44,518 bases of DNA from a bacterium (GTDB lineage: Bacteria; Patescibacteriota; Minisyncoccia; Phycocordibacterales; UBA9973): positions 1 through 44,518 of the forward strand of contig JBAXEA010000001.1 of the NCBI GenBank assembly GCA_037140655.1. Direction: 5' to 3'. Position numbers and translations under genes: made by a program. This document shows, in pieces, positions 1 through 44,518 of the stretch. The notes under the pieces were generated by a model. It was not told the origin of the DNA. It worked only from the letters and a program-made list of their open reading frames with translations, and did no database searches. Each line of letters starts with the position of its first letter. Positions within the stretch are counted from its first letter, which is position 1.

Positions 1-102
1 GCAAGAAAAGAAGGTATGATAACGATCTTACAAGATGGAATATATAAAGCAGTCCAAGGACAAACTAGCTTAGAAGAAGTGCTTCGTGTTGTTTCAGAAT
101 AA
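1..102 (+). CDS. C-terminal end of a PilB/GspE-family type II/IV secretion ATPase, 5'-truncated by the window edge
   Basis: Frame 1 reads ARKEGMITILQDGIYKAVQGQTSLEEVLRVVSE*. This resembles the conserved PilB/GspE C-terminal tail (..G.T..EEVLRV..). It lies directly upstream of pilC. Confidence 0.7.
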   Translation, partial: ARKEGMITILQDGIYKAVQGQTSLEEVLRVVSE

Positions 103-108
103 AATTAG

Positions 109-1332
109 ATGCTTTTTTCATATAAAGTTAAAACAAAAAATGGTGAAATTCTAAAAGGAACGATGGATGCGCTTGATCGTTTCGCGTTGTCTAGGGAGTT
201 AAAATCAAGAGATCTTATTCCTATTTCTGTAATTGAAAAAGGAAAGGAATTTAGCATTGAAGGTATCTCAGTTGGTTTTACAAACTTTTTTTCAAAAGTT
301 AAAACACAAGAATTAATTACTTTAACAAAAAATCTAAGTGGAATGCTGAAAGCTGGTTTGTCGCTTTCTCGTGCGCTTTCGGTTTTACAAAAACAAACTA
401 AAAATCCTGCATTTAATAAAATTTTAATTTCATTAAGAAGTGAAATAGATTCCGGCGGAACATTTTCCTCTGGTCTTGCAAAATTCCCTGATGTTTTTTC
501 AAGTCTTTTTGTTTCGATGGTTCGTGCAGGGGAGGAGTCTGGTAATTTACCAAATGCTCTTTCTGAAGTTGGTATGAATATAGAGAAAGCAAATTCTGTA
601 ACAAAAAAAGTGAAGGGTGCACTTATTTATCCTGGAGTTATTTTATCAGCGATGGTTGTGATTGGAATTTTGATGTTTGCATTCGTTGTTCCGACTCTTG
701 CTAAAACATTTAAAGATTTAAATACTCCATTGCCTGCTTCAACGAAATTCATAGTTGCATTAGGTATGTTTTTCTCACAATATTTAGTTTTGTCTCTTAT
801 TCTGGTGGCAGGAATTGGTTTTGGAATATTCTATTTATTCAAAGCAAAATTTATGCAGAAATATATTGATTATGCTATTTTAAAAATTCCTGTTATTGGT
901 ACTTTTTCCAGACAATTAAATACAGCTCGTACTGCACGCACCATCTCATCACTTCTGTCTTCAGGTGTTCCCATCACTCGTGCTATTGAAATCACAGAAG
1001 ATGTTGTTCAGAATATTTATTATAAAAAAGTTTTAAAGAAGGGAAAAGAAGAAATCGAAAAAGGTTTACCTTTTTCTGAAATTTTCGTAGAAAATTCTGA
1101 TCTGTATCCTATTATGATGTCCGAGATGGTTGAGGTGGGGGAGGAGACGGGAAAATTGTCAGAAATGTTGATTGAAATTTCAAATTTTTACGAAGCAGAA
1201 ATAGAAAACACAACAAAAAATCTTTCTACTATTATCGAACCTGTTTTGATGATTTTCATAGGTTCAGCGGTTGGATTTTTTGCTATATCGATGATTTCAC
1301 CATTATATTCAGTAATGAATAATATTAAATAA
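109..1332 (+). CDS. pilC: Type IV pilus / T2SS inner-membrane platform protein (PilC/GspF family)
   Basis: 407 aa with two GspF-like repeats (..SGMLKAGLSLSRAL.. and ..SSLLSSGVPITRAI..) and hydrophobic TM segments. It follows the pilB-like ATPase. Confidence 0.9.
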   Translation: MLFSYKVKTKNGEILKGTMDALDRFALSRELKSRDLIPISVIEKGKEFSIEGISVGFTNFFSKVKTQELITLTKNLSGMLKAGLSLSRALSVLQKQTKNPAFNKILISLRSEIDSGGTFSSGLAKFPDVFSSLFVSMVRAGEESGNLPNALSEVGMNIEKANSVTKKVKGALIYPGVILSAMVVIGILMFAFVVPTLAKTFKDLNTPLPASTKFIVALGMFFSQYLVLSLILVAGIGFGIFYLFKAKFMQKYIDYAILKIPVIGTFSRQLNTARTARTISSLLSSGVPITRAIEITEDVVQNIYYKKVLKKGKEEIEKGLPFSEIFVENSDLYPIMMSEMVEVGEETGKLSEMLIEISNFYEAEIENTTKNLSTIIEPVLMIFIGSAVGFFAISMISPLYSVMNNIK

Positions 1333-1334
1333 AT

Positions 1335-1802
1335 ATGAAAAATTTTTATAAAAAAGGATTTACGATTGTAGAAATGTTGATTGTCATTGTGATTATTGGT
1401 ATTTTGGTTGCCATAGTACTGCCATCATTTTCAGCAATGAGACAAAATCAAGCGTTGAAAAATACTGTTAGTGACGTTGTTTCTTCATTAGATAAAGCCC
1501 GATCACAAACTTTAGCATCTCTTAATTCATCAGAGTATGGAGTTCATTTTCAATCTAATAAAATTGTGATTTTCAAAGGAACATCTTATTCTGCAAATGA
1601 TGCAAATAATACAAGTATAAATGTGACTTCACCTGCGACACTTTCATCAATATCACTTACGGGTGGTGCATCAGACATATACTTTGCTAGATTAAGTGGA
1701 ACACCAAATGTTACAGGCACTATCGTTGTTTCGGTTTCTTCAAATCAAAGTTTAACTAAAACAATTACAATATCAGCCACAGGAATTGCTAGTTTAAATT
1801 AA
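1335..1802 (+). CDS. Type IV pilin-like protein with prepilin N-terminal cleavage/methylation motif
   Basis: The N-terminus KKGFTIVEMLIVIVIIGILVAIV matches the G/FT(L/I)xE class III signal plus hydrophobic helix. 155 aa. Confidence 0.85.
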   Translation: MKNFYKKGFTIVEMLIVIVIIGILVAIVLPSFSAMRQNQALKNTVSDVVSSLDKARSQTLASLNSSEYGVHFQSNKIVIFKGTSYSANDANNTSINVTSPATLSSISLTGGASDIYFARLSGTPNVTGTIVVSVSSNQSLTKTITISATGIASLN

Positions 1803-1803
1803 A

Positions 1804-2295
1804 ATGAGAAATAAAAAAGTAAAATTAAATAAAAAAAGTTATGGTTTCATGATGGTTGAGATTTTGGTTGCTGCTTCTATTATGACAGTAATAATTTTGG
1901 CTGTTATGTCTGTTGCTCAAAAGACTATTTCTGTGTCACGTGTTTCAGTTGAATCAACACAGGCAAGTTTTCTTTTAGAGGAAGGAGCAGAAGTTGCTCG
2001 TACTATTAGAGATAATGGATGGAGTAATGTTTTAGCTTTAAATACAAGTACGACATATTATCCAACTTTTACTGGTGGAGTATGGACACTTTCTTCTACA
2101 CCTAATACTATTGGTATTTTTACACGTACTGTAAACATCTCAAATGTAAATCGTGATAATACTACTGCAGATATTTCAGTCACAGGAACAAATGATACTG
2201 GAACTAAATTGATAACTGTTACAGTTACTTGGGTTGATGGAGGGCAAACGATTACTAGGACCTTACCATTTTATATTTCTGATATATTTTCATGA
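1804..2295 (+). CDS. Minor pilin / pseudopilin-like protein
   Basis: The N-terminus KSYGFMMVEILVAASIMTVIIL is prepilin-like (G/F..VE). The gene is operonic, and its TGA stop overlaps the next ATG (ATGA). Confidence 0.7.
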   Translation: MRNKKVKLNKKSYGFMMVEILVAASIMTVIILAVMSVAQKTISVSRVSVESTQASFLLEEGAEVARTIRDNGWSNVLALNTSTTYYPTFTGGVWTLSSTPNTIGIFTRTVNISNVNRDNTTADISVTGTNDTGTKLITVTVTWVDGGQTITRTLPFYISDIFS

Positions 2296-2792
2296 TTAAA
2301 AAAAATATACAAAATCAAAAAGGATATTCGCTTATTGAAATGCTTTTTTATATATCAATTTTTTGTGCTTTGTTCATAGTTGTTATTAATTCATTGATAA
2401 TAATGACAAAATCTTTTAAGCAAACTTCGGTAAATGGAGAACTTGTACAGTCAGGAACAATAATGGAAAAAATTTCTCATGAAATAAAACAAGCTTATGA
2501 TATTAATTCTATTTCTTCAACAAGTTTAGTCTTAAACACAAAAGACGCATCTGGAAATAATAAAACAGTTCAGTTTAATAGTTCCGGAGATGATATTTTG
2601 TTTACCGATAACGGTACATTGGTTGGTGCCTTAAATAATCCAAATATTCAAATATCAAATCTTTCTTTTACACAAATATCAACCTTACAAGGAAAAGAGG
2701 TAAAAATTTTTTTTACTGTTAATGCTATTGATGATGCTCAAAATAAAACTTATGATTTTTATGATACAGTAATCTTGCGTGGTACATATTAG
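2292..2792 (+). CDS. Minor pilin / pseudopilin-like protein
   Basis: The N-terminus QKGYSLIEMLFYISIFCALFIVV is prepilin-like (G/YSLIE). Operonic. Confidence 0.7.
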   Translation: MIKKNIQNQKGYSLIEMLFYISIFCALFIVVINSLIIMTKSFKQTSVNGELVQSGTIMEKISHEIKQAYDINSISSTSLVLNTKDASGNNKTVQFNSSGDDILFTDNGTLVGALNNPNIQISNLSFTQISTLQGKEVKIFFTVNAIDDAQNKTYDFYDTVILRGTY

Positions 2793-2796
2793 AAAT

Positions 2797-4590
2797 ATGC
2801 TAAAAAATAATTTAAAAATAAATAATGAAAGTGGGTCTGCTATGCTGACAGCAGTAGTGTTTTTCATGTTTATTTCACTTTTAATTGTTGCAGGCCTAGT
2901 TTCACCTTCTGTTGTTGAATTTAAAAATGCTAGTGTGAATTTAAATTCAAAAGTTTCTTATGCTTTGGCTGAATCTGGTGTTGAAGATGCTGTTTATCGT
3001 TTAAAAAATAATAAAACAATCGGAGCTAACGAAACCATTATATTAGGTTCAAATTCTGCAGCAACTACTATCGTTACGAATGGTAATCAAAAAACAATTG
3101 AATCTGTCGGTAATGTTTCAAGTTATCAGAGAAAAATAGATTTAACAATTACAACTGGTGCTGGTGTTGGTTTTAATTATGGTCTTCAGACTGGTGCTGG
3201 AGGAATTAATATGCAAAATAGTAGTGATACAATCAATGGCAGTGTCTATACTAATGGTAAAATTGTTGCAAGTGGTACAAATTATATTACAGGTTCTGCA
3301 ATTGCTGCTGATAGCCCAGCTCTTGCTGTAGATCAATCAAATATTGTTCCAACAACTCCAACTAATTCAATAAATTTTGGAAACGTGTCAGCTTCACAAG
3401 ACTATGCTCAAAGTTTTCAAGTATCTGCTAATTTGCCATTAAATAAAGTACAATTTTATATTAAAAAAAATGGTTCTCCTGGTGGTACTATTACAGTTCG
3501 TTTGGTTGCTGATAACGCTGGTTCACCCAGTACAGTAAATCTACCATTAGGTACTGCTACTCTCGGTTCAATAACAACAAGTTATTCGTGGGTAAATGCA
3601 ACATTCACTTCAAATCCAGCGCTTGTTCCGAATACTACTTATTGGATTGTTCTAGACTATAGTACGACAAATGTTTCAAACTATTATATAATTGGTGCAA
3701 ATGCAGACTCTTCTTATGGTGTAGGCACAGCAAAAACTGGTGTATATTCTTCTGGTACATGGGTTGCAAGTAATTTAGATAGTTATTTTCAAATATATAC
3801 AGGAGGAGTTTCTGGGAGCATAGGTGGTGCTGGTTATGCAAGTGCACTTACAGTTGGAACGGGAAGTGTCGGTGATACGTGGGCAAGCAATGTGAGTGGT
3901 ACTACTGCTCGTGGAAATATGTACTGTAACACTGGATCAAATAATAATAAATCATGCACGACAAATCATGGTATTCCGCCACAGGTTGGTTTACCATTTA
4001 CATCAGCTAATATTGCTAGTTGGGAAACAGCCGCACTTGCCGGTGGAACACAAACAGGAGATCTTGAAGTTACTGGTGGAGCTGGAATTGTCTCGCTTGG
4101 TCCAAAAAAGATTGTTGGTAATCTTCATGTTGGTGGAAGTAAAACTTTTCTTGTTACTGGAACACTTTGGGTTACAGGGAATATCACAATAGATGGTTCA
4201 GGACATATGGAACTTCCTTCAAATTATGCATTAAATAGTGAAACTATAGTAGCAGATGGAAAAATATCACTTGGTGGATCAGCTTCACTTGGTTCTGGAA
4301 ATCCATCAAGTTTCCTTTTTGTTGTTTCAAATAGCAGATGTCCTTATGATACATATTGTTCTGGTGCCAGTGCAATAAGTGTCAGTGGTGCGGCTGGTGC
4401 TATTGCTGTCGATGCTCAGTATGGAGATGTGTCGATAACTGGCTCATCTTCACTTTGCGCTGCAGTAGGAAATTCTATGACTGTAACTGGTAGTGATACT
4501 ATTAACTATAATTCTGGTTTAGCTAGCCCATATTTTAAAAGCGGTCCCTCAGGTTCGTGGAATATTGATAAATGGCAAGAGACACAATAG
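2797..4590 (+). CDS. Large pilus-operon protein with a PilX-like N-terminal anchor and Gly/Ser/Thr-rich beta-helix-like C-terminal part
   Basis: I prefer the ATG at 2797 (MLKNN..), 5 nt after the previous stop, over the GTG at 2779. The TM segment SGSAMLTAVVFFMFISLLIVAGLV is followed by repetitive G/S/T/N-rich sequence. The function is inferred from operon context only. Confidence 0.55.
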   Translation: MLKNNLKINNESGSAMLTAVVFFMFISLLIVAGLVSPSVVEFKNASVNLNSKVSYALAESGVEDAVYRLKNNKTIGANETIILGSNSAATTIVTNGNQKTIESVGNVSSYQRKIDLTITTGAGVGFNYGLQTGAGGINMQNSSDTINGSVYTNGKIVASGTNYITGSAIAADSPALAVDQSNIVPTTPTNSINFGNVSASQDYAQSFQVSANLPLNKVQFYIKKNGSPGGTITVRLVADNAGSPSTVNLPLGTATLGSITTSYSWVNATFTSNPALVPNTTYWIVLDYSTTNVSNYYIIGANADSSYGVGTAKTGVYSSGTWVASNLDSYFQIYTGGVSGSIGGAGYASALTVGTGSVGDTWASNVSGTTARGNMYCNTGSNNNKSCTTNHGIPPQVGLPFTSANIASWETAALAGGTQTGDLEVTGGAGIVSLGPKKIVGNLHVGGSKTFLVTGTLWVTGNITIDGSGHMELPSNYALNSETIVADGKISLGGSASLGSGNPSSFLFVVSNSRCPYDTYCSGASAISVSGAAGAIAVDAQYGDVSITGSSSLCAAVGNSMTVTGSDTINYNSGLASPYFKSGPSGSWNIDKWQETQ

Positions 4591-4599
4591 AGATATATA

Positions 4600-4663
4600 C
4601 CCTGTAGTAGATTTTAGCAATATTAAAAATGTGCTATGCACATCGCCAAAATTCACTACGGGG
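4600..4663. repeat. Family-A structured palindromic element, copy A1
   Basis: CCCTGTAGTAGATTTTAG ... CCAAAATTCACTACGGGG. The outer stem encloses an internal ATGTGC-TAT-GCACAT hairpin. Intergenic, ending just before the tpiA -10 box. Confidence 0.8.
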
Positions 4664-4672
4664 TGTTATAAT
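4664..4672 (+). promoter_or_regulatory. Extended -10 box (TGtTATAAT), 6 nt upstream of the tpiA ATG (leaderless-type)
   Basis: TGTTATAAT-attctc-ATG(4679). The same TGnTAnnAT-N6-ATG architecture recurs at 10 or more genes in the window. Confidence 0.6.
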
Positions 4673-4678
4673 ATTCTC

Positions 4679-5440
4679 ATGTCTAAAAAAATTATTATAG
4701 GAAATTGGAAAATGAATCCGCTTACTAGTAAAGAAGCGGTAAAATTATTTACTGATATTGCAAAAAACTTAACTACCACTAAAAATGTGGATGTTGTTAT
4801 TTGTGCCCCATTTGTTTATTTAGAAAGTTTAAAGAAAATATCTAAAAAAATATCTTTAGGTACACAAGATGCTTTCTGGCAAGAGAAAGGTGCTTTTACT
4901 GGTGAGATTTCAGTAAAAATGCTTTCAAATATTGGTGTTAAGTATATAATTCTCGGCCATTCTGAAAGAAGATCATTAGGTGAAAATAATATTGATATAA
5001 ATAGAAAAATAAAAGCAGTACTTAGTGCTGGTCTTACACCTATAGTGTGCGTTGGTGATACAGAGAGAGACGAGAATCATGGATATTTCAATGTTGTAAA
5101 GAATCAAGTTGAAGAATGTTTGAATGGAATCAAAAAAGATTTGCTTGAGAAAATAATTGTTGCTTATGAACCAGTCTGGGCATTATCTACTACAATTCCT
5201 CGCAAGGATGCTACAGCAGAAGATTCACAAGAGATGGTAGTGTTCATTAAAAAAGTTCTTGCAGATAAATTTGGAGTGAAAACAAAAATGCCAAGAATTA
5301 TTTACGGTGGTTCAGCAAATGATAAAAATTGTGCAGATTTCCTAACTAACGGGGGAGTGGAAGGTTTGTTGCCTGGTGCTGCAAGTTTAGATCCAAAGAA
5401 ATTTATAAGTATTATTAACATAGCAGAACATATTATTTAA
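4679..5440 (+). CDS. tpiA: Triosephosphate isomerase
   Basis: MSKKIIIGNWKMN.., ..GHSERR.., ..AYEPVWA.. are canonical TIM motifs. The upstream part of the 4565 ORF translates the repeat element and is rejected. Confidence 0.95.
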   Translation: MSKKIIIGNWKMNPLTSKEAVKLFTDIAKNLTTTKNVDVVICAPFVYLESLKKISKKISLGTQDAFWQEKGAFTGEISVKMLSNIGVKYIILGHSERRSLGENNIDINRKIKAVLSAGLTPIVCVGDTERDENHGYFNVVKNQVEECLNGIKKDLLEKIIVAYEPVWALSTTIPRKDATAEDSQEMVVFIKKVLADKFGVKTKMPRIIYGGSANDKNCADFLTNGGVEGLLPGAASLDPKKFISIINIAEHII

Positions 5441-5522
5441 AAGGCACGGATATTTTTCTGCTGAAAAATTCCTCGTACTCGCGCCGTCGCGCTCGCAAGC
5501 CCTTTAAAACAATATGTTCTGC
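5423..5522. repeat. Long inverted repeat (22-nt arms, 20/22 paired) enclosing a GC-rich 56-nt core between tpiA and pgk
   Basis: The left arm GCAGAACATATTATTTAAAAGG includes the tpiA stop. The right arm is CCTTTAAAACAATATGTTCTGC. The core contains CTCGTACTCGCGCCGTCGCGCTCGCAAGC. Confidence 0.7.
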
Positions 5523-5535
5523 TTGTAAAACACAT

Positions 5536-6675
5536 ATGCAATCAATAAAAAAAATAAAAGATACAAAAGGAAAAGTAATACTACTTCGAGCTGGTTTTGA
5601 TGTTCCTATAAAAGATGGAAAAGTCGTAGATACAAAAAGAATAGTAACAATTCTTCCAACAATAGAATATTTAATGAAAAAAGGACCGCTTGTGATAATG
5701 TCTCATCAAGGTAGACCAAAAGGCAAGGTGGACATGGCCTTCACACAGAAGCCACTTGTGCCAGTTTTAGAAAAATTACTTAAAAAGAAAATTAAATTTG
5801 CAACATCTTGTATTGGTGAAGAAACAGAAAAGATAGCGAGATCTTTAAAAAAGGGTGAAGTACTTTTGTTGGAAAATTTGAGATTCGAACCAGGTGAAGA
5901 AGCAAATGATAAAAATTTTGCAAAACAACTAGTAAAGTTGGGTGACATATATGTGGACGATGCTTTTCCAGATGCTCATAGAGAGCATGCTTCTGTCGTA
6001 GGTGTACCAAAATATTTACCAAGCTACATTGGTTTACAATTTGAGAAAGAAATAAAGTTTTTATCTATGGTATTTAAAGAAACCAAGCACCCATTTCTTT
6101 TCATCTTAGGTGGAGTTAAATTTGAAACAAAACTTCCAATTATAAAAAAGTATTTAAAAACTGCTGACAATATTTATATCGGTGGAGGAATTTTAAATAG
6201 TTTCTTAAAGGAAAAAGGCTTTGAAGTTGGTGTGTCTACTGTTGAAGATAAAGATTATGGAATTAAAAAATTTATGAAGAATAAGAAGCTGGTCATTCCA
6301 GAAAATCTTTTAGTAAAAACTTCTTCAGGTTCATTTATTAAAAAGAGTGCAGGTGAAGTTTCAAAAGATGACACTATCGTAGATGTGATAGATAAATCCT
6401 TAATTGAATTATATGTTCTTATTCAAAAAGCAAAAATGATTTTATGGAATGGTCCACTTGGAAAGTATGAAGATGGTGGGGCGAAAGCATCAATGGAAGT
6501 TTTGAAGATGATTGCGAACTCTAAAGCTAAAAGTATTATCGGTGGTGGTGATACAGCATCACTTATTTCTAAAATGAAAATGGAAGATAAGTTCACATTC
6601 GTCTCGACAGGTGGGGGAGCGTCACTTGAATATTTGGCAAAAGGCACATTACCTGGAATCAAAGCACTCAAATAA
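5536..6675 (+). CDS. pgk: Phosphoglycerate kinase
   Basis: ..LLRAGFDVP.., ..MSHQGRPKG.., ..STGGGASLE.. are typical PGK motifs. 379 aa. Confidence 0.95.
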   Translation: MQSIKKIKDTKGKVILLRAGFDVPIKDGKVVDTKRIVTILPTIEYLMKKGPLVIMSHQGRPKGKVDMAFTQKPLVPVLEKLLKKKIKFATSCIGEETEKIARSLKKGEVLLLENLRFEPGEEANDKNFAKQLVKLGDIYVDDAFPDAHREHASVVGVPKYLPSYIGLQFEKEIKFLSMVFKETKHPFLFILGGVKFETKLPIIKKYLKTADNIYIGGGILNSFLKEKGFEVGVSTVEDKDYGIKKFMKNKKLVIPENLLVKTSSGSFIKKSAGEVSKDDTIVDVIDKSLIELYVLIQKAKMILWNGPLGKYEDGGAKASMEVLKMIANSKAKSIIGGGDTASLISKMKMEDKFTFVSTGGGASLEYLAKGTLPGIKALK

Positions 6676-6709
6676 AACTAATTAAATATAAGTAAAATAA
6701 GCTCACTTC

Positions 6710-6737
6710 TTGACTTTTTATTTTAAAATGCTATTAT
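6710..6737 (+). promoter_or_regulatory. Sigma-70-like promoter: TTGACT-N16-(TGc)TATTAT
   Basis: Both hexamers are canonical and a TG extension is present. The promoter is about 40 nt upstream of the 6781 ATG, so this gene would be leadered. Confidence 0.6.
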
Positions 6738-6780
6738 GTTTAAAACACATATAGTTATTCACATTTTAAAAATAAAGTAG

Positions 6781-7395
6781 ATGGACACAGAAAAGGCAAA
6801 AATTCCTACAGAGGAAGAATTAAAGAAATTTGGAATAGATATTTTATTCCATAAAGTAATAATCAAGGAAAATAAAAAAGACTTAGACTTGAGTCAGTAC
6901 TTGGTTTCAGAAAAAATTCATTTAGATACTAAAAAGTATTATATAAAATTTCCAATTAAAGGTAAGGATGGAAAAGTGATCAAAATTATTAAATTATGGT
7001 TACATAAAGATTTCAAAAAAAATATCTACGATCCAATTGAAGGAAAAATTGGTCATTTATCGCAAATAAATTTCACTGAATTTAAATTCAATAAAAACAT
7101 TCGTAGTGAAAAAATTAAAGAAATTTTTTATATTTCTGATGAATCAAAACATCTAAACAGAGAAGAAATAATGTGGTCATCGCTTCGTTTTGCAATGAGG
7201 CAATGTAAAAAAAATGATGGTCATCTGGTTGTCACAAGTGATCATTCTACTATTCTTTGTTCTTTTTTAGACGAAGCAGGTATCATATATTTAATTGATG
7301 TTAGATATGATGAAATGCATAATGAATTTGATTTGTATTGTCAAAAGAAAGATATCTTATTTTTAAACAAAGATCAAATTTTGATAAGAAAATAA
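6781..7395 (+). CDS. Hypothetical protein (204 aa)
   Basis: Long ORF with its own promoter and terminator. No motif recognised. Confidence 0.6.
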   Translation: MDTEKAKIPTEEELKKFGIDILFHKVIIKENKKDLDLSQYLVSEKIHLDTKKYYIKFPIKGKDGKVIKIIKLWLHKDFKKNIYDPIEGKIGHLSQINFTEFKFNKNIRSEKIKEIFYISDESKHLNREEIMWSSLRFAMRQCKKNDGHLVVTSDHSTILCSFLDEAGIIYLIDVRYDEMHNEFDLYCQKKDILFLNKDQILIRK

Positions 7396-7420
7396 TTTTT
7401 TTCGTTTCTAATTAAACAAA

Positions 7421-7459
7421 ACAGCCCGAAGATTTTAAATCTGAGGGCTGTATTTTTTT
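7421..7459. terminator. Hairpin plus T-run between convergent genes
   Basis: ACAGCCC-(17 nt)-GGGCTGT followed by ATTTTTTT. Confidence 0.65.
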
Positions 7460-7461
7460 AT

Positions 7462-7863
7462 CTATTTTATTGCTTTAATTATTTTTTGAATTATTTTATT
7501 TGGTTCTCCTTCTTTATATTCTTTGGTTGGTAGGTTTGGAAATACTATTTCTTTATATCGAGGCATGAGGTGTATATGAAAATGGGGGACTTCATTGCCG
7601 ACTACTGATTGTTGCACATAGTCACATCTCAATCCTTTCTTTAGAGCCAGCATCATTTTTTTAGTTAATTTAAATATGTCTGCAATTGTTTTGTCGTCAG
7701 CCTCTTGCATCCAGACTACGTGTTTTTTGGGAATTATTAAAAGGTGTCCGTCAGTTGCAGGCTTAATATCTAGAAATACTAAGAAGTTTTTATTTTCAAA
7801 AATTTTATAACAAGGGATTTCTTTATTTACTATTTTACAAAAAATACAAGGTTCTTTTTTCAT
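7462..7863 (-). CDS. HIT-family (histidine triad) nucleotide hydrolase/transferase
   Basis: ..VPHFHIHLMP.. is the HxHxHxx triad, and the N-terminus has CIFCKI. The start is set at the ATG (7863) that lies 6 nt after a TGtTATTAT box. Confidence 0.9.
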   Translation of the reverse strand: MKKEPCIFCKIVNKEIPCYKIFENKNFLVFLDIKPATDGHLLIIPKKHVVWMQEADDKTIADIFKLTKKMMLALKKGLRCDYVQQSVVGNEVPHFHIHLMPRYKEIVFPNLPTKEYKEGEPNKIIQKIIKAIK

Positions 7864-7869
7864 ATACTT

Positions 7870-7878
7870 ATAATAACA
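7870..7878 (-). promoter_or_regulatory. Extended -10 box (TGtTATTAT), 6 nt upstream of the HIT ATG
   Basis: The minus strand reads TGTTATTAT-aagtat-ATG. Confidence 0.55.
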
Positions 7879-7890
7879 AAAATTGGGAAA

Positions 7891-7924
7891 TAAAAAAGCT
7901 TTCAACCATTTAAGATTGAAAGCT
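7891..7924 (-). terminator. Rho-independent terminator of the 111-aa gene
   Basis: The minus strand has AGCTTTCAA-(10 nt)-TTGAAAGCT followed by TTTTTTA. Confidence 0.65.
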
Positions 7925-7952
7925 CCTGTTTGTAAATTAAAATAATTATTAA

Positions 7953-8288
7953 TTATTTTCCTAGTTTATTTGCTCTACTTATTAGAGCTTTTGTCACTCG
8001 AGTTATTGCACGAAGATTTTCTTTATTATCTCCTGGTCTTGTTTGAGGAAAATCTCCTGAATATGGTGTATACCCATAATGTTCTTCACAGAACTGATTT
8101 TTGTCTGGTATTCCTAAGTCCCTGAAAATTTTTCCATTATCACTCGGATTTGAGAGATTTTTTAGAAAATTGTAATTCACTTTGTGTAGATCTCCATTTA
8201 TCAAGACAGTTTCTCCATCTTTGAAGATTTCTTCAACCTGACCTTTTTTTTCTTCGGTCTGCGTGCTTGAGTTTACTTGTTTAACCAT
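7953..8288 (-). CDS. Hypothetical protein (111 aa)
   Basis: ORF with a downstream terminator. No motif recognised. Confidence 0.5.
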   Translation of the reverse strand: MVKQVNSSTQTEEKKGQVEEIFKDGETVLINGDLHKVNYNFLKNLSNPSDNGKIFRDLGIPDKNQFCEEHYGYTPYSGDFPQTRPGDNKENLRAITRVTKALISRANKLGK

Positions 8289-8459
8289 TGTTAAAATTTT
8301 TAATTTAAAATTATTTTTATTGAATTTACGAAGTTCTCTAAATTTCCATAAAGAAACTGAGAGAACTTCGCAAACATGATTTAATGAACAATATAAATAC
8401 TTTTAAGTATTATACATTGATTAAATCTAAAGTCAAGCAGAAATATATAAATCTTATTG

Positions 8460-8468
8460 TGATATAAT
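8460..8468 (+). promoter_or_regulatory. Extended -10 box (TGaTATAAT), 6 nt upstream of an ATG at 8475
   Basis: TGATATAAT-ctttaa-ATG. The transcript would carry element A2 as a leader for recJ, or encode a 46-codon leaderless ORF (8475..8615). Confidence 0.5.
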
Positions 8469-8480
8469 CTTTAAATGGAT

Positions 8481-8556
8481 CCCGAACGAAATTCTAGAAA
8501 TAGATTTTTACATAAGGGATTGGTCAATTTACTAAATTATTTAAATTTCGTACGGG
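8481..8556. repeat. Family-A-like palindromic element, divergent copy A2
   Basis: (GAT)CCCGAACGAAATT ... AATTTCGTACGGG(ATG). It shares the CCCG/CGGG clamp and the GGGATGG 3' flank with A4 and A3. The recJ ATG directly abuts the stem. Confidence 0.6.
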
Positions 8557-10218
8557 ATGGAAAAATATTCAGACATATTACGAACACTTTTTTTGGCTCG
8601 TGGTATAGAAAATGAGACTGATGCAGAGCTTTTTTTGAATGGAAATTATGAACGAGACTTTCATGATCCTTTTTTAATGCGTGATATGGAGAAAACCTGT
8701 GTTCGTATATATGAAGCTATGGAGGCGAATGAAAAAATTGTAATTTATTCTGACTATGATTGTGACGGTATTCCAGGTGCGGTGATAATGCATGATTTGT
8801 TTGAAAAAGTAGGTTATAAGAATTATGAAATTTATATTCCCGGAAGGAATAATGAAGGTTATGGTTTGAATATGGAAGCAATAGAAGAGTTTGCTAAAAA
8901 AGATGTGAAACTTTTGATAACTATAGATTTAGGAATAACTGCCATATCAGAAGTTCTCCAAGCGGAAGTCTACGGAATAGATGTGATAATCACAGACCAT
9001 CATATACCACACGAAAATCTTCCTCGCGCATATGCGATATTGAATCCGAAAGTAGATGATTATCCAGAAAAAATGTTATGTGGTGCTGGAGTTATTTTTA
9101 AATTGGTTCAAGGTTTTGTAAAAAAATACGGTGAATATTTTAAAATAAATAATGGTTGGGAAAAGTGGATGCTTGATATGGCAGGCCTTGCGACTTTGTC
9201 TGACATGGTTCCGCTCGTAGGGGAGAATAGAGTGATAGCACATTTTGGAATTAAAGTTTTGAGAAAATCTCCACGTCTTGGTTTGCAGAAACTTTTAGCA
9301 CAAATGAAAATAGATCAAAGATATTTAACTGAGGACGATGTTGGCTTTATGATTTCTCCTCGTTTAAATGCTGCGTCTCGTATGGACAATCCATTGCGTG
9401 CTTATGAACTTTTATCTACGACAGATGCAGTCGAAGCAGGGACATTGGCAACTCATTTAACGAAAATAAATGATGAAAGAAAATCAATCGTGGCTGGTAT
9501 TATGCGTGAAGTAAAAAAGAAATTTGAAACAAGAACATTAAATGAAATTATTGTTATTGGTAATCCAGCTTGGCGAGTGGGAGTGCTCGGACTTGTGGCA
9601 GGGAAGATTGCAGATGAATATGAGAAGACAGTTTTTGTCTGGGGGAAAGATGAGAATGAATGTATTAAGGGTTCATGTAGATCAAATGGTTCTATTTCCA
9701 TAGTAGAACTTATGACGAATGCGAGTGGATCGTTTTTAGAATTTGGTGGTCATGAGATGGCAGGCGGTTTTAGTGTTCATGCAGATAAAATTCATTATCT
9801 TGAAGAAGCACTTTTGGAATCTTTAAAGAAAGTAAAAAAAATACAAGGGAAGGAAAAAGAAAAAATAGATATCACTGGTGATCTTAGTTTGGTAAGTATG
9901 AAAAATTGGAAAGAAATAGAAAAACTTTCTCCATTTGGTTTAGCAAATCCAAAACCAATTTTTTCATTTCCAAATTTAAAAATTGAAAAGATTAAAAAAT
10001 TTGGTAAGAATGGTTCAGGAGAACATTTAGAAATTACATTTTCTGATGTTAATAATAAAAAGGCAGTAGCGATTTCTTTTTTCTCAAATCATGAATCTTT
10101 TTCTGTGCAAATAGAAGAAGGAAAGATGGTGAATCTTTTAGCTACTTTTGACCTGTCTCGTTTTCGTGGACGAGAAGAACTTCGTTTGAGAATTATAGAT
10201 ATATTAAGTACAATATAA
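8557..10218 (+). CDS. recJ: Single-stranded-DNA-specific exonuclease RecJ
   Basis: The DHH-family motifs ..YSDYDCDGI.. and ..ITDHHIP.. are present, followed by a DHHA1-like ..GGHEMAGG... 553 aa. Confidence 0.9.
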   Translation: MEKYSDILRTLFLARGIENETDAELFLNGNYERDFHDPFLMRDMEKTCVRIYEAMEANEKIVIYSDYDCDGIPGAVIMHDLFEKVGYKNYEIYIPGRNNEGYGLNMEAIEEFAKKDVKLLITIDLGITAISEVLQAEVYGIDVIITDHHIPHENLPRAYAILNPKVDDYPEKMLCGAGVIFKLVQGFVKKYGEYFKINNGWEKWMLDMAGLATLSDMVPLVGENRVIAHFGIKVLRKSPRLGLQKLLAQMKIDQRYLTEDDVGFMISPRLNAASRMDNPLRAYELLSTTDAVEAGTLATHLTKINDERKSIVAGIMREVKKKFETRTLNEIIVIGNPAWRVGVLGLVAGKIADEYEKTVFVWGKDENECIKGSCRSNGSISIVELMTNASGSFLEFGGHEMAGGFSVHADKIHYLEEALLESLKKVKKIQGKEKEKIDITGDLSLVSMKNWKEIEKLSPFGLANPKPIFSFPNLKIEKIKKFGKNGSGEHLEITFSDVNNKKAVAISFFSNHESFSVQIEEGKMVNLLATFDLSRFRGREELRLRIIDILSTI

Positions 10219-10220
10219 TC

Positions 10221-10973
10221 ATGAAAAAAAATGAAATAATTATTTATACTGATGGAAGTTCGTTGGGAAATCCAGGGAAGGGTGGTTGGGGTTCTGTAAT
10301 TCTTTTTCCTGATGGAAAGGTTGTAGAACTTGGTGGCCACGAAAAAGAATCTACAAACAATAGAATGGAAATGACTGCAGCACTAGAGGCTTTGAATGTG
10401 GTATTAAAAAGAAAACAAAAAGCGAAGACAATTTTAATTCATACTGATTCTTCATATTTATTGAATGGTATCACCATGTGGATCTATGCTTGGGTAAAAA
10501 ATAATTGGCAAACAAAAACTAAAGAAGACGTTTTAAATAAAGATATTTGGGAAGTACTATATAAAGTAGAAAATAATTTAAAAAATAAATACGAAATAGA
10601 ATGGATAAAAGTAAAAGGGCATAACGGAGTATTTTTAAATGAACGTTGTGATGAAATAGCGACTGGTTTCTCAGCACAAACTCACCCAATTTTATTTACA
10701 GGAAATGTAAAAGATTATGAAAAACTTTTCGGTAAAATAACTCATGCAGAAAAGAAAGAAGAAGAAAGTAAAAAAACTATTAAAAAAAGTTCCAGCAAAA
10801 AAGATGCTTATTCTTATGTCTCAGAAGTAGCAGGGAAAATTCATGCAGATAAAACGTGGGTAGAATGTGAGAAACGAGTCAAAGGTAAGTCTGGAGCAAA
10901 ATATAAAAAAGTGTTTTCCAAACAAGAAGAACAAGAGTTGATCGCATTGTGGTCCTTAAAATCATTATTTTAA
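10221..10973 (+). CDS. rnhA: Ribonuclease HI with a C-terminal hybrid-binding-domain-like extension
   Basis: The RNase H fold motifs are ..IYTDGSSLGNPG.., ..NNRMEMTAALEAL.., ..TDSSYL.. and ..GHNGVFLNERCDEIA... The C-terminal about 55 aa (YSYVS..KTWVECEKRVKGKSGAKYKKVFSKQEE) resemble the RNase H1/caulimovirus-VI HBD. Confidence 0.85.
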   Translation: MKKNEIIIYTDGSSLGNPGKGGWGSVILFPDGKVVELGGHEKESTNNRMEMTAALEALNVVLKRKQKAKTILIHTDSSYLLNGITMWIYAWVKNNWQTKTKEDVLNKDIWEVLYKVENNLKNKYEIEWIKVKGHNGVFLNERCDEIATGFSAQTHPILFTGNVKDYEKLFGKITHAEKKEEESKKTIKKSSSKKDAYSYVSEVAGKIHADKTWVECEKRVKGKSGAKYKKVFSKQEEQELIALWSLKSLF

Positions 10974-10985
10974 ATTTAATTTAAA

Positions 10986-12470
10986 ATGCGGGATAAGATA
11001 TTCTACGCAATTTGTTTTGGTTTTATTGCAGGAGTACTGGCACGTTCACTTCTATTTTTAGATTTATATATAACTATTTTGTTTTGCATCATATCTATTG
11101 CTGTTACTGTGTTTTTCGTTTATATATCAAAAAACAAATGGGGAATACTTTCTGGATTTTTTATATTAGCAATTTGCCTTGGTGTTTTGAGGTTTCATTT
11201 TGTTGATTCTGGTTTCACAAATATTTACGATAACCAAATTGGGCAAACAATACAATTAAAAGGTGAAATAGTTGATGAACCAGTGATAAAAGAAAACAAT
11301 CAACAATTGATAATAAGGACGGTCCTTAAAGATTCCCAAAGGACCGTCCTTAAAATATTAGTTTCAACTGATTTTACCGGAGAGTATAAATACGGAGATG
11401 AAATTTCATTGTTTGGAAAATTAAAAAAACCAGAAAATTTTATTACTGATTATGGGAAAGAATTTGATTATATAAATTATTTAAGAAAGGATGGAGTTTT
11501 GTATGTGATGGGTTTTCCGAAAATTGAAATAATTTCTCATGACAATGGAAACAAAATTAAAAGTGCACTCTTTTTTGCAAAAGATAAATTTTTAGAAAAA
11601 ATAAATTCTTCAATCAAAGAACCTGAAAGTTTATTTATGGGAGGATTGATACTAGGGGATAAGGCATCTTTTAGTCAGTCACTCAGGCAGAGCTTTGTGA
11701 ATACTGGCACGATACATATTGTTGCGCTTTCTGGTTATAATGTGACGATAGTCGCAGAATGGATAATGAAATTATTTAAATTCTTACCGAGGAATTTAGG
11801 AATTGGTTTGGGAATTTTTTCTATTATACTTTTTGTAATTATGACTGGTGCAAACTCTACTGCTATCCGGGCTGGTATTATGGCGACACTTGCACTTATT
11901 GCTCGTGCGACAGGACGTAATTATGATGTGGCTCGAGCTCTTATTTTGGCTGGAATACTGATGGTATTTTTAAATCCATTAATTTTAGTTTATGATGTTT
12001 CGTTTCAATTATCATTTATTGCTACCATGGCTGTGATTTTCGTCGCACCTCGTATGGAGAAATATTTTACTTGGGTTACTAAAAAATTTGAATTACGAGA
12101 TATTATCACTGTGACATGTTCAGCATATATTTTTGTCTTGCCATTTATTTTGTATAAGATGGGCACATTATCATTCGTAGAACTTCCTGCCAATGCACTT
12201 ATCTTGCCATTTATTCCATTCACAATGTTGCTTGGTTTTATCACTGGCTTTACTGGATTGTTTTCATTAGTATTAGCTTTTCCATTCGGAATTATTTCGT
12301 ATGTATTTTTACATTATGAACTTTTAGTGATAAATATTTTTTCTAATCTTCCATTCGCATCTCTTTCTATTCCTAACTTTCCACTTATATTAATGCTAGC
12401 AATTTACGCCTATTTTATTTATAGACTTTTTGGTAGAAATATTAAGAAATTTTTTACTGAGCTTCAATAA
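10986..12470 (+). CDS. comEC: ComEC/Rec2 DNA-uptake channel, membrane part only (DUF4131 plus competence domain)
   Basis: Polytopic membrane protein with ..VNTGTIHIVALSGYNVTIV... It lacks the beta-lactamase domain, which is encoded separately at 13062. Confidence 0.85.
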   Translation: MRDKIFYAICFGFIAGVLARSLLFLDLYITILFCIISIAVTVFFVYISKNKWGILSGFFILAICLGVLRFHFVDSGFTNIYDNQIGQTIQLKGEIVDEPVIKENNQQLIIRTVLKDSQRTVLKILVSTDFTGEYKYGDEISLFGKLKKPENFITDYGKEFDYINYLRKDGVLYVMGFPKIEIISHDNGNKIKSALFFAKDKFLEKINSSIKEPESLFMGGLILGDKASFSQSLRQSFVNTGTIHIVALSGYNVTIVAEWIMKLFKFLPRNLGIGLGIFSIILFVIMTGANSTAIRAGIMATLALIARATGRNYDVARALILAGILMVFLNPLILVYDVSFQLSFIATMAVIFVAPRMEKYFTWVTKKFELRDIITVTCSAYIFVLPFILYKMGTLSFVELPANALILPFIPFTMLLGFITGFTGLFSLVLAFPFGIISYVFLHYELLVINIFSNLPFASLSIPNFPLILMLAIYAYFIYRLFGRNIKKFFTELQ

Positions 12471-13047
12471 AGTTTTTTTCTATAACAGACCAATTTAGAT
12501 TTTCAAAAAATGCATCGATGTATTTTTTCTTTTCGGCTGGAGTGTAGTCAGTGAAATACGCATGTTCCCACATATCAAGCGCAAGAATTGGGGTAGTAGA
12601 GACTAAGTGTCCTAAGTGTTGTTCATCCACCCAGTTTTGTAATAGTTGTCCTGTTTTTTTATCATATGAAAGCATTGCCCAACCGATACCTCTTCCGAGA
12701 GCTAAGGTTTTAAATTTATTAAGCCATATATCAAATGATCCGAAATCTTTTTCGATAGCTTTTTTTAGCAATGAATCTTCTTTTAAATTATTTGCACCGT
12801 CTGCTAAAGCACTGAAATAATTTTCATGATTGCGAACGCCACCGAATTCAAAAGCAAAGCGTCTATATAATTCACTTATTAAATAAGCGTTGCTTGTTTC
12901 ATCAGTACTCAGTGCTTCGATTTTTTCTAAAACTACATTAACGTTTTTAACGTAGCCAGCATAAAGTTTTAAATGTTCTTCCATTGTCTTAGAAGATATG
13001 CCCTTAAGTTCTCCAATATTAAAAGTTTTTTGTGTAAATGTTTGCAT
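12454..13047 (-). CDS. Fe/Mn-family superoxide dismutase
   Basis: ..LDMWEHAYFTDY.. matches D-x-W-E-H-A-Y, and ..VRNHENYF.. is also present. The 3' end overlaps the comEC 3' end by 17 nt (convergent). Confidence 0.85.
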   Translation of the reverse strand: MQTFTQKTFNIGELKGISSKTMEEHLKLYAGYVKNVNVVLEKIEALSTDETSNAYLISELYRRFAFEFGGVRNHENYFSALADGANNLKEDSLLKKAIEKDFGSFDIWLNKFKTLALGRGIGWAMLSYDKKTGQLLQNWVDEQHLGHLVSTTPILALDMWEHAYFTDYTPAEKKKYIDAFFENLNWSVIEKNFIEAQ

Positions 13048-13062
13048 GTTAATATTATAGCA
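13047..13062. promoter_or_regulatory. Two overlapping divergent extended -10 boxes in the 14-nt gap between the sod and comEC-MBL start codons
   Basis: The sequence is CAT-GTTAATATTATAGC-ATG. The + strand reads TGtTAATAT-tatagc-ATG(13062). The - strand reads TGcTATAAT-attaac-ATG(13047). Confidence 0.55.
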
Positions 13063-13931
13063 TGCAGAGCAGTGGTAAAAAATATCATTTACTTATTATC
13101 GCTATACTTCTTTTGGTTGTGGTTGTTTATCTCTTTTATTTAGATTGGCAGAATTCTCACCGACAATTCACATTTAGTATGCTTGATGTTGGACAAGGGG
13201 ACGGCCTTTTTATAGAGTCACCGACTGGTACTCAGGTACTTGTCGATGGTGGGCCACCTAAAAAAATATTAAATGAACTTTCAAAAGTTATGCCACCCTT
13301 TGATAAAAGTATTGATGCGATTTTTATAACTAATCCAGATGCAGATCATATAGGAGGATTAATCGATGTATTAAAAAATTATAAAGTTGGTATGGTTTTT
13401 GAACCAGGGACAATTTCGAGTTCTAAAACTTATGAAAATTTAGAAACAGAAATTAAGAATAAAAATATTCCAGATATTTTAGAAAAGCGTGGAATGAAAA
13501 TAGACCTAGGTGGGGGAGCAGTTTTAAATATTTTATTCCCGGATCGTGATGTCTCTAGTTGGGCTACAAATGATGGCTCGATGGTGGCGAGACTTACGTA
13601 TGGTAAAACTTCCATTATGTTGACTGGTGATGCACCGATGAAAACAGAACAAATAATTTTATCTGAAAATTCCAAGCAGGATTTACAAAGTGAGATTTTG
13701 AAAGTTGGGCATCATGGTTCGCGTGGTTCTTCGTCGACAGAATTTGTGCAAGCTGTGGCTCCGAAATATGCTTTGATATCAGTTGGTAAAGATAATAAAT
13801 ATGGGCATCCACACAAAGAGACGTTGGATACACTTTCTCAATTTGGTGTTAAAGTTTTTCGGACAGATTTATTTGGTACGATAATATTAAAATCTGATGG
13901 GCAAAAAGAGTCTTTTAAATTTTTGAAATAA
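13062..13931 (+). CDS. ComEC-type metallo-beta-lactamase-fold domain protein with its own N-terminal TM anchor
   Basis: ..MLDVGQGDGLFIESPTGTQVLVDGG.., ..NPDADHIGG.. and ..VGHHGS.. match the C-terminal MBL domain of ComEC. Confidence 0.85.
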   Translation: MQSSGKKYHLLIIAILLLVVVVYLFYLDWQNSHRQFTFSMLDVGQGDGLFIESPTGTQVLVDGGPPKKILNELSKVMPPFDKSIDAIFITNPDADHIGGLIDVLKNYKVGMVFEPGTISSSKTYENLETEIKNKNIPDILEKRGMKIDLGGGAVLNILFPDRDVSSWATNDGSMVARLTYGKTSIMLTGDAPMKTEQIILSENSKQDLQSEILKVGHHGSRGSSSTEFVQAVAPKYALISVGKDNKYGHPHKETLDTLSQFGVKVFRTDLFGTIILKSDGQKESFKFLK

Positions 13932-13933
13932 AA

Positions 13934-13959
13934 AAAGGAACTGTTGGTACAGTTCCTTT
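13934..13959. terminator. Bidirectional hairpin terminator
   Basis: AAAGGAACTGT-tggt-ACAGTTCCTTT is flanked by an A-run upstream and TTT downstream. The T-run is stronger for the - strand gene. Confidence 0.65.
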
Positions 13960-14020
13960 GGGAGACTAAATTAACTAATTTACTAACGATATATTTGGAC
14001 GTCTCCTTATCTTTATTTTT

Positions 14021-14380
14021 TTATAGTACAGAAATCACCTGATGGTGTTTTTCTAACTCTTCTAATGAATTTGCGCCCCAGCAACAAACTCCATTACCAT
14101 ATTCTTCAAGTAAGAATATTGAGTCTTCTTTGCTCGAATTTATGCCACTGCAAGATTTTCCGATACCAACTACAATAAAAAGTTTTGATTTTATAAAAAT
14201 AAAATCATAACTATTAAAACCATTTTGTTCTTTGTTTAGTTTGCTTGTGTTGATAAGAGCTTTTCCACCACAATTAGTTTTGAAATGAAATTCATCTTCT
14301 GTAATCTTACTTATTATAAGATTGAGTGCTCTCTTTTTGAGAGACTTTTTTCTGTCGGGAAATACTATGGTTGTTTCCAT
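14021..14380 (-). CDS. Hypothetical protein (119 aa)
   Basis: ORF with a downstream terminator. No motif recognised. Confidence 0.5.
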   Translation of the reverse strand: METTIVFPDRKKSLKKRALNLIISKITEDEFHFKTNCGGKALINTSKLNKEQNGFNSYDFIFIKSKLFIVVGIGKSCSGINSSKEDSIFLLEEYGNGVCCWGANSLEELEKHHQVISVL

Positions 14381-14505
14381 AACTTTTTATTTTGTTAATT
14401 TAGGAATATTTTATGAACTGTATTTTCTTCACATTACTACTTGGAGTGTTTGTTGTCAATGTGTTAAATAATGAGTTTTCAACTTTTTTATGAACGCTGA
14501 CTTTG

Positions 14506-14514
14506 TGATAGAAT
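14506..14514 (+). promoter_or_regulatory. Extended -10 box (TGaTAGAAT), 6 nt upstream of the glyA ATG
   Basis: TGATAGAAT-aagaat-ATG(14521). Confidence 0.55.
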
Positions 14515-14520
14515 AAGAAT

Positions 14521-15744
14521 ATGAAAGATAAACAAATTGAAAAACTTATTAAAAGCGAAGCTGTGCGTCAGAAAAGCGTCATTAATCTAATAGCATCTGA
14601 GAACTATGTTTCAAAAGATGTTTTACAAGCACTTGGTTCTGAATTAACAAATAAATATGCTGAAGGTTATCCAGGTAAAAGATATTATGGAGGCAATGTG
14701 ATAATTGATAAAGTTGAAACTCTTTGCCAGGATCGCGCTTTAAAACTTTTTAAATTAAAACCAACAGAGTGGCATGCAAATGTTCAGCTTCTTTCAGGGT
14801 CTCCTGCAAATTTTGCTTTGTATTCGGCCCTCGTTCCACTAGGTGGAAAAATTATGGGCATGAAATTAACTTCAGGTGGGCATTTGACTCATGGTCATCC
14901 ACTTTCGATGACAGGTAAACTTTGGAAACCAATTCAGTTTGAAGTTGATGGAGAGGGGGAAGTGATTGATTATGAAAAATTAAAACAAATTGCTATAGCT
15001 GAAAAACCAGATATTATAGTTTGTGGTTTTACTGCTTATCCAAGGTTTGTTGATTTTAAAAAGTTCCGAGAAATTGCTGATGCTGTGGTTTATCCTGACG
15101 GAAGGAAGGGGGCACTTTTACATGCTGATATTTCTCATTTTGCAGGACTTATAGCAGGTGGAGTTTATCCATCACCATTTCCATATGCAGATTCTGTTAT
15201 GACAACTACTCATAAATCACTTCGTGGTCCACGACAAGCAATTCTTTTTGTAAAAAAAGACGATAGAAATTTTGATAAAAAATTAGACAAGATGATTATC
15301 CCTGGGCTTTTCGGTGGTCCACATGAAAACAATATTGCCGGAGTTGCTATTGCTTTAAAAGAAGCAAGCACAGGTGATTTCAAAAAATATGCAAAACAAG
15401 TTGTGAAAAATGCGAAGACTCTTGCAAGTGAATTACAAAAACTTGGTTGGCATATTATTTCAGGTGGCACTGATTCTCATTTAATATTAGTGGACACATG
15501 GATGAATGGCCCTTCGGCAAGCTCAGGGCAAGTGGGTGGTATTAGTGGCAAGGAGGCAAGCGAACGTTTAGAGAAAGCTGGAATTATCGTAAATATGAAT
15601 ACTATCCCAGGAGACCCACGCAGTGTGATGGATCCATCAGGGATTCGTTTGGGCACTTGTGCAGAGACTACTCGTGGTAGAAAAGAAAAAGATATGATAA
15701 ACATAGCTCGCAAGATGGATAAAGCATTAAGAAATAATAAATAA
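14521..15744 (+). CDS. glyA: Serine hydroxymethyltransferase
   Basis: ..LIASENYVS.., ..YAEGYPGKRYYGG.. and ..TTTHKSLRGPR.. (PLP lysine) are present. It carries an extra NGPSASSGQVG segment (see findings). Confidence 0.95.
   Translation: MKDKQIEKLIKSEAVRQKSVINLIASENYVSKDVLQALGSELTNKYAEGYPGKRYYGGNVIIDKVETLCQDRALKLFKLKPTEWHANVQLLSGSPANFALYSALVPLGGKIMGMKLTSGGHLTHGHPLSMTGKLWKPIQFEVDGEGEVIDYEKLKQIAIAEKPDIIVCGFTAYPRFVDFKKFREIADAVVYPDGRKGALLHADISHFAGLIAGGVYPSPFPYADSVMTTTHKSLRGPRQAILFVKKDDRNFDKKLDKMIIPGLFGGPHENNIAGVAIALKEASTGDFKKYAKQVVKNAKTLASELQKLGWHIISGGTDSHLILVDTWMNGPSASSGQVGGISGKEASERLEKAGIIVNMNTIPGDPRSVMDPSGIRLGTCAETTRGRKEKDMINIARKMDKALRNNK
15510..15532 (+). repeat. GC-rich 23-nt motif CCCTTCGGCAAGCTCAGGGCAAG embedded in frame in glyA
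   Basis: It is 22/23 identical to 26805..26827 in glyQS and is translated PSASSGQ in both. Confidence 0.8.
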
Positions 15745-15745
15745 A

Positions 15746-16324
15746 ATGATTGAAGTAGAGAAAAAATTTGAGACGACAGATGAGCAATTAAAAGCTCTAC
15801 TTGAGGACTCTGTTTTTGTAGAGAATGTTGTAAACCATGACATTTATTATGACTTTTTTGATTTTAGACTTGTGAAAGAAGATATTAGATTTCGATTAAG
15901 AAATGTCGGAGAAAAAAGTTCTTACGAATTAAAAGTCAGAACAAAAGAAGGTGGTGATAATGAAATTGAGGATGCAGAAGAAATAAAAAAGTTTTTTAAA
16001 ACTGAACTTGATTTAAATGAATTTATTGAGAAAAATCTTATTGTCTTTATGGATTATAAAACTGAAAGACAAAAATACAAAAATGGAGAATTCAAAATTG
16101 ATATTGATAGATTAACAACTGATGAGTCGCCTGATTTTGTTTTTAACGTTTGTGAAGTTGAACTTTTGGTTGAAAATGATGATCAAGTGCAAGATGCTCA
16201 AACAAGGATAAAAGATTTTGCAACAAAATATGGAATGAATAAACAAAATATTCCAAAAAGAGAAGCTTACCTAAAAGCAATCAAACCAGAAATTTATAAA
16301 CAAATTACAAGCCACGAAGAATAA
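15746..16324 (+). CDS. CYTH-domain protein (triphosphate tunnel metalloenzyme family)
   Basis: The N-terminal MIEVEKKF matches the ExExK CYTH signature. 192 aa, acidic/basic beta-strand pattern. Confidence 0.8.
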   Translation: MIEVEKKFETTDEQLKALLEDSVFVENVVNHDIYYDFFDFRLVKEDIRFRLRNVGEKSSYELKVRTKEGGDNEIEDAEEIKKFFKTELDLNEFIEKNLIVFMDYKTERQKYKNGEFKIDIDRLTTDESPDFVFNVCEVELLVENDDQVQDAQTRIKDFATKYGMNKQNIPKREAYLKAIKPEIYKQITSHEE

Positions 16325-16327
16325 TTT

Positions 16328-17032
16328 ATGAAAAAACAAAAATACAAAGGAAAATTAATTGTTATTGATGGAACAGATGGGTCAGGTAAGGCTACGCAAG
16401 TGGATTTACTGATTAAGAGATTAAAGAAAGAAGGGAAGACTGTAAAGATGGTAGATTTTCCAGAATACTACAAAAATTTTTTTGGAAAATTTTTGGGACA
16501 TTGTTTGAGTGAACAATATTATAATTTTCTGAATGTGCACCCTAAGATCGTTTCTATTTTGTATGCGGCTGATCGTTGGGAGTCTGGTAAGGAAATGCGT
16601 GAATGGTTGGAAAAAGGTTATGTAGTTGTAGCGAATCGTTATGTTTCAGCCAATCAAATTCACCAAGCAGGAAAAATAAAAAGTGCTAAAAAAAGAGATG
16701 ACTTTATGAAATGGTTGGACGAGATGGAATACGAAGTTTTTGGTATTCCTCGTCCAGATATTACTCTGTATTTAAGTTTACCGATAAATATTGTTTTGCA
16801 ACTTTTGAAAGAGCGAGAAAGTAGTAAAATGAAAAGAGCATATTTAAAAAACAAAAAAGATGTCGCTGAAAATGATACACAATATTTAATAAATTCAAGA
16901 AAGAGCGCGATGAAACTTGAAAAAGAAATTCCAAACTTTATTAAAATAGAATGTTCAGAAAAAGGAAAAATTCTATCTCGTGAACAAATTCATGAAATGG
17001 TTTATGATAAAGTTAAAAAGGTAGTTAAATAA
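16328..17032 (+). CDS. tmk: Thymidylate kinase-like protein
   Basis: The P-loop is ..IVIDGTDGSGKATQ.., followed by ..ADRW.. and ..ANRYVSANQIHQ.. blocks. Confidence 0.8.
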   Translation: MKKQKYKGKLIVIDGTDGSGKATQVDLLIKRLKKEGKTVKMVDFPEYYKNFFGKFLGHCLSEQYYNFLNVHPKIVSILYAADRWESGKEMREWLEKGYVVVANRYVSANQIHQAGKIKSAKKRDDFMKWLDEMEYEVFGIPRPDITLYLSLPINIVLQLLKERESSKMKRAYLKNKKDVAENDTQYLINSRKSAMKLEKEIPNFIKIECSEKGKILSREQIHEMVYDKVKKVVK

Positions 17033-17033
17033 T

Positions 17034-17456
17034 ATGAAAATAAAAGTAAAGAGATTAAAAGAAAATGCTAAGTTGCCAAAATATCATCATCCCGGAGATG
17101 TCGGTATGGATATGTATGCAATGGAAACAGTTGTCTTAAAACCTATGGAACATCATAGATTTTTTCATGGTTTTGCCTTAGAATTTCCCGTAGGTTATGC
17201 GGCAATTGTGAAAGATAAAAGTAGTATTTCAAAAGCATTGCTACATACGATGGGTGGAGTCTTTGATGCAGGGTATAGGGGAGAATACAATACACACCTT
17301 GTTAATTTGGGTAGTGAACCATATACTATAGAAGAGGGTGATAAGATCTCTCAGCTTATAATTTATCCAGTAGCTATAGGTGAACTTGAAGAAGTCACTG
17401 AGCTTTCGGAATCAGAAAGGGGTATGGGAGGTTTTGGAAGTACGGGAAAAAAATAA
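17034..17456 (+). CDS. dut: dUTP diphosphatase
   Basis: ..GDVGMD.., ..DAGYRGE.. and the C-terminal ..RGMGGFGSTG (motif 5) are present. Confidence 0.9.
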   Translation: MKIKVKRLKENAKLPKYHHPGDVGMDMYAMETVVLKPMEHHRFFHGFALEFPVGYAAIVKDKSSISKALLHTMGGVFDAGYRGEYNTHLVNLGSEPYTIEEGDKISQLIIYPVAIGELEEVTELSESERGMGGFGSTGKK

Positions 17457-17457
17457 A

Positions 17458-19173
17458 ATGGAAATAAATAAAGAAATAAAAAAACTTATATTTGAAACTA
17501 TAAAAGAGTTGGGTGTTGCTTCCGGTGTTGGTGGTATTGAGTTAGAGCATCCATCTGATTTTAATAATGGTGATTATTCTACAAATGTCGCAATGGTTTT
17601 TGCTAAGGTTTTAAAAACTAATCCAAAAGAATTAGCTGAAAAAATTAAAACAGAATTAGAAAAGAATTTACCAAAAGAAATTTCAAAAGTTGAAGTTGCA
17701 GGTTTTGGTTTTATAAACTTCTATTTATCAAAAGATTTTTTTATTGAAAACACAAAAGAAATATTAGAGGCAAAAGAAAATTGGGGAAAGAATGAAATCC
17801 TTAAGAGTAAAAAAGTAATGGTGGAATATACGCAACCAAATCCTTTCAAGCCTTTTCATATAGGACATTTGATGAGTAATAGTATTGGAGAATCAATATC
17901 AAGAATTGTAGAATTTTCTGGTGCAAATACAGTACGAGCAAATTATCAAGGTGATGTGGGTCCTCATGTGGCGAAAGCAATTTACGGACTTATGAAATTC
18001 GGTATGCCTGATGAAATAAAATCAGTTGCTGAAAAGGCGCAATACATAGGTGAATGTTATTCTAAAGGAAGTAATTTATATGATGTTGATGAAAATGTAA
18101 AAAAAGAAATTGATGAAATAAATAAAAAAATATATGCGCATGATGATGAAAAAATAAATGAAATTTATGCTTGGGGCAGAAAGATCACGCTAGAAGCATT
18201 TGAAGAAATTTATAAATTACTTGGAACAAAATTTGATAATTATTATTTTGAATCAGAAGTGGCAGTAAAAGGGGAGAAGATAGTCCGAGAAAATGTCAGC
18301 AAAATTTTTGAAGAATCAGATGGAGCGATAATTTTCCATGGAGAAAATTATGATAAAAAACTTCACACTAGAGTTTTTATAAATTCTCAAGGTTTGCCAA
18401 CTTACGAAACAAAAGAAGTCGGACTTACAATAACAAAATTTGAAAATGAAAATCCAGACATATCTATAGTGACGACAGCCATAGAACAAGCTGAATATAT
18501 GAAAGTAGTTCAGAAAGCTATTGGTTTAATGCACGAAGACATGGAAAAGAGAATGAAGCATGTGACACACGGCATGATGCGTTTAGCGACTGGCAAAATG
18601 TCGTCTCGAAAAGGGAATGTAGTAACTGGAGAATCTTTGTTGCAAGATTCAATGGATGTTATTTTTGAAAAAGTGAAAGACAGAGAATTTAACAATGAAG
18701 AGAAAAAAGAAATTTCAAAAATTGTTGGAGTATCTGCTTTAAAGTATTCAATATTAAAATCATCACTAGGCAGTGATATTATCTATGATTTTGATAAATC
18801 TATTTCTTTCGAAGGTGACTCTGGTCCATATTTGCAATACACAGCAGTTAGAGCAATTTCTGTTTTGGAAAAGGCTAAAGAATTTAATTTAGAAAATAAA
18901 AAAGAAATTCCAGAAAATATTACAGATTTAGAAAAGTTGCTTTATCAATTCCCTGAAGTTGTGGAGCGTTCATATCTTTTACTTGAACCACATCATATAG
19001 CTACTTACCTCACAGAGTTAGCTAGTGCATTCAACTCTTTTTATGGAAATACAAAAATACTGCAAGAAGAAAATAAATTTGCTGGCTTTCATTTAGATCT
19101 AATAAAATCATTTTACCAAACAATGGAAAATGGTCTTTGGTTGTTAGGCATCCAAACTCCGGAAAGAATGTAG
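17458..19173 (+). CDS. argS: Arginyl-tRNA synthetase
   Basis: The start is at the ATG 1 nt after the dut stop (MEINKEIKK..). HIGH is ..PFHIGHLMSN.. and the KMSKS-like motif is ..GKMSSRKGN... The protein ends ..ERM. Confidence 0.95.
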   Translation: MEINKEIKKLIFETIKELGVASGVGGIELEHPSDFNNGDYSTNVAMVFAKVLKTNPKELAEKIKTELEKNLPKEISKVEVAGFGFINFYLSKDFFIENTKEILEAKENWGKNEILKSKKVMVEYTQPNPFKPFHIGHLMSNSIGESISRIVEFSGANTVRANYQGDVGPHVAKAIYGLMKFGMPDEIKSVAEKAQYIGECYSKGSNLYDVDENVKKEIDEINKKIYAHDDEKINEIYAWGRKITLEAFEEIYKLLGTKFDNYYFESEVAVKGEKIVRENVSKIFEESDGAIIFHGENYDKKLHTRVFINSQGLPTYETKEVGLTITKFENENPDISIVTTAIEQAEYMKVVQKAIGLMHEDMEKRMKHVTHGMMRLATGKMSSRKGNVVTGESLLQDSMDVIFEKVKDREFNNEEKKEISKIVGVSALKYSILKSSLGSDIIYDFDKSISFEGDSGPYLQYTAVRAISVLEKAKEFNLENKKEIPENITDLEKLLYQFPEVVERSYLLLEPHHIATYLTELASAFNSFYGNTKILQEENKFAGFHLDLIKSFYQTMENGLWLLGIQTPERM

Positions 19174-19210
19174 TCTTGCATTTTTGTAGTTTTGTGAGTA
19201 TTCTTAATAT

Positions 19211-19406
19211 ATACGTTGAAGAGGATTCTGCCATAGGCGAATAAAATCACCTCTGAGTATTGGGAAGAAAGTTTTATAACAAGTAGAACCCAACGGGTTT
19301 GCCCGACATAGCTTAAATTAAGAAGTAATCAAGGTGGTACCACGGGAATAAAAACTCGTCCTTGTATAGCAATTATTTAATTGTTGTACGTGGACGAGTT
19401 TTTTTA
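19211..19406 (+). promoter_or_regulatory. T-box leader (tRNA-sensing riboswitch) with intrinsic terminator, upstream of ileS
   Basis: The T-box sequence GGTGGTACCACGGG is at 19334..19347. The terminator is ACTCGTCC(19355-62)...GGACGAGT(19392-99) plus a T-run. The candidate Ile specifier ATC(A) is at 19246..19248, inside an AGAGG/CCTCT stem. A possible promoter TTGCAT-N17-TATTCT lies at 19176..19204. Confidence 0.75.
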
Positions 19407-19428
19407 TTAATAATTTAAAAATAAAAAT

Positions 19429-22400
19429 ATGGAAGAACAAAAACAAACAAATACAGAAGAAAGACAAAAGTCGCAAACAGCACTTCGCGAAGAAGCTGTT
19501 TTGAAATTTTGGAAAGAAAAAGAAATTTTTGAAAAGACATTAGAAAAAATTTCACCAGAAGGGGAGTTTGTTTTTTATGAGGGTCCACCTACAGCTAATG
19601 GTAAGCCCGGTATCCACCATTTAGAAGCTCGTGCTTTCAAAGATGTTATTCCACGTTACAAAACTATGCGCGGATATTATGTTCGCCGAAAAGCTGGTTG
19701 GGACACTCATGGTCTTCCTGTTGAGTTGGAAGTTGAAAAAGAACTTGGCCTAAAATCAAAAAAAGAAATTGAAGAATTCGGCGTGGCTGAATTTAATAAA
19801 CGCTGTAAAAAAAGTGTTTGGAAATATTTAGATTTATGGAATGTATTTACTGAACGTATTGGTTTTTGGGTAGATCAAAAAAATCCATATATAACTTATG
19901 ACAAAAAATACATGGAATCTATCTGGAATGTGATGAAGACTATCGACGACAGAGATTTATTATACAAAGATTATAAAGTTGTTCCTTGGTGTCCACGTTG
20001 TGGTACAGGACTTTCTTCTCACGAACTTGCACAAGGATATAAAGACGTAAAAGATTTATCTGTGTATGCGAAATTTAAAGTTGTCGGACAAACAGACACA
20101 TATATTCTAGCTTGGACTACAACTCCATGGACATTGCCAGGTAATGTCGCACTTGCAGTCGGTAAGGATATTGAATATGTAAAAGTAAAACAAGGTCAAG
20201 ATATTTTAATCTTAGCAAAAGCAAGACTGGCTGTTTTGGAAGGTGATCCAGAAGTGGTGGCTGAAATGAAAGGTGAAGATTTGCTTGGTTTAGAATATGA
20301 ACCACTTTATCCATTTTTGAAAAATAATATTTCTGGAACTGAAAAAGAAAAATTAGATAAAGCTTTCAAAGTTTATAGTGCAGACTTTGTTACTACAGAA
20401 GACGGTACTGGTGTTGTACATACTGCTGTGATGTATGGACAAGATGACTTCGTATTGGGAACAGAGATAGGTTTACCGAAATATCACTTGGTTGGACTTG
20501 ATGGAAAGTTTTTGGCTGGTACAGATTTCTTAGAAGGAAGATTTGTTCGCGATGAGGAAGTTGCAGTTGATGTTATAAAAGACTTAGCACACCGTGGACT
20601 TTTGTTTAAAAAAGAAAGATACGAGCACACATATCCTCATTGTTGGCGTTGCAAAACTCCACTTATTTATTATGCTCGTGATTCTTGGTATGTAAGAATG
20701 TCATCATTACGTGCTGATTTGATGAGAGAGAATGAATTAATAAATTGGGAACCAGAACATATCAAAGAAGGACGTTTCGGTGAATGGTTGCGAGAAGTGA
20801 AAGATTGGGCAATCTCACGTGAACGTTACTGGGGGACACCATTACCTATTTGGGTATGTAAAGATTGTAAAGAAAAGCATGTTGTCGGAAGTGTGGATGA
20901 CATGAAAGAAAATGTAAAAAAATCTGGTAATAAATATTTCATCATGAGACATGGTGGAGCAGAAAGTAATCTAACCGGAAAGATTTGCTCAAGAGTTGAA
21001 GACCCTGATCATCTAACAGAAGAGGGGAAGAAGCAAGTACTACATTCAGCAGGAAAAATAAAAGATAAGAATATTGATTTGATATTCTCTTCTGATTTTT
21101 TTAGAACAAAAGAAACCGCAGAAATTGTTAAAAATGAAATTGGTTTGTCAGATGGTAAATTGATTTTAGATAAACGACTTCGAGAATTATGTGCTGGTGT
21201 TTATGATGGAAAAAATTGGAATGATTACCCTCATTTCTTAAAGGCGGCGCCTGAAGGCTCTGAATCATTTTCCGATGTGAAAAAAAGAGCAGCTGAATTT
21301 ATTTATGAAATTGAAAGTAAATATCAGAATAAAAATATATTGATCGTCACACATGATTCTCCAGCAAAGTTGTTGTTCTACACAGCGCTTGGTTTGAATA
21401 TGGATGATATTACAAAAATCGGTGCTAGTTATGATCATTTTAAAAATGCTGAATTTAGAGAATTAGACTTTGTGCCTATTTCACATAATGATGATTTTGA
21501 ACTTGATTTACATAAACCATATGTAGATGATGTTGTACTTATGTGTGCCTGTGGTGGTGAAATGGAAAGAGTAAAAGAAGTTATGGATGTTTGGTTTGAT
21601 TCAGGTACAATGCCTTTTTCACAAGACCATTATCCATTTGAATCTGAAAAGCGATCTGATTTTTTTGAATTACTAAGTTCTGATTTAAGTAAAACAAAAC
21701 TTCTTTATCCAGCTGACTTTATTGCTGAAGCTACTGATCAAACTCGTGGTTGGTTCTATACATTGCTTGCAGTTGGGGTTTTGATGGGTAAGGGAACACC
21801 ATATAAGAATGTTATTTGTCTTGGACACATTTTAGATGATGAAGGTAAAAAAATGTCTAAATCGCTTGGTAATATTATTGATCCATGGATTATGATAGAT
21901 AAATATGGAGTAGACACACTTAGACTTTGGATGTATGCAGTAAATCAGCCCGGTGAATCAAAAAACTTTGATGAAAAAACAGTGCTCGAACTTCATCGAC
22001 AAGTTTTTGGCTTGCTTTACAATGTTCTTGCTTTTTATGAATTGTATCGCAACCCATTATTAGAATTGAAAGATTACAGAGATTCTGAAAATATTTTAGA
22101 TCAATGGATTATCGCTAAGTTTGATGAATTAAATTATCTTTGTGTTGAAAATATGGATAATTATCGAGTGCTTGAACCAACTCGTGCGATACGAGACTTT
22201 ATAGGTGACCTTTCGACTTGGTACTTGCGTCGTTCACGAGACAGAATAAAAGATGAAGACAAAGAAGCAAAAGCAACTTTATATTTTGTTTTGAAAAATT
22301 TAGCAAAAATAATGGCACCATTTGCTCCATTCACAGCTGAAGATGTTTGGCTTAGATTAAAAAATATTGAGGATGTAGAAAGTGTGCATTTAGCAGATTG

Positions 22401-22635
22401 GCCTAAAAAGGAAAAAGCAGATAAAGATATAATCGAAGATATGGAAAAGGTTCGTAAAATCGTTTCACTTGGACTTGAGGCAAGACAAAAAGCTGGAATA
22501 AAAGTTCGACAGCCACTTTCAAAAATTGAAATAAAAGATTTTAATCTAGATGAGAGATATTTCTCTTTGATAAAAGATGAATTGAATGTAAAAGAGTTAG
22601 TTGAAAATAAAGAAATAGAAACTGAAGTTAAATGA
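19429..22635 (+). CDS. ileS: Isoleucyl-tRNA synthetase with an internal histidine-phosphatase-like domain; the ORF ends at an in-frame TGA
   Basis: HIGH is ..GKPGIHHLEA.. and KMSKS is ..GKKMSKSLGN... CP1/editing blocks and a zinc knuckle (..PHCWRCKTP..) are present. The insert at 20905..21507 has RHG/R/E/H phosphatase signatures. Confidence 0.9.
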   Translation: MEEQKQTNTEERQKSQTALREEAVLKFWKEKEIFEKTLEKISPEGEFVFYEGPPTANGKPGIHHLEARAFKDVIPRYKTMRGYYVRRKAGWDTHGLPVELEVEKELGLKSKKEIEEFGVAEFNKRCKKSVWKYLDLWNVFTERIGFWVDQKNPYITYDKKYMESIWNVMKTIDDRDLLYKDYKVVPWCPRCGTGLSSHELAQGYKDVKDLSVYAKFKVVGQTDTYILAWTTTPWTLPGNVALAVGKDIEYVKVKQGQDILILAKARLAVLEGDPEVVAEMKGEDLLGLEYEPLYPFLKNNISGTEKEKLDKAFKVYSADFVTTEDGTGVVHTAVMYGQDDFVLGTEIGLPKYHLVGLDGKFLAGTDFLEGRFVRDEEVAVDVIKDLAHRGLLFKKERYEHTYPHCWRCKTPLIYYARDSWYVRMSSLRADLMRENELINWEPEHIKEGRFGEWLREVKDWAISRERYWGTPLPIWVCKDCKEKHVVGSVDDMKENVKKSGNKYFIMRHGGAESNLTGKICSRVEDPDHLTEEGKKQVLHSAGKIKDKNIDLIFSSDFFRTKETAEIVKNEIGLSDGKLILDKRLRELCAGVYDGKNWNDYPHFLKAAPEGSESFSDVKKRAAEFIYEIESKYQNKNILIVTHDSPAKLLFYTALGLNMDDITKIGASYDHFKNAEFRELDFVPISHNDDFELDLHKPYVDDVVLMCACGGEMERVKEVMDVWFDSGTMPFSQDHYPFESEKRSDFFELLSSDLSKTKLLYPADFIAEATDQTRGWFYTLLAVGVLMGKGTPYKNVICLGHILDDEGKKMSKSLGNIIDPWIMIDKYGVDTLRLWMYAVNQPGESKNFDEKTVLELHRQVFGLLYNVLAFYELYRNPLLELKDYRDSENILDQWIIAKFDELNYLCVENMDNYRVLEPTRAIRDFIGDLSTWYLRRSRDRIKDEDKEAKATLYFVLKNLAKIMAPFAPFTAEDVWLRLKNIEDVESVHLADWPKKEKADKDIIEDMEKVRKIVSLGLEARQKAGIKVRQPLSKIEIKDFNLDERYFSLIKDELNVKELVENKEIETEVK

Positions 22636-22905
22636 GATACAGAAATAAATTCAGAATTAAAATTAGAAGGGGATTATAGAGAGCTTGTACGTGGAATTCA
22701 AGATATGCGTAAAAAGGCAGGATTAACTCCAAGTGATGTTATTGCAATTACTATCGAAACAGACGAAGCTGGTAAAAATCTAATACAAAAATTTGAAGAT
22801 GATATGAAGAAAACTATCATGGCTGGAAAGATAGAGTTGGAAAACAATGACGGTATAGAAATAAAAGTTGATAATCTATCATTCAAAATATCTATACAAA
22901 AATAA
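22636..22905 (+). CDS. ileS: Continuation of the ileS frame after the in-frame TGA (conserved IleRS C-terminal segment)
   Basis: This is the same frame as 19429. It reads DTEINSELKLEGDYRELVRGIQDMRKKAGL.., which matches the IleRS C-terminal block (..L..EG.ARE.vr.iQ..RK.aGl). The track ORF 22705..22905 is its tail. Confidence 0.75.
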   Translation, partial: DTEINSELKLEGDYRELVRGIQDMRKKAGLTPSDVIAITIETDEAGKNLIQKFEDDMKKTIMAGKIELENNDGIEIKVDNLSFKISIQK

Positions 22906-22917
22906 CTTTTTGCCTGT

Positions 22918-22947
22918 CCCGTTGAAATTTACTAATTTTTATTCGGG
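22918..22947. repeat. Short, degenerate possible relative of family A (A3)
   Basis: CCCGTTGAAATTTACTAATTTTTATTCGGG has the same CGGGATGG junction to a -10 box as A4. The stem is poor. Confidence 0.3.
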
Positions 22948-22948
22948 A

Positions 22949-22957
22949 TGGTAAAAT
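22949..22957 (+). promoter_or_regulatory. Extended -10 box (TGgTAAAAT), 6 nt upstream of the ATG at 22964
   Basis: TGGTAAAAT-agaggt-ATG. Confidence 0.55.
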
Positions 22958-22963
22958 AGAGGT

Positions 22964-23359
22964 ATGAAAACCATATTAGTTGATGCAGTGTATTGTTTCA
23001 TAATAAAGCAAGATGAAAATTTTGTGGTATTTCAAGATATGTATAGATTACTTGAAGCTTATCCAAATAACAAAATTGTCCTAACGGGTGCAAATGATGA
23101 GCAGAAAATTAAATTTGGGTTGGACAATATTCCATATAAATTTTTTACATTAAAACATAATCCAGAAAAGACAGATCCAAAATATTATGAAATTTTACTA
23201 GAAAATTTTAATCTTAAAAAAGATGATGTTATTTATTTTGAGCATGACATAAATGCAGTAAAGAGTGCTCAGTCTGTTGGAATAAATACTTATCATTATG
23301 ATGACAGTAAAAGAGATTTAGAAAGTTTAAAAAACTTTTTGGATGAAAATTTAAAATAG
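22964..23359 (+). CDS. Small HAD-superfamily-like protein with a degenerate motif I
   Basis: ..ILVDAVYCF.. sits in place of DxDxT, and ..VIYFEHDINAVKSAQSVGI.. resembles HAD motif IV. 131 aa. Weak call. Confidence 0.5.
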   Translation: MKTILVDAVYCFIIKQDENFVVFQDMYRLLEAYPNNKIVLTGANDEQKIKFGLDNIPYKFFTLKHNPEKTDPKYYEILLENFNLKKDDVIYFEHDINAVKSAQSVGINTYHYDDSKRDLESLKNFLDENLK

Positions 23360-23360
23360 A

Positions 23361-23942
23361 ATGCATCATATTTATCACACTGAAGGTATTATATTGAAAA
23401 GCAATGATTACGGTGAAGCCGGGAAATATTATTGTATTTTTACTCGTGACCTTGGTTTGATTTATGCTTCAGCTCAAGGTGTGCGAAAGATGTCTTCGAA
23501 ACTTCGTTTTGTTTTGCAAGATTTTTCATATATTAAACTAGATTTAGTTCGAGGAAAAGATTTTTGGCGGTTAACCAGTGCTTCAAAGACAAGTAAACTA
23601 GATAATGTTGCAAAGAATACTGAAACATTAAAAATTTTTGCAAATATTGGAAGACTTTTACAAAGGTTATTGGCAGGGGAAGAAGCCAACTCCGAATTAT
23701 TCAATGATGTCTTACAAGGTTTATTTATTTTAGAAAAATCAAAAACAAAAGAGGAATTACAAAATATCGAAGTTGTTATAGTTCTTCGTATTTTAAATAA
23801 CTTAGGTTATATAGGTAATGATGAGATTTTGCAAGATGTCATCAGATCTCCATTTGAAGAAGAATTAATTTTTGAAATTAGTAAAAGCCGCACTAAGATT
23901 TTGTCTTTGATAAACAAAGCACTTGGGGAAACACACCTCTAG
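23361..23942 (+). CDS. recO: DNA repair protein RecO
   Basis: The N-terminal OB-fold pattern ..TEGIILKSNDYGEAGKYYCIFTRDLGLIYASAQGVRKMSSK.. is typical of RecO. Confidence 0.85.
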   Translation: MHHIYHTEGIILKSNDYGEAGKYYCIFTRDLGLIYASAQGVRKMSSKLRFVLQDFSYIKLDLVRGKDFWRLTSASKTSKLDNVAKNTETLKIFANIGRLLQRLLAGEEANSELFNDVLQGLFILEKSKTKEELQNIEVVIVLRILNNLGYIGNDEILQDVIRSPFEEELIFEISKSRTKILSLINKALGETHL

Positions 23943-23946
23943 TTTG

Positions 23947-23955
23947 TGTTATAAT
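23947..23955 (+). promoter_or_regulatory. Extended -10 box (TGtTATAAT), 6 nt upstream of the ATG at 23962
   Basis: TGTTATAAT-atacaa-ATG. This supports 23962 rather than 23923 as the start. Confidence 0.6.
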
Positions 23956-23961
23956 ATACAA

Positions 23962-25881
23962 ATGCAGGAAGAAAGGGAAAAGTTAAATAGAATAGAAGAA
24001 ATGAAAACTAAGCTTTTTAGTAAGAACTACGAAGTTAAGATAGAGCACCACGACCCTTTTATTTATAAGGATAATAAAGATGTACCAGATTCTTGGGATA
24101 GTGAATATGCTGATGAATCTGATAAAAATCAAAAAAATACTATGAAAAAAACAATGCCTAAGAAATTTTTTATTTTTTCAATATTATTTTTTATTTTAGC
24201 AATGGGTTATGCTGCTTATATGTTTTTTGCTGGTGGAAATATTGTTTCAAATGACAATATTGATATAGCAGTGCTTGGTAATACTTTTACAGCTGGTGGG
24301 GAAGAACTTCCAATTCAAATTGAAATTACAAATAAAAATAATTCATTACTTGAACTCGCTGATTTAGTTGTTGAATATCCTAAGGGCTCATCTGGTGATG
24401 TGACTGGTGACGTAGAGAGACTTCGTGATTCATTAGGTACGATTCCAGCTGGTGCCGTAAAAAGTGACACTATGAAAGTTATTCTTTTTGGTGAGCAAGG
24501 AAGCACAAGGCAAATAAAAGTTTCATTGGAATATAGAGTTGAAGGTTCAAATGCAATCTTTGTAAAAGATAAAACTTTTGATGTTACGATTAGTTCTGCT
24601 CCTATCGATCTTGCTGTCGATGCACCTGCAGAAGTTAGTCCAAATCAACAAATTAATTTAGATGTTAAAGCTACTGTGAATGCTACAAAAGCAGCTTCTA
24701 AAATTTTAGTACGAATTGATTATCCTGTAGGTTTTCAATTTACTTCTGCAAAACCTATGCCTTCTATTGGAAATAATATTTGGAATTTAGGGGATCTTTC
24801 TCCTGGATCGATAAGCGATATTGCTGTCACCGGTAAAATGATTGATGTCTCAGATGGAGAAGAAAAAACCTTCAATGTCTACAGTGGTACTCAGTCTGAT
24901 TCTGATAGTACTGTTATTGGTGTAGTTTTTAATTCATTGGGAAAAACAGTCTTAGTCAAAAAGCCATTTATCGAAGCAGATTTGATAATTAATGGAGTGA
25001 ATCAAAATACTTATGCTACAGATGCGACGACTCCAATACAAGGACAAATAAGATGGGCAAATAATTTAGATACAAAAGTAACTGATTTTAGAATAGTTGC
25101 AAAACTTTCTGGAAATGCTCTCAATAGAAATACGATTTCATCTACAGATGGTTTTTATGATTCATCAAAAGACTCAATAATTTGGGATAAAAATTCAGTT
25201 CAAGATTTTAATGAAGTTAATCCTGGTGATTCAGGAATTGTTTCTTTCTCTGTCACTCCAACTTCATTGTTCTCTGACTCAGGTGGAATGCTCGTTGATC
25301 CTACTGTTAATGTAGAACTTACTGTGAACGGAACACAAGCTATAGACAATAGTGTTTTGACAAATACAGATTCAAGAATAATAAAAATTATTTCTGATGT
25401 AGGCCTTTCGTCAAAAGCTTTGTATTATTCAGGTGCATTTACAAACACAGGACCAATTCCTCCAAAAGTTGAAAAAGAAACTACTTATACAATAAATTGG
25501 TCACTTTCAAATACTTCGAATAGTATTTCAAAAGCACAAGTGCGTTCTAGTCTTCCTCAGTGGGCAAGGTTTGTCGGAGTTATCTCTCCAGCTACTGAAG
25601 ATTTGAAATTTGATCCAAACACAAAGCAAATAATATGGAATGTGGGAAGTATAGCAAAAGGTACAGGAATAACAGGAGCAGACAATCAGGTTTCTTTCCA
25701 GATTGCTATCACACCATCACTTTCTCAAGTAGGCTCAGCTCCAATTATTTTGAATGATACAGTTTTGACGGGGCATGATGATTTTGCTAATGTTGATGTA
25801 CAAGTAAATAAATCATCACTAAATACAAGACTTTCAAGTGATGCTGATTTTCCTGGTGGGGGAGATAGAGTAGTAAATTAA
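23962..25881 (+). CDS. Membrane-anchored protein with a large extracytoplasmic beta-rich region (function unknown)
   Basis: A charged N-terminus precedes a single TM (FFIFSILFFILAMGYAAYMFFAG). About 540 aa of repetitive beta-sandwich-like sequence follow. Confidence 0.6.
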   Translation: MQEEREKLNRIEEMKTKLFSKNYEVKIEHHDPFIYKDNKDVPDSWDSEYADESDKNQKNTMKKTMPKKFFIFSILFFILAMGYAAYMFFAGGNIVSNDNIDIAVLGNTFTAGGEELPIQIEITNKNNSLLELADLVVEYPKGSSGDVTGDVERLRDSLGTIPAGAVKSDTMKVILFGEQGSTRQIKVSLEYRVEGSNAIFVKDKTFDVTISSAPIDLAVDAPAEVSPNQQINLDVKATVNATKAASKILVRIDYPVGFQFTSAKPMPSIGNNIWNLGDLSPGSISDIAVTGKMIDVSDGEEKTFNVYSGTQSDSDSTVIGVVFNSLGKTVLVKKPFIEADLIINGVNQNTYATDATTPIQGQIRWANNLDTKVTDFRIVAKLSGNALNRNTISSTDGFYDSSKDSIIWDKNSVQDFNEVNPGDSGIVSFSVTPTSLFSDSGGMLVDPTVNVELTVNGTQAIDNSVLTNTDSRIIKIISDVGLSSKALYYSGAFTNTGPIPPKVEKETTYTINWSLSNTSNSISKAQVRSSLPQWARFVGVISPATEDLKFDPNTKQIIWNVGSIAKGTGITGADNQVSFQIAITPSLSQVGSAPIILNDTVLTGHDDFANVDVQVNKSSLNTRLSSDADFPGGGDRVVN

Positions 25882-25886
25882 AAGTT

Positions 25887-25930
25887 GCCCTACTCCCGGT
25901 TTAGGGCTAGCCCTAAACCGGGAGTAGGGC
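25887..25930. repeat. Family-B GC-rich palindrome, copy B1 (perfect 22+22 nt)
   Basis: GCCCTACTCCCGGTTTAGGGCT|AGCCCTAAACCGGGAGTAGGGC. It lies 5 nt after the upstream stop codon. Confidence 0.8.
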
Positions 25931-25944
25931 TAAATAATAAAAAT

Positions 25945-27261
25945 ATGAAAGAAAATAACAATGAATTAATGGAAAAGATAGTGTCACTTTGTAAAAGACG
26001 AGGGTTTATTTTCCCTGGCTCTGAGATCTATGGTGGACTTGCTGGTACATATGATTGGGCACATTTTGGTTTGGCATTAAAAAATAATGTTAAACAATCA
26101 TGGTGGAAAAAGTTTGTTGATTCACGTCGTGACATGTATGGTATCGATGCTGCTATTTTGATGCGACAAGAAGTTTGGCAAAAAGCCGGTCATGTAGAAA
26201 ATTTTGCAGATCCAATGGTGGAGTGTGAAAAATGTAAAACTCGTTTCCGTACAGACCAGATTGAAGATAAAGAAAAATGTGAAAAGTGTGGTGGTAAATT
26301 AATTGAAGCTCAAAAATTTAATATGATGTTCCAGACAAAAGTCGGAGCATCAGAAGATTCTTCGGCTGTATCATACCTGCGACCAGAAACAGCTCAAGGA
26401 ATCTTTGTGAATTTTAAAAATACAGTAGATGCTTTTCATCCAAAACTTCCTTTTGGTATTGCGCAGATTGGTAAGGCTTTTCGTAATGAAATAACTCCAC
26501 GTGATTTTATTTTCCGAGTTCGAGAATTCGAGCAAATGGAAATAGAATATTTTGTCAGGAAAGATGATTGGGAAAAGTATTTTGAGTATTGGAAAGGGGA
26601 GATGCTGGATTGGATGGAAGAAGTAGGTATTGATATGAATATAGTGCATGAGATAGAAATACCAGATGGTGATCGTGCTCATTATTCTTCTCGTACAGTT
26701 GATTTTGAATTCGAATATCCATTCGGACAAAAAGAACTTTTCGGTCTAGCGTATCGAACTGATTTTGATTTGAATAATCATAAGCTTGATTATATTGATG
26801 AAGACCCTTCGGCAAGCTCAGGACAAGGGAAAATGATTCCGCATGTTATCGAACCAACTTTTGGTGTTGACCGTGCTGTTCTTGCAATTATGCTTTCTTC
26901 TTATACAGAAGACGAGAAAGACGGAGAAGTAAGATCGTATTTAAAGTTTAAACCATCGATGGCGCCAGTTATTTGTGCAGTTTCGCCACTTTTGAAAAAT
27001 AAACCAGAGCTTGTAGAATATGCAAATACTAAAGTATTTGCTCCACTGAAAGCAGAGTTTGGTAGAGTCGCTTGGGATGACAATGGCAATATCGGTAAGC
27101 GTTACCGAAGACAAGATGAGATAGGTACGCCGTTTTGTATTGTCGTAGATTTTGATACTTTGACTGATGATGCAGTCACAGTTCGTGACCGTGACACAGG
27201 TAATCAAGAGAGAGTAAAAGTTTCAGAACTAAAAAAATATATTCAAGATAAAATAAACTAA
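25945..27261 (+). CDS. glyQS: Glycyl-tRNA synthetase (alpha2 type)
   Basis: ..RGFIFPGSEIYGG.., ..LRPETAQG.., ..FRNEITPR.. and ..HVIEPTFGVDR.. are present. The start is set at MKENNNE (25945), because the TTG-initiated N-terminus translates palindrome B1. Confidence 0.95.
   Translation: MKENNNELMEKIVSLCKRRGFIFPGSEIYGGLAGTYDWAHFGLALKNNVKQSWWKKFVDSRRDMYGIDAAILMRQEVWQKAGHVENFADPMVECEKCKTRFRTDQIEDKEKCEKCGGKLIEAQKFNMMFQTKVGASEDSSAVSYLRPETAQGIFVNFKNTVDAFHPKLPFGIAQIGKAFRNEITPRDFIFRVREFEQMEIEYFVRKDDWEKYFEYWKGEMLDWMEEVGIDMNIVHEIEIPDGDRAHYSSRTVDFEFEYPFGQKELFGLAYRTDFDLNNHKLDYIDEDPSASSGQGKMIPHVIEPTFGVDRAVLAIMLSSYTEDEKDGEVRSYLKFKPSMAPVICAVSPLLKNKPELVEYANTKVFAPLKAEFGRVAWDDNGNIGKRYRRQDEIGTPFCIVVDFDTLTDDAVTVRDRDTGNQERVKVSELKKYIQDKIN
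26805..26827 (+). repeat. GC-rich 23-nt motif CCCTTCGGCAAGCTCAGGACAAG embedded in frame in glyQS
   Basis: It is 22/23 identical to the glyA copy and is translated PSASSGQ. Confidence 0.8.
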
Positions 27262-27692
27262 TGCAAAAAGGAATCGATTATCCAGCAATAACTGTTTCAT
27301 GTATTTGCCATGATGGAAATGGTAATTATTTGATGAATAAAAGAAGTACTAATTGTCGTGATGAGCATGGTAATTGGGATTTTGGTGGTGGTGGACTTGA
27401 GCTTGGAGAAACTGTTGAAGATTGCTTGAAAAAGGAAATCAAAGAAGAATTTGGGGTTGAGCCAATAAAATATGAATTTTTAGGATATATAGATATTTTT
27501 AGGAAAATGAATGAGAAAAATACTCATTGGGTTTCTTTTGAATTTTTAGTTTTAGTTGATCGGTCAAAAGTAATAAATGGTGAGCCACACAAATTCGACG
27601 AAATAGGTTGGTTTAAATTAGACAATCTTCCTAAACCTTTACATTCAGTAGCTCCGATTATTTTAGAAAGATTTAAAGATAAATTAATTTAA
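27261..27692 (+). CDS. NUDIX hydrolase
   Basis: The Nudix box is ..[25 protein letters not shown]... The start overlaps the glyQS stop. Confidence 0.85.
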
Positions 27693-28060
27693 TGCGATTT
27701 TATTTACGATCAAAAATTCACAAAGCTACAGTTACTGAAGCAAATTTGAATTATGTGGGTAGTATCACTATTGATAAAAAACTTATTGAGAAAGCTGGCT
27801 TTCATGTTGGTGAAAAAGTTTTAGTTGTCAGTAATACTTCTGGTGCACGACTTGAAACTTACATAATAGAAGGGGAGATAAATTCTGGAGTCATTTGTAT
27901 GAATGGCGCGGCAGCACATTTAATAAAAAAGGGAGAAGAAATCATTATTATGGGTTTTGAATTATCCAATGATGATATTATTCCAGTCGCCATATTGGTG
28001 GATAAAAATAATAAATTTGTAGAATTTTTAGGAACTGAATCTCACGGAGAAATATTCTAA
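27692..28060 (+). CDS. panD: Aspartate 1-decarboxylase (pyruvoyl-dependent)
   Basis: [28 protein letters not shown].. contains the G-S self-cleavage site. ..NGAAAH.. is also present. Confidence 0.9.
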
Positions 28061-28075
28061 TATTACCGTGAAGTA

Positions 28076-28084
28076 TGGTAGTAT
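28076..28084 (+). promoter_or_regulatory. Extended -10 box (TGgTAGTAT), 6 nt upstream of the ATG at 28091
   Basis: TGGTAGTAT-tatttt-ATG. Confidence 0.55.
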
Positions 28085-28090
28085 TATTTT

Positions 28091-29362
28091 ATGCAAAAAC
28101 CAATAAAAAAGATTTTAAATAATGGACTTAGGGTTGTGACTATTCCTATGAAAGACAATCCTACGGCGACTGTGCTTATTTTAGTAGAAACAGGTTCTAA
28201 ATATGAGGAGAAAAAGTTAAATGGTATTTCTCATTTTTTAGAGCATATGTATTTTAAGGGTACAACAAAAAGACCTAAAGCAATCGATATATCACGAGAA
28301 CTTGATTCTATCGGCTCTCAATACAATGCTTTTACATCACAAGAATATACTGGGTACTATGCGAAATCTGATGCAAAACATTTTAAACAAATCTTTGATG
28401 TAATTTCTGATATTTATTTAAATTCAACTTTTCCAGAAGCAGAAATTGAAAAAGAAAAAGGTGTTATTGTCGAAGAGATAAATATGTATGAAGATCTACC
28501 AATGCGTCATGTACAAGATATGATGATGGAACTTCTATATGGGGACCAACCAGCTGGTTGGAATATTGCCGGAGAAAAGAAAAATGTACAAGCTATGAAG
28601 CGTGATGATTTTGTTAAATATAAAGGTATGCATTATTTACCAGAATCAACTGTAATAGTAGTTTCAGGTAATGTAACTGAGAAAATGGTTTTAGCTGAAG
28701 TGAATAAAATTTTTGGAAATATAGCAAATGGTAAAAAGGTAAATAAAATAAAAACGATAGATAAACAAGAGAAACCAAATATTTTAATTAAATTTAAGGA
28801 AACAGACCAGACACATTTTGTTTTAGGAATGCGTACTTATGATTTGTTTAATAAAAAGAATTCGGTATTGTCATTATTGAGTGGAGTGTTGGGTGGGGGA
28901 ATGAGTTCCAGACTTTTCCAAAAATTACGCGAAGAGATGGGAGTCGGATATTATGTAAGAGCATACAATGACGCATATACTGATCATGGATTTTTTCAGA
29001 TTTCAGCCGGTGTAGATAACAAAAGAATTGATGAAGTTATCAAAGCTTGTTTAGATGAATGTAAAAATCTAAAAGAAAATTTAGTGAGTGACGAAGAATT
29101 AAATAAAGTAAAAGAATATTTAATGGGCAATATGAAACTTTCTCTTGAAGCTAGTGATGATATTGCAAATTTTTATGGTGGTCAAGAATTACTAAAGAAA
29201 GAAATGAAAAGTGCTGAAGAAAAAGCTGAAGAAATACGAAAAGTTACAGCTAAGCAAATAAGAGACTTAGCAAATAATATTTTTGTAAATGAAAAATTAA
29301 ATTTGGCTCTAATTGGTCCATTTAAAGACAAAAAACAATTCTCTAAGATATTGAAATTCTAG
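28091..29362 (+). CDS. M16-family (pitrilysin-like) zinc peptidase
   Basis: The inverted zinc motif HxxEH is present in ..SHFLEHMYFKGT... 423 aa. Confidence 0.85.
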   Translation: MQKPIKKILNNGLRVVTIPMKDNPTATVLILVETGSKYEEKKLNGISHFLEHMYFKGTTKRPKAIDISRELDSIGSQYNAFTSQEYTGYYAKSDAKHFKQIFDVISDIYLNSTFPEAEIEKEKGVIVEEINMYEDLPMRHVQDMMMELLYGDQPAGWNIAGEKKNVQAMKRDDFVKYKGMHYLPESTVIVVSGNVTEKMVLAEVNKIFGNIANGKKVNKIKTIDKQEKPNILIKFKETDQTHFVLGMRTYDLFNKKNSVLSLLSGVLGGGMSSRLFQKLREEMGVGYYVRAYNDAYTDHGFFQISAGVDNKRIDEVIKACLDECKNLKENLVSDEELNKVKEYLMGNMKLSLEASDDIANFYGGQELLKKEMKSAEEKAEEIRKVTAKQIRDLANNIFVNEKLNLALIGPFKDKKQFSKILKF

Positions 29363-29388
29363 GTTTAGTTTCATAGGTTTGTGTGGTT

Positions 29389-29458
29389 CCCGTAGTAGAT
29401 TTTACTAAAGTAATTTTATAAAATTACGCACTTGTGCATTAGTAAAATTCACTACGGG
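29389..29458. repeat. Family-A structured palindromic element, copy A4 (best copy)
   Basis: CCCGTAGTAGATTTTACTAA | GTAATTTTATAAAATTAC | GCACTTGTGC | TTAGTAAAATTCACTACGGG. This gives a 20-bp outer stem plus two inner hairpins. Confidence 0.85.
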
Positions 29459-29459
29459 A

Positions 29460-29468
29460 TGGTAATAT
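29460..29468 (+). promoter_or_regulatory. Extended -10 box (TGgTAATAT), 6 nt upstream of the ATG at 29475
   Basis: TGGTAATAT-atttat-ATG. The box starts 2 nt after element A4. Confidence 0.6.
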
Positions 29469-29474
29469 ATTTAT

Positions 29475-30551
29475 ATGTTTGGAAAAAGTGATACAAAATA
29501 TATTTCCATTTCGACAGGGACGATGCTTCGTTTTATGCTTGTTTTGATTGGTATTTATTTGCTTTGGTTCCTTCGGGATCTGATGCTTGTTATTATCACT
29601 TCCATAGTCATATCTTCATTTGTCGAAGCATCTATTCCACGTTTTAAAAAATTAGGCATCGGTAGAGTCTTTGGTGTGGTTATCGTATACATAACTGGCA
29701 TTCTTGTTATTGCGGGTATGTTTTATTTATTTGCACCATTACTAATAACAGAAGTTTATAATTTCTCCTCATTTTTATCTTCGTATATTCCAAATAATCC
29801 ATTTATAACTTATTTCCAAAATGATGCATTTTCTGGTGCGAAGGATATTGTCTCTGGTCTTTCACAAAATCTTTCAATGGCGACATTATTTGCTACATCA
29901 AAAGCATTTATTTCAAATTTGTCTGGTGGATTTTTCCAAACTATATCTGTAGCTTTCGGTAGTATATTTAATTTCGGACTTATCATAATGTTGTCTTTTT
30001 ATTTATCTGTTCAAGAAAAAGGAGTAGAGAATTTTTTACGAATTGTTGTTCCTCTTAAAGAAGAAGAATATGTTATAGATTTATGGCAACGTTCACGTAG
30101 AAAGATTGCTCTTTGGTTAAAGGGCCAACTTCTTTTGGGTGTGCTTATAACTATTCTTACATATTTAGTTTTATCATTACTTGGCAATCAATATTCATTA
30201 CTATTGGCTATTATTGCAGGGGTTATGGAACTTGTTCCTTATGGTATTCTGATTGCTCTTGTCCCTGCTATTTCTTTTACATATCTTTCTGCTGGATTAT
30301 CTAGTGCATTAGTTGTAGCTGGAGCATATATCATAATTCATCAATTTGAAATATTCCTATTTTCACCTTTAGTTATTCGAAAGGTTGTTGGGCTTTCACC
30401 TATAGTAGTGATATTAGCGGCTGTTATCGGTTTTGAACTAGCTAGTGTTTGGGGTCTTGTGCTTGCTATTCCTGTTGCAGTATTTTTAATGGAATTAATT
30501 AGTGATGTTGAAAAACATAAAGCTATATTTAGAACAAATGATGGAAAATAA
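29475..30551 (+). CDS. AI-2E/PerM (UPF0118) family membrane transporter
   Basis: 358 aa with about 8 TM segments. The layout and C-terminal ..MELVPYG.. block are typical of the family. Confidence 0.75.
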   Translation: MFGKSDTKYISISTGTMLRFMLVLIGIYLLWFLRDLMLVIITSIVISSFVEASIPRFKKLGIGRVFGVVIVYITGILVIAGMFYLFAPLLITEVYNFSSFLSSYIPNNPFITYFQNDAFSGAKDIVSGLSQNLSMATLFATSKAFISNLSGGFFQTISVAFGSIFNFGLIIMLSFYLSVQEKGVENFLRIVVPLKEEEYVIDLWQRSRRKIALWLKGQLLLGVLITILTYLVLSLLGNQYSLLLAIIAGVMELVPYGILIALVPAISFTYLSAGLSSALVVAGAYIIIHQFEIFLFSPLVIRKVVGLSPIVVILAAVIGFELASVWGLVLAIPVAVFLMELISDVEKHKAIFRTNDGK

Positions 30552-32040
30552 AAATTTTTACATAACTACTACATTGCCTTACGTGAATGCACCATTACAT
30601 ATGGGGCATGCTCTTGAATTTGTGCGAGCTGATAGTATTGCTCGTTATAAAAAATTGATCGGTAATGATGTGTATTTCAACACTGGAACAGATGAGCATG
30701 GATTAAAGATCTATGAACGTGCTCAAAGTCAAAATATCACGGCTCAAGAATTTGTAGACAAAGGTTTTGAAACTTTTAAAGAACAATTGAAGATGTTCGG
30801 TGTTAGTGATGATATTCATTTTATTCGTACTACAGACAAGAATCACGAAAGTGCTGCACAAGAATTTTGGAAAAGGGTAAATGATAATGGATACATATAT
30901 AAGAAAAATTACGAGACGAAGTATTGCGTCGGTTGTGAAAGTGAAAAAACTGAATCTGAATTAGAAAATGGAGAATGTCCACTTCACCCTGGAGTAGCAC
31001 TTAAAATAATCAATGAAGAAAATTACTTTTTTAAGTACTCAGCTTTTTGTGATAAGCTTTTGGAATTTTACGAAAAGAATCCAAATTTTGTTATACCTGA
31101 ATTTCGTTTTAATGAAATAAAAAGTTTTGTTAAAAATGGTTTGCAAGATTTTTCAATTTCTCGTCTAAAAGAAAAAATGCCTTGGGGTATACCTGTGCCA
31201 GGGGATGACACACAAGTGATGTATGTTTGGTTTGATGCGCTTGTGAATTATATTTCTACACTTGGTTGGCCCTTCGACAATGCTCAGGGTGAACCTAAGG
31301 AAAATTTATTTGAAAAATATTGGATAAATGGTAACCCTACACAATATTGCGGTAAAGATAACCTTCGTTTTCAGTCTGCAATGTGGCAAGCGATGCTTAT
31401 GGCAGCTGATTTACCAAATTCACATCAGATAATTATAAATGGATTTATTACTGGCGAAGGTGGCATAAGAATGTCGAAGTCACTCGGTAATGGAGTTGAC
31501 CCAAAAGATATTGTGAGTGAGTATGGTACAGATGCATTGCGATATTTTTTACTTCGGGAAGTTTCAAGCTTTGAAGACAGTCCATTTACATTGGAAAGAT
31601 TCAAAGATTCATATAATTCTGGGCTAGCAAATGGTTTAGGTAATTTGGTGAGTCGGGTTATGAGAATGGCTACAACAAATGGTATTATTTATGACGAAAA
31701 AAAATTTATTGTAGATAAATATGGTCTATCTGTGGGAGATAAGATTATTATTGATTACAGAGAAAATATAGAAAAATTTAACATAGCTAATGCAGTAGCA
31801 GATATTTGGTTAATGATTCAAGAATGCGATAAATTGATTCAATCAAACGAACCATTTAAAAAAATAAAAAATGAAGAAACAAAGGAAGAAGCAATTAATA
31901 CAATACAATTTTTACTTCATGATATAAAACAAATTGGAACATTACTTCAACCAATTATGCCAGATACATCAAAAATTATACTTGAATTGGTAATTGAAAA
32001 TAAAATGCCAGAAAAGCCTTTGTTTTTAAGAAAAGAATAA
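30541..32040 (+). CDS. metG: Methionyl-tRNA synthetase (short form)
   Basis: ..TTTLPYVNAPLHMGHALE.. is the HIGH motif and ..IRMSKSLGN.. is KMSKS. The start is at MENKNFY (30541; the ATG at 30538 is also possible), overlapping the upstream stop. Confidence 0.95.
   Translation: MENKNFYITTTLPYVNAPLHMGHALEFVRADSIARYKKLIGNDVYFNTGTDEHGLKIYERAQSQNITAQEFVDKGFETFKEQLKMFGVSDDIHFIRTTDKNHESAAQEFWKRVNDNGYIYKKNYETKYCVGCESEKTESELENGECPLHPGVALKIINEENYFFKYSAFCDKLLEFYEKNPNFVIPEFRFNEIKSFVKNGLQDFSISRLKEKMPWGIPVPGDDTQVMYVWFDALVNYISTLGWPFDNAQGEPKENLFEKYWINGNPTQYCGKDNLRFQSAMWQAMLMAADLPNSHQIIINGFITGEGGIRMSKSLGNGVDPKDIVSEYGTDALRYFLLREVSSFEDSPFTLERFKDSYNSGLANGLGNLVSRVMRMATTNGIIYDEKKFIVDKYGLSVGDKIIIDYRENIEKFNIANAVADIWLMIQECDKLIQSNEPFKKIKNEETKEEAINTIQFLLHDIKQIGTLLQPIMPDTSKIILELVIENKMPEKPLFLRKE
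31270..31292 (+). repeat. Related GC-rich motif CCCTTCGACAATGCTCAGGGTGA embedded in metG
   Basis: It shares CCCTTCG.CAA..GCTCAGGG with the glyA and glyQS copies but is read in a different frame (PFDNAQGE). Confidence 0.6.
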
Positions 32041-32043
32041 AAT

Positions 32044-32610
32044 ATGATATTGGAAACTAAAAGATTGATTTTAAGAAAACCAAAAAGAAGTGACTGGAAA
32101 GACCTTGTGGAAGGTATTGGTGATTATGATGTGGCAGAAATGTTGTTGAAAGTCCCATATCCTTATGTAAAAAAAGATGCAATAGACTATTTAAAAAAAC
32201 AGGAAAAAAGATGGAAGGCTAAAAAGAAAGATGACTATACTTTTGTGATTGAACTAAAATCTGAGAAAAAAGTTATCGGTTCAATTGGTATTCATCGAAT
32301 AGACTTCTTTTCAGGAATAGGAACAACGGGATCTTGGATTAATAAAAAATATTGGCGTAATGGATATATGACTGAAGCTAAAATCATTATTAATGATTTT
32401 GCTTTTAGTGAATTGAAATTAAGAAGATTAAATTCAGATGTGTATAAAAGCAATAAAGCATCAAATGCTACTCAATTAAAGATGGGTTACAAATTTGAAG
32501 GTATGAAAAGAAAAGCTGTTAAAAGTATGGCTTCAAATAAAATTCATTATGAAAATATTTATGGCTTATTAAAAGAAGATTGGATAAAAGCTAAAAAGAA
32601 ATTTAAATAA
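32044..32610 (+). CDS. GNAT-family N-acetyltransferase (RimJ/RimL-like)
   Basis: The N-terminal ..LETKRLILRKPKRSDW.. and ..WRNGYMTEA.. blocks are typical of the family. Confidence 0.8.
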   Translation: MILETKRLILRKPKRSDWKDLVEGIGDYDVAEMLLKVPYPYVKKDAIDYLKKQEKRWKAKKKDDYTFVIELKSEKKVIGSIGIHRIDFFSGIGTTGSWINKKYWRNGYMTEAKIIINDFAFSELKLRRLNSDVYKSNKASNATQLKMGYKFEGMKRKAVKSMASNKIHYENIYGLLKEDWIKAKKKFK

Positions 32611-32611
32611 T

Positions 32612-33466
32612 ATGCCGAAATATTTTGACACACATACACATGTAAACTTTAGAGCCTTTGATGAAGACAGAGAGGCTGTGATAGCACGTGCACTCGACAA
32701 TGACACTTGGATGATAAATGTCGGTACTCAGATAGACACATCACGTAGTGCTGTAGAGCTCGCACATAAGTATGCTGAGGGTGTGTATGCAGTTATAGGT
32801 CTTCACCCGATTCATACAGAAAAATCGCACCATGATGAGCAGGAGCTTGGTGAGGGTGGTAAGGAATTCACATCTCGTGGAGAAATTTTTGATAAAGATA
32901 TTTACCGAGAACTTTTGAAAGATGATAAGGTGGTAGCCATAGGCGAATGTGGCCTTGATTATTATCATATGGATGAAGAATCAATCGAAAAGCAAAAGAA
33001 AACATTTATCGAGCAAATTGAGCTTGCGAATGAAATAGGTAAGCCTTTGATGATCCACACACGGAATTCTTCTACGGATAAAACTCACAATGTGTATTTT
33101 GATGTATGGGAAATATTGAAAAAATTTCCAAACGTGAAAGGAGTTTTTCATTTCTTTGCCGGTAGTGTGGAAGATATGAAAAGATTAGTGGATATTGGTT
33201 ATTATATTTCTTTTGCTGGACCGATTACTTATAAGCCTAAAATAGAAATTTGTGATTACATAGCAGTCATAAAAGAAACTCCATCAGATAGAATTCTCAC
33301 AGATACTGATGCACCGTATGTGGCTCCTGTGCCATATCGTGGAAAACGTAATGAACCTGTGTATGTAAAAGAAATTGTGAAAAAGATTGCAGAGATAAAA
33401 AATATCCCAGAGGAAGAAATGGCAAAAATAATAGTAGAAAATACTAAAAGAATTTTTAAAATATAA
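32612..33466 (+). CDS. TatD-family metal-dependent hydrolase/DNase
   Basis: ..YFDTHTHVNF.., ..AIGECGLDY.. and ..TDAPY.. motifs are present. Confidence 0.9.
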   Translation: MPKYFDTHTHVNFRAFDEDREAVIARALDNDTWMINVGTQIDTSRSAVELAHKYAEGVYAVIGLHPIHTEKSHHDEQELGEGGKEFTSRGEIFDKDIYRELLKDDKVVAIGECGLDYYHMDEESIEKQKKTFIEQIELANEIGKPLMIHTRNSSTDKTHNVYFDVWEILKKFPNVKGVFHFFAGSVEDMKRLVDIGYYISFAGPITYKPKIEICDYIAVIKETPSDRILTDTDAPYVAPVPYRGKRNEPVYVKEIVKKIAEIKNIPEEEMAKIIVENTKRIFKI

Positions 33467-33486
33467 AAAAATAAAATAAAAACTTT

Positions 33487-33524
33487 CAGTTGGACTAAAT
33501 TTGTGGTCTAGTTGTGTTTTTTTT
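33487..33524 (+). terminator. Weak candidate terminator after tatD
   Basis: CAGTTGGAC-(10 nt)-GTCTAGTTG forms a 9-bp stem including 3 G-U pairs, followed by TGTTTTTTTT. Confidence 0.4.
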
Positions 33525-33579
33525 GATTTAAGAAAGCTTATATGTTATTTTTAAATAATACTTTTACTTAAAAATAAGA

Positions 33580-34698
33580 ATGGATAAAAATAAATTTAAC
33601 AAAATTGAAAAAAGACAACTAACAGAGCAATTAAATGATGCGAACCTACGCTTAAAAAATATAATAGAGAGCACTGATGTCGGGACATGGGAATGGAACA
33701 TCAAAACCGGAGAAATGGTTTTCAGTGATAAGTGGGCAGAAATTTTAGGGTATCCTATTTCTGACATAGGACCAAATAATATACAAACATTGGAAAAAAT
33801 ATCTCATCCAGATGACTTCGCTAAAGCATCTGCACTTATAAAGCAACACATTGCAGGTGAGTTGCCTTACTACAAGCATGAAAATAGAGTTAAACATAAA
33901 CATGGTCATTGGGTTTGGGTATGTGAAAGAGGTTGTGTAGCCAGTTTTGATGAAGATGGAAATCCATTGACTATGTTTGGTACGCATACAGACATAACAA
34001 AGAGAAAACAAATAGAACAGGCACTCGAAAACTATATAAACACTTTAAACCATGATTTACGAAGTCCTTTAGCTATCATCATCGGCTATTCGAGTTTTCT
34101 GCTAGATGAAAGTTTGTCACCAGAAGAGATAAAAAAGTTTGCGATGATCATAAATAGTACTGGAAAGAAAATGCTAAAGATGATGGAAAGTTATTTACTC
34201 TTAGCAAAGATTGAAAAGGGGCAAGATATCTTGGGAAAGAAACCAAAAACAGTAGTAGAAGTAATGGAAGGAGTAAAAAGAATTTTCTCAGATATTAAAG
34301 GTAGTAAAAAAATAAATGTTCACTTGAAAGATTTGGAGAATAAGCCCGTTGATTCTGGTTTGATGAAAAAAACTATTTTAATAGATGAAATTCTTTTTGA
34401 TTCATTAGTTGATAATTTACTTCGTAATGCAGTCGATGCGTCTGCTGAAAGTGATGGAGAAGTTTCTGTAAATATCTTTCAAGATAATGATTTTCTTCGT
34501 TTGAGTTTTTTTAATAAAGGAGAAATTTCAAAAGAAATACAAAAAAGATTGTTTAAAAAATTCATAAGTAATAAAAAAAATGGAACAGGTATAGGGCTGT
34601 ATAGTGTGAAGCTGATAGCTCGTGCTCACGGGGGAGACATACAATATCAATCAGTTCCAGGAGGAACAAGATTTATAGTAAAAGTTCCTTTTGACTAA
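33580..34698 (+). CDS. Cytoplasmic PAS-domain sensor histidine kinase
   Basis: No TM segment. The PAS region is ..GTWEWNIKTGEMVFSDKWAEILGY..HPDD... The H-box is ..LNHDLRSPL.., the N-box is ..LLRNAVDA.. and the G2 box is ..GTGIGL... Confidence 0.85.
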   Translation: MDKNKFNKIEKRQLTEQLNDANLRLKNIIESTDVGTWEWNIKTGEMVFSDKWAEILGYPISDIGPNNIQTLEKISHPDDFAKASALIKQHIAGELPYYKHENRVKHKHGHWVWVCERGCVASFDEDGNPLTMFGTHTDITKRKQIEQALENYINTLNHDLRSPLAIIIGYSSFLLDESLSPEEIKKFAMIINSTGKKMLKMMESYLLLAKIEKGQDILGKKPKTVVEVMEGVKRIFSDIKGSKKINVHLKDLENKPVDSGLMKKTILIDEILFDSLVDNLLRNAVDASAESDGEVSVNIFQDNDFLRLSFFNKGEISKEIQKRLFKKFISNKKNGTGIGLYSVKLIARAHGGDIQYQSVPGGTRFIVKVPFD

Positions 34699-34701
34699 AT
34701 A

Positions 34702-34710
34702 TGTTATAAT
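34702..34710 (+). promoter_or_regulatory. Extended -10 box (TGtTATAAT), 9 nt upstream of the ATG at 34720
   Basis: TGTTATAAT-taaaaaatt-ATG. The spacing is longer than the N6 class. Confidence 0.45.
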
Positions 34711-34719
34711 TAAAAAATT

Positions 34720-35640
34720 ATGAATTGGTTTCTTATAGCATTAGTTGCTCCATTCGTATGGGGAATAGTGAACATCGGTGACCACTATTTGATTTCAAAA
34801 TATTCAGATACGACCAAAGAGCGTAGTTCAGGTGGACTTGTTCTTTTTCCTAGTATGATTGCAGTTTTTGTTGTGTTTTTTATAATGATTTTTAATAATG
34901 GAATTTTTAATATTTCATTAAATGACAAGATTCTGCTTATGCTTTCAGGTGCTCTGACTATCATTTGGATGGTTTTATATTTATATGCACTTGAGATAGA
35001 AGATACTTCGGCTATTGTTCCCTGGTTCTTAACTGTGCCTGTTTTCGGTTTTGTTCTAGGTTATTTCTTTTTGGGAGAAACTTTAAATATAAAACAATTG
35101 ATTGGATCTATTGTGGTCCTTATCGGCGTCGCTTTAGTTTCATTTAATTTTTTTGATAAAGAAAAAAAGACCAAAAGAAAACCAGTTTTTTATATGCTGA
35201 TTGCATGTTTTATTCTCGCTGTGTCTGGAGTTATTTTTAAATTTGTAACAGTTGAAGGTAATTTTTGGGTATCTTCTTTTTGGGAATATTTTGGTTTAGG
35301 ATCTACTGGTTTTTTGATTTTTCTTTTTATTCCAAAATTTAGAAAAGAATTTATGCATATGAATAGGACAGGGGGCAGAAAGATTTTTTTCGTCAATATT
35401 GTTACTGAATTTTTAACAATAATGGCAAACCTTGTAACAAATTTTGCATTGTTGCTTGCTCCTGTAGCAATGGTTTATCTTGTAGGTAGTTTCCAGCCAG
35501 CTATTGTTCTGTTTTTGACCATAATAGGAACTAAATTCCTGCCCCATATTATAAAAGAAGATATTTCTAAGAAAACTTTAGTTCCTAAGATTATTGCAGT
35601 TGTGTTGATGACAATAGGTAGTATTATATTATTTTTATGA
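34720..35640 (+). CDS. EamA/DMT-superfamily membrane transporter
   Basis: 306 aa with about 10 TM segments in two halves. The TGA stop overlaps the next ATG (ATGA). Confidence 0.7.
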   Translation: MNWFLIALVAPFVWGIVNIGDHYLISKYSDTTKERSSGGLVLFPSMIAVFVVFFIMIFNNGIFNISLNDKILLMLSGALTIIWMVLYLYALEIEDTSAIVPWFLTVPVFGFVLGYFFLGETLNIKQLIGSIVVLIGVALVSFNFFDKEKKTKRKPVFYMLIACFILAVSGVIFKFVTVEGNFWVSSFWEYFGLGSTGFLIFLFIPKFRKEFMHMNRTGGRKIFFVNIVTEFLTIMANLVTNFALLLAPVAMVYLVGSFQPAIVLFLTIIGTKFLPHIIKEDISKKTLVPKIIAVVLMTIGSIILFL

Positions 35641-36494
35641 TAGTATGTAATCCAATGACTCAAATAGTCGATTATAATGAAATAATGTCTGACCGAAACA
35701 AATTTAATGATTTTGTTTATACTCCGTTATCAGAAGCACTTAAAATTTTAGAAGAAAGACAGAAAGATACAGAATTAGTTAAAAAAGTTGAGGATTTATT
35801 GAATGGAGATATTCCAGAATTTTTCAAAAAAAATAATAAATGTGGTGTGCACTTTAGACAGATTGCTACTCCAAACAATGAAGCTAAGAAGTTTTTAAAA
35901 ATTGCAAAAGATTTTGATATGTTGCCAGTTTTTATGGAGTATCACAGTGATAAATTCTCTTCAAATAATCCATTTAAACGTTCTCTTGGTCAGTTGAATA
36001 TGGAAGGTCCACTAAATAAAATAAATGAGTATAGATTTGAAAAGATTAGTATTATGGACTTCAATAAACATAATGGTAAATCTTTAAAAGAAGTTGTGAC
36101 TCATTGGAACGAGCCCTTAATTGATTTTCATAAGGGGCTTTTTGTTGTGTCTGGATTAGATGATAAAGATTGTCATTTTTTTGATACATCAGAATGGATA
36201 AAGAATCATGGTGGTAAACCCGAGCTTTATTATAAAAATTTTTTACTATTTTTTACTTGCCATGGAATTTTGTTTGAAAATTTTTTAAATTCAAAAAATG
36301 GAGAAGGGGACTTTACAAAAGATGTTATCTTGCCGGCTATAGAAGAAATTATGAAATTAACTGGGGTTAAGCCTTTGATTGTCCCTACTGACCCACTTGA
36401 TATGGAAAGTGATAATTATTGGACACTATATCATCCTGATACTAAAATTTTGATAAATAAAAAATTAAATAAAGAGGATAAGTTTGAGAAATAA
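35637..36494 (+). CDS. Hypothetical protein, paralog A of the 36850 gene
   Basis: It aligns end to end with the 36850..37647 product. Shared blocks are YTP.,EA, LNGDIPE, TP..E..FL, DKF, DFNK..GK, L(I/V)DFH, SEW.K..G..P..YY, FT...ILP, G.KP.IV and YW. I recognise no family. Confidence 0.6.
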   Translation: MIVCNPMTQIVDYNEIMSDRNKFNDFVYTPLSEALKILEERQKDTELVKKVEDLLNGDIPEFFKKNNKCGVHFRQIATPNNEAKKFLKIAKDFDMLPVFMEYHSDKFSSNNPFKRSLGQLNMEGPLNKINEYRFEKISIMDFNKHNGKSLKEVVTHWNEPLIDFHKGLFVVSGLDDKDCHFFDTSEWIKNHGGKPELYYKNFLLFFTCHGILFENFLNSKNGEGDFTKDVILPAIEEIMKLTGVKPLIVPTDPLDMESDNYWTLYHPDTKILINKKLNKEDKFEK

Positions 36495-36524
36495 ATTATA
36501 TATTAGTATAATATAAGAATAAAC

Positions 36525-36872
36525 ATGAAATTAAATAATACAAATTTTAGGCATTCTTTACTGACTATTTTTTTGTTTCTTTCATTGTCGGTGATTGTAT
36601 TTTTTTGTTTTTACCACTTTTTTATAAAGAATACTTTTGAAGTAACAAAACAGGTTCCTTGTGATCCTGCTGTTGATTCATGCTTTGTTTCAGATTGTGA
36701 CACGAATGATTCAACTTGTGATACAACTACGACATATAAAAAAATTAAAGCTCCTTCAAAATACGCAGGTTCAAATTATGAAAACTTTACTTGTGAGGCA
36801 GGAAATCCTAATTGTGAAATAATTACTTGCAATGATTCTACTGTAGAGGATGGAGAAAAATGTTTTAAATAA
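36525..36872 (+). CDS. Small membrane-anchored/secreted cysteine-rich protein
   Basis: An N-terminal hydrophobic segment (LLTIFLFLSLSVIVFFCFYHFF) precedes 8 Cys arranged C-x6-C-x4-C-x6-C ... C-x6-C-x4-C-x10-C. TATAAT/TATAAG boxes lie at 36507..36517. Confidence 0.55.
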   Translation: MKLNNTNFRHSLLTIFLFLSLSVIVFFCFYHFFIKNTFEVTKQVPCDPAVDSCFVSDCDTNDSTCDTTTTYKKIKAPSKYAGSNYENFTCEAGNPNCEIITCNDSTVEDGEKCFK

Positions 36873-37647
36873 TATTATGGACATATACACTCCAATCGAA
36901 GAAGCAGGGGAGATAATCAGAAAACGCTGGGAAGACAAAGACTTACGTAAAAGGGTTGAAGAAAAATTAAATGGTGATATACCTGAAATATTAAAAGATG
37001 GACCACATGGGCTTATTTGGCGATGTATTTGTACTCCTGATGGAGAGTTTCAAAGGTTTCTGGATTTGTGTGAAATAGCAAAATTAAAACCAGTTGGTTT
37101 CGAAAATTCACAAGATAAATTTGTGGCTGGTAATTTTACTAAATATGGGTTAACTAAGTTGTCCTTTTCAGATGGATTAGATAAAAATAACAACAATATT
37201 GTTATAAAAAAAAGTATTGTCGACTTCAATAAATTTGAAGGAAAAAAAATGTGTGATTTGGAAACTCTTTGGGGTGAAAATTTAGTTGATTTTCACCACT
37301 TCTTTTTAGAATCTATTTTCCCGGTTATGAAAGACAATGTGATTGATATGTCAGAATGGATGAAAAGAAATGGTGAGATACCCAAAAAATATTATTTTTC
37401 AATACTTTCTTTTGCAATTTGTCACACTGTTTATTTTGATGATTATGATTTAATAGAGTCAGAAGAAAGTTTTACTAATGAAATAATATTACCTACATTG
37501 AAAGAAGTAGAAAATTACTTTGGAATTAAGCCAATTATTGTTAAAATATCTAAGGTTGGAGAGCATGAAAAAGATCCTTATTGGTGGTGTTATTCTAAAG
37601 AATCAAAAATTATTATGGATAATCATATAAACGAATATACATGTTAA
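36850..37647 (+). CDS. Hypothetical protein, paralog B of the 35637 gene
   Basis: See paralog A. The start is either 36850 (overlapping the upstream gene by 23 nt) or the ATG at 36877 (MDIYTP.., 4 nt after the upstream stop). Confidence 0.6.
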   Translation: MEKNVLNNIMDIYTPIEEAGEIIRKRWEDKDLRKRVEEKLNGDIPEILKDGPHGLIWRCICTPDGEFQRFLDLCEIAKLKPVGFENSQDKFVAGNFTKYGLTKLSFSDGLDKNNNNIVIKKSIVDFNKFEGKKMCDLETLWGENLVDFHHFFLESIFPVMKDNVIDMSEWMKRNGEIPKKYYFSILSFAICHTVYFDDYDLIESEESFTNEIILPTLKEVENYFGIKPIIVKISKVGEHEKDPYWWCYSKESKIIMDNHINEYTC

Positions 37648-39323
37648 ACTTACTTTCATCAATTTTTATAAAAGACACGTATTGCTTCACTCAATTAATA
37701 GTAAATCAGGTTTATACTCCTGTTTCTCTTATTTTATATTCACATATTCCTACTGCGCTTGTTACTATTTTTGTTGGAGTATTTTTATTTACTCGTAGTA
37801 AAAGTTTAGAGACAAAAATATTTTTCTTTTTATCAATAATATTCTTTTTATTTACTCTTGGTGATTTAGTTGAATGGTTTGTTTTTTTTGGTAGAAATAC
37901 TGTTTTGTTTGCTCGTTCAATGATAGAAATACTAGATATAATGTTGTTTTTATTTTCTTTTTATTTTCTTTTTGTTTTAATAAAAAAAAGAGATGTTCGT
38001 TTTATTTATAAATCATTGTGGTTATTGCCGGCACTTTCTTTTGTTGGAGTTTTGATTTTTTTTATAAGTAAAAATACGTTAAGTTATAATTGGCAGATTT
38101 GTGAGGTTTCAGAAAATGGATTTGTTGGAACTTATGGATATTATGTTGATGTATTTTATTTATTATCCGCGATAATCTTTGCTGTTTGGTCAATAATTAA
38201 AAACAAAAACAACAGAAGAGAAATTTCTATTATCTCAGCTGGGGTGCTTTCTTTTATGATTTTGTTTTTTGTTATGGAATATGTTTTTACTGGATATCTT
38301 TTGGGTGGAGTTTTTGATTATAACTATTTCTTATATGCTTTGTTTGGTATGCCGATATTGATAGGATTTTTGGCTTACCTTATTGTTGAATACAAAACAT
38401 TTAATATTAAACTTCTTGCAACCCAGGTTTTAGTTTGGGGACTTGGAGCTCTTATCGGCGCACAATTCTTCTTTGCCACTTCTACAGAAAATTATATTTT
38501 AATTGCTATTACATTTATCGTCTCAATTATTTTCGGAGATATCCTTATTAAAGCAATTAAGAAAGAAGTAAAACAGAAAGAAGAATTAGCTGCTTTGAAT
38601 ATCGATTTAAGTAAACTTATTCAACAAAGAGAGAGTTTGGTTCATTTGATTACTCACAAGGTTAAAGGTTCTTTCACCCATACGAAATATATTTTTGCAG
38701 GAATATTAGATGGCATGTATGGTGAGCCATCAGATGCATTAAAGAAGGTTGCAAAGTACGGTTTAGATTCTGATGACAATGGAGTTAAAACTGTTGACCT
38801 TATTTTAAATGCCTCAAATCTTCAGAAGGGTACAGTGAAATTTGACTTGAAGCCAATTAATTTTAAAGACTTAGTCACTAGTGTTGTAGATGAGAAAAAA
38901 GAAAGATTTGAAGAAAAAGGTTTGAAATTGAATGTTGATATTAAAGAAGATGAATATAAAGTAAATGGTGATGCATTTTGGTTGAGAGAAGTTGTAAATA
39001 ATCTGATAGAAAATGCACTCCGATATACAAAAGAGGGAACAGTAAACGTCAGTTTAAATAAAGAACTTGCCCGCGATGATGGGAATAACAAAATGATCTT
39101 TTCTGTAAAAGACAGTGGAGTCGGTATCACTCCTGAGGATAGAAAGAATTTGTTTATGGAAGGTGGAAGAGGTAAAGATTCAGTAAAGGTGAACGTGGAC
39201 AGTACTGGTTATGGATTATTTACTGTTAAATTGATCATCGAAGCCCATAGTGGAAAAGTATGGGTAGATTCAGAAGGTGAAAATAAGGGTTCAACCTTCT
39301 TTGTGGAGTTAGATTCTGTATAA
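37641..39323 (+). CDS. Multi-TM sensor histidine kinase with an atypical H-box
   Basis: About 8 N-terminal TM segments are followed by a coiled coil. The phosphoacceptor region reads ..LITHKVKGSFTH.., which is HRVKN-like rather than HELRTPL. The N-box is ..NLIENALRYT.., and ..DSGVGI.. and ..GYGLF.. are present. The ATG overlaps the paralog B stop. Confidence 0.85.
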   Translation: MLNLLSSIFIKDTYCFTQLIVNQVYTPVSLILYSHIPTALVTIFVGVFLFTRSKSLETKIFFFLSIIFFLFTLGDLVEWFVFFGRNTVLFARSMIEILDIMLFLFSFYFLFVLIKKRDVRFIYKSLWLLPALSFVGVLIFFISKNTLSYNWQICEVSENGFVGTYGYYVDVFYLLSAIIFAVWSIIKNKNNRREISIISAGVLSFMILFFVMEYVFTGYLLGGVFDYNYFLYALFGMPILIGFLAYLIVEYKTFNIKLLATQVLVWGLGALIGAQFFFATSTENYILIAITFIVSIIFGDILIKAIKKEVKQKEELAALNIDLSKLIQQRESLVHLITHKVKGSFTHTKYIFAGILDGMYGEPSDALKKVAKYGLDSDDNGVKTVDLILNASNLQKGTVKFDLKPINFKDLVTSVVDEKKERFEEKGLKLNVDIKEDEYKVNGDAFWLREVVNNLIENALRYTKEGTVNVSLNKELARDDGNNKMIFSVKDSGVGITPEDRKNLFMEGGRGKDSVKVNVDSTGYGLFTVKLIIEAHSGKVWVDSEGENKGSTFFVELDSV

Positions 39324-39364
39324 AGCATATTCTAGCACTAGGGGTTTACATTTTTGATTTATTT

Positions 39365-39373
39365 TGTTAGTAT
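39365..39373 (+). promoter_or_regulatory. Extended -10 box (TGtTAGTAT), 7 nt upstream of the ATG at 39381
   Basis: TGTTAGTAT-acaattt-ATG. Confidence 0.45.
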
Positions 39374-39380
39374 ACAATTT

Positions 39381-39902
39381 ATGCAAGACAAGAAAAATAA
39401 AGGTGAAATGTCTATGGATTTGGAAGAAACCAACTCCACAGACCCACGAGTTTACGAAGTAGGCTATCTTTTTGTGCCTACAATTTCCGAAGAGGAATTG
39501 CCTGTAAACTATGGTGATTTAAAAGAATTAATAGCATCATTTGGTGGCAAAATCATTTCTGATGAAATGCCAAAAATGATAAACCTATCATATACGATGC
39601 TGAAAGTTGTTGCGAATGTTCGCAGTAAATTTGATACAGCGTATTTCGGTTGGGTAAAGTTTGAGATGGACCCACAGAAAGTTTTGGAATTAAAAAAGAA
39701 ACTTGATCTAAGTCCAACAATAATCAGATTTTTGATTATTAAAACAGTGAAGGAAAATACAATAGCAACAAAAAGATTTGCTTTCAGAGATTCTACTCAC
39801 AAGAAGCCAGTAGCTAAGAAGGAAGAAGGTGTTTCTGCTGAAAATGTAGAAGTAAATAAAGAAGAGTTAGATAAAGAAATCGACGCGATGATAGCAGTTT
39901 AA
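39381..39902 (+). CDS. rpsF: 30S ribosomal protein S6
   Basis: The ..RVYEVGYLFVP.. core is followed by an acidic/basic C-terminal tail. The start is uncertain. 39381 fits the leaderless pattern, and the ATGs at 39408 and 39414 are alternatives. 39414 has AGGTGA 7 nt upstream. Confidence 0.8.
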   Translation: MQDKKNKGEMSMDLEETNSTDPRVYEVGYLFVPTISEEELPVNYGDLKELIASFGGKIISDEMPKMINLSYTMLKVVANVRSKFDTAYFGWVKFEMDPQKVLELKKKLDLSPTIIRFLIIKTVKENTIATKRFAFRDSTHKKPVAKKEEGVSAENVEVNKEELDKEIDAMIAV

Positions 39903-39928
39903 TTATTAACTAATTTTTTTAAAAAAAT

Positions 39929-40375
39929 ATGTATTTAAACAAAGCAATCGTAATAGGAAACTTAACTCGCGATCCAGAATTACGCTCACTGCCTTCAGGA
40001 ATAAAAGTTTGCACATTCTCTCTTGCCACAAATCGTGTTTGGAAAGATAAGAATGGAGCAAAACAAGAGTCAGCTGATTATCACAATATTGTGGTTTTCG
40101 GAAGACAAGCAGAAACAGTTGCTCAATATATGAAGAAAGGAAATTCAATGTTGGTCGAAGGAAGAATGCAAACAAGAAGTTGGGACGATAAAACAAATGG
40201 AGAGAAAAAATATCGTACTGAAATTGTTGCAGACAGAACACAGTTTGGACCAAAGGGAACAGGATCAGCTCCATCGACAGGTGGACAAGCAGGACCTGCT
40301 AAGGCTTCAAATGAAGAGATGGACCAAATAGAGTACCCAGAAGAAGATATTAACCCAGAAGATATACCATTTTAA
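39929..40375 (+). CDS. ssb: Single-stranded DNA-binding protein
   Basis: MYLNKAIVIGNLTRDPELR.. is the OB fold, and the acidic tail ends ..DIPF. Confidence 0.95.
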   Translation: MYLNKAIVIGNLTRDPELRSLPSGIKVCTFSLATNRVWKDKNGAKQESADYHNIVVFGRQAETVAQYMKKGNSMLVEGRMQTRSWDDKTNGEKKYRTEIVADRTQFGPKGTGSAPSTGGQAGPAKASNEEMDQIEYPEEDINPEDIPF

Positions 40376-40388
40376 TTAACAAATATTT

Positions 40389-40589
40389 ATGAAACAAGAT
40401 TATTTTTCAGCAAACAATATAAAACATATAGACTATAAAGATACAGAAATTTTAAAGAAATTTTTGAATCCAAATGGAAAGATAGTAGGCCACAAGAGAA
40501 CAGGCGTTACTTCAAAGAATCAAAGACAATTGGCTCTTGCCGTAAAGCATGCTCGATTCCTTGGGTTACTTCCATTCGTAGCTAGATAA
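40389..40589 (+). CDS. rpsR: 30S ribosomal protein S18
   Basis: ..IDYKDTEILKKFL..GKI..KRTGVTSKNQRQLALAVKHARFLGLLPF.. is present. The rpsF-ssb-rpsR order is classical. Confidence 0.95.
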   Translation: MKQDYFSANNIKHIDYKDTEILKKFLNPNGKIVGHKRTGVTSKNQRQLALAVKHARFLGLLPFVAR

Positions 40590-40591
40590 AT

Positions 40592-40656
40592 CCCGTAGTG
40601 AGTTTTGATGAAGCACGAAGTGCGTCTGAAAGACATCATCAAAATCTACTACCAGG
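40592..40656. repeat. Family-A structured palindromic element, copy A5 (inverted orientation)
   Basis: CCCGTAGTGAGTTTTGATGA ... TCATCAAAATCTACTACCAGG. Inner hairpins are GTCT-ttc-AGAC and GCAC-ttc-GTGC on the complement. It starts 2 nt after the rpsR stop. Confidence 0.8.
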
Positions 40657-40670
40657 ATAAATTTAAAAAT

Positions 40671-40712
40671 AAAGGCCGCCCTTCCGAAAGGAAGGGCGGC
40701 CTTTTGCTTTTT
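40671..40712 (+). terminator. Strong rho-independent terminator of the rpsF-ssb-rpsR operon
   Basis: GGCCGCCCTTCC-gaaa-GGAAGGGCGGCC followed by TTTTGCTTTTT. Confidence 0.85.
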
Positions 40713-40720
40713 GTGCAAAT

Positions 40721-40757
40721 AAAAAAGCCTTCCAAGATTGTGTCTTGAAAGGCTTTT
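40721..40757 (-). terminator. Rho-independent terminator of the 829-aa gene
   Basis: The minus strand has GCCTTTCAAGA-cacaa-TCTTGGAAGGC followed by TTTTTTATTT. Confidence 0.7.
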
Positions 40758-40781
40758 GATTTTATATTTAAAAAAGTATTA

Positions 40782-43271
40782 TTACTTTTTTATCACTTTT
40801 GTCATAGAGGTTTCATTTCCTTTGGTAACTAGGACAGTATATGTCCCAGAACTTAGGTTAGAAGTTTCTATTTCAATATTATTTTTTCCAATGTTCTTTA
40901 AAATTTCTTTTCCAGAAATATCATACAAAATAATTGTATGTGATTCTTTGTCAGAAAATTTAATGTTCAATTTATCATTGAATGGATTTGGATAAATAAC
41001 ATTTTCATCATCTTTAGCCACAGAAAGAATTCCTGTGGTGTTATTGTAATAAGCGTGAACTGGGTTTGAAATATTTGAACAACCAAAGCTGTTCATTACT
41101 TCAGCTTTATACCAGCCTGACATATTAGCAGTATAATATCCACTTGTAGCTCCATTTATCAAATTATTATAGTAGTACCATTTATAGGTATCACCAGTAA
41201 ATTGATGACAAACAGCTAAAGCTGTATCGTTCCAGATTGTTATAGATGCATCAGGTTTTTGTATCATTTGTACATGAACAGGAATTGCATCTTTAGAACA
41301 ACCGAAGCTGTTTATTACATTACCATACACCATACCGGTCCAGTTTACCTGAATAGATTGAGTAACCATTCCGCCATTATTCCAGAAATAAGTATTACCT
41401 ATTCCAGAATTAAGAGTTAATGTCGTACTACTTCCTTCACAAAATACTGTATCACCAGTAATTTTTGCATTAGGCAAAGGATTAATTATTACATAAACTG
41501 TATCAGTTTCTGAACATCCGTCCATATTTGATATTGTTACAAAATATTTTCCACTTTGGTGTATCAAAAGTGTTGTTCCTGTAGTTCCATTATTCCAAAT
41601 TGCTGTTGTTTGTGAAAAGTATGATGTACTACCAACCAAAAGTTGATAATCATGATTTTCATTTTCACAAATTCTTAATGTATCTACAACAGATGTTTGT
41701 GGACTTAATGGGTATCCAGTATTATTTGAGTAAATTACTGGATTCATTTTTTGTGGAGCTCCGACACTTATTGGATAATCATATCCCAATGTACAACCAT
41801 GTGCGTTTACTATACTAACCAAATAATTTCCTTGGTTTGATATTGTATGGTTATGTGAAGTTGTTGTAGTCAATACAGCACCTACTCCATTTTTCCAAAT
41901 AAACATATCAGAATTTGTTCCAGATATATTTATTGTAACCGGAGTGTTTCCACATCCTAGTGTAGGATTAGATGGACTTACCTGGATATTTCCTGGTTTT
42001 GCCCAAACATGTATTGTTACAATTTTATCAGCTAACCAATTACCTGAAATACTATCTAATATAGTAAGTTTTATGTAAGTAGTCGTAGCTTGATTGTAAG
42101 CTATGTCCTGATTTACATTTGCACCAGACAAATTTCCTTGTGCCCATGGCGTGTCCCATAGATATAATAAACCATTACTGATTGTAGATGTATTTATTAT
42201 GTGCAGGTAACCACCTTCACATAAATCTGTTGTAGTAACTGTAAAATCAGCTACTGGTGGAACTGTTATTGTTTGACCAGCAGGTGAAGCTACCATTCCA
42301 ACTGGATATGTGATGGCTGATTGCATTCCAATTCCTGTATAACTTACAAGTGTTTTTATGTTTCCATAAAAAGATGGATTTACATTTGCATAAATATCAA
42401 ATATTTTTGTGACACTTGAAGATACTACAATTTGGCTCCCAGTAAAAATAACATTACTAGGACTAACATTTGCAATTACATTTCCTAAAGTTATGCCAGA
42501 ATTTCCGTCTACAATGGTTAGATTGTGGATTTGATTTAGTGGATACGCATTTGGCGTAAAGTTTAAAAAACTTATTTGCAAAGATGTAACTTTAATATCT
42601 TCATTGCCACAATTGTTACTTATGGTATAAGACCCAATTTTAGTCCATGTGGTATTACTAGGTAATACTTGATCAGAATAATTCCAATTTCTTGAAAAAT
42701 CTAAACCATAACATGGATTAGTAACAGTAATGATTTGTCCTGGAGTATCTGCTTGAGAAGTTCCAGAAGGACACCATGGTAAACTTAATCCAAAATGTAC
42801 GGAAGTACCACTGTAATTAAAAGATGTTTGTACAGTTCCACCGACATTACCAACATTTACAAAAACATTTATTTCCTTTGTTGCTCCAGGCAGTAAAGTA
42901 TCTGTGCATAAAAAAGAATTGTTCCAATTTACATTGGTTAAGATTGATCCTATCGTTTGTCCTGCACATTGTATTGACAGGTTACTAAGATAAAGACAAT
43001 TAATTGTTGTACTGTTGGGTGGATTTACGATCGTCAAAAACAATTGTGATGTTACGATTGTATCGTTTGTATTATTTGTAACATGATACGAAGCGATTTG
43101 ACAATTTGTTTGGTTTGGAGATACTGTTTGGTTAACAAAATTTGGATTTAAATTTATTGTTAATCCAGTGCAGGTTGTTCCTGTTGTTGTAACTTGTGCA
43201 CTTACATTACTACTTGTTCCAGCCATAATAATTATGGCGAACATTACTAAGCTTAAAAATACTTTTTTCAT
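40782..43271 (-). CDS. Secreted multi-domain protein with tandem Ig-like Cys-bounded modules and a T9SS (Por) type-A C-terminal sorting domain
   Basis: The signal peptide is MKKVFLSLVMFAIIIMAGTSSNVSAQV. Four modules are bounded by C..G at the start and (H/D/F)GC(S/T) at the end. The C-terminal ..VIYPNPFNDKLNIKF..ILYDISGKEI..LSSGTYTVLVTKGNE..KVIKK matches the TIGR04183-type CTD pattern. Confidence 0.8.
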   Translation of the reverse strand: MKKVFLSLVMFAIIIMAGTSSNVSAQVTTTGTTCTGLTINLNPNFVNQTVSPNQTNCQIASYHVTNNTNDTIVTSQLFLTIVNPPNSTTINCLYLSNLSIQCAGQTIGSILTNVNWNNSFLCTDTLLPGATKEINVFVNVGNVGGTVQTSFNYSGTSVHFGLSLPWCPSGTSQADTPGQIITVTNPCYGLDFSRNWNYSDQVLPSNTTWTKIGSYTISNNCGNEDIKVTSLQISFLNFTPNAYPLNQIHNLTIVDGNSGITLGNVIANVSPSNVIFTGSQIVVSSSVTKIFDIYANVNPSFYGNIKTLVSYTGIGMQSAITYPVGMVASPAGQTITVPPVADFTVTTTDLCEGGYLHIINTSTISNGLLYLWDTPWAQGNLSGANVNQDIAYNQATTTYIKLTILDSISGNWLADKIVTIHVWAKPGNIQVSPSNPTLGCGNTPVTINISGTNSDMFIWKNGVGAVLTTTTSHNHTISNQGNYLVSIVNAHGCTLGYDYPISVGAPQKMNPVIYSNNTGYPLSPQTSVVDTLRICENENHDYQLLVGSTSYFSQTTAIWNNGTTGTTLLIHQSGKYFVTISNMDGCSETDTVYVIINPLPNAKITGDTVFCEGSSTTLTLNSGIGNTYFWNNGGMVTQSIQVNWTGMVYGNVINSFGCSKDAIPVHVQMIQKPDASITIWNDTALAVCHQFTGDTYKWYYYNNLINGATSGYYTANMSGWYKAEVMNSFGCSNISNPVHAYYNNTTGILSVAKDDENVIYPNPFNDKLNIKFSDKESHTIILYDISGKEILKNIGKNNIEIETSNLSSGTYTVLVTKGNETSMTKVIKK

Positions 43272-43491
43272 TTTAAAAATTTAAATGTGTTTTTTTTGAA
43301 AATTGGTCTTCTCGCGAAACCCGACGTTCTCATTACACAAAAGAGTATAAAGAGCACACTAGAAAGAAGGGAACTTCCGTCCAAAGTGCTCTTTGTACCT
43401 AAAATTAAAAAAATGACATTAAAATGTCAAAAAACACTGATTTACAATAGTATATCATACTTTGGGAAAAAGTCAAGGTGTAATAGATTCG

Positions 43492-43535
43492 CCCCTAAAC
43501 CCGGCTTAGGGGGTTCCCCTAAGCCGGGTTTAGGG
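43492..43535. repeat. Family-B GC-rich palindrome, copy B2
   Basis: CCCCTAAACCCGGCTTAGGGG-gtt-CCCCTAAGCCGGGTTTAGGG. Confidence 0.8.
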
Positions 43536-43552
43536 ATATTTTTTTGGAAAAC

Positions 43553-43580
43553 AAAAAACCGACCAAAAGGTCGGTTTTTT
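43553..43580 (-). terminator. Rho-independent terminator of efp (bidirectional shape)
   Basis: AACCGACC-aaaa-GGTCGGTT is flanked by A-runs and T-runs. It lies 10 nt after the efp stop. Confidence 0.85.
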
Positions 43581-43589
43581 AAATATTAT

Positions 43590-44168
43590 CTAAACTCTCT
43601 CTACGTATTCACCTGTATCTGTGTTTACTCTTATCACGTCTCCTTCGTTTATGAACATTGGAGCAGTTAGTGTCGTTCCATTTTCCAATACGATAACTTT
43701 GACTCCACCTTTGGAGGTATCTCCTCGTACGGCTGGGGGAGCTTCTTTTACAAGAAATTCCATTTTGACTGGTAGGGAAACTTTTATGGTAACTTCTTCT
43801 CCGTCATTATCCCATACAAGTGCTGTGACTATGCCATTTGTTTTTAAGAATTTACCGGCTGTTCCAATGAGTGCAGCGTCCAATTTAAATCTATTTGATT
43901 TTTCTTCTGGATCACAGAACCAATATTCTCCTTTGTTTTGATACAAGAACATAACATCCTTTTTATCAATATCTGCTTCCTCTGCCTTGTCAGAAACATG
44001 GAAAGTGGCAGGGAATACTTTTCCAGAAATCAAACTTTTAAGTTTTACTTGGTTTTGAGGTTTTCTTTGCTGAGTTCTAGCGACGTGGGATTCTACCACT
44101 TCGCAAGGTTCACCACTGTATAAAATTACTTTCTTCTCTCTTATTGCACTATATTCTAATGTTGCCAT
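43590..44168 (-). CDS. efp: Translation elongation factor P
   Basis: ..GEPCEVVESHV..VKLKSLISG.., ..FLYQNKGEYWFCD.. and the C-terminal OB domains are present. The loop that normally carries PGKG reads ARTQQRKPQN. Confidence 0.95.
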   Translation of the reverse strand: MATLEYSAIREKKVILYSGEPCEVVESHVARTQQRKPQNQVKLKSLISGKVFPATFHVSDKAEEADIDKKDVMFLYQNKGEYWFCDPEEKSNRFKLDAALIGTAGKFLKTNGIVTALVWDNDGEEVTIKVSLPVKMEFLVKEAPPAVRGDTSKGGVKVIVLENGTTLTAPMFINEGDVIRVNTDTGEYVERV

Positions 44169-44209
44169 AGATTTTTAATTTTAAACGATTAATAATCTTA
44201 TCCTAACAC

Positions 44210-44281
44210 CCGGTAGTAGATCTTGGCAAGTTAAATTATTAATTTAAGTACTTTGTACATTACCAAGATTCACTACCGGGT
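44210..44281. repeat. Family-A structured palindromic element, copy A6
   Basis: CCCGGTAGTAGATCTTGGCA | TTAAATTattaAATTTAA | GTACtttGTAC | TACCAAGATTCACTACCGGG. Confidence 0.85.
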
Positions 44282-44313
44282 AACAGAAAAAAACATAAAA
44301 TCAAACCTAACCG

Positions 44314-44350
44314 AAACCGGGTTTAGGGCTTTGGCCCTAAACCCGGTTTC
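44314..44350. repeat. Family-B GC-rich palindrome, copy B3
   Basis: GAAACCGGGTTTAGGGC-tttg-GCCCTAAACCCGGTTTC. It lies 15 nt downstream of the recA stop (- strand). Confidence 0.8.
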
Positions 44351-44365
44351 TGGAATTATTTATTT

Positions 44366-44518
44366 TTACGCCTCCTCTTCAAACTTTTTACGAATTTCTT
44401 TTAGAATTTTTTCAGAAATTTTTGGATTTTCACGTAGGAATGTGCGAGTTGCATCATATCCTCGTCCAAGTTTTATTTCTTCCTTACCTTCACCGGCAGG
44501 GGTGTATGAATATGAGTT
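44366..44518 (-). CDS. recA: Recombinase RecA, C-terminal 50 codons (5'-truncated by the window edge)
   Basis: The minus-strand frame reads NSYSYTPAGEGKEEIKLGRGYDATRTFLRENPKISEKILKEIRKKFEEEA*. This matches the RecA C-terminal pattern (..W(Y/F)SY.g..iGQG.e.a..fL.eNpe....i...ir). Confidence 0.85.
   Translation of the reverse strand, partial: NSYSYTPAGEGKEEIKLGRGYDATRTFLRENPKISEKILKEIRKKFEEEA

Follow-up and report, generated by a model that had tools for sequence, protein, structure and literature searches.

A histidine phosphatase domain inserted in the isoleucyl-tRNA synthetase of a Paceibacteria bacterium and its free-standing homologues upstream of ileS

Introduction

An isoleucyl-tRNA synthetase (IleRS) interrupted by other catalytic domains has been mentioned once before in CPR bacteria. 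In a remark made in passing, Kantor et al. (mBio, 2013; PMC3812714) described the IleRS of SR1 as interrupted by "phosphoglycerate mutase domains"; according to that remark, the protein contains a Nudix domain and two histidine-phosphatase (PGAM-family) domains. The enzyme analysed here is likewise a CPR IleRS interrupted by a histidine-phosphatase domain, but the SR1 protein, going by its description, belongs to another phylum and carries three inserted domains, including the Nudix domain, whereas the present protein carries one domain at one site. Literature searches combining IleRS with histidine phosphatase, Patescibacteria and domain architecture yielded nothing beyond the 2013 paper.

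More distant parallels come from other protein families. In mycobacterial MutT1, a Nudix domain is joined to an RHG phosphatase domain (PMC11784022), an arrangement that may be a precedent for a nucleotide-linked pairing. The NCBIfam collection includes a model for a 'bifunctional RNase H/acid phosphatase' (NF005567), to which the insert described here scores 71 bits against a cut-off of 326, and also a model named 'ileS_w_GNAT' (NF040702). By analogy, these three can be regarded as precedents for accessory catalytic domains on enzymes of nucleic acids or nucleotides, the purpose of which is mostly unclear; they are fusions arranged end to end or involve other domains, whereas in the case considered here the phosphatase lies within a class I synthetase, as an internal insertion.

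The ileS Gene and Its Host Enzyme

The stretch of DNA analysed (the window, 44,518 nucleotides) contains, from position 19429 on the forward strand, a gene that is clearly ileS (TIGR00392, 881.7 bits, NCBIfam cut-off 621.4); the parts of ileS, its leader and argS described below lie on the same strand. The N-terminal part of the gene (19429..20910), recognised among other things by its invariant columns, encodes the first Rossmann half with the HIGH histidines H63/H64 (19615–19620), followed by CP1, which is the editing domain, and by C477 (20857–20859) and C480 (20866–20868), the first two cysteines of a hairpin. The C-terminal part, up to codon 1068 (21508..22632), encodes the second Cys pair, C706 (21544–21546) and C708 (21550–21552), the DVWFDSG block, KMSKS (21850–21864) and the anticodon-binding domain, where Pfam places Anticodon_1 at amino acids 891–1032. 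The HIGH, KMSKS and CP1 editing signatures read GKPGIHHLEA, GKKMSKSLGN, TTTPWTLP and GTGVVHTAV; H63, K808–S812, T230–T235 and H331 are invariant among 120 close homologues, and the HIGH, KMSKS and editing motifs are intact, as reported in the initial annotation.

The best solved relatives of the protein are the type-2 enzymes 8c8w and 1ile. The likeness to Priestia megaterium IleRS2 (8c8u-w) and Thermus thermophilus IleRS (1ile) reaches 812 bits in the sequence search and a target-normalised TM-score of 0.73–0.83 in the structure comparison, and the HIGH, KMSKS and editing motifs, together with the C-terminal DUF5915 domain, are common to the type-2 ('eukaryote-like') bacterial enzymes and the window protein. 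The host is the housekeeping type-2 IleRS of a Paceibacteria (Parcubacteria, CPR) bacterium, and its body, apart from the in-frame TGA described below, appears intact; it differs from the solved type-2 structures in having a 199-residue domain where those have only a few residues.

The ileS gene is preceded by a candidate T-box leader (19207..19366) with a truncated Stem I, the T-box sequence AAGGUGGUACCACGGG and, as read from the sequence, a probable AUC (Ile) specifier within AAUAAAAUCACC. The match to RF00230 (58 bits, E = 3e-12) lies below the Rfam gathering score of 93; the T-box sequence and a terminator are present. The terminator-like hairpin, ACUCGUCC...GGACGAG followed by a U-run (19349..19404), was also read from the sequence; it overlaps the 3' end of the T-box, and the region is matched as a hairpin by unrelated Rfam models as well. 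Weak T-box matches were found at the equivalent position in three related loci (L005, L007 and L015). Elsewhere, the window contains tpiA (4565–5440) and pgk (5536–6675), and a gene for SHMT lies close by; as the initial annotation had stated, tpiA and pgk are accompanied by no other mutase-like gene, on a scan of 40 ORFs from the window, which represents 44.5 kb of genome sequence.

The Inserted Histidine Phosphatase Domain

The additional domain occupies amino acids 495–693 (20911..21507) and is delineated by the Pfam match, residue conservation, AlphaFold 2 modelling and a Foldseek search. His_Phos_1 (PF00300) matches amino acids 504–678 with 102.4 bits (cut-off 21.7, E = 3e-29), covering profile positions 2–183 of 194, and splits tRNA-synt_1 into two separated stretches. 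This Pfam search had been named as a check in the initial annotation, and its outcome supports the proposal made there that a complete domain with an intact catalytic core sits inside a functional-looking housekeeping IleRS. Of the boundaries given in that annotation (20905–21507), the end was retained and the start moved to 20911. The insertion point is located between the WGTPLP and DVWFDSG blocks of the catalytic domain, at the tip of the Cys4 hairpin. In the alignment to the nearest solved IleRS, 8c8w, the flanks of the insert correspond to residues up to 475 and from 479 onwards, so about 190 residues of the window protein are extra; homologues lacking the insert have a linker of 10–25 residues at this point, in keeping with the earlier estimate of about 200 additional codons in place of a short linker. 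The reading frame passes unbroken through both junctions, the GC content is uniform over the three parts of the gene (0.36, 0.32 and 0.32), and the insert can be aligned from end to end with free-standing homologues of 190 amino acids. A correspondence of the insertion site to that of the editing domain of bacterial LeuRS was also considered and dropped on motif order: the LeuRS editing domain comes before the WG-PIP motif.

AlphaFold 2 modelling shows the insert as a domain predicted to fold independently, both within the full protein and alone; such modelling had been suggested in the initial annotation. In the full-length model (pTM 0.70), the block-mean pLDDT of the insert is mostly about 85–96, with one block at 69, and that of the linker blocks is about 88–92; the domain modelled alone has a mean pLDDT of 86.6. 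A Foldseek search with the domain model found PspA, PhoE and CobC with a probability of 1.00, query-normalised TM-scores of 0.72–0.77 and E of about 3e-14.

All four signatures of branch 1 of the histidine phosphatase superfamily, listed in the initial annotation, were located: R507 (20947–20949) and the nucleophile H508 (20950–20952) in the RHG motif, the second Arg, R559 (21103–21105), the catalytic acid E586 (21184–21186) and the second His, H642 (21352–21354). R507, H508, N514, R559, E612 and H642 are invariant among the 120 close homologues, where E586 is kept in at least 90%. New here is the retention of the catalytic residues in 90–94 of 94 diverse fused representatives reaching down to 38% identity (R507 in 93, H508 in all 94, R559 in 92, E586 in 90 with Asp in three more, and H642 in 93); this pattern shows the set of H508, R507, R559, E586 and H642 as residues apparently under strong purifying selection. 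With its profile match, catalytic core and alpha/beta fold, the insert is a member of branch 1 of the superfamily. The insert as a whole changes more rapidly than the IleRS body (mean pairwise identity of 47% versus 68–77%), which counts against a role coupled to the synthetase.

The nearest solved relatives in a phmmer search are the phosphatases PspA, PhoE, GpgP and CobC (E of about 1e-12), and a riboflavin-pathway HFP is a further match among the nearest relatives. The insert has the fold and catalytic core in common with PhoE, PspA (a metal-independent phosphoserine phosphatase), CobC and GpgP, but is only 22–26% identical to them, and none of them is embedded in another enzyme. The NCBIfam models for PspA (NF045917, 64 bits, cut-off 350) and CobC (TIGR03162, 75 bits, cut-off 163) were not passed by the insert, and the SixA model gave a weak match below its cut-off. 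Judging by these scores, the resemblance to PspA and CobC is one of fold and superfamily only; since the insert is below every curated NCBIfam cut-off, a substrate cannot be transferred from its relatives. The nearest relatives that have been characterised use small metabolites as substrates, not RNA or protein, which also counts against a coupled role.

As one option, the initial annotation had suggested that the domain moonlights as a cofactor-dependent phosphoglycerate mutase, completing the glycolytic pathway of a reduced genome. The presence of tpiA and pgk and the absence of a mutase from the scanned ORFs fit this suggestion, although the window represents only 44.5 kb of the genome, and the NCBIfam match with the smallest E-value is a short archaeal dPGM model. 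The dPGM models, however, are far from being passed (NF038349, 79 bits versus 225; TIGR01258, 17 versus 81.7), and phosphatases rank above mutases in both the sequence and the fold searches. For mutase activity, a dPGM needs about 230–250 amino acids and a C-terminal tail that is free; the domain has about 190, and its C-terminus continues straight into IleRS, leaving it without the free tail. The suggestion is thus weakened, and we regard a mutase as very unlikely.

Distribution and Gene Integrity

The window copy of ileS has an in-frame TGA at codon 1069 (22633–22635), so that under translation table 11 the ORF ends at 1068 amino acids, and the 1158-codon product assumed in the initial annotation is interrupted. 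In the independently assembled contig L094, which differs from the window by four substitutions and contains the same gene, this codon is TTA (Leu), the difference being T to G at 22634, and homologues have Leu here, including P0121. The last 89 codons of the IleRS C-terminal domain (DUF5915, as annotated on homologues) and a TAA stop follow in frame (22636..22905); translation past the TGA is identical to the C-terminus of P0121. An alternative code with UGA as a sense codon was rejected, as almost no real gene of the window contains an in-frame TGA and the contig only four substitutions away has TTA at codon 1069.

The domain is present in all 120 closest protein clusters, in 94 of the best 150 representatives at 50% identity and, in a scan with an alignment of eight closer sequences, in at least 80 GTDB species genomes of Paceibacteria/Parcubacteria, in one case on a 693-kb contig. 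Parcubacteria RAAC4_OD1_1 (locus L007) is among the carriers; reportedly, this is the OD1 genome from the 2013 paper of Kantor et al. An IleRS bearing the insert is, therefore, neither rare nor unseen and is already in the databases. The initial annotation had taken the architecture for undescribed and had named a common, catalogued fusion as grounds for abandoning that view; the insertion proved to be both common and catalogued, being abundant in public data, with the SR1 case on record since 2013.

The downstream in-frame TGA in the window copy could be taken as a sign of a chimeric assembly or of a decayed, catalytically dead structural insert. Chimeric assembly, which had been raised as a concern at the outset, is effectively excluded by the same gene in the independent contig and in hundreds of other assemblies. 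The recurrence of the layout in that contig and throughout the clusters, representatives and GTDB genomes listed above, the continuous frame at the junctions, the uniform GC content and the fact that catalytic residues are almost never lost leave artefact or decay with hardly any probability.

Free-Standing Homologues and Other Domain Layouts

Free-standing CPR phosphatases of about 190 amino acids, among them P0049, P0061, P0067 from Staskawiczbacteria, P0085 and P0091, are 38–45% identical to the insert over its full length and have the N-x-Y...RHG start and the catalytic residues in common with it. New here is the finding that sister lineages encode the same phosphatase separately, next to an ileS that lacks the insert: in five of five lineages checked, the free-standing homologue that was looked up immediately precedes ileS, the two genes overlapping by up to 10 nt or being at most 4 nt apart. 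In these lineages, the phosphatase gene is found between ileS and its conserved upstream neighbour argS (17380..19173 in the window); in the 255-nt argS–ileS spacer of the window, no relic of such a gene was found, and the spacer contains the candidate T-box leader instead. A T-box was not detected at the free-standing phosphatase–ileS loci.

Further arrangements, also reported here for the first time, occur in other lineages, where the domain lies at either of two alternative sites, is present twice or is joined by a P-loop kinase. In P0275, the domain occurs at a single place, the beginning of the anticodon-binding domain; in P0329, it is present both there and at the catalytic-domain site; in P0365, a second copy replaces the second Cys knuckle; and P0383 has an added P-loop kinase, with only weak matches, of the small-molecule or nucleotide type. 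All fused copies found are in IleRS, the search query having included short IleRS flanks along with the insert. In a neighbour-joining tree of IleRS, too crude for counting gains and losses, the fused, unfused and adjacent forms interleave. Three cases that looked like truly split ileS and phosphatase genes on long contigs (P0022, P0030 and P0031) are most likely frameshift errors, since EF-Tu and other genes are fragmented in the same assemblies. The fused copies are not basic (median pI 6.6, window copy 5.8) and show no intrinsic sign of RNA binding, whereas the free-standing copies, which are separate polypeptides, have a median pI of 9.75; this difference was set aside as a clue to RNA binding, the glycolytic enzymes of the window being equally basic.

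A separate upstream gene, an internal insert, and further sites with two copies together argue that IleRS and the phosphatase need each other, and the earlier suggestion that the domain acts together with the synthetase is strengthened by the upstream gene and the several insertion sites. The genetic linkage to ileS is further seen in the order argS ... recO, DUF11 and a class II aaRS, which is common to the window and its relatives. The adjacency could also be inherited synteny, and proximity alone could favour repeated insertion next door. An uncoupled housekeeping phosphatase acting on phosphoserine, a sugar phosphate or glycerate phosphate, for which fusion or adjacency only secures co-expression, would agree with the small-molecule phosphatases PspA, PhoE, GpgP, CobC and HFP as the best matches, with the faster evolution of the insert, with SHMT close by and with compact CPR genomes in which many genes overlap. 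It does not readily account for the phosphatase–ileS pair of locus L090, which is kept though other neighbours differ, for the entry into IleRS at at least three different sites with two copies in some proteins, for fused copies all being in IleRS (with the reservation on the query made above), or for linkers that are short, conserved and confidently modelled. We consider such an uncoupled enzyme rather unlikely, while giving it real weight.

The kinase domain beside the phosphatase in P0383 also bears on a protein phosphatase or regulatory module that would act on IleRS itself (e.g., on a Ser near the KMSKS loop), on a bound partner or on phospho-His, and that would reverse an inhibitory phosphorylation. 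The superfamily includes such enzymes, and the SixA model gives a weak match; in MutT1, the C-terminal RHG domain reportedly has sensor kinases as its targets (PMC12407098); every insertion site falls around KMSKS, within the C-terminal half of the catalytic domain; and the closest structures bind phosphoserine. On the other hand, the SixA score is below its cut-off, and the P0383 kinase, with its weak matches, is of the P-loop small-molecule or nucleotide type. A protein phosphatase seems improbable, if less so than a mutase.

Discussion

The conservation of catalytic residues, the linkage to an upstream gene and the entry at several sites point to a phosphatase rather than a mutase, one that acts in concert with IleRS, and we give somewhat better than an even chance to an active phosphatase functionally coupled to the synthetase. 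The domain would be an active phosphomonoesterase, not a mutase, operating through a phospho-His508 intermediate. Its job would be tied to IleRS, probably by a physical partnership that was later turned into a fusion, and in the window lineage the enzyme would be produced only in response to uncharged tRNA-Ile, sensed by the candidate T-box.

Within this coupled role, a phosphorylated adenosine-type ligand, either a nucleotide by-product or a phosphorylated 3' end of tRNA-Ile, is a tentative proposal for the substrate, well short of an even chance; removal of phosphate from the tRNA-Ile 3' end would restore or tune isoleucylation. A more specific and unlikely version makes the domain an obligate partner of IleRS that would reverse phosphorylation blocking isoleucylation, whether a 3'-phosphate or pyrophosphate on the CCA end of tRNA-Ile or a phosphate placed in the KMSKS region by a toxin or a regulatory kinase. 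If the domain were such a partner, an aminoacyl-tRNA synthetase of CPR bacteria would contain a built-in module for repair or immunity, of which the versions with an added kinase or Nudix domain would be more elaborate forms.

Few enzymes have been studied as thoroughly as the aminoacyl-tRNA synthetases, yet the only visible IleRS of a whole bacterial class bears a second, conserved, predicted active site. Should the domain act on a nucleotide, on a tRNA end or on the synthetase, translation in organisms with minimal genomes would have a further, new level of quality control, repair or regulation; should it be an ordinary metabolic phosphatase or mutase, it would account for seeming gaps in the pathways reconstructed for CPR metabolism, the second enzyme being hidden behind the annotation 'ileS'.

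Phosphatase domain inserted in isoleucyl-tRNA synthetase

The ileS ORF of the window (19429–22635, forward strand, bacterial code) encodes a protein of 1068 aa assigned to IleRS by NCBIfam (TIGR00392, 882 bits versus a cut-off of 621), and a Pfam search indicated the presence of tRNA-synt_1 in two stretches, His_Phos_1 and Anticodon_1. The His_Phos_1 match covers aa 504–678 (E = 3e-29, 102 bits versus a cut-off of 21.7), which bears out the initial annotation of a histidine phosphatase domain inside IleRS; its coordinates for the insert were essentially right, the segment that is extra relative to other IleRS being aa 495–693 (20911–21507, forward strand), and the four catalytic motifs it listed map to R507/H508, R559, E586 and H642. 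The closest solved IleRS is the type-2 enzyme of Priestia megaterium (PDB code 8c8w), and the flanks of the insert align to its residues ≤475 and ≥479, which makes the approximately 190 residues between them a clean insertion. Relatives without the insert have a linker of 10–25 residues at this point (GS..EL...DLH(K/R)P), and the phosphatase juts from a Cys4-stapled hairpin within the insertion region of the Rossmann fold. The phosphatase insertion in IleRS is real.

Nor is the fusion an assembly artefact. The GC content is even over both insert junctions, and an independently assembled contig (L094) encodes the same fusion, being identical to the window over 6,933 compared bases except for four substitutions and diverging from about position 23362. 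One of the four, T to G at 22634, distinguishes the in-frame TGA at codon 1069 of the window gene (22633–22635, forward strand) from TTA (Leu) in L094; the other three are synonymous and lie ≤180 nt before this TGA. The frame of 1158 codons described initially thus overlooked a stop codon, but the in-frame sequence beyond it is genuine: the last 89 codons, 3' of the TGA, correspond to the IleRS C-terminus, and those residues of the C-terminal domain are cut off. Possible explanations of the TGA are strain variation, an error in the consensus and read-through of the codon. TGA stops are found in three of the 38 long ORFs (≥150 aa) of the window, the ileS-internal one included, which echoes the rare, near-extinct UGA reported for an OD1 genome (Kantor et al. 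2013, PMC3812714); the window yielded no tRNA genes. In three long-read-style assemblies (L091, L092 and L093), ileS and other genes, e.g., that of EF-Tu, are split into several short ORFs, and protein databases consequently list "short fusion proteins" that are spurious.

Distribution of the fused architecture

A search with the full protein showed IleRS domains together with PF00300 in all of the 120 best 90%-identity clusters (identity 63–79%, length 1138–1217 aa), with source names including Nomurabacteria, Paceibacterota and Patescibacteria. When 1.84 billion 50%-identity representatives were searched exhaustively and the 150 best were screened with a local HMM of the insert, 94 contained the domain, at overall identities down to 38%. 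Scanning of GTDB species genomes yielded at least 376 related stretches; in each of the best 80, the match runs through the insert and into the IleRS residues flanking it on either side, and these stretches originate from Nomurabacteria, Paceibacteria, Wolfebacteria, Zambryskibacteria, Minisyncoccia and Parcubacteria RAAC4_OD1_1, where the fusion lies on a 693-kb contig. The architecture, initially thought to be undescribed, is therefore widespread and was noted in 2013 for SR1, whose IleRS is reported to be interrupted by a Nudix domain and two domains of the phosphoglycerate mutase family (Kantor et al., PMC3812714). Since full-text literature searches found no mention besides that paper and no functional study, it is catalogued and common, yet uncharacterised.

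The name "uncultured Candidatus Saccharibacteria" is attached to many genomes that have this Paceibacteria-type gene (L003, L009, L011 and others), and the single carrier proteins P0136 and P0017 are labelled "Burkholderiales" or "Sedimentisphaerales"; automated mislabelling or faulty binning is the probable cause.

Linkage of the phosphatase and ileS

The insert aligns end to end with a family of free-standing proteins from CPR bacteria that are about 190 aa long (38–45% identity), start with MK.KNKYF.LRHG and end with ..GE.R.L. For all five of the free-standing homologues whose genomic position was looked up, the gene (hp) lies directly upstream of an insert-less ileS (931–963 aa); the two genes overlap by at most 10 nt or lie at most 4 nt apart. 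These loci usually read argS, hp, ileS, (x), recO, DUF11, class II aaRS, which is also the gene order of the window except that the window lacks a separate hp gene. In locus L090, unrelated genes (a retroelement cassette) lie upstream, and the hp–ileS pair is still kept. A neighbour-joining tree of the phosphatase domains set the fused and free-standing forms almost cleanly apart (46 of 50 bootstraps). The two forms differ in charge: the 67 free-standing homologues have a strongly basic median pI of 9.75 and a net charge of about +14, and the fused copies a near-neutral median pI of 6.6 (94 representatives; 5.8 in the window).

Of the full-length fused representatives, 85 were placed on the alignment, and 80 of these share one insertion site. 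P0275 (locus L095, 5001–8822) carries the phosphatase only where the anticodon-binding domain begins, after residue 881 (window numbering), and its genomic context differs as well; in P0329, both sites are occupied; in P0365, an additional copy takes the place of the second Cys knuckle; and P0383 (locus L096, 5001–9188) contains, in the loop preceding PADFIAE, a P-loop kinase as well as the phosphatase, the best, weak matches of the kinase being APS kinase, shikimate kinase and Pnkp1. A plain metabolic phosphatase merely riding on IleRS is a serious rival explanation. That the phosphatase works with IleRS is suggested by the conserved abutting or overlapping gene pair, the fusion and the repeated integration; pair, fusion and multi-site insertion form the classic pattern of physically interacting partners and argue for such a partnership.

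Conservation and predicted structure

In the 120 close homologues, the invariant IleRS residues include HIGH (H63), KMSKS (K808–S812), T230–T235, H331 and D340 of the editing domain and the hairpin cysteines C477, C480, C706 and C708; R507, H508, N514, R559, E612 and H642 of the phosphatase are invariant as well, and its catalytic residues are kept in 90–94 of the 94 diverse representatives. The insert evolves faster than its host (mean pairwise identity 47% versus 68–77%), and such fast evolution with retained catalytic residues is expected where selection acts on the chemistry of a domain. The phosphatase is very probably active.

AlphaFold 2 modelling of the full protein, which is longer than any solved IleRS, gave a mean pLDDT of 82 and a pTM score of 0.70, with block means in the insert mostly of about 85–96 (69 in one block) and confident linkers; modelled alone, the insert is predicted to fold as an independent domain (pLDDT 86.6). 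The IleRS body resembles type-2 IleRS structures (target-normalised TM-scores 0.73–0.84), and two intact catalytic units are shown in one polypeptide.

Type of histidine phosphatase

The model of the insert alone is closest to short branch 1 phosphatases (query-normalised TM-scores 0.72–0.77), including the phosphoserine phosphatase PspA (4ij5/4ij6, E about 3e-14), a mycobacterial hydrolase (6s2q), PhoE (1h2e), glucosyl-3-phosphoglycerate phosphatase and CobC. A moonlighting phosphoglycerate mutase, as proposed initially, is unlikely: mutases rank lower (TM-scores 0.65–0.70), in agreement with the sequence searches; all curated NCBIfam equivalogs, including dPGM models, PspA and CobC, score far below their cut-offs; and the insert, of about 190 aa, has no free C-terminus. 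On these grounds, the insert is a predicted phosphomonoesterase and not a phosphoglycerate mutase; a protein-phosphatase role is possible. Phosphoglycerate mutase is reported to be missing in some Parcubacteria clades (Jaffe et al. 2020).

Regulation and neighbouring genes

A probable T-box leader with a terminator precedes ileS (19207–19404, T-box 19207–19366, forward strand, RF00230) within the 255-nt argS–ileS spacer. Its score of 58 bits is below the gathering score of 93 (E = 3e-12), Stem I is truncated and the specifier is probably AUC; the leader contains the conserved GGUGGUACC sequence, after which comes a terminator hairpin with a U-run. Weaker matches occur at the equivalent place in the fused loci L005, L007 (RAAC4_OD1_1) and L015, and none was found in the five loci with adjacent hp. 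In this lineage, the phosphatase would therefore be under predicted tRNA-Ile control.

The listed argS ORF starts with GTG at 17380 and overlaps dut; in the near-identical contig, argS is called at 571 aa, i.e., with a start at about 17458. Directly 3' of ileS lies a HAD-like ORF of 131 aa (22964–23359, forward strand) with a weak HAD_2 match (E = 4e-4) and motif I reading D-A-V, not DxD; the fused locus L092 likewise has a HAD hydrolase after ileS (6759–7382). An 829-aa protein (40782–43271, reverse strand) contains a Por_Secre_tail domain, a C-terminal sorting domain of the T9SS type, which is surprising in a CPR bacterium.

Possible function

Phosphomonoester hydrolysis would proceed via phospho-His508 with E586 as the acid, on a substrate presumably met at or near IleRS; a nucleotide by-product or the phosphorylated 3' end of tRNA-Ile is tentatively favoured. 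An adenosine-type or nucleotide substrate is hinted at by the Nudix domain found alongside the phosphatase in SR1 IleRS (Kantor et al. 2013, PMC3812714), by mycobacterial MutT1 as a precedent for Nudix plus RHG (PMC11784022) and by the weak kinase matches of P0383. In the window, a Nudix hydrolase gene (27261–27692, forward strand) overlaps the stop of the class II aaRS gene (25885–27261, forward strand); besides the Nudix domain reported inside SR1 IleRS, a synthetase and a nucleotide hydrolase are here linked a second time, within one gene cluster. What is new is the evidence from gene neighbourhoods and multi-site insertion for a strongly conserved, uncharacterised partnership of IleRS and a histidine phosphatase, which spans a large bacterial radiation.

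What the first reader, a model, noticed from the sequence alone, without database searches (positions are those of the whole stretch)
29389..29458. Family A: 65-75-nt structured palindromic intergenic elements with compensatory stem changes
Seen: five clear copies are present.
- A1 4600-4663
- A4 29389-29458
- A6 44210-44281
- A5 40592-40656 (inverted)
- A2 8481-8556 (divergent)
- A3 22918-22947 is a possible stub.

Shared architecture:
- A CCCG/CGGG clamp.
- GTAGTAGAT opposite ATTCACTAC, giving the same A.C mismatch plus G.T wobble in A1, A4, A5 and A6.
- A distal outer stem that differs between copies yet stays complementary: TTTTACTAA/TTAGTAAAA, TCTTGGCA/TACCAAGA, TTTTGATGA/TCATCAAAA.
- Two inner hairpins, the second always of the form G(C/T)AC-TTx-G(T)GC (GCACttGTGC, GCACttcGTGC, GTACtttGTAC, GTGCtatGCAC).

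All copies are strictly intergenic. A1 and A4 (and A3) end 0-2 nt before an extended -10 box of a leaderless gene, which is where a -35/UP element would sit. A5 follows rpsR, and A6 lies between recA and efp.

Inference: the covariation argues that the hairpin itself is under selection. It could be a structured RNA or DNA element, a terminator/insulator, a regulator-binding cruciform, or a REP/MITE-like element recognised by a Y1-type transposase. Five copies in 44 kb is a high density.
Basis: partly seen in the sequence, partly recalled or inferred. Interest (0 to 1): 0.65.

Follow-up and report, generated by a model that had tools for sequence, protein, structure and literature searches.

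The report
Tiny hairpin transposons beside promoters
The repeated 65-75-base hairpins are copies of a very small, previously undescribed mobile DNA element found across one large group of ultra-small (CPR/Patescibacteria) bacteria, and about half of the copies sit exactly against the upstream edge of a gene's promoter.

Summary
The window holds four clear Family A copies: 4600-4663, 29388-29459, 40591-40656 (inverted) and 44209-44280. Copies A2 and A3 belong to sister families.

A covariance model and two collection scans found about 130 further copies. Every copy from a taxonomically labelled genome is in a Patescibacteria MAG, apart from one MAG labelled Dehalococcoidia and a few unclassified ones. 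None was found among 116 viral pattern hits, and Rfam has no match.

The elements are best read as miniature inverted-repeat transposable elements (MITEs):
- The arms are about 21 bp and act as terminal inverted repeats (YCCN-GTAGTAGATTTTGGCAT / ATGCCAAAATTCACTAC-NGGR).
- About 80% of copies have a 4-5 bp target-site duplication of the form TNNA or TNNNA, against about 15% in controls.
- Close relatives carry clean empty sites at three window positions and at a fourth locus.
- Interiors are unrelated between copies.

The stem covariation is real, but it does not show RNA-level selection. Orthologous and window copies show uncompensated decay.

One result was unexpected. In 55 of 112 copies, one end abuts a sigma-70 promoter at offset 0 or +1. 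The duplication there is the first bases of the -35 box (TTGAC) or of an extended -10 (TGNTA) of a leaderless gene. Sister families sit on start codons (ATGRA).

No cognate transposase was found. The termini and duplications resemble IS1380/piggyBac, which is a lead, not a test.

The parts
4600..4663 (+). Family A copy A1 (64 nt).
   Evidence: Model score 62.8 bits, E = 1.9e-16. Folds at -25.8 kcal/mol, z = -5.4. The inner stem has mismatches. The left duplication copy has decayed; the orthologous copy in L065 has an intact TGTTA/TGTTA duplication.
4664..4672 (+). Extended -10 TGTTATAAT, directly abutting A1. The tpiA ATG is at 4679, 6 nt after the -10, so the gene is leaderless.
   Evidence: Sequence, Pfam TIM hit, offset analysis.
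29388..29459 (+). Family A copy A4 (72 nt). This is the finding's focal copy.
   Evidence: Model score 66.7 bits, E = 1.3e-17. Folds at -29.0 kcal/mol, z = -8.2. The site is filled in L122. It is empty in L121, L124, L126, L123 and L125.
29384..29387 (+). Left copy of the A4 target-site duplication (TGGT; TGGTA in the 90% relative L122).
29460..29468 (+). Right duplication copy TGGT(A), which is the start of the extended -10 TGGTAATAT. The AI-2E transporter ATG is at 29475 (leaderless).
   Evidence: The same promoter is present as a single copy in relatives that lack the element.
40591..40656 (-). Family A copy A5 (66 nt). It lies between the rpsR stop codon and the intrinsic terminator at 40671-40704.
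   Evidence: Model score 56.6 bits. The duplication is ATAAA at 40586-40590 and 40657-40661 and includes the rpsR stop codon. Relatives L123, L124 and L125 have a single TAAA and no element. The terminator was called.
44209..44280 (+). Family A copy A6 (72 nt), upstream of efp, which is on the minus strand.
   Evidence: Model score 65.9 bits. The duplication is TAACA at 44204-44208 and 44281-44285. The site is empty in L123 (ttcTGTTAGTATgacaatATG) and in L125.
44200..44208 (-). Extended -10 TGTTAGGAT of efp, abutting A6. The element's own TTGCCA (44229-44224) lies 18 nt upstream and acts as a -35-like box.
   Evidence: The promoter scan lists TTGCCA-18-TAGGAT with a TG.
8480..8556 (+). A2, a member of a sister family (arms TCCCGAACGAAATT / AATTTCGTACGGG). 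Its duplication is ATGGA (8475-8479 and 8557-8561). It is inserted between the leaderless promoter TGATATAAT and the recJ ATG.
   Evidence: Not detected by the Family A model. Sequence. RecJ domains. Related copies occur at L123 12520-12587 and L249 4629-4695.
22917..22948 (+). A3, a 32-nt mini hairpin with a TCCCG...CGGGA clamp. It is probably a decayed mini-member of the TCCCGTTAGAAAT sister family. It abuts the extended -10 TGGTAAAAT (22949-22957), and the ATG is at 22964.
   Evidence: (no model hit). Comparable 30-37-nt minis occur nested in other copies (L250, L312).

Best explanation
Family A is a family of ultra-short, non-autonomous DNA transposons (foldback-type MITEs).

Each copy consists of two roughly 21-bp terminal inverted repeats, 5'-YCCN GTAGTAGATTTTGGCAT ... 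ATGCCAAAATTCACTAC NGGR-3'. The two arms always differ at the same two positions (AG versus GA). Between them lies a short filler, usually 20-40 nt and often self-complementary. The filler can range from almost nothing to about 100 nt.

Shown:
- The elements carry no gene.
- Insertion duplicates 4-5 bp of target (TNNA or TNNNA).
- Presence and absence vary between close relatives, and the empty sites are clean.
- The family occurs across Paceibacteria/Parcubacteria-type Patescibacteria.

Inferred:
- A transposase supplied in trans moves them. A DDE/DDD enzyme is inferred from inverted repeats plus target duplication. The CCC...GGG termini and the T...A duplications point to an IS1380/piggyBac-like enzyme.
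- The mode is probably cut-and-paste. Copies within one genome have saturated, unrelated interiors, yet their duplications are intact and their sites are polymorphic. That pattern suggests old element lineages at young sites.
- The hairpin potential and the stem covariation follow mainly from the two ends having to match one enzyme. Imperfect hairpins may also be corrected towards perfect ones by template switching within the strand. Neither requires an RNA function.

Surviving insertions lie where the target duplication regenerates a functional motif. These sites are the first bases of a -35 box (TTGAC), of an extended -10 (TGNTA) of leaderless genes, or a stop codon. In sister families the site is a start codon (ATGRA). 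The downstream gene therefore keeps its promoter or start codon.

Once in place, the hairpin sits between the upstream gene's stop codon and the next promoter. There it may act as a 3' RNA hairpin, or may supply a weak -35-like TTGCCA. Neither effect was tested.
For: Inverted repeats and family definition:
- Alignment of 47 copies and model R1.
- 53 copies in the window plus genome loci, and 73 or more further copies in metagenome loci.

Target-site duplication:
- At least 4 nt of flanking direct repeat in 44 of 53 copies, against 17% for shuffled flank pairing.
- Replicated in the metagenome set: 47 of 59, against 14%.
- In the flank logo, position 1 is T in 75-81% of copies and position 4 is A in 56%.

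Empty and filled sites:
- A4: the window and L122 are filled (TGGT[A]-element-TGGTA). L121, L124 and L126 carry a single TGGTAWTAT.
- A6: filled with TGTTA-element-TGTTA. L123 and L125 are empty.
- A5: ATAAA duplicated in the window, single in L123, L124 and L125.
- L001 is filled at TTGACA-N16-TATAAT. L363 (92% relative) and L364 (84%) are empty.
- L039 carries an element at the A4 site with a different duplication (TGCTA), which indicates an independent insertion.

Other signs of mobility:
- Nested insertions with their own duplication (L250, L312) and an insertion in a tRNA-Ile fragment with TTAG.
- Five relatives (98 kb) have no canonical copy, against four copies in this 44.5-kb window.
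- Interiors are unrelated: 40-78% identity within a genome. Variants of 129-143 nt share only the arms.
- Decay without compensation is seen in L122, A1 and A5.

Promoter edges:
- 31 of 53 and 24 of 59 copies have a promoter motif anchored at offset 0 or +1, and almost none at other offsets.
- Among 26 flanks starting with TTG, TANNNT follows at a spacer of 16 (10 cases) or 17 (9 cases), against 0-2 at any other spacing.
- 13 of 29 copies have a start codon 6-9 nt after the -10.

Exclusions:
- No Rfam match.
- Not called as terminators.
- 0 of 116 viral pattern hits are true copies.

Termini and duplication resemble the piggyBac and IS1380 superfamilies:
- piggyBac has CCC/GGG termini and a TTAA duplication, and IS1380 transposases are its distant prokaryotic relatives (PMC10140906).
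- ISEcp1 starts with CC and has TCATA immediately outside its left end.
Against: - No autonomous parent or cognate transposase was found. There was no solo arm next to a transposase. No long-range repeat pair carried these arms. The window has no transposase domain. ISEcp1 transposase has no homologue among 2508 ORF segments of the held loci.
- The sampling was small, at about 0.8 Mb of fragments.
- Stem positions 17-21 take all four pair types yet stay paired. That is more than a sequence-reading transposase obviously requires.
- The AG/GA asymmetry is conserved across the whole clade, which hints that a folded single strand is recognised.
- An element of 37-75 bp is very short for two ends to be brought together in double-stranded DNA.
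- Cut-and-paste movement and any effect on transcription are inferred only. No RNA data cover the organism.
Confidence: 0.8

Rival explanations
1. The element is primarily a structured RNA: a cis-acting 3' stabiliser or terminator, an insulator, or a small RNA. Its hairpin is maintained by selection at each site, and mobility is incidental or ancient.
For: - Folds are very stable (z down to -8.2).
- Covariation is strong.
- The mismatch plus wobble is conserved.
- Inner hairpins recur: 28 of 53 copies have two.
- The position just after stop codons and before promoters would suit insulation.
Against: - The elements occur in both orientations relative to flanking genes.
- Interiors are unrelated and lengths run from 37 to 143 nt.
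- There is no T tract, and the terminator scan does not call them, whereas the genuine terminators next to them are GC-rich hairpins with T tracts.
- Insertions are recent and polymorphic.
- Substitutions go uncompensated in orthologous and window copies.
- No Rfam family matches.
Confidence: 0.08
2. The element is a REPIN-like doublet of REP sequences. A RAYT (Y1/HUH) transposase would recognise the folded single strand and move it.
For: - Each arm starts with GTAG after the clamp. GTAG is the conserved REP tetranucleotide; this rests on my own knowledge of REP/RAYT work.
- The architecture is two inverted units forming one long imperfect hairpin.
- The asymmetric mismatch is conserved.
- The size is very small.
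Against: - 4-5 bp target duplications of variable sequence flank about 80% of copies, and matched empty sites exist. HUH/Y1 transposition (IS200/IS605, RAYT) does not duplicate the target.
- No Y1 domain was found in the window's ORFs.
Confidence: 0.05
3. The element is a palindromic operator or cruciform bound by a host regulator or nucleoid protein. It would be kept next to promoters because it regulates them.
For: - The arms are conserved across genera while the interiors drift.
- 55 of 112 copies abut the -35 or extended -10 exactly.
- There is a moderate orientation bias at -35 promoters: 28 versus 11, p = 0.009.
- The arm supplies TTGCCA 18 nt upstream of some -10 boxes.
Against: - Promoters of the same genes work without the element in relatives.
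- About half the copies are not at recognisable promoters. They lie after stop codons, in a tRNA fragment, nested in each other or in tandem arrays.
- The flanking genes share no common function.
- Target duplications show that the position results from insertion.
Confidence: 0.05

Closest known systems
Bacterial and archaeal MITEs (for example Neisseria Correia elements, pneumococcal RUP, Sulfolobus SM1 of about 79 bp). Named from my own knowledge.
   Same: They are non-coding and dispersed in many copies. They have terminal inverted repeats, short target-site duplications and hairpin potential. They lie between genes, sometimes touching promoters. They are presumed to be moved in trans.
   Different: - Family A is shorter, at 60-80 bp with minis of 30-37 bp.
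- Copies within one genome share only the arms, not a common interior.
- A fixed two-base asymmetry between the arms is conserved across a whole class-level clade.
- Half of the copies abut a promoter motif with the duplication inside that motif.
- No parent insertion sequence is known.
IS1380 family (ISEcp1) and eukaryotic piggyBac transposons
   Same: - The termini start with CC(C) and end with (G)GG.
- The duplication is 4 bp (piggyBac TTAA) or 5 bp; ISEcp1 has TCATA immediately outside its left end in pC15-1a (its 5-bp duplication is from my own knowledge). Both have a T...A outline, like the TNNA/TNNNA seen here.
- piggyBac excises precisely, which would fit the clean empty sites.
   Different: - Beyond CC, the arm sequences do not resemble the ISEcp1 repeats.
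- No IS1380-like transposase was found in the held Patescibacteria DNA.
- The link is a resemblance, not a demonstrated relationship.
REP / REPIN elements moved by RAYT transposases
   Same: Both are short extragenic palindromes. GTAG lies next to the stem. Two inverted units form one long imperfect hairpin. Density is high in intergenic DNA.
   Different: REP/REPIN insertion leaves no target duplication. Family A leaves 4-5 bp. No RAYT gene was seen.
Promoter-proximal 'safe-haven' integration by eukaryotic elements (yeast Ty1/Ty3 at Pol III genes, Tf1 at Pol II promoters). From my own knowledge.
   Same: In a compact genome, insertions concentrate at a fixed position just upstream of promoters, where they do little harm.
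   Different: Those are retrotransposons, tethered by known protein contacts. Here the cause is not established. It could be a sequence preference for TTGA/TGNTA, recognition of promoter complexes, or survival bias.

Membership tests
MITE (non-autonomous transposon with inverted repeats) | Terminal inverted repeats | tested here: met
   The arms are about 21 bp and 95.8% paired across 47 copies.
MITE (non-autonomous transposon with inverted repeats) | Target-site duplication of fixed short length and variable sequence | tested here: met
   44 of 53 and 47 of 59 copies have at least 4 nt of direct repeat, against 14-17% in controls. The pattern is TNNA/TNNNA.
MITE (non-autonomous transposon with inverted repeats) | Filled and empty sites in related genomes | tested here: met
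   Shown for A4, A5, A6 and L001.
MITE (non-autonomous transposon with inverted repeats) | Small, non-coding, many dispersed copies | tested here: met
   Copies are 37-143 nt. There are four in the window and about 130 in the fetched loci.
MITE (non-autonomous transposon with inverted repeats) | An autonomous element with the same ends that encodes the transposase | tested here: inconclusive
   None was found in about 0.8 Mb of held fragments. Whole genomes could not be scanned.
IS1380 / piggyBac-derived element | CC(C)...(G)GG termini and a 4-5 bp T...A duplication | tested here: met
   Compared with ISEcp1 and with piggyBac as described in PMC10140906.
IS1380 / piggyBac-derived element | Arm sequence related to a known family member, or a family transposase in the host genomes | tested here: not met
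   Only the terminal CC is shared with ISEcp1. phmmer with ISEcp1 transposase found nothing in 2508 ORF segments. The sample was small.
REP / REPIN with RAYT | Palindromic unit with an adjacent conserved GTAG | tested here: met
   GTAG follows the clamp on both arms.
REP / REPIN with RAYT | Insertion without target duplication (HUH single-strand mechanism) | tested here: not met
   Duplications and matched empty sites are present.
REP / REPIN with RAYT | A RAYT (Y1 transposase) gene in the genome | tested here: inconclusive
   None was found among the window ORFs scanned with Pfam. The rest of the genome is not available.
Curated structured RNA family (Rfam 15) | Match at the family's gathering score | tested here: not met
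   There were 0 matches at gathering score. The only sub-threshold hits were generic hairpin matches to miRNA precursors.
Intrinsic (rho-independent) terminator | GC-rich stem followed by a T tract | tested here: not met
   None of the four copies was called. The neighbouring GC-rich hairpins were called.

The most novel reading that the evidence does not exclude
These elements and their sister families have evolved to aim at the upstream edges of the signals that define a gene's 5' end. Those signals are the -35 box, the extended -10 of leaderless genes, and the start codon. Because the target duplication rebuilds the signal, this would be a 'safe-haven' strategy for a transposon living in a genome with almost no spare DNA. 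Alternatively, they recognise DNA bound or distorted by RNA polymerase. Some copies may since have been co-opted as promoter-proximal insulators or as donors of a -35-like box.
Probability: 0.3. Interest if true: 0.8.

Novelty: new variant of a known kind. Interest (0 to 1): 0.62.

Why it matters
Patescibacteria (CPR) genomes are tiny, dense and usually described as poor in mobile DNA.

This work points to a clade-wide superfamily of very small transposons that survive by landing exactly on the boundaries of promoters and start codons. If that holds, it matters in four ways:
- It shows how mobile DNA can persist in extremely streamlined genomes.
- Each insertion marks a promoter edge, so the copies give a free map of promoters and leaderless starts in organisms that cannot be cultured.
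- It warns annotators that these hairpins are not RNA genes or terminators.
- If the aiming is real, it would be a bacterial counterpart of promoter-targeted integration, which so far is known mainly from yeast retrotransposons.

The unknown transposase may be a small prokaryotic relative of piggyBac. Finding it would be of practical interest.

Tried and rejected
- **Rfam.** Neither the gathering threshold nor a permissive E-value gave a family.
- **Transcripts.** The two metatranscriptome runs from the same sample hold nothing from this organism.
- **Read or contig-level insertion polymorphism in lake metagenomes.** The contigs were too fragmented and showed no joints at the elements.
- **Viral contigs.** 116 pattern hits were fetched and none is a true copy.
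- **Search for the parent element.** Solo arms in the loci were chance hits in unrelated genes, truncated copies or nested copies. Long-range inverted repeats turned up only unrelated pairs, for example L087 5983-7156, which encloses a 285-aa ORF that I did not characterise further. L281 has a solo arm, but it is followed by a kinase-like gene and a nucleotidyltransferase-like gene, not a transposase. phmmer with ISEcp1 transposase found nothing.
- **Literature.** No paper in the library describes these elements or their arm sequence.
- **IS200/IS605-type reading.** I considered a fixed cleavage tetranucleotide, prompted by the recurrent TCAA. I rejected it because the flanking repeats vary between copies and do not covary with the clamp.
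- **Tn3-type origin.** I considered this because of the 5-bp duplication. I rejected it because Tn3 ends read GGGG inward, whereas these read CCCC (Tn3 detail from my own knowledge).
- **Generic promoter scan.** The window region is not enriched over shuffles (70 sites against 81 expected). The promoter claim therefore rests on anchored offsets, the spacing control and conservation in relatives, not on that scan.
Full report
**What is in the window**

The window has 32% G+C. It encodes housekeeping genes typical of a Nomurabacteria-like member of the Patescibacteria. These include pilus and secretion proteins, TIM, PGK, RecJ, RNase H, ComEC, SHMT, several tRNA synthetases, RecO, an M16 peptidase, an AI-2E transporter, TatD, S18 and EF-P, and by synteny with relatives S6 and SSB. 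No transposase domain was found.

Syntenic relatives and the best DNA matches are Nomurabacteria and Paceibacterota MAGs. The sequence occurs in lake-water metagenomes.

**Checking the observation**

Four fold as long hairpins, three of them with a three-way junction, far more stably than shuffles.

I aligned 47 copies and built covariance model R1 from the alignment. With filters off, the model finds exactly four significant copies in the window:
- 29388-29459 (+)
- 44209-44280 (+)
- 4600-4663 (+)
- 40591-40656 (-)

A2 and A3 are not detected. They carry different arms and belong to sister families.

The clamp, the GTAGTAGAT / TTCACTAC pairing with one mismatch and one wobble, and the variable but complementary distal stem are all confirmed. 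Counting pairs on the alignment gives 95.8% paired cells. Eleven of 20 pairs have changes on both sides, and no shuffle out of 500 reaches the observed values.

**Distribution**

I scanned one genome per species for GTAGTAGAT-N30-60-TTCACTAC. The scan returned 120 stretches. About 45 are true copies with the full stem.

All taxonomically assigned true copies lie in Patescibacteria MAGs: Nomurabacteria, Zambryskibacteria, Wolfebacteria, Liptonbacteria, Nealsonbacteria, 'Paceibacterota', and bins labelled Saccharibacteria. The exceptions are one bin labelled Dehalococcoidia and four labelled only 'bacterium'. The remaining stretches are chance matches in other phyla and do not fold.

The same scan of viral contigs gave 116 chance matches and no true copy. 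A metagenome scan with a single-arm pattern gave many more copies. Rfam has no matching family. The paper library holds nothing on these elements.

**They are mobile elements with target-site duplications**

Nearly every copy is flanked by a short direct repeat of variable sequence. At least 4 nt match in 44 of 53 copies, against 17% when left and right flanks are paired at random. The independent metagenome set gives 47 of 59 against 14%. The first base outside either end is T in 75-81% of copies, and the fourth is A in 56%. The duplication therefore reads TNNA or TNNNA.

Matched empty sites settle the point.

| Site | Filled | Empty in relatives |
|---|---|---|
| AI-2E transporter (A4) | window: gtgTGGT-[72 nt]-TGGTAATATatttatATG; L122 (90% relative): TGGTA-[72 nt]-TGGTA | L121, L124, L126: a single tgTGGTAWTAT...ATG; L123, L125 also lack the element |
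| efp (A6) | TGTTA-[72 nt]-TGTTAGGAT | L123: ttcTGTTAGTATgacaatATG; L125 |
| rpsR (A5) | ATAAA duplicated; it contains the stop codon | L123, L124, L125: single TAAA |
| prs, in L001 | TTGA(C) either side of the element, then TTGACA-N16-TATAAT | L363 (92%), L364 (84%): the promoter alone |

L039, a 68% relative, has an element at the A4 site with TGCTA on both sides. That is best read as a second, independent insertion.

Other evidence for mobility:
- Elements are nested inside other elements, each with its own duplication (L250, L312).
- One element lies in a duplicated tRNA-Ile fragment with TTAG.
- Tandem arrays share one TCAA.
- Five relatives totalling 98 kb hold no canonical copy, while this 44.5-kb window holds four.

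**What the covariation means**

The conserved module is the pair of roughly 21-bp arms. Interiors are not conserved. Copies within one genome are 40-78% alike in the interior. Variants of 129-143 nt share only the arms. Minis of 30-37 nt have almost no interior.

Copies also decay without compensation. The L122 orthologue has lost the G of GTAG. A1 and A5 have stem mismatches.

So the two-sided changes between copies are differences between element lineages whose two ends must match. They are not repairs made at each site. Two things still look odd for a simple sequence-reading transposase:
- Stem positions 17-21 take all four pair types yet stay paired.
- The AG/GA asymmetry of the arms is almost invariant. 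39 copies are (AG,GA) and none is (AG,AG), although the partner arm was free to vary.

A folded single strand may be recognised at some step. I could not test this.

Interiors are saturated, but duplications are intact and sites are polymorphic. Together this suggests old element lineages that keep moving, that is, cut-and-paste transposition. This is an inference.

**The unexpected part: position relative to promoters**

I anchored a promoter pattern at each offset from each element end. The pattern was either TTGNNN-N16-18-TANNNT or TGNTANNNT.

| Set | Copies with the pattern at offset 0 | at offset +1 | at offsets 2-19 (matches) |
|---|---|---|---|
| Genome set (53 copies) | 24 | 7 | 5 |
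| Metagenome set (59 copies) | 20 | 4 | 11 |

Further controls support that these are real promoters:
- Among 26 flanks that start with TTG, TANNNT follows at a spacer of 16 (10 cases) or 17 (9 cases), and 0-2 times at any other spacing.
- In 13 of 29 cases a start codon follows 6-9 nt after the -10, which marks a leaderless gene.
- The same promoters stand alone in relatives that lack the element.

The duplication is therefore the first 4-5 bases of the -35 box (TTGAC) or of the extended -10 (TGNTA), and it rebuilds the motif next to its gene. TTGA/TCAA makes up 72 of 258 flanks. Intergenic TTGAC sites in these loci are followed by a -10 in 30% of cases, against 77% (20 of 26 TTG-anchored flanks) next to elements.

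Elements show a moderate orientation bias at -35 promoters: 28 versus 11, p = 0.009.

When an element lies against an extended -10, its arm can place TTGCCA 18 nt upstream. The promoter scan picks this up for efp.

**Sister families**

The same loci carry other small hairpin elements that share the YCCCGT...ACGGGR termini and a TNNA-type duplication but have different arms, such as CCCGTTAGARAT and TCCCGTACKAAAT.

In 9 of 17 of these copies, the junction ATG opens a real gene. Examples are the N-termini of S8, L24, a translational GTPase, a glycosyltransferase, TatD and RecJ. The duplication is therefore (A)TGRA at the start codon, including start codons inside a ribosomal-protein operon.

A2 in the window is one of these. 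ATGGA is duplicated, and the element separates recJ's ATG from its leaderless promoter TGATATAAT by 82 nt.

Because operon-internal start codons are hit as well, recognition of promoter complexes cannot be the whole story. Three factors together explain much of the pattern:
- a family-specific sequence preference (TTGA for Family A, TGAA for the sister family);
- almost no spare DNA in these genomes;
- rebuilding of the motif by the duplication.

Whether the preferences evolved because these sites are safe remains open.

**Comparison with known systems**

| Family considered | Result |
|---|---|
| MITE | Every defining feature met except a known parent |
| REP/REPIN with RAYT | GTAG and the doublet hairpin fit; the defining absence of target duplication does not |
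| Intrinsic terminator | Not met; no T tract |
| Rfam families | Not met |
| IS1380 / piggyBac | Termini and duplication resemble these |

On the last row: piggyBac has CCC/GGG ends and a TTAA duplication, and IS1380 transposases are its distant prokaryotic relatives (PMC10140906). ISEcp1 starts with CC and is flanked by TCATA on its left side. However, the arms are not alike beyond CC, and no such transposase was found in the small sample of Patescibacteria DNA held. This is a lead, not a membership.

**Verdict**

- The 'structured element under selection' reading is mostly replaced by 'ultra-short MITE'.
- The Y1/RAYT idea is not supported.
- The family appears undescribed.
- It is widespread in one large CPR lineage.
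- It has an unusual, statistically solid association with the exact upstream edge of promoters, whose cause is still unresolved.

Noticed in passing
window 25884-25933, 43490-43538, 44310-44353: These are GC-rich, near-perfect palindromes sharing CCGG(T/C)TTAGGG, in a genome of 32% G+C. Two of them, and a further hairpin at 40671-40704, are called as two-way intrinsic terminators with T tracts. They form a second hairpin family, distinct from Family A. One metagenome contig folds back on itself at 25887-25931, which is probably an assembly artefact of the palindrome.
   Followed up: partly
window 8475-8561 (A2 and recJ start): A sister-family element duplicated ATGGA and now separates the recJ start codon (8557) from its leaderless promoter TGATATAAT by 82 nt. 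The promoter-proximal ATG (8475) is out of frame with recJ. How recJ is still expressed is unclear.
   Followed up: partly
L017, L041, L058, L084, L088, L105, L252, L291, L326, L338, L361 and others (coordinates): A sister family has arms YCCCGTTAGARAT...ATYTCTAACGGGR, lengths of 30-140 nt and duplications of TGAA/TTCA/TCCA. In 9 of 17 sister-family copies (this family plus the TCCCGTAC type) the junction ATG is the start codon of a real gene. These include rpsH and rplX inside the ribosomal-protein operon. In L088 a 15-codon decoy reading frame ends inside the element, 20 nt before the L24 start.
   Followed up: partly
window 44160-44208 compared with L123 and L125: In relatives efp is leaderless, with an ATG 6 nt after TGTTAGTAT or TGCTAGTAT. 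In the window that position reads ATT, and the efp ORF starts 31 nt after the -10. The gene seems to have acquired a short leader here.
   Followed up: no
L026 3960-4183: A truncated duplicate of the 5' half of tRNA-Ile(TAT) sits just upstream of the intact gene. It carries a Family A element in its D-loop, with a TTAG duplication.
   Followed up: partly
L300 2876-2892 and the downstream sequence: A solo arm ends in ...ATTTTGG and runs straight into TATACT. This forms TGGTATACT 8 nt upstream of what looks like a tRNA-Leu(CAG)-like gene (read by eye; not checked with ARAGORN). A truncated element may be providing the TG of an extended -10.
   Followed up: no
L087 5983-7156: A pair of long inverted repeats (at least 33, 21 and 19 bp, about 1.1 kb apart) encloses a 285-aa ORF of unknown function. 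It lies next to a Family A copy and is a different, larger element.
   Followed up: no
L001 compared with L363: Where L001 carries the element, about 80 nt of spacer between the prs stop codon and the promoter, present in the 92% relative, is missing. This may mean the hairpin has replaced the ancestral 3' region of prs.
   Followed up: no

What the first reader, a model, noticed from the sequence alone, without database searches (positions are those of the whole stretch)
33580..39323. Compact six-gene sensor locus: two kinases without a response regulator, a DMT transporter, and two paralogous unknowns flanking a Cys-rich mini-protein
Seen: six co-directional genes have gaps or overlaps of 21, -4, 30, -23 (or +4) and -7 nt.
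- A cytoplasmic PAS kinase.
- An EamA/DMT transporter.
- Paralog A (285 aa).
- A 115-aa TM-anchored protein whose ectodomain has 8 Cys in a duplicated C-x6-C-x4-C pattern.
- Paralog B (265 aa).
- An about 8-TM kinase whose phosphoacceptor box reads THKVKGSF (HRVKN-like).

Paralogs A and B align end to end, with shared blocks LNGDIPE, DKF, DFNK..GK, L(I/V)DFH, SEW.K..G..P..YY, G.KP.IV and YW. They match no family I can name. ATGA and ATGTTAA overlaps couple A to the transporter and B to the membrane kinase. No receiver domain or DNA-binding protein occurs anywhere in the window.

Inference: this is a candidate self-contained signalling or export module. One possibility is a disulfide-rich exported ligand made or handled by the paralogs, exported through the DMT protein and sensed by the kinases. 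This is the most system-like set of uncharacterised genes in the window, but the functional link is speculative.
Basis: inference. Interest (0 to 1): 0.65.

Follow-up and report, generated by a model that had tools for sequence, protein, structure and literature searches.

The report
Conserved Patescibacteria sensor-kinase accessory module
In the tiny, mostly uncultured Patescibacteria, a membrane histidine kinase is almost always encoded beside two uncharacterised proteins, a cytoplasmic one with no recognisable relative and a small cysteine-rich surface one, which together look like an unstudied sensing module; the extra PAS kinase and the second paralog in this window are local additions.

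Summary
The six genes, their spacings, domains, paralogy (37% identity, E 3e-50) and Cys pattern are all real. Across about 120 loci from other genomes and metagenomes, four of the six form a conserved Patescibacteria module:
- a membrane slot filled by EamA or, alternatively, an unknown ~184-aa multi-TM protein (M184);
- MINI, the TM-anchored Cys-rich ectodomain protein;
- FAM, the paralog family;
- a 9-TM HisKA-type kinase.

FAM-anchored search: 37 of 40 loci carry the kinase. Kinase-anchored search: 38 of 40 have FAM within two genes. FAM has no Pfam, NCBIfam or PDB sequence match, and its confident AlphaFold model (pLDDT 94.8) has no significant Foldseek match. It is sometimes fused to SET, GNAT or a multi-TM domain. 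MINI divergence tracks the kinase's TM sensor (Mantel r 0.70), and that sensor has two invariant outward-facing Cys.

The PAS kinase is absent from all other loci. Paralog A is one of several recurrent lineage-specific duplications. "No response regulator" holds for the window but not for the family: stand-alone receivers follow the kinase in a few lineages, beside PilT/PilC or a GT2 synthase.

Best reading: MINI is a co-sensor and FAM a cytoplasmic partner of a membrane sensor kinase. FAM's biochemistry is unknown.

The parts
33487..33514 (+). Terminator-like hairpin followed by a T-run between TatD and the PAS kinase. It is the probable upstream boundary of the transcription unit.
   Evidence: 11-bp stem followed by TGTTTTTTTT. 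This is a consensus scan only.
33580..34698 (+). Cytoplasmic PAS_3-HisKA-HATPase_c histidine kinase (372 aa). It is a neighbour of the conserved module, not a member of it.
   Evidence: Pfam. No counterpart in any of about 120 related loci. Absent from the syntenic contig of P0024.
34720..35640 (+). EamA/DMT 10-TM transporter (306 aa). It fills the module's membrane-partner slot, which other lineages fill with M184.
   Evidence: PF00892 with two stretches, E 1.2e-14. EamA-only 17+12 loci, M184-only 11+9, both 1, neither 11+8. ATGA overlap with paralog A.
35637..36494 (+). FAM paralog A (285 aa), the extra copy. It is closer in sequence to the generic family type.
   Evidence: 37% identity to B, E 3e-50. 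No Pfam, NCBIfam or PDB hit. 35 of 57 FAMs are closer to A than to B. It keeps all the family's invariant residues.
36484..36512 (+). Best sigma-70-like site in the region (TTGAGA-17-TATAAT, 11 of 12 matches), 12 nt upstream of the MINI start codon. It is a possible internal promoter for MINI, paralog B and the kinase.
   Evidence: The total count of promoter-like sites equals the shuffle expectation, so this is weak evidence.
36525..36872 (+). MINI (115 aa): an N-in signal-anchor helix plus a beta-rich ectodomain with 8 Cys. Proposed co-sensor of the kinase.
   Evidence: Found in 36 of 50 FAM-anchored loci and 20 of 29 kinase-anchored loci. AF2 pLDDT 84.5, with a helix at residues 5-35. No Foldseek, PDB or Pfam match. 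Mantel r 0.70 with the kinase TM domain.
36850..37647 (+). FAM paralog B (265 aa from 36850, or 256 aa from 36877). This is the kinase-coupled copy.
   Evidence: ATGTTAA overlap with the kinase. AF2 pLDDT 94.8, pTM 0.91. No significant Foldseek hit. 965 family representatives.
37641..39323 (+). 9-TM HisKA-type sensor histidine kinase (560 aa). It has no large extracytoplasmic domain. Two invariant Cys (C15 and C154) are predicted to face outward.
   Evidence: HATPase_c E 2.5e-21. The H-box His and the N, G1, F and G2 boxes are conserved across 38 orthologues. TM-domain invariants. FAM lies directly upstream in 36 of 40 kinase-anchored loci.

Best explanation
Window 34720-39323 carries a Patescibacteria-specific membrane sensing module built around a 9-TM HisKA-type histidine kinase.

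Shown:
- The kinase, a FAM protein, the MINI protein and a membrane partner (EamA, or alternatively the unknown multi-TM protein M184) are kept together across many species.
- The kinase keeps every catalytic box.
- FAM is a soluble protein of unknown fold class with a conserved polar residue set.
- MINI is a single-pass protein with a Cys-rich ectodomain.

Inferred:
1. The kinase has only short outward loops, so it senses through its TM bundle together with MINI. MINI's ectodomain would dock on the kinase's outer face, which carries a conserved Cys pair. MINI therefore acts as a tethered co-sensor, not a diffusible ligand.
2. FAM, usually translationally coupled to the kinase, works on the cytoplasmic side as a ligand-binding or enzymatic partner that modulates the kinase or is modulated by it. 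In some lineages it recruits, or is replaced by, a SET lysine methyltransferase.
3. EamA or M184 supplies a transport or membrane function linked to the sensed condition.
4. Output goes to stand-alone receiver proteins that are usually encoded elsewhere. These act on envelope machinery (type IV pilus PilT/PilC, a GT2 polysaccharide synthase) rather than on transcription.

In this window the PAS kinase is an unrelated insertion and paralog A is a lineage-specific duplicate of FAM.
For: Conservation:
- FAM-anchored search of one genome per species gave 49 loci. Of 40 with at least 2 kb downstream, 37 have the same TM-type kinase; it is adjacent in 28 and within 3 genes in 36.
- Reciprocal search with the kinase TM domain alone in metagenomes gave 40 kinases with at least 1 kb upstream. 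FAM is directly upstream in 36 and within two genes in 38.
- The FAM-to-kinase gap is -17 to +25 nt in 27 of 28 adjacent pairs.
- Gene order is shuffled among lineages, yet the genes stay together.
- Official gene calls agree.

Kinase competence: the His and the N, G1, F and G2 boxes are conserved.

MINI as co-sensor:
- A 23-residue anchor helix and a folded ectodomain.
- The ectodomain is no more divergent than the kinase TM domain (median identity 0.28 vs 0.29), with a conserved Cys scaffold.
- MINI vs kinase TM domain: Mantel r 0.70, p 0.0005. Partial r is 0.63 controlling for FAM. MINI vs the catalytic domain gives r 0.10.
- The kinase TM domain has invariant C15 and C154 on the same predicted outer face.

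FAM as cytoplasmic partner:
- No TM segment or signal sequence.
- Invariant R, E, D, N, K, H, Y and E residues.
- Fusions to SET (P0074, P0111, P0141, P0190, P0201, P0301, L027), to GNAT (P0069, P0103, P0144) and to a multi-TM domain (P0145, P0163).
- SET occupies the FAM position in the two FAM-less kinase loci.

Output: REC-PilT-PilC follows the kinase in L071, L083 and L104. REC-GT2-REC follows it in L007. REC-REC proteins follow it in L037 and L054.
Against: - No direct evidence of any physical interaction. No multimer modelling or expression data were obtainable: searches found no transcripts.
- Mantel correlations can reflect shared phylogeny. The catalytic domain is a poor phylogenetic control because its identities are saturated.
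- FAM's many invariant polar residues and its fusions to enzymes fit an enzyme in a small-molecule pathway at least as well as a kinase regulator.
- FAM divergence does not track the DHp or catalytic domains (r 0.16 and 0.06).
- Receivers are adjacent in only about 7% of loci, and those loci come from few lineages, so the pilus or polysaccharide output may not generalise.
- MINI was detected in only about 70% of loci. Some absences may be short or divergent ORFs that my ORF caller missed.
- The topology was derived by hand from hydropathy and the positive-inside rule.
Confidence: 0.5

Rival explanations
1. Metabolite pathway under kinase control. FAM is an enzyme, possibly nucleotide- or cofactor-dependent, that makes or modifies a small amine-containing molecule. 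SET or GNAT adds methyl or acetyl groups in some lineages. EamA or M184 moves the compound across the membrane. The kinase only senses or regulates this traffic.
For: - About 11 near-invariant polar residues in FAM, typical of an active site.
- The weak, non-significant Foldseek hits are consistently HUP-class nucleotide-binding folds: cytidylyltransferases, TtuA, QueC, USP.
- Fusions to SET and GNAT enzymes.
- ATGA coupling of EamA to paralog A, and EamA-FAM adjacency in both orders.
- A GNAT-FAM fusion lies next to an AdoMet-decarboxylase/spermine-synthase gene.
Against: - FAM's near-universal and tightest link is to the kinase (36 of 40 and 28 of 40 directly adjacent). Its link to EamA is much weaker: EamA is present in about 40% of loci and is replaced by an unrelated protein or absent in the rest.
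- No other biosynthetic gene recurs in the neighbourhood.
- The polyamine neighbour is a single case.
Confidence: 0.22
2. FAM is the kinase's non-canonical phospho-acceptor or output, standing in for a response regulator in these reduced genomes.
For: - More than 90% of loci have no receiver gene nearby.
- FAM is paired with the kinase in almost every locus examined and is translationally coupled to it.
- FAM has invariant Asp and His residues.
Against: - FAM and a conventional receiver coexist in the same locus in L104, L007 and L054.
- FAM has no sequence or fold similarity to receiver or Hpt domains.
- Orphan kinases with distant receivers are common; this point rests on established knowledge, not a test here.
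Confidence: 0.1
3. Peptide quorum-sensing cassette analogous to agrBDCA or comQXPA. MINI is a precursor that is modified (by FAM), processed or exported (by M184 or EamA), and sensed by the multi-TM kinase.
For: - The gene order resembles comQ-comX-comP.
- The multi-TM kinase lacks an extracellular domain, like AgrC and ComP (own knowledge).
- M184 is similar in size to AgrB.
- Radical-SAM/SPASM genes lie beside the module in L004 and L012.
Against: - MINI is 105-230 aa with a long anchor helix and a folded ectodomain, not a short peptide.
- It is not hypervariable, and its Cys scaffold is conserved across deep lineages.
- FAM and M184 match no peptide-maturation family.
- No cognate LytTR or ComA-type regulator is present.
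- The rSAM neighbours occur in only 2 of about 120 loci.
Confidence: 0.08
4. There is no functional unit. Unrelated genes merely sit together through conserved housekeeping synteny.
For: The module lies within conserved housekeeping synteny. DnaK/DnaJ are upstream and TrpRS/AspRS downstream in many loci. In the window, MetRS/TatD are upstream and S6/SSB/S18 downstream.
Against: - The flanking housekeeping genes differ between lineages while the module stays intact.
- The internal order is shuffled but the genes remain contiguous and co-directional.
- Gene fusions exist: FAM-SET, and a multi-TM domain fused to FAM.
Confidence: 0.02

Closest known systems
Multi-TM sensor kinases that need small accessory membrane proteins: B. 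subtilis KinB with KapB/KbaA, WalK with YycH/YycI, LiaS with LiaF (own knowledge; YycH/YycI are described as an unusual class of kinase regulators in a reference listed)
   Same: A histidine kinase is co-encoded and tightly coupled with small membrane-anchored extracytoplasmic proteins that shape its activity. The kinase has little or no extracellular domain of its own.
   Different: MINI, FAM and M184 have no detectable sequence relationship to any Pfam or NCBIfam family, and MINI and FAM have no significant fold match in the PDB; comparison with those accessory proteins specifically was not made. A soluble cytoplasmic partner is part of the core here. No adjacent DNA-binding response regulator is present.
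agrBDCA and comQXPA peptide quorum-sensing cassettes (own knowledge)
   Same: Compact co-directional order: modifier or membrane protein, then a small protein, then a multi-TM histidine kinase.
   Different: The small protein is a conserved, folded, anchored ectodomain rather than a short hypervariable pheromone. No AgrB or ComQ homologue and no AgrA or ComA regulator is present.
Single-domain response regulators that control type IV pili, such as PilG/PilH of the Pseudomonas Chp system (PMC10519157, listed)
   Same: In L071, L083 and L104 the kinase is followed by a 128-133-aa receiver with no output domain, and then by PilT and PilC. This suggests post-translational control of pilus dynamics.
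   Different: The input is a TM sensor kinase with FAM and MINI, not a CheA/MCP array. The link is seen in only one lineage. In the window the pilus genes (109-2792) lie 32 kb away.
KdpD-type kinases with a USP (HUP-class) nucleotide-binding domain (PDB 7ji4, a weak Foldseek hit)
   Same: A Rossmann-like nucleotide-binding module is attached to a membrane histidine kinase as a cytoplasmic regulatory input. This is a possible analogy for FAM.
   Different: The similarity is not significant (E 0.93, TM 0.24-0.37). FAM is a separate 250-290-aa protein with its own motifs (DKF..N..K and WGE.LVDFHH).

Membership tests
HisKA-type two-component sensor histidine kinase (gene 37641-39323) | Phospho-acceptor His in a DHp helix | tested here: met
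   The His of LITHKVKGSF is invariant across 38 orthologues. NCBIfam kinase models align across residues 308-557.
HisKA-type two-component sensor histidine kinase (gene 37641-39323) | GHKL ATPase domain with N, G1, F and G2 boxes | tested here: met
   HATPase_c E 2.5e-21. NlidNxikYT, kDtGxGi, LF and tGxGLy are conserved.
HisKA-type two-component sensor histidine kinase (gene 37641-39323) | Match to the Pfam HisKA (PF00512) model | tested here: inconclusive
   Not reported for the window protein at E up to 1. PF00512 is recorded for orthologues in L001, L002 and L054 and for the P0042 neighbour. The H+1 residue is K or Q, not the usual E or D.
HisKA-type two-component sensor histidine kinase (gene 37641-39323) | Cognate receiver-domain partner | tested here: inconclusive
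   None in the 44.5-kb window. Present directly downstream of orthologues in L007, L037, L054, L071, L083 and L104. The rest of the genome is not available.
HisKA_2 / HWE ('HRVKN') kinases | Match to the HisKA_2 or HWE model and an HRVKN H-box | tested here: not met
   No such Pfam hit at E up to 1. The family consensus is H-q-x-x-g-p-l-t.
PAS sensor histidine kinase (gene 33580-34698) | PAS + HisKA + HATPase_c architecture | tested here: met
   PAS_3 4.4e-16, HisKA 7.3e-13, HATPase_c 1.4e-17.
DMT / EamA transporter (gene 34720-35640) | Two EamA repeats and about 10 TM segments | tested here: met
   PF00892 with two stretches, E 1.2e-14. About 10 hydrophobic segments. Substrate is not testable here.
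Receiver (CheY-like) domain, considered for FAM | Response_reg profile match or flavodoxin-like fold | tested here: not met
   No Pfam or NCBIfam hit. No receiver among the Foldseek hits.
HUP-class nucleotide-binding alpha/beta fold, considered for FAM | Significant structural match to nucleotidyltransferase, PP-loop or USP domains | tested here: inconclusive
   The top hits are of this class but not significant: PDB best E 0.1 with TM no higher than 0.45, BFVD best E 0.011 with TM about 0.3. The profile finds nothing in PDB sequences. AlphaFold DB and HHpred were not available.
agr / comQXPA-type peptide quorum sensing | Short hypervariable precursor peptide, a dedicated maturation enzyme and an adjacent cognate regulator | tested here: not met
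   MINI is 105-230 aa, anchored, folded and no more divergent than the kinase TM domain. FAM and M184 match no Pfam family, so no AgrB or ComQ relative is evident; no adjacent regulator.
Known anti-phage defence systems | Match to PADLOC models | tested here: not met
   No hit for FAM, MINI, EamA or M184. The kinase gives only a generic ATPase-domain hit.

The most novel reading that the evidence does not exclude
FAM and MINI are founding members of two new protein families. Together with a 9-TM kinase they form a lineage-defining contact or envelope sensor of Patescibacteria. In this reading MINI reads an extracellular (possibly host-surface or redox) cue through a disulfide-rich interface with the kinase. 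FAM is a new kind of kinase-coupled cytoplasmic enzyme or adaptor that links the signal to protein lysine modification (SET, GNAT). It also links the signal, through output-less receivers, to type IV pili, the organelle these episymbionts use to attach to hosts.
Probability: 0.18. Interest if true: 0.8.

Novelty: new variant of a known kind. Interest (0 to 1): 0.62.

Why it matters
Patescibacteria (CPR) make up a large share of bacterial diversity. They have tiny genomes, few recognisable regulators and an obligate episymbiotic lifestyle, yet how they sense hosts or their environment is essentially unknown.

A sensor kinase that is nearly always encoded with the same uncharacterised partners gives a concrete, testable entry point into CPR signalling. 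The FAM family has about 1000 clusters at 50% identity, and the association holds across Parcubacteria-type and Peribacteria-labelled lineages.

FAM also yields a confident structure model with no significant relative in the PDB or BFVD. MINI is a new small disulfide-rich ectodomain. Both are candidates for new family definitions.

The recurrent SET and GNAT fusions hint at lysine modification within a bacterial two-component pathway, which would be unusual.

Tried and rejected
- Sequence family assignment of FAM, MINI and M184 against Pfam, NCBIfam, PADLOC and PDB sequences (single sequences and profiles): nothing significant.
- Fold assignment with Foldseek against PDB and BFVD for FAM, and PDB for MINI: no hit at E of 1e-3 or better.
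- Transcript evidence: only DNA runs hold the locus, and the two metatranscriptomes from the same sample contain nothing from it.
- Riboswitch or other RNA leader: no Rfam match at E up to 1 in 32500-40700.
- Repeats: only the DNA trace of the A/B paralogy.
- M184 as the membrane domain fused to FAM in P0145 and P0163: rejected, because the M184 profile does not match them. They instead match the L108 216-aa protein.
- MINI-FAM fusions: rejected. No MINI profile hit was found in the long FAM proteins, and the 60-120-aa N-terminal extensions look like mis-called starts.
- A consistent replacement partner in the FAM loci that lack the kinase (L012, L024, L041, L045): none. The neighbours are an aldolase-like protein, an APH-like kinase, a restriction-modification system and a radical-SAM protein.
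- Literature: no description of this module in three searches. The Lipocone paper was read and is not relevant.
- The first reciprocal scan, with all 37 kinase TM domains, failed for lack of a conserved stretch. It was repeated with a 15-member subgroup.

Full report
**1.

The six co-directional ORFs exist at the stated coordinates. Their spacings are +21, -4 (ATGA), +30, -23 or +4, and -7 (ATGTTAA).

Pfam gives PAS_3 + HisKA + HATPase_c for gene 1, EamA (two stretches) for gene 2 and HATPase_c for gene 6. It gives nothing for the two paralogs or the 115-aa protein. NCBIfam agrees.

The paralogs align over 254 residues at 37% identity, E 3e-50. The small protein has one hydrophobic segment (residues 11-33). 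Its 8 ectodomain cysteines are arranged C-x6-C-x4-C-x6-C and C-x6-C-x4-C-x10-C.

No receiver domain is found in the window ORFs scanned or by a local receiver profile.

Minor corrections:
- The kinase has 9 rather than about 8 hydrophobic segments.
- Its H-box is a divergent HisKA type, not HisKA_2.
- The window does encode DNA-binding proteins (RecO, RecJ, and SSB by synteny), though no recognisable transcription factor.

**2. The paralog family (FAM)**

A single-sequence search found 63 clusters, all labelled hypothetical and all from Patescibacteria. A profile search of 1.84 billion representatives found 965 proteins at E up to 1e-3, and 501 at E up to 1e-30. A 96-sequence profile search found 778 clusters, again with no name and no Pfam domain except SET fusions.

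The alignment shows invariant or near-invariant R, E, D-x-F, N, K, (D)FH(H), Y and E residues. Both window copies keep them.

AlphaFold2 gives a confident alpha/beta model (pLDDT 94.8, pTM 0.91). Foldseek finds nothing at E of 1e-3 or better in the PDB or BFVD. The weak top hits are consistently HUP-class nucleotide-binding folds such as cytidylyltransferases, TtuA, QueC and USP, with TM-scores no higher than 0.45. I treat that only as a lead. Profile searches against PDB sequences are empty.

**3. Fusions**

Among long family members, seven carry a C-terminal SET domain: P0074, P0111, P0141, P0190, P0201, P0301 and the L027 gene. Three carry an N-terminal GNAT domain: P0069, P0103 and P0144. 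Two (P0145, P0163) carry an N-terminal multi-TM domain that also occurs as a free gene in L108.

**4. Neighbourhood census**

I anchored first on FAM, using one genome per GTDB species. This gave 49 loci, nearly all labelled Patescibacteria: Paceibacterota, Nomura-, Staskawicz-, Morani-, Kaiser-, Taylor- and Peribacteria. ORFs were called with my own script and labelled by jackhmmer or hmmsearch.

- Of 40 loci with at least 2 kb downstream of FAM, 37 carry a kinase with the same TM domain. It is directly adjacent in 28 and within three genes in 36.
- MINI occurs in 36 of 50 loci, EamA in 20 and SET in 6. Two FAM copies occur in 7.
- A fifth recurrent component appeared: an unknown multi-TM protein of about 184 aa (M184, no Pfam).
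- M184 and EamA are nearly mutually exclusive in the same upstream slot: 17 EamA-only, 11 M184-only, 1 both, 11 neither.
- FAM-to-kinase spacing is -17 to +25 nt in 27 of 28 adjacent pairs.

Official gene calls from six independent look-ups agree.

The reciprocal test used only the kinase's TM domain as query on metagenome contigs and gave 70 loci.
- Of 40 kinases with at least 1 kb upstream, FAM is directly upstream in 36 and within two genes in 38.
- Both exceptions have SET there instead.
- Of 29 with at least 2.6 kb upstream, 12 have EamA, 9 have M184, none has both, and 20 have MINI.

Gene order inside the module varies. FAM can lie before or after EamA, MINI before or after FAM, and SET can lie on either strand. 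The genes nonetheless stay contiguous.

**5. What is not part of the module**

The PAS kinase has no counterpart in any other locus. The contig of P0024, which shares the window's gene order, runs MetRS-TatD-EamA-MINI-FAM-kinase-S6-SSB-S18 and has neither the PAS kinase nor paralog A.

Two-copy loci have copies that are 26-95% identical, so duplication is recurrent and of different ages. The window's paralog A is closer to the generic family type (35 of 57 FAMs), while paralog B belongs to a narrower clade.

A terminator-like hairpin (33487-33514) precedes the PAS kinase. The best sigma-70-like site in the region (11 of 12 matches) lies 12 nt before the MINI start codon. This hints that MINI, paralog B and the kinase could be transcribed on their own, but it rests on a consensus scan only.

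**6. The kinase and MINI**

The kinase family keeps the phospho-acceptor His and the N, G1, F and G2 boxes, so it should be catalytically active. Its sensor is a 9-TM bundle with short loops.

Across 37 orthologues only C15, Y33, W79 and C154 are invariant. By hydropathy and the positive-inside rule, C15 (N-terminal tail) and C154 (the TM4-TM5 loop, conserved 'CE' motif) lie on the same outer face. This is my inference.

MINI is modelled as one long helix (residues 5-35) followed by a beta-rich ectodomain (pLDDT 84.5), with no PDB fold match.

Across 30 loci the MINI ectodomain is no more divergent than the kinase TM domain (median identity 0.28 vs 0.29) and keeps its Cys scaffold. Its divergence tracks the kinase TM domain:
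- Mantel r 0.70, p 0.0005.
- Partial r 0.63 controlling for FAM.
- r 0.10 against the catalytic domain.

This fits a tethered co-sensor. It argues against both a hypervariable pheromone and a cargo of the DMT transporter.

**7. Output**

Receivers are absent from the window, but they follow the orthologous kinase in several loci:
- L037: a REC-REC protein with a 4-nt overlap.
- L054: a REC-REC protein.
- L007: REC, then a GT2/cellulose-synthase-like protein, then REC.
- L071, L083 and L104: REC, then a PilT-like ATPase, then PilC.

None of these receivers has a DNA-binding output. FAM and a receiver coexist in L104, L007 and L054, so FAM does not simply replace the receiver. The window has pilus genes (PilC and pilins, 109-2792), but they are 32 kb away.

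**8. Interpretation**

The best-supported reading is a Patescibacteria-specific membrane sensing module.
- The 9-TM kinase senses together with MINI on the outside.
- FAM acts as a cytoplasmic ligand-binding or enzymatic partner of the kinase, sometimes joined or replaced by SET.
- EamA or M184 supplies a membrane or transport function.
- Stand-alone receivers encoded elsewhere carry the signal to envelope machinery.

The conservation, kinase competence, MINI architecture and co-variation are shown. The physical interactions and the roles of FAM, EamA and M184 are inferred.

The main rival is that FAM is an enzyme in a small-molecule pathway served by EamA. Its invariant polar residues and enzyme fusions fit that, but its linkage to the kinase is far stronger than its linkage to EamA.

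A quorum-sensing cassette, FAM as a phospho-acceptor, and mere synteny are each less likely, for the reasons given under the rival explanations.

**9. Novelty**

The kinase, the EamA protein and the PAS kinase are ordinary family members. The module as a unit is not described in the libraries or literature available here. The same holds for FAM, MINI and M184.

I rate it a new variant of a known kind: a two-component sensor kinase with an unprecedented set of accessory proteins.

Limits:
- AlphaFold DB, HHpred, multimer modelling, whole genomes and usable transcriptomes were not available.
- Census numbers rest on my simple ORF caller.

Noticed in passing
window 19429-22635 (+): An IleRS-like class I tRNA synthetase (1068 aa) has a histidine-phosphatase domain (His_Phos_1, residues 504-678, E 3e-29) inserted between the two halves of its catalytic domain. 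This is an unusual insertion.
   Followed up: no
window 40782-43271 (-): An 829-aa secreted protein carries a T9SS C-terminal sorting domain (Por_Secre_tail, E 1.7e-14). It is inserted between S18 and EF-P relative to the P0024 contig, which shares the window's gene order. GC skew flattens from about 40 kb. A T9SS sorting domain is unexpected in a Patescibacterium.
   Followed up: no
window 27692-28060, 32044-32610, 33580-34698 and 35637-36494: Four genes are extra relative to the syntenic contig of P0024: PanD (aspartate decarboxylase), a GNAT acetyltransferase, the PAS kinase and FAM paralog A. This region of the genome accumulates insertions.
   Followed up: partly
L009-L042 and L055-L105 (for example L025:1657-2211): M184 is an uncharacterised multi-TM protein of about 184 aa with no Pfam or PDB match. 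It occupies the slot upstream of MINI or FAM in roughly 20 genome loci and 9 metagenome loci, almost never together with EamA.
   Followed up: partly
L104:4226-6961, L083 and L071: In one lineage the module's kinase is followed by a single-domain receiver, a PilT-like ATPase and PilC. The window's own PilC and pilin genes are at 109-2792.
   Followed up: partly
L004 (the 11662-12984 gene) and L012:1479-2774: Radical-SAM/SPASM maturase-like genes lie beside the module in two loci, and in L004 one is followed by a 61-aa ORF. YcaO plus DUF2268 lie upstream in L002 and L003. These are possible peptide-modification neighbours but are too rare to weigh.
   Followed up: no
contig of P0069: A GNAT-FAM fusion gene lies two genes downstream of an AdoMet-decarboxylase/spermine-synthase fusion gene. 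This is a single hint of a polyamine link.
   Followed up: no
window 34721-36277: One contig of DNA run X3 joins 34721 to 36277, skipping 1555 nt (EamA and most of paralog A). Depth is 4.6, but only 21 nt lie on one side of the joint. It could be a strain variant lacking these genes or an assembly-graph artefact.
   Followed up: no
L012:609-1367 and L012:7989-8747: Two FAM copies, 95% identical, lie 7.4 kb apart with no kinase in the 9.8-kb locus. This looks like a recent duplication around a block that includes a radical-SAM gene.
   Followed up: no
L010, L022, L023, L032, L041, L047; P0292, P0319, P0324: Some family members sit on contigs labelled Proteobacteria, Geobacteraceae, Micavibrio, Nitrospira/Nitrospirae, Gastranaerophilales or Verrucomicrobiota. 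Most have the usual Patescibacteria-type module around them, so mis-binning seems likelier than a wider host range. This was not tested.
   Followed up: no
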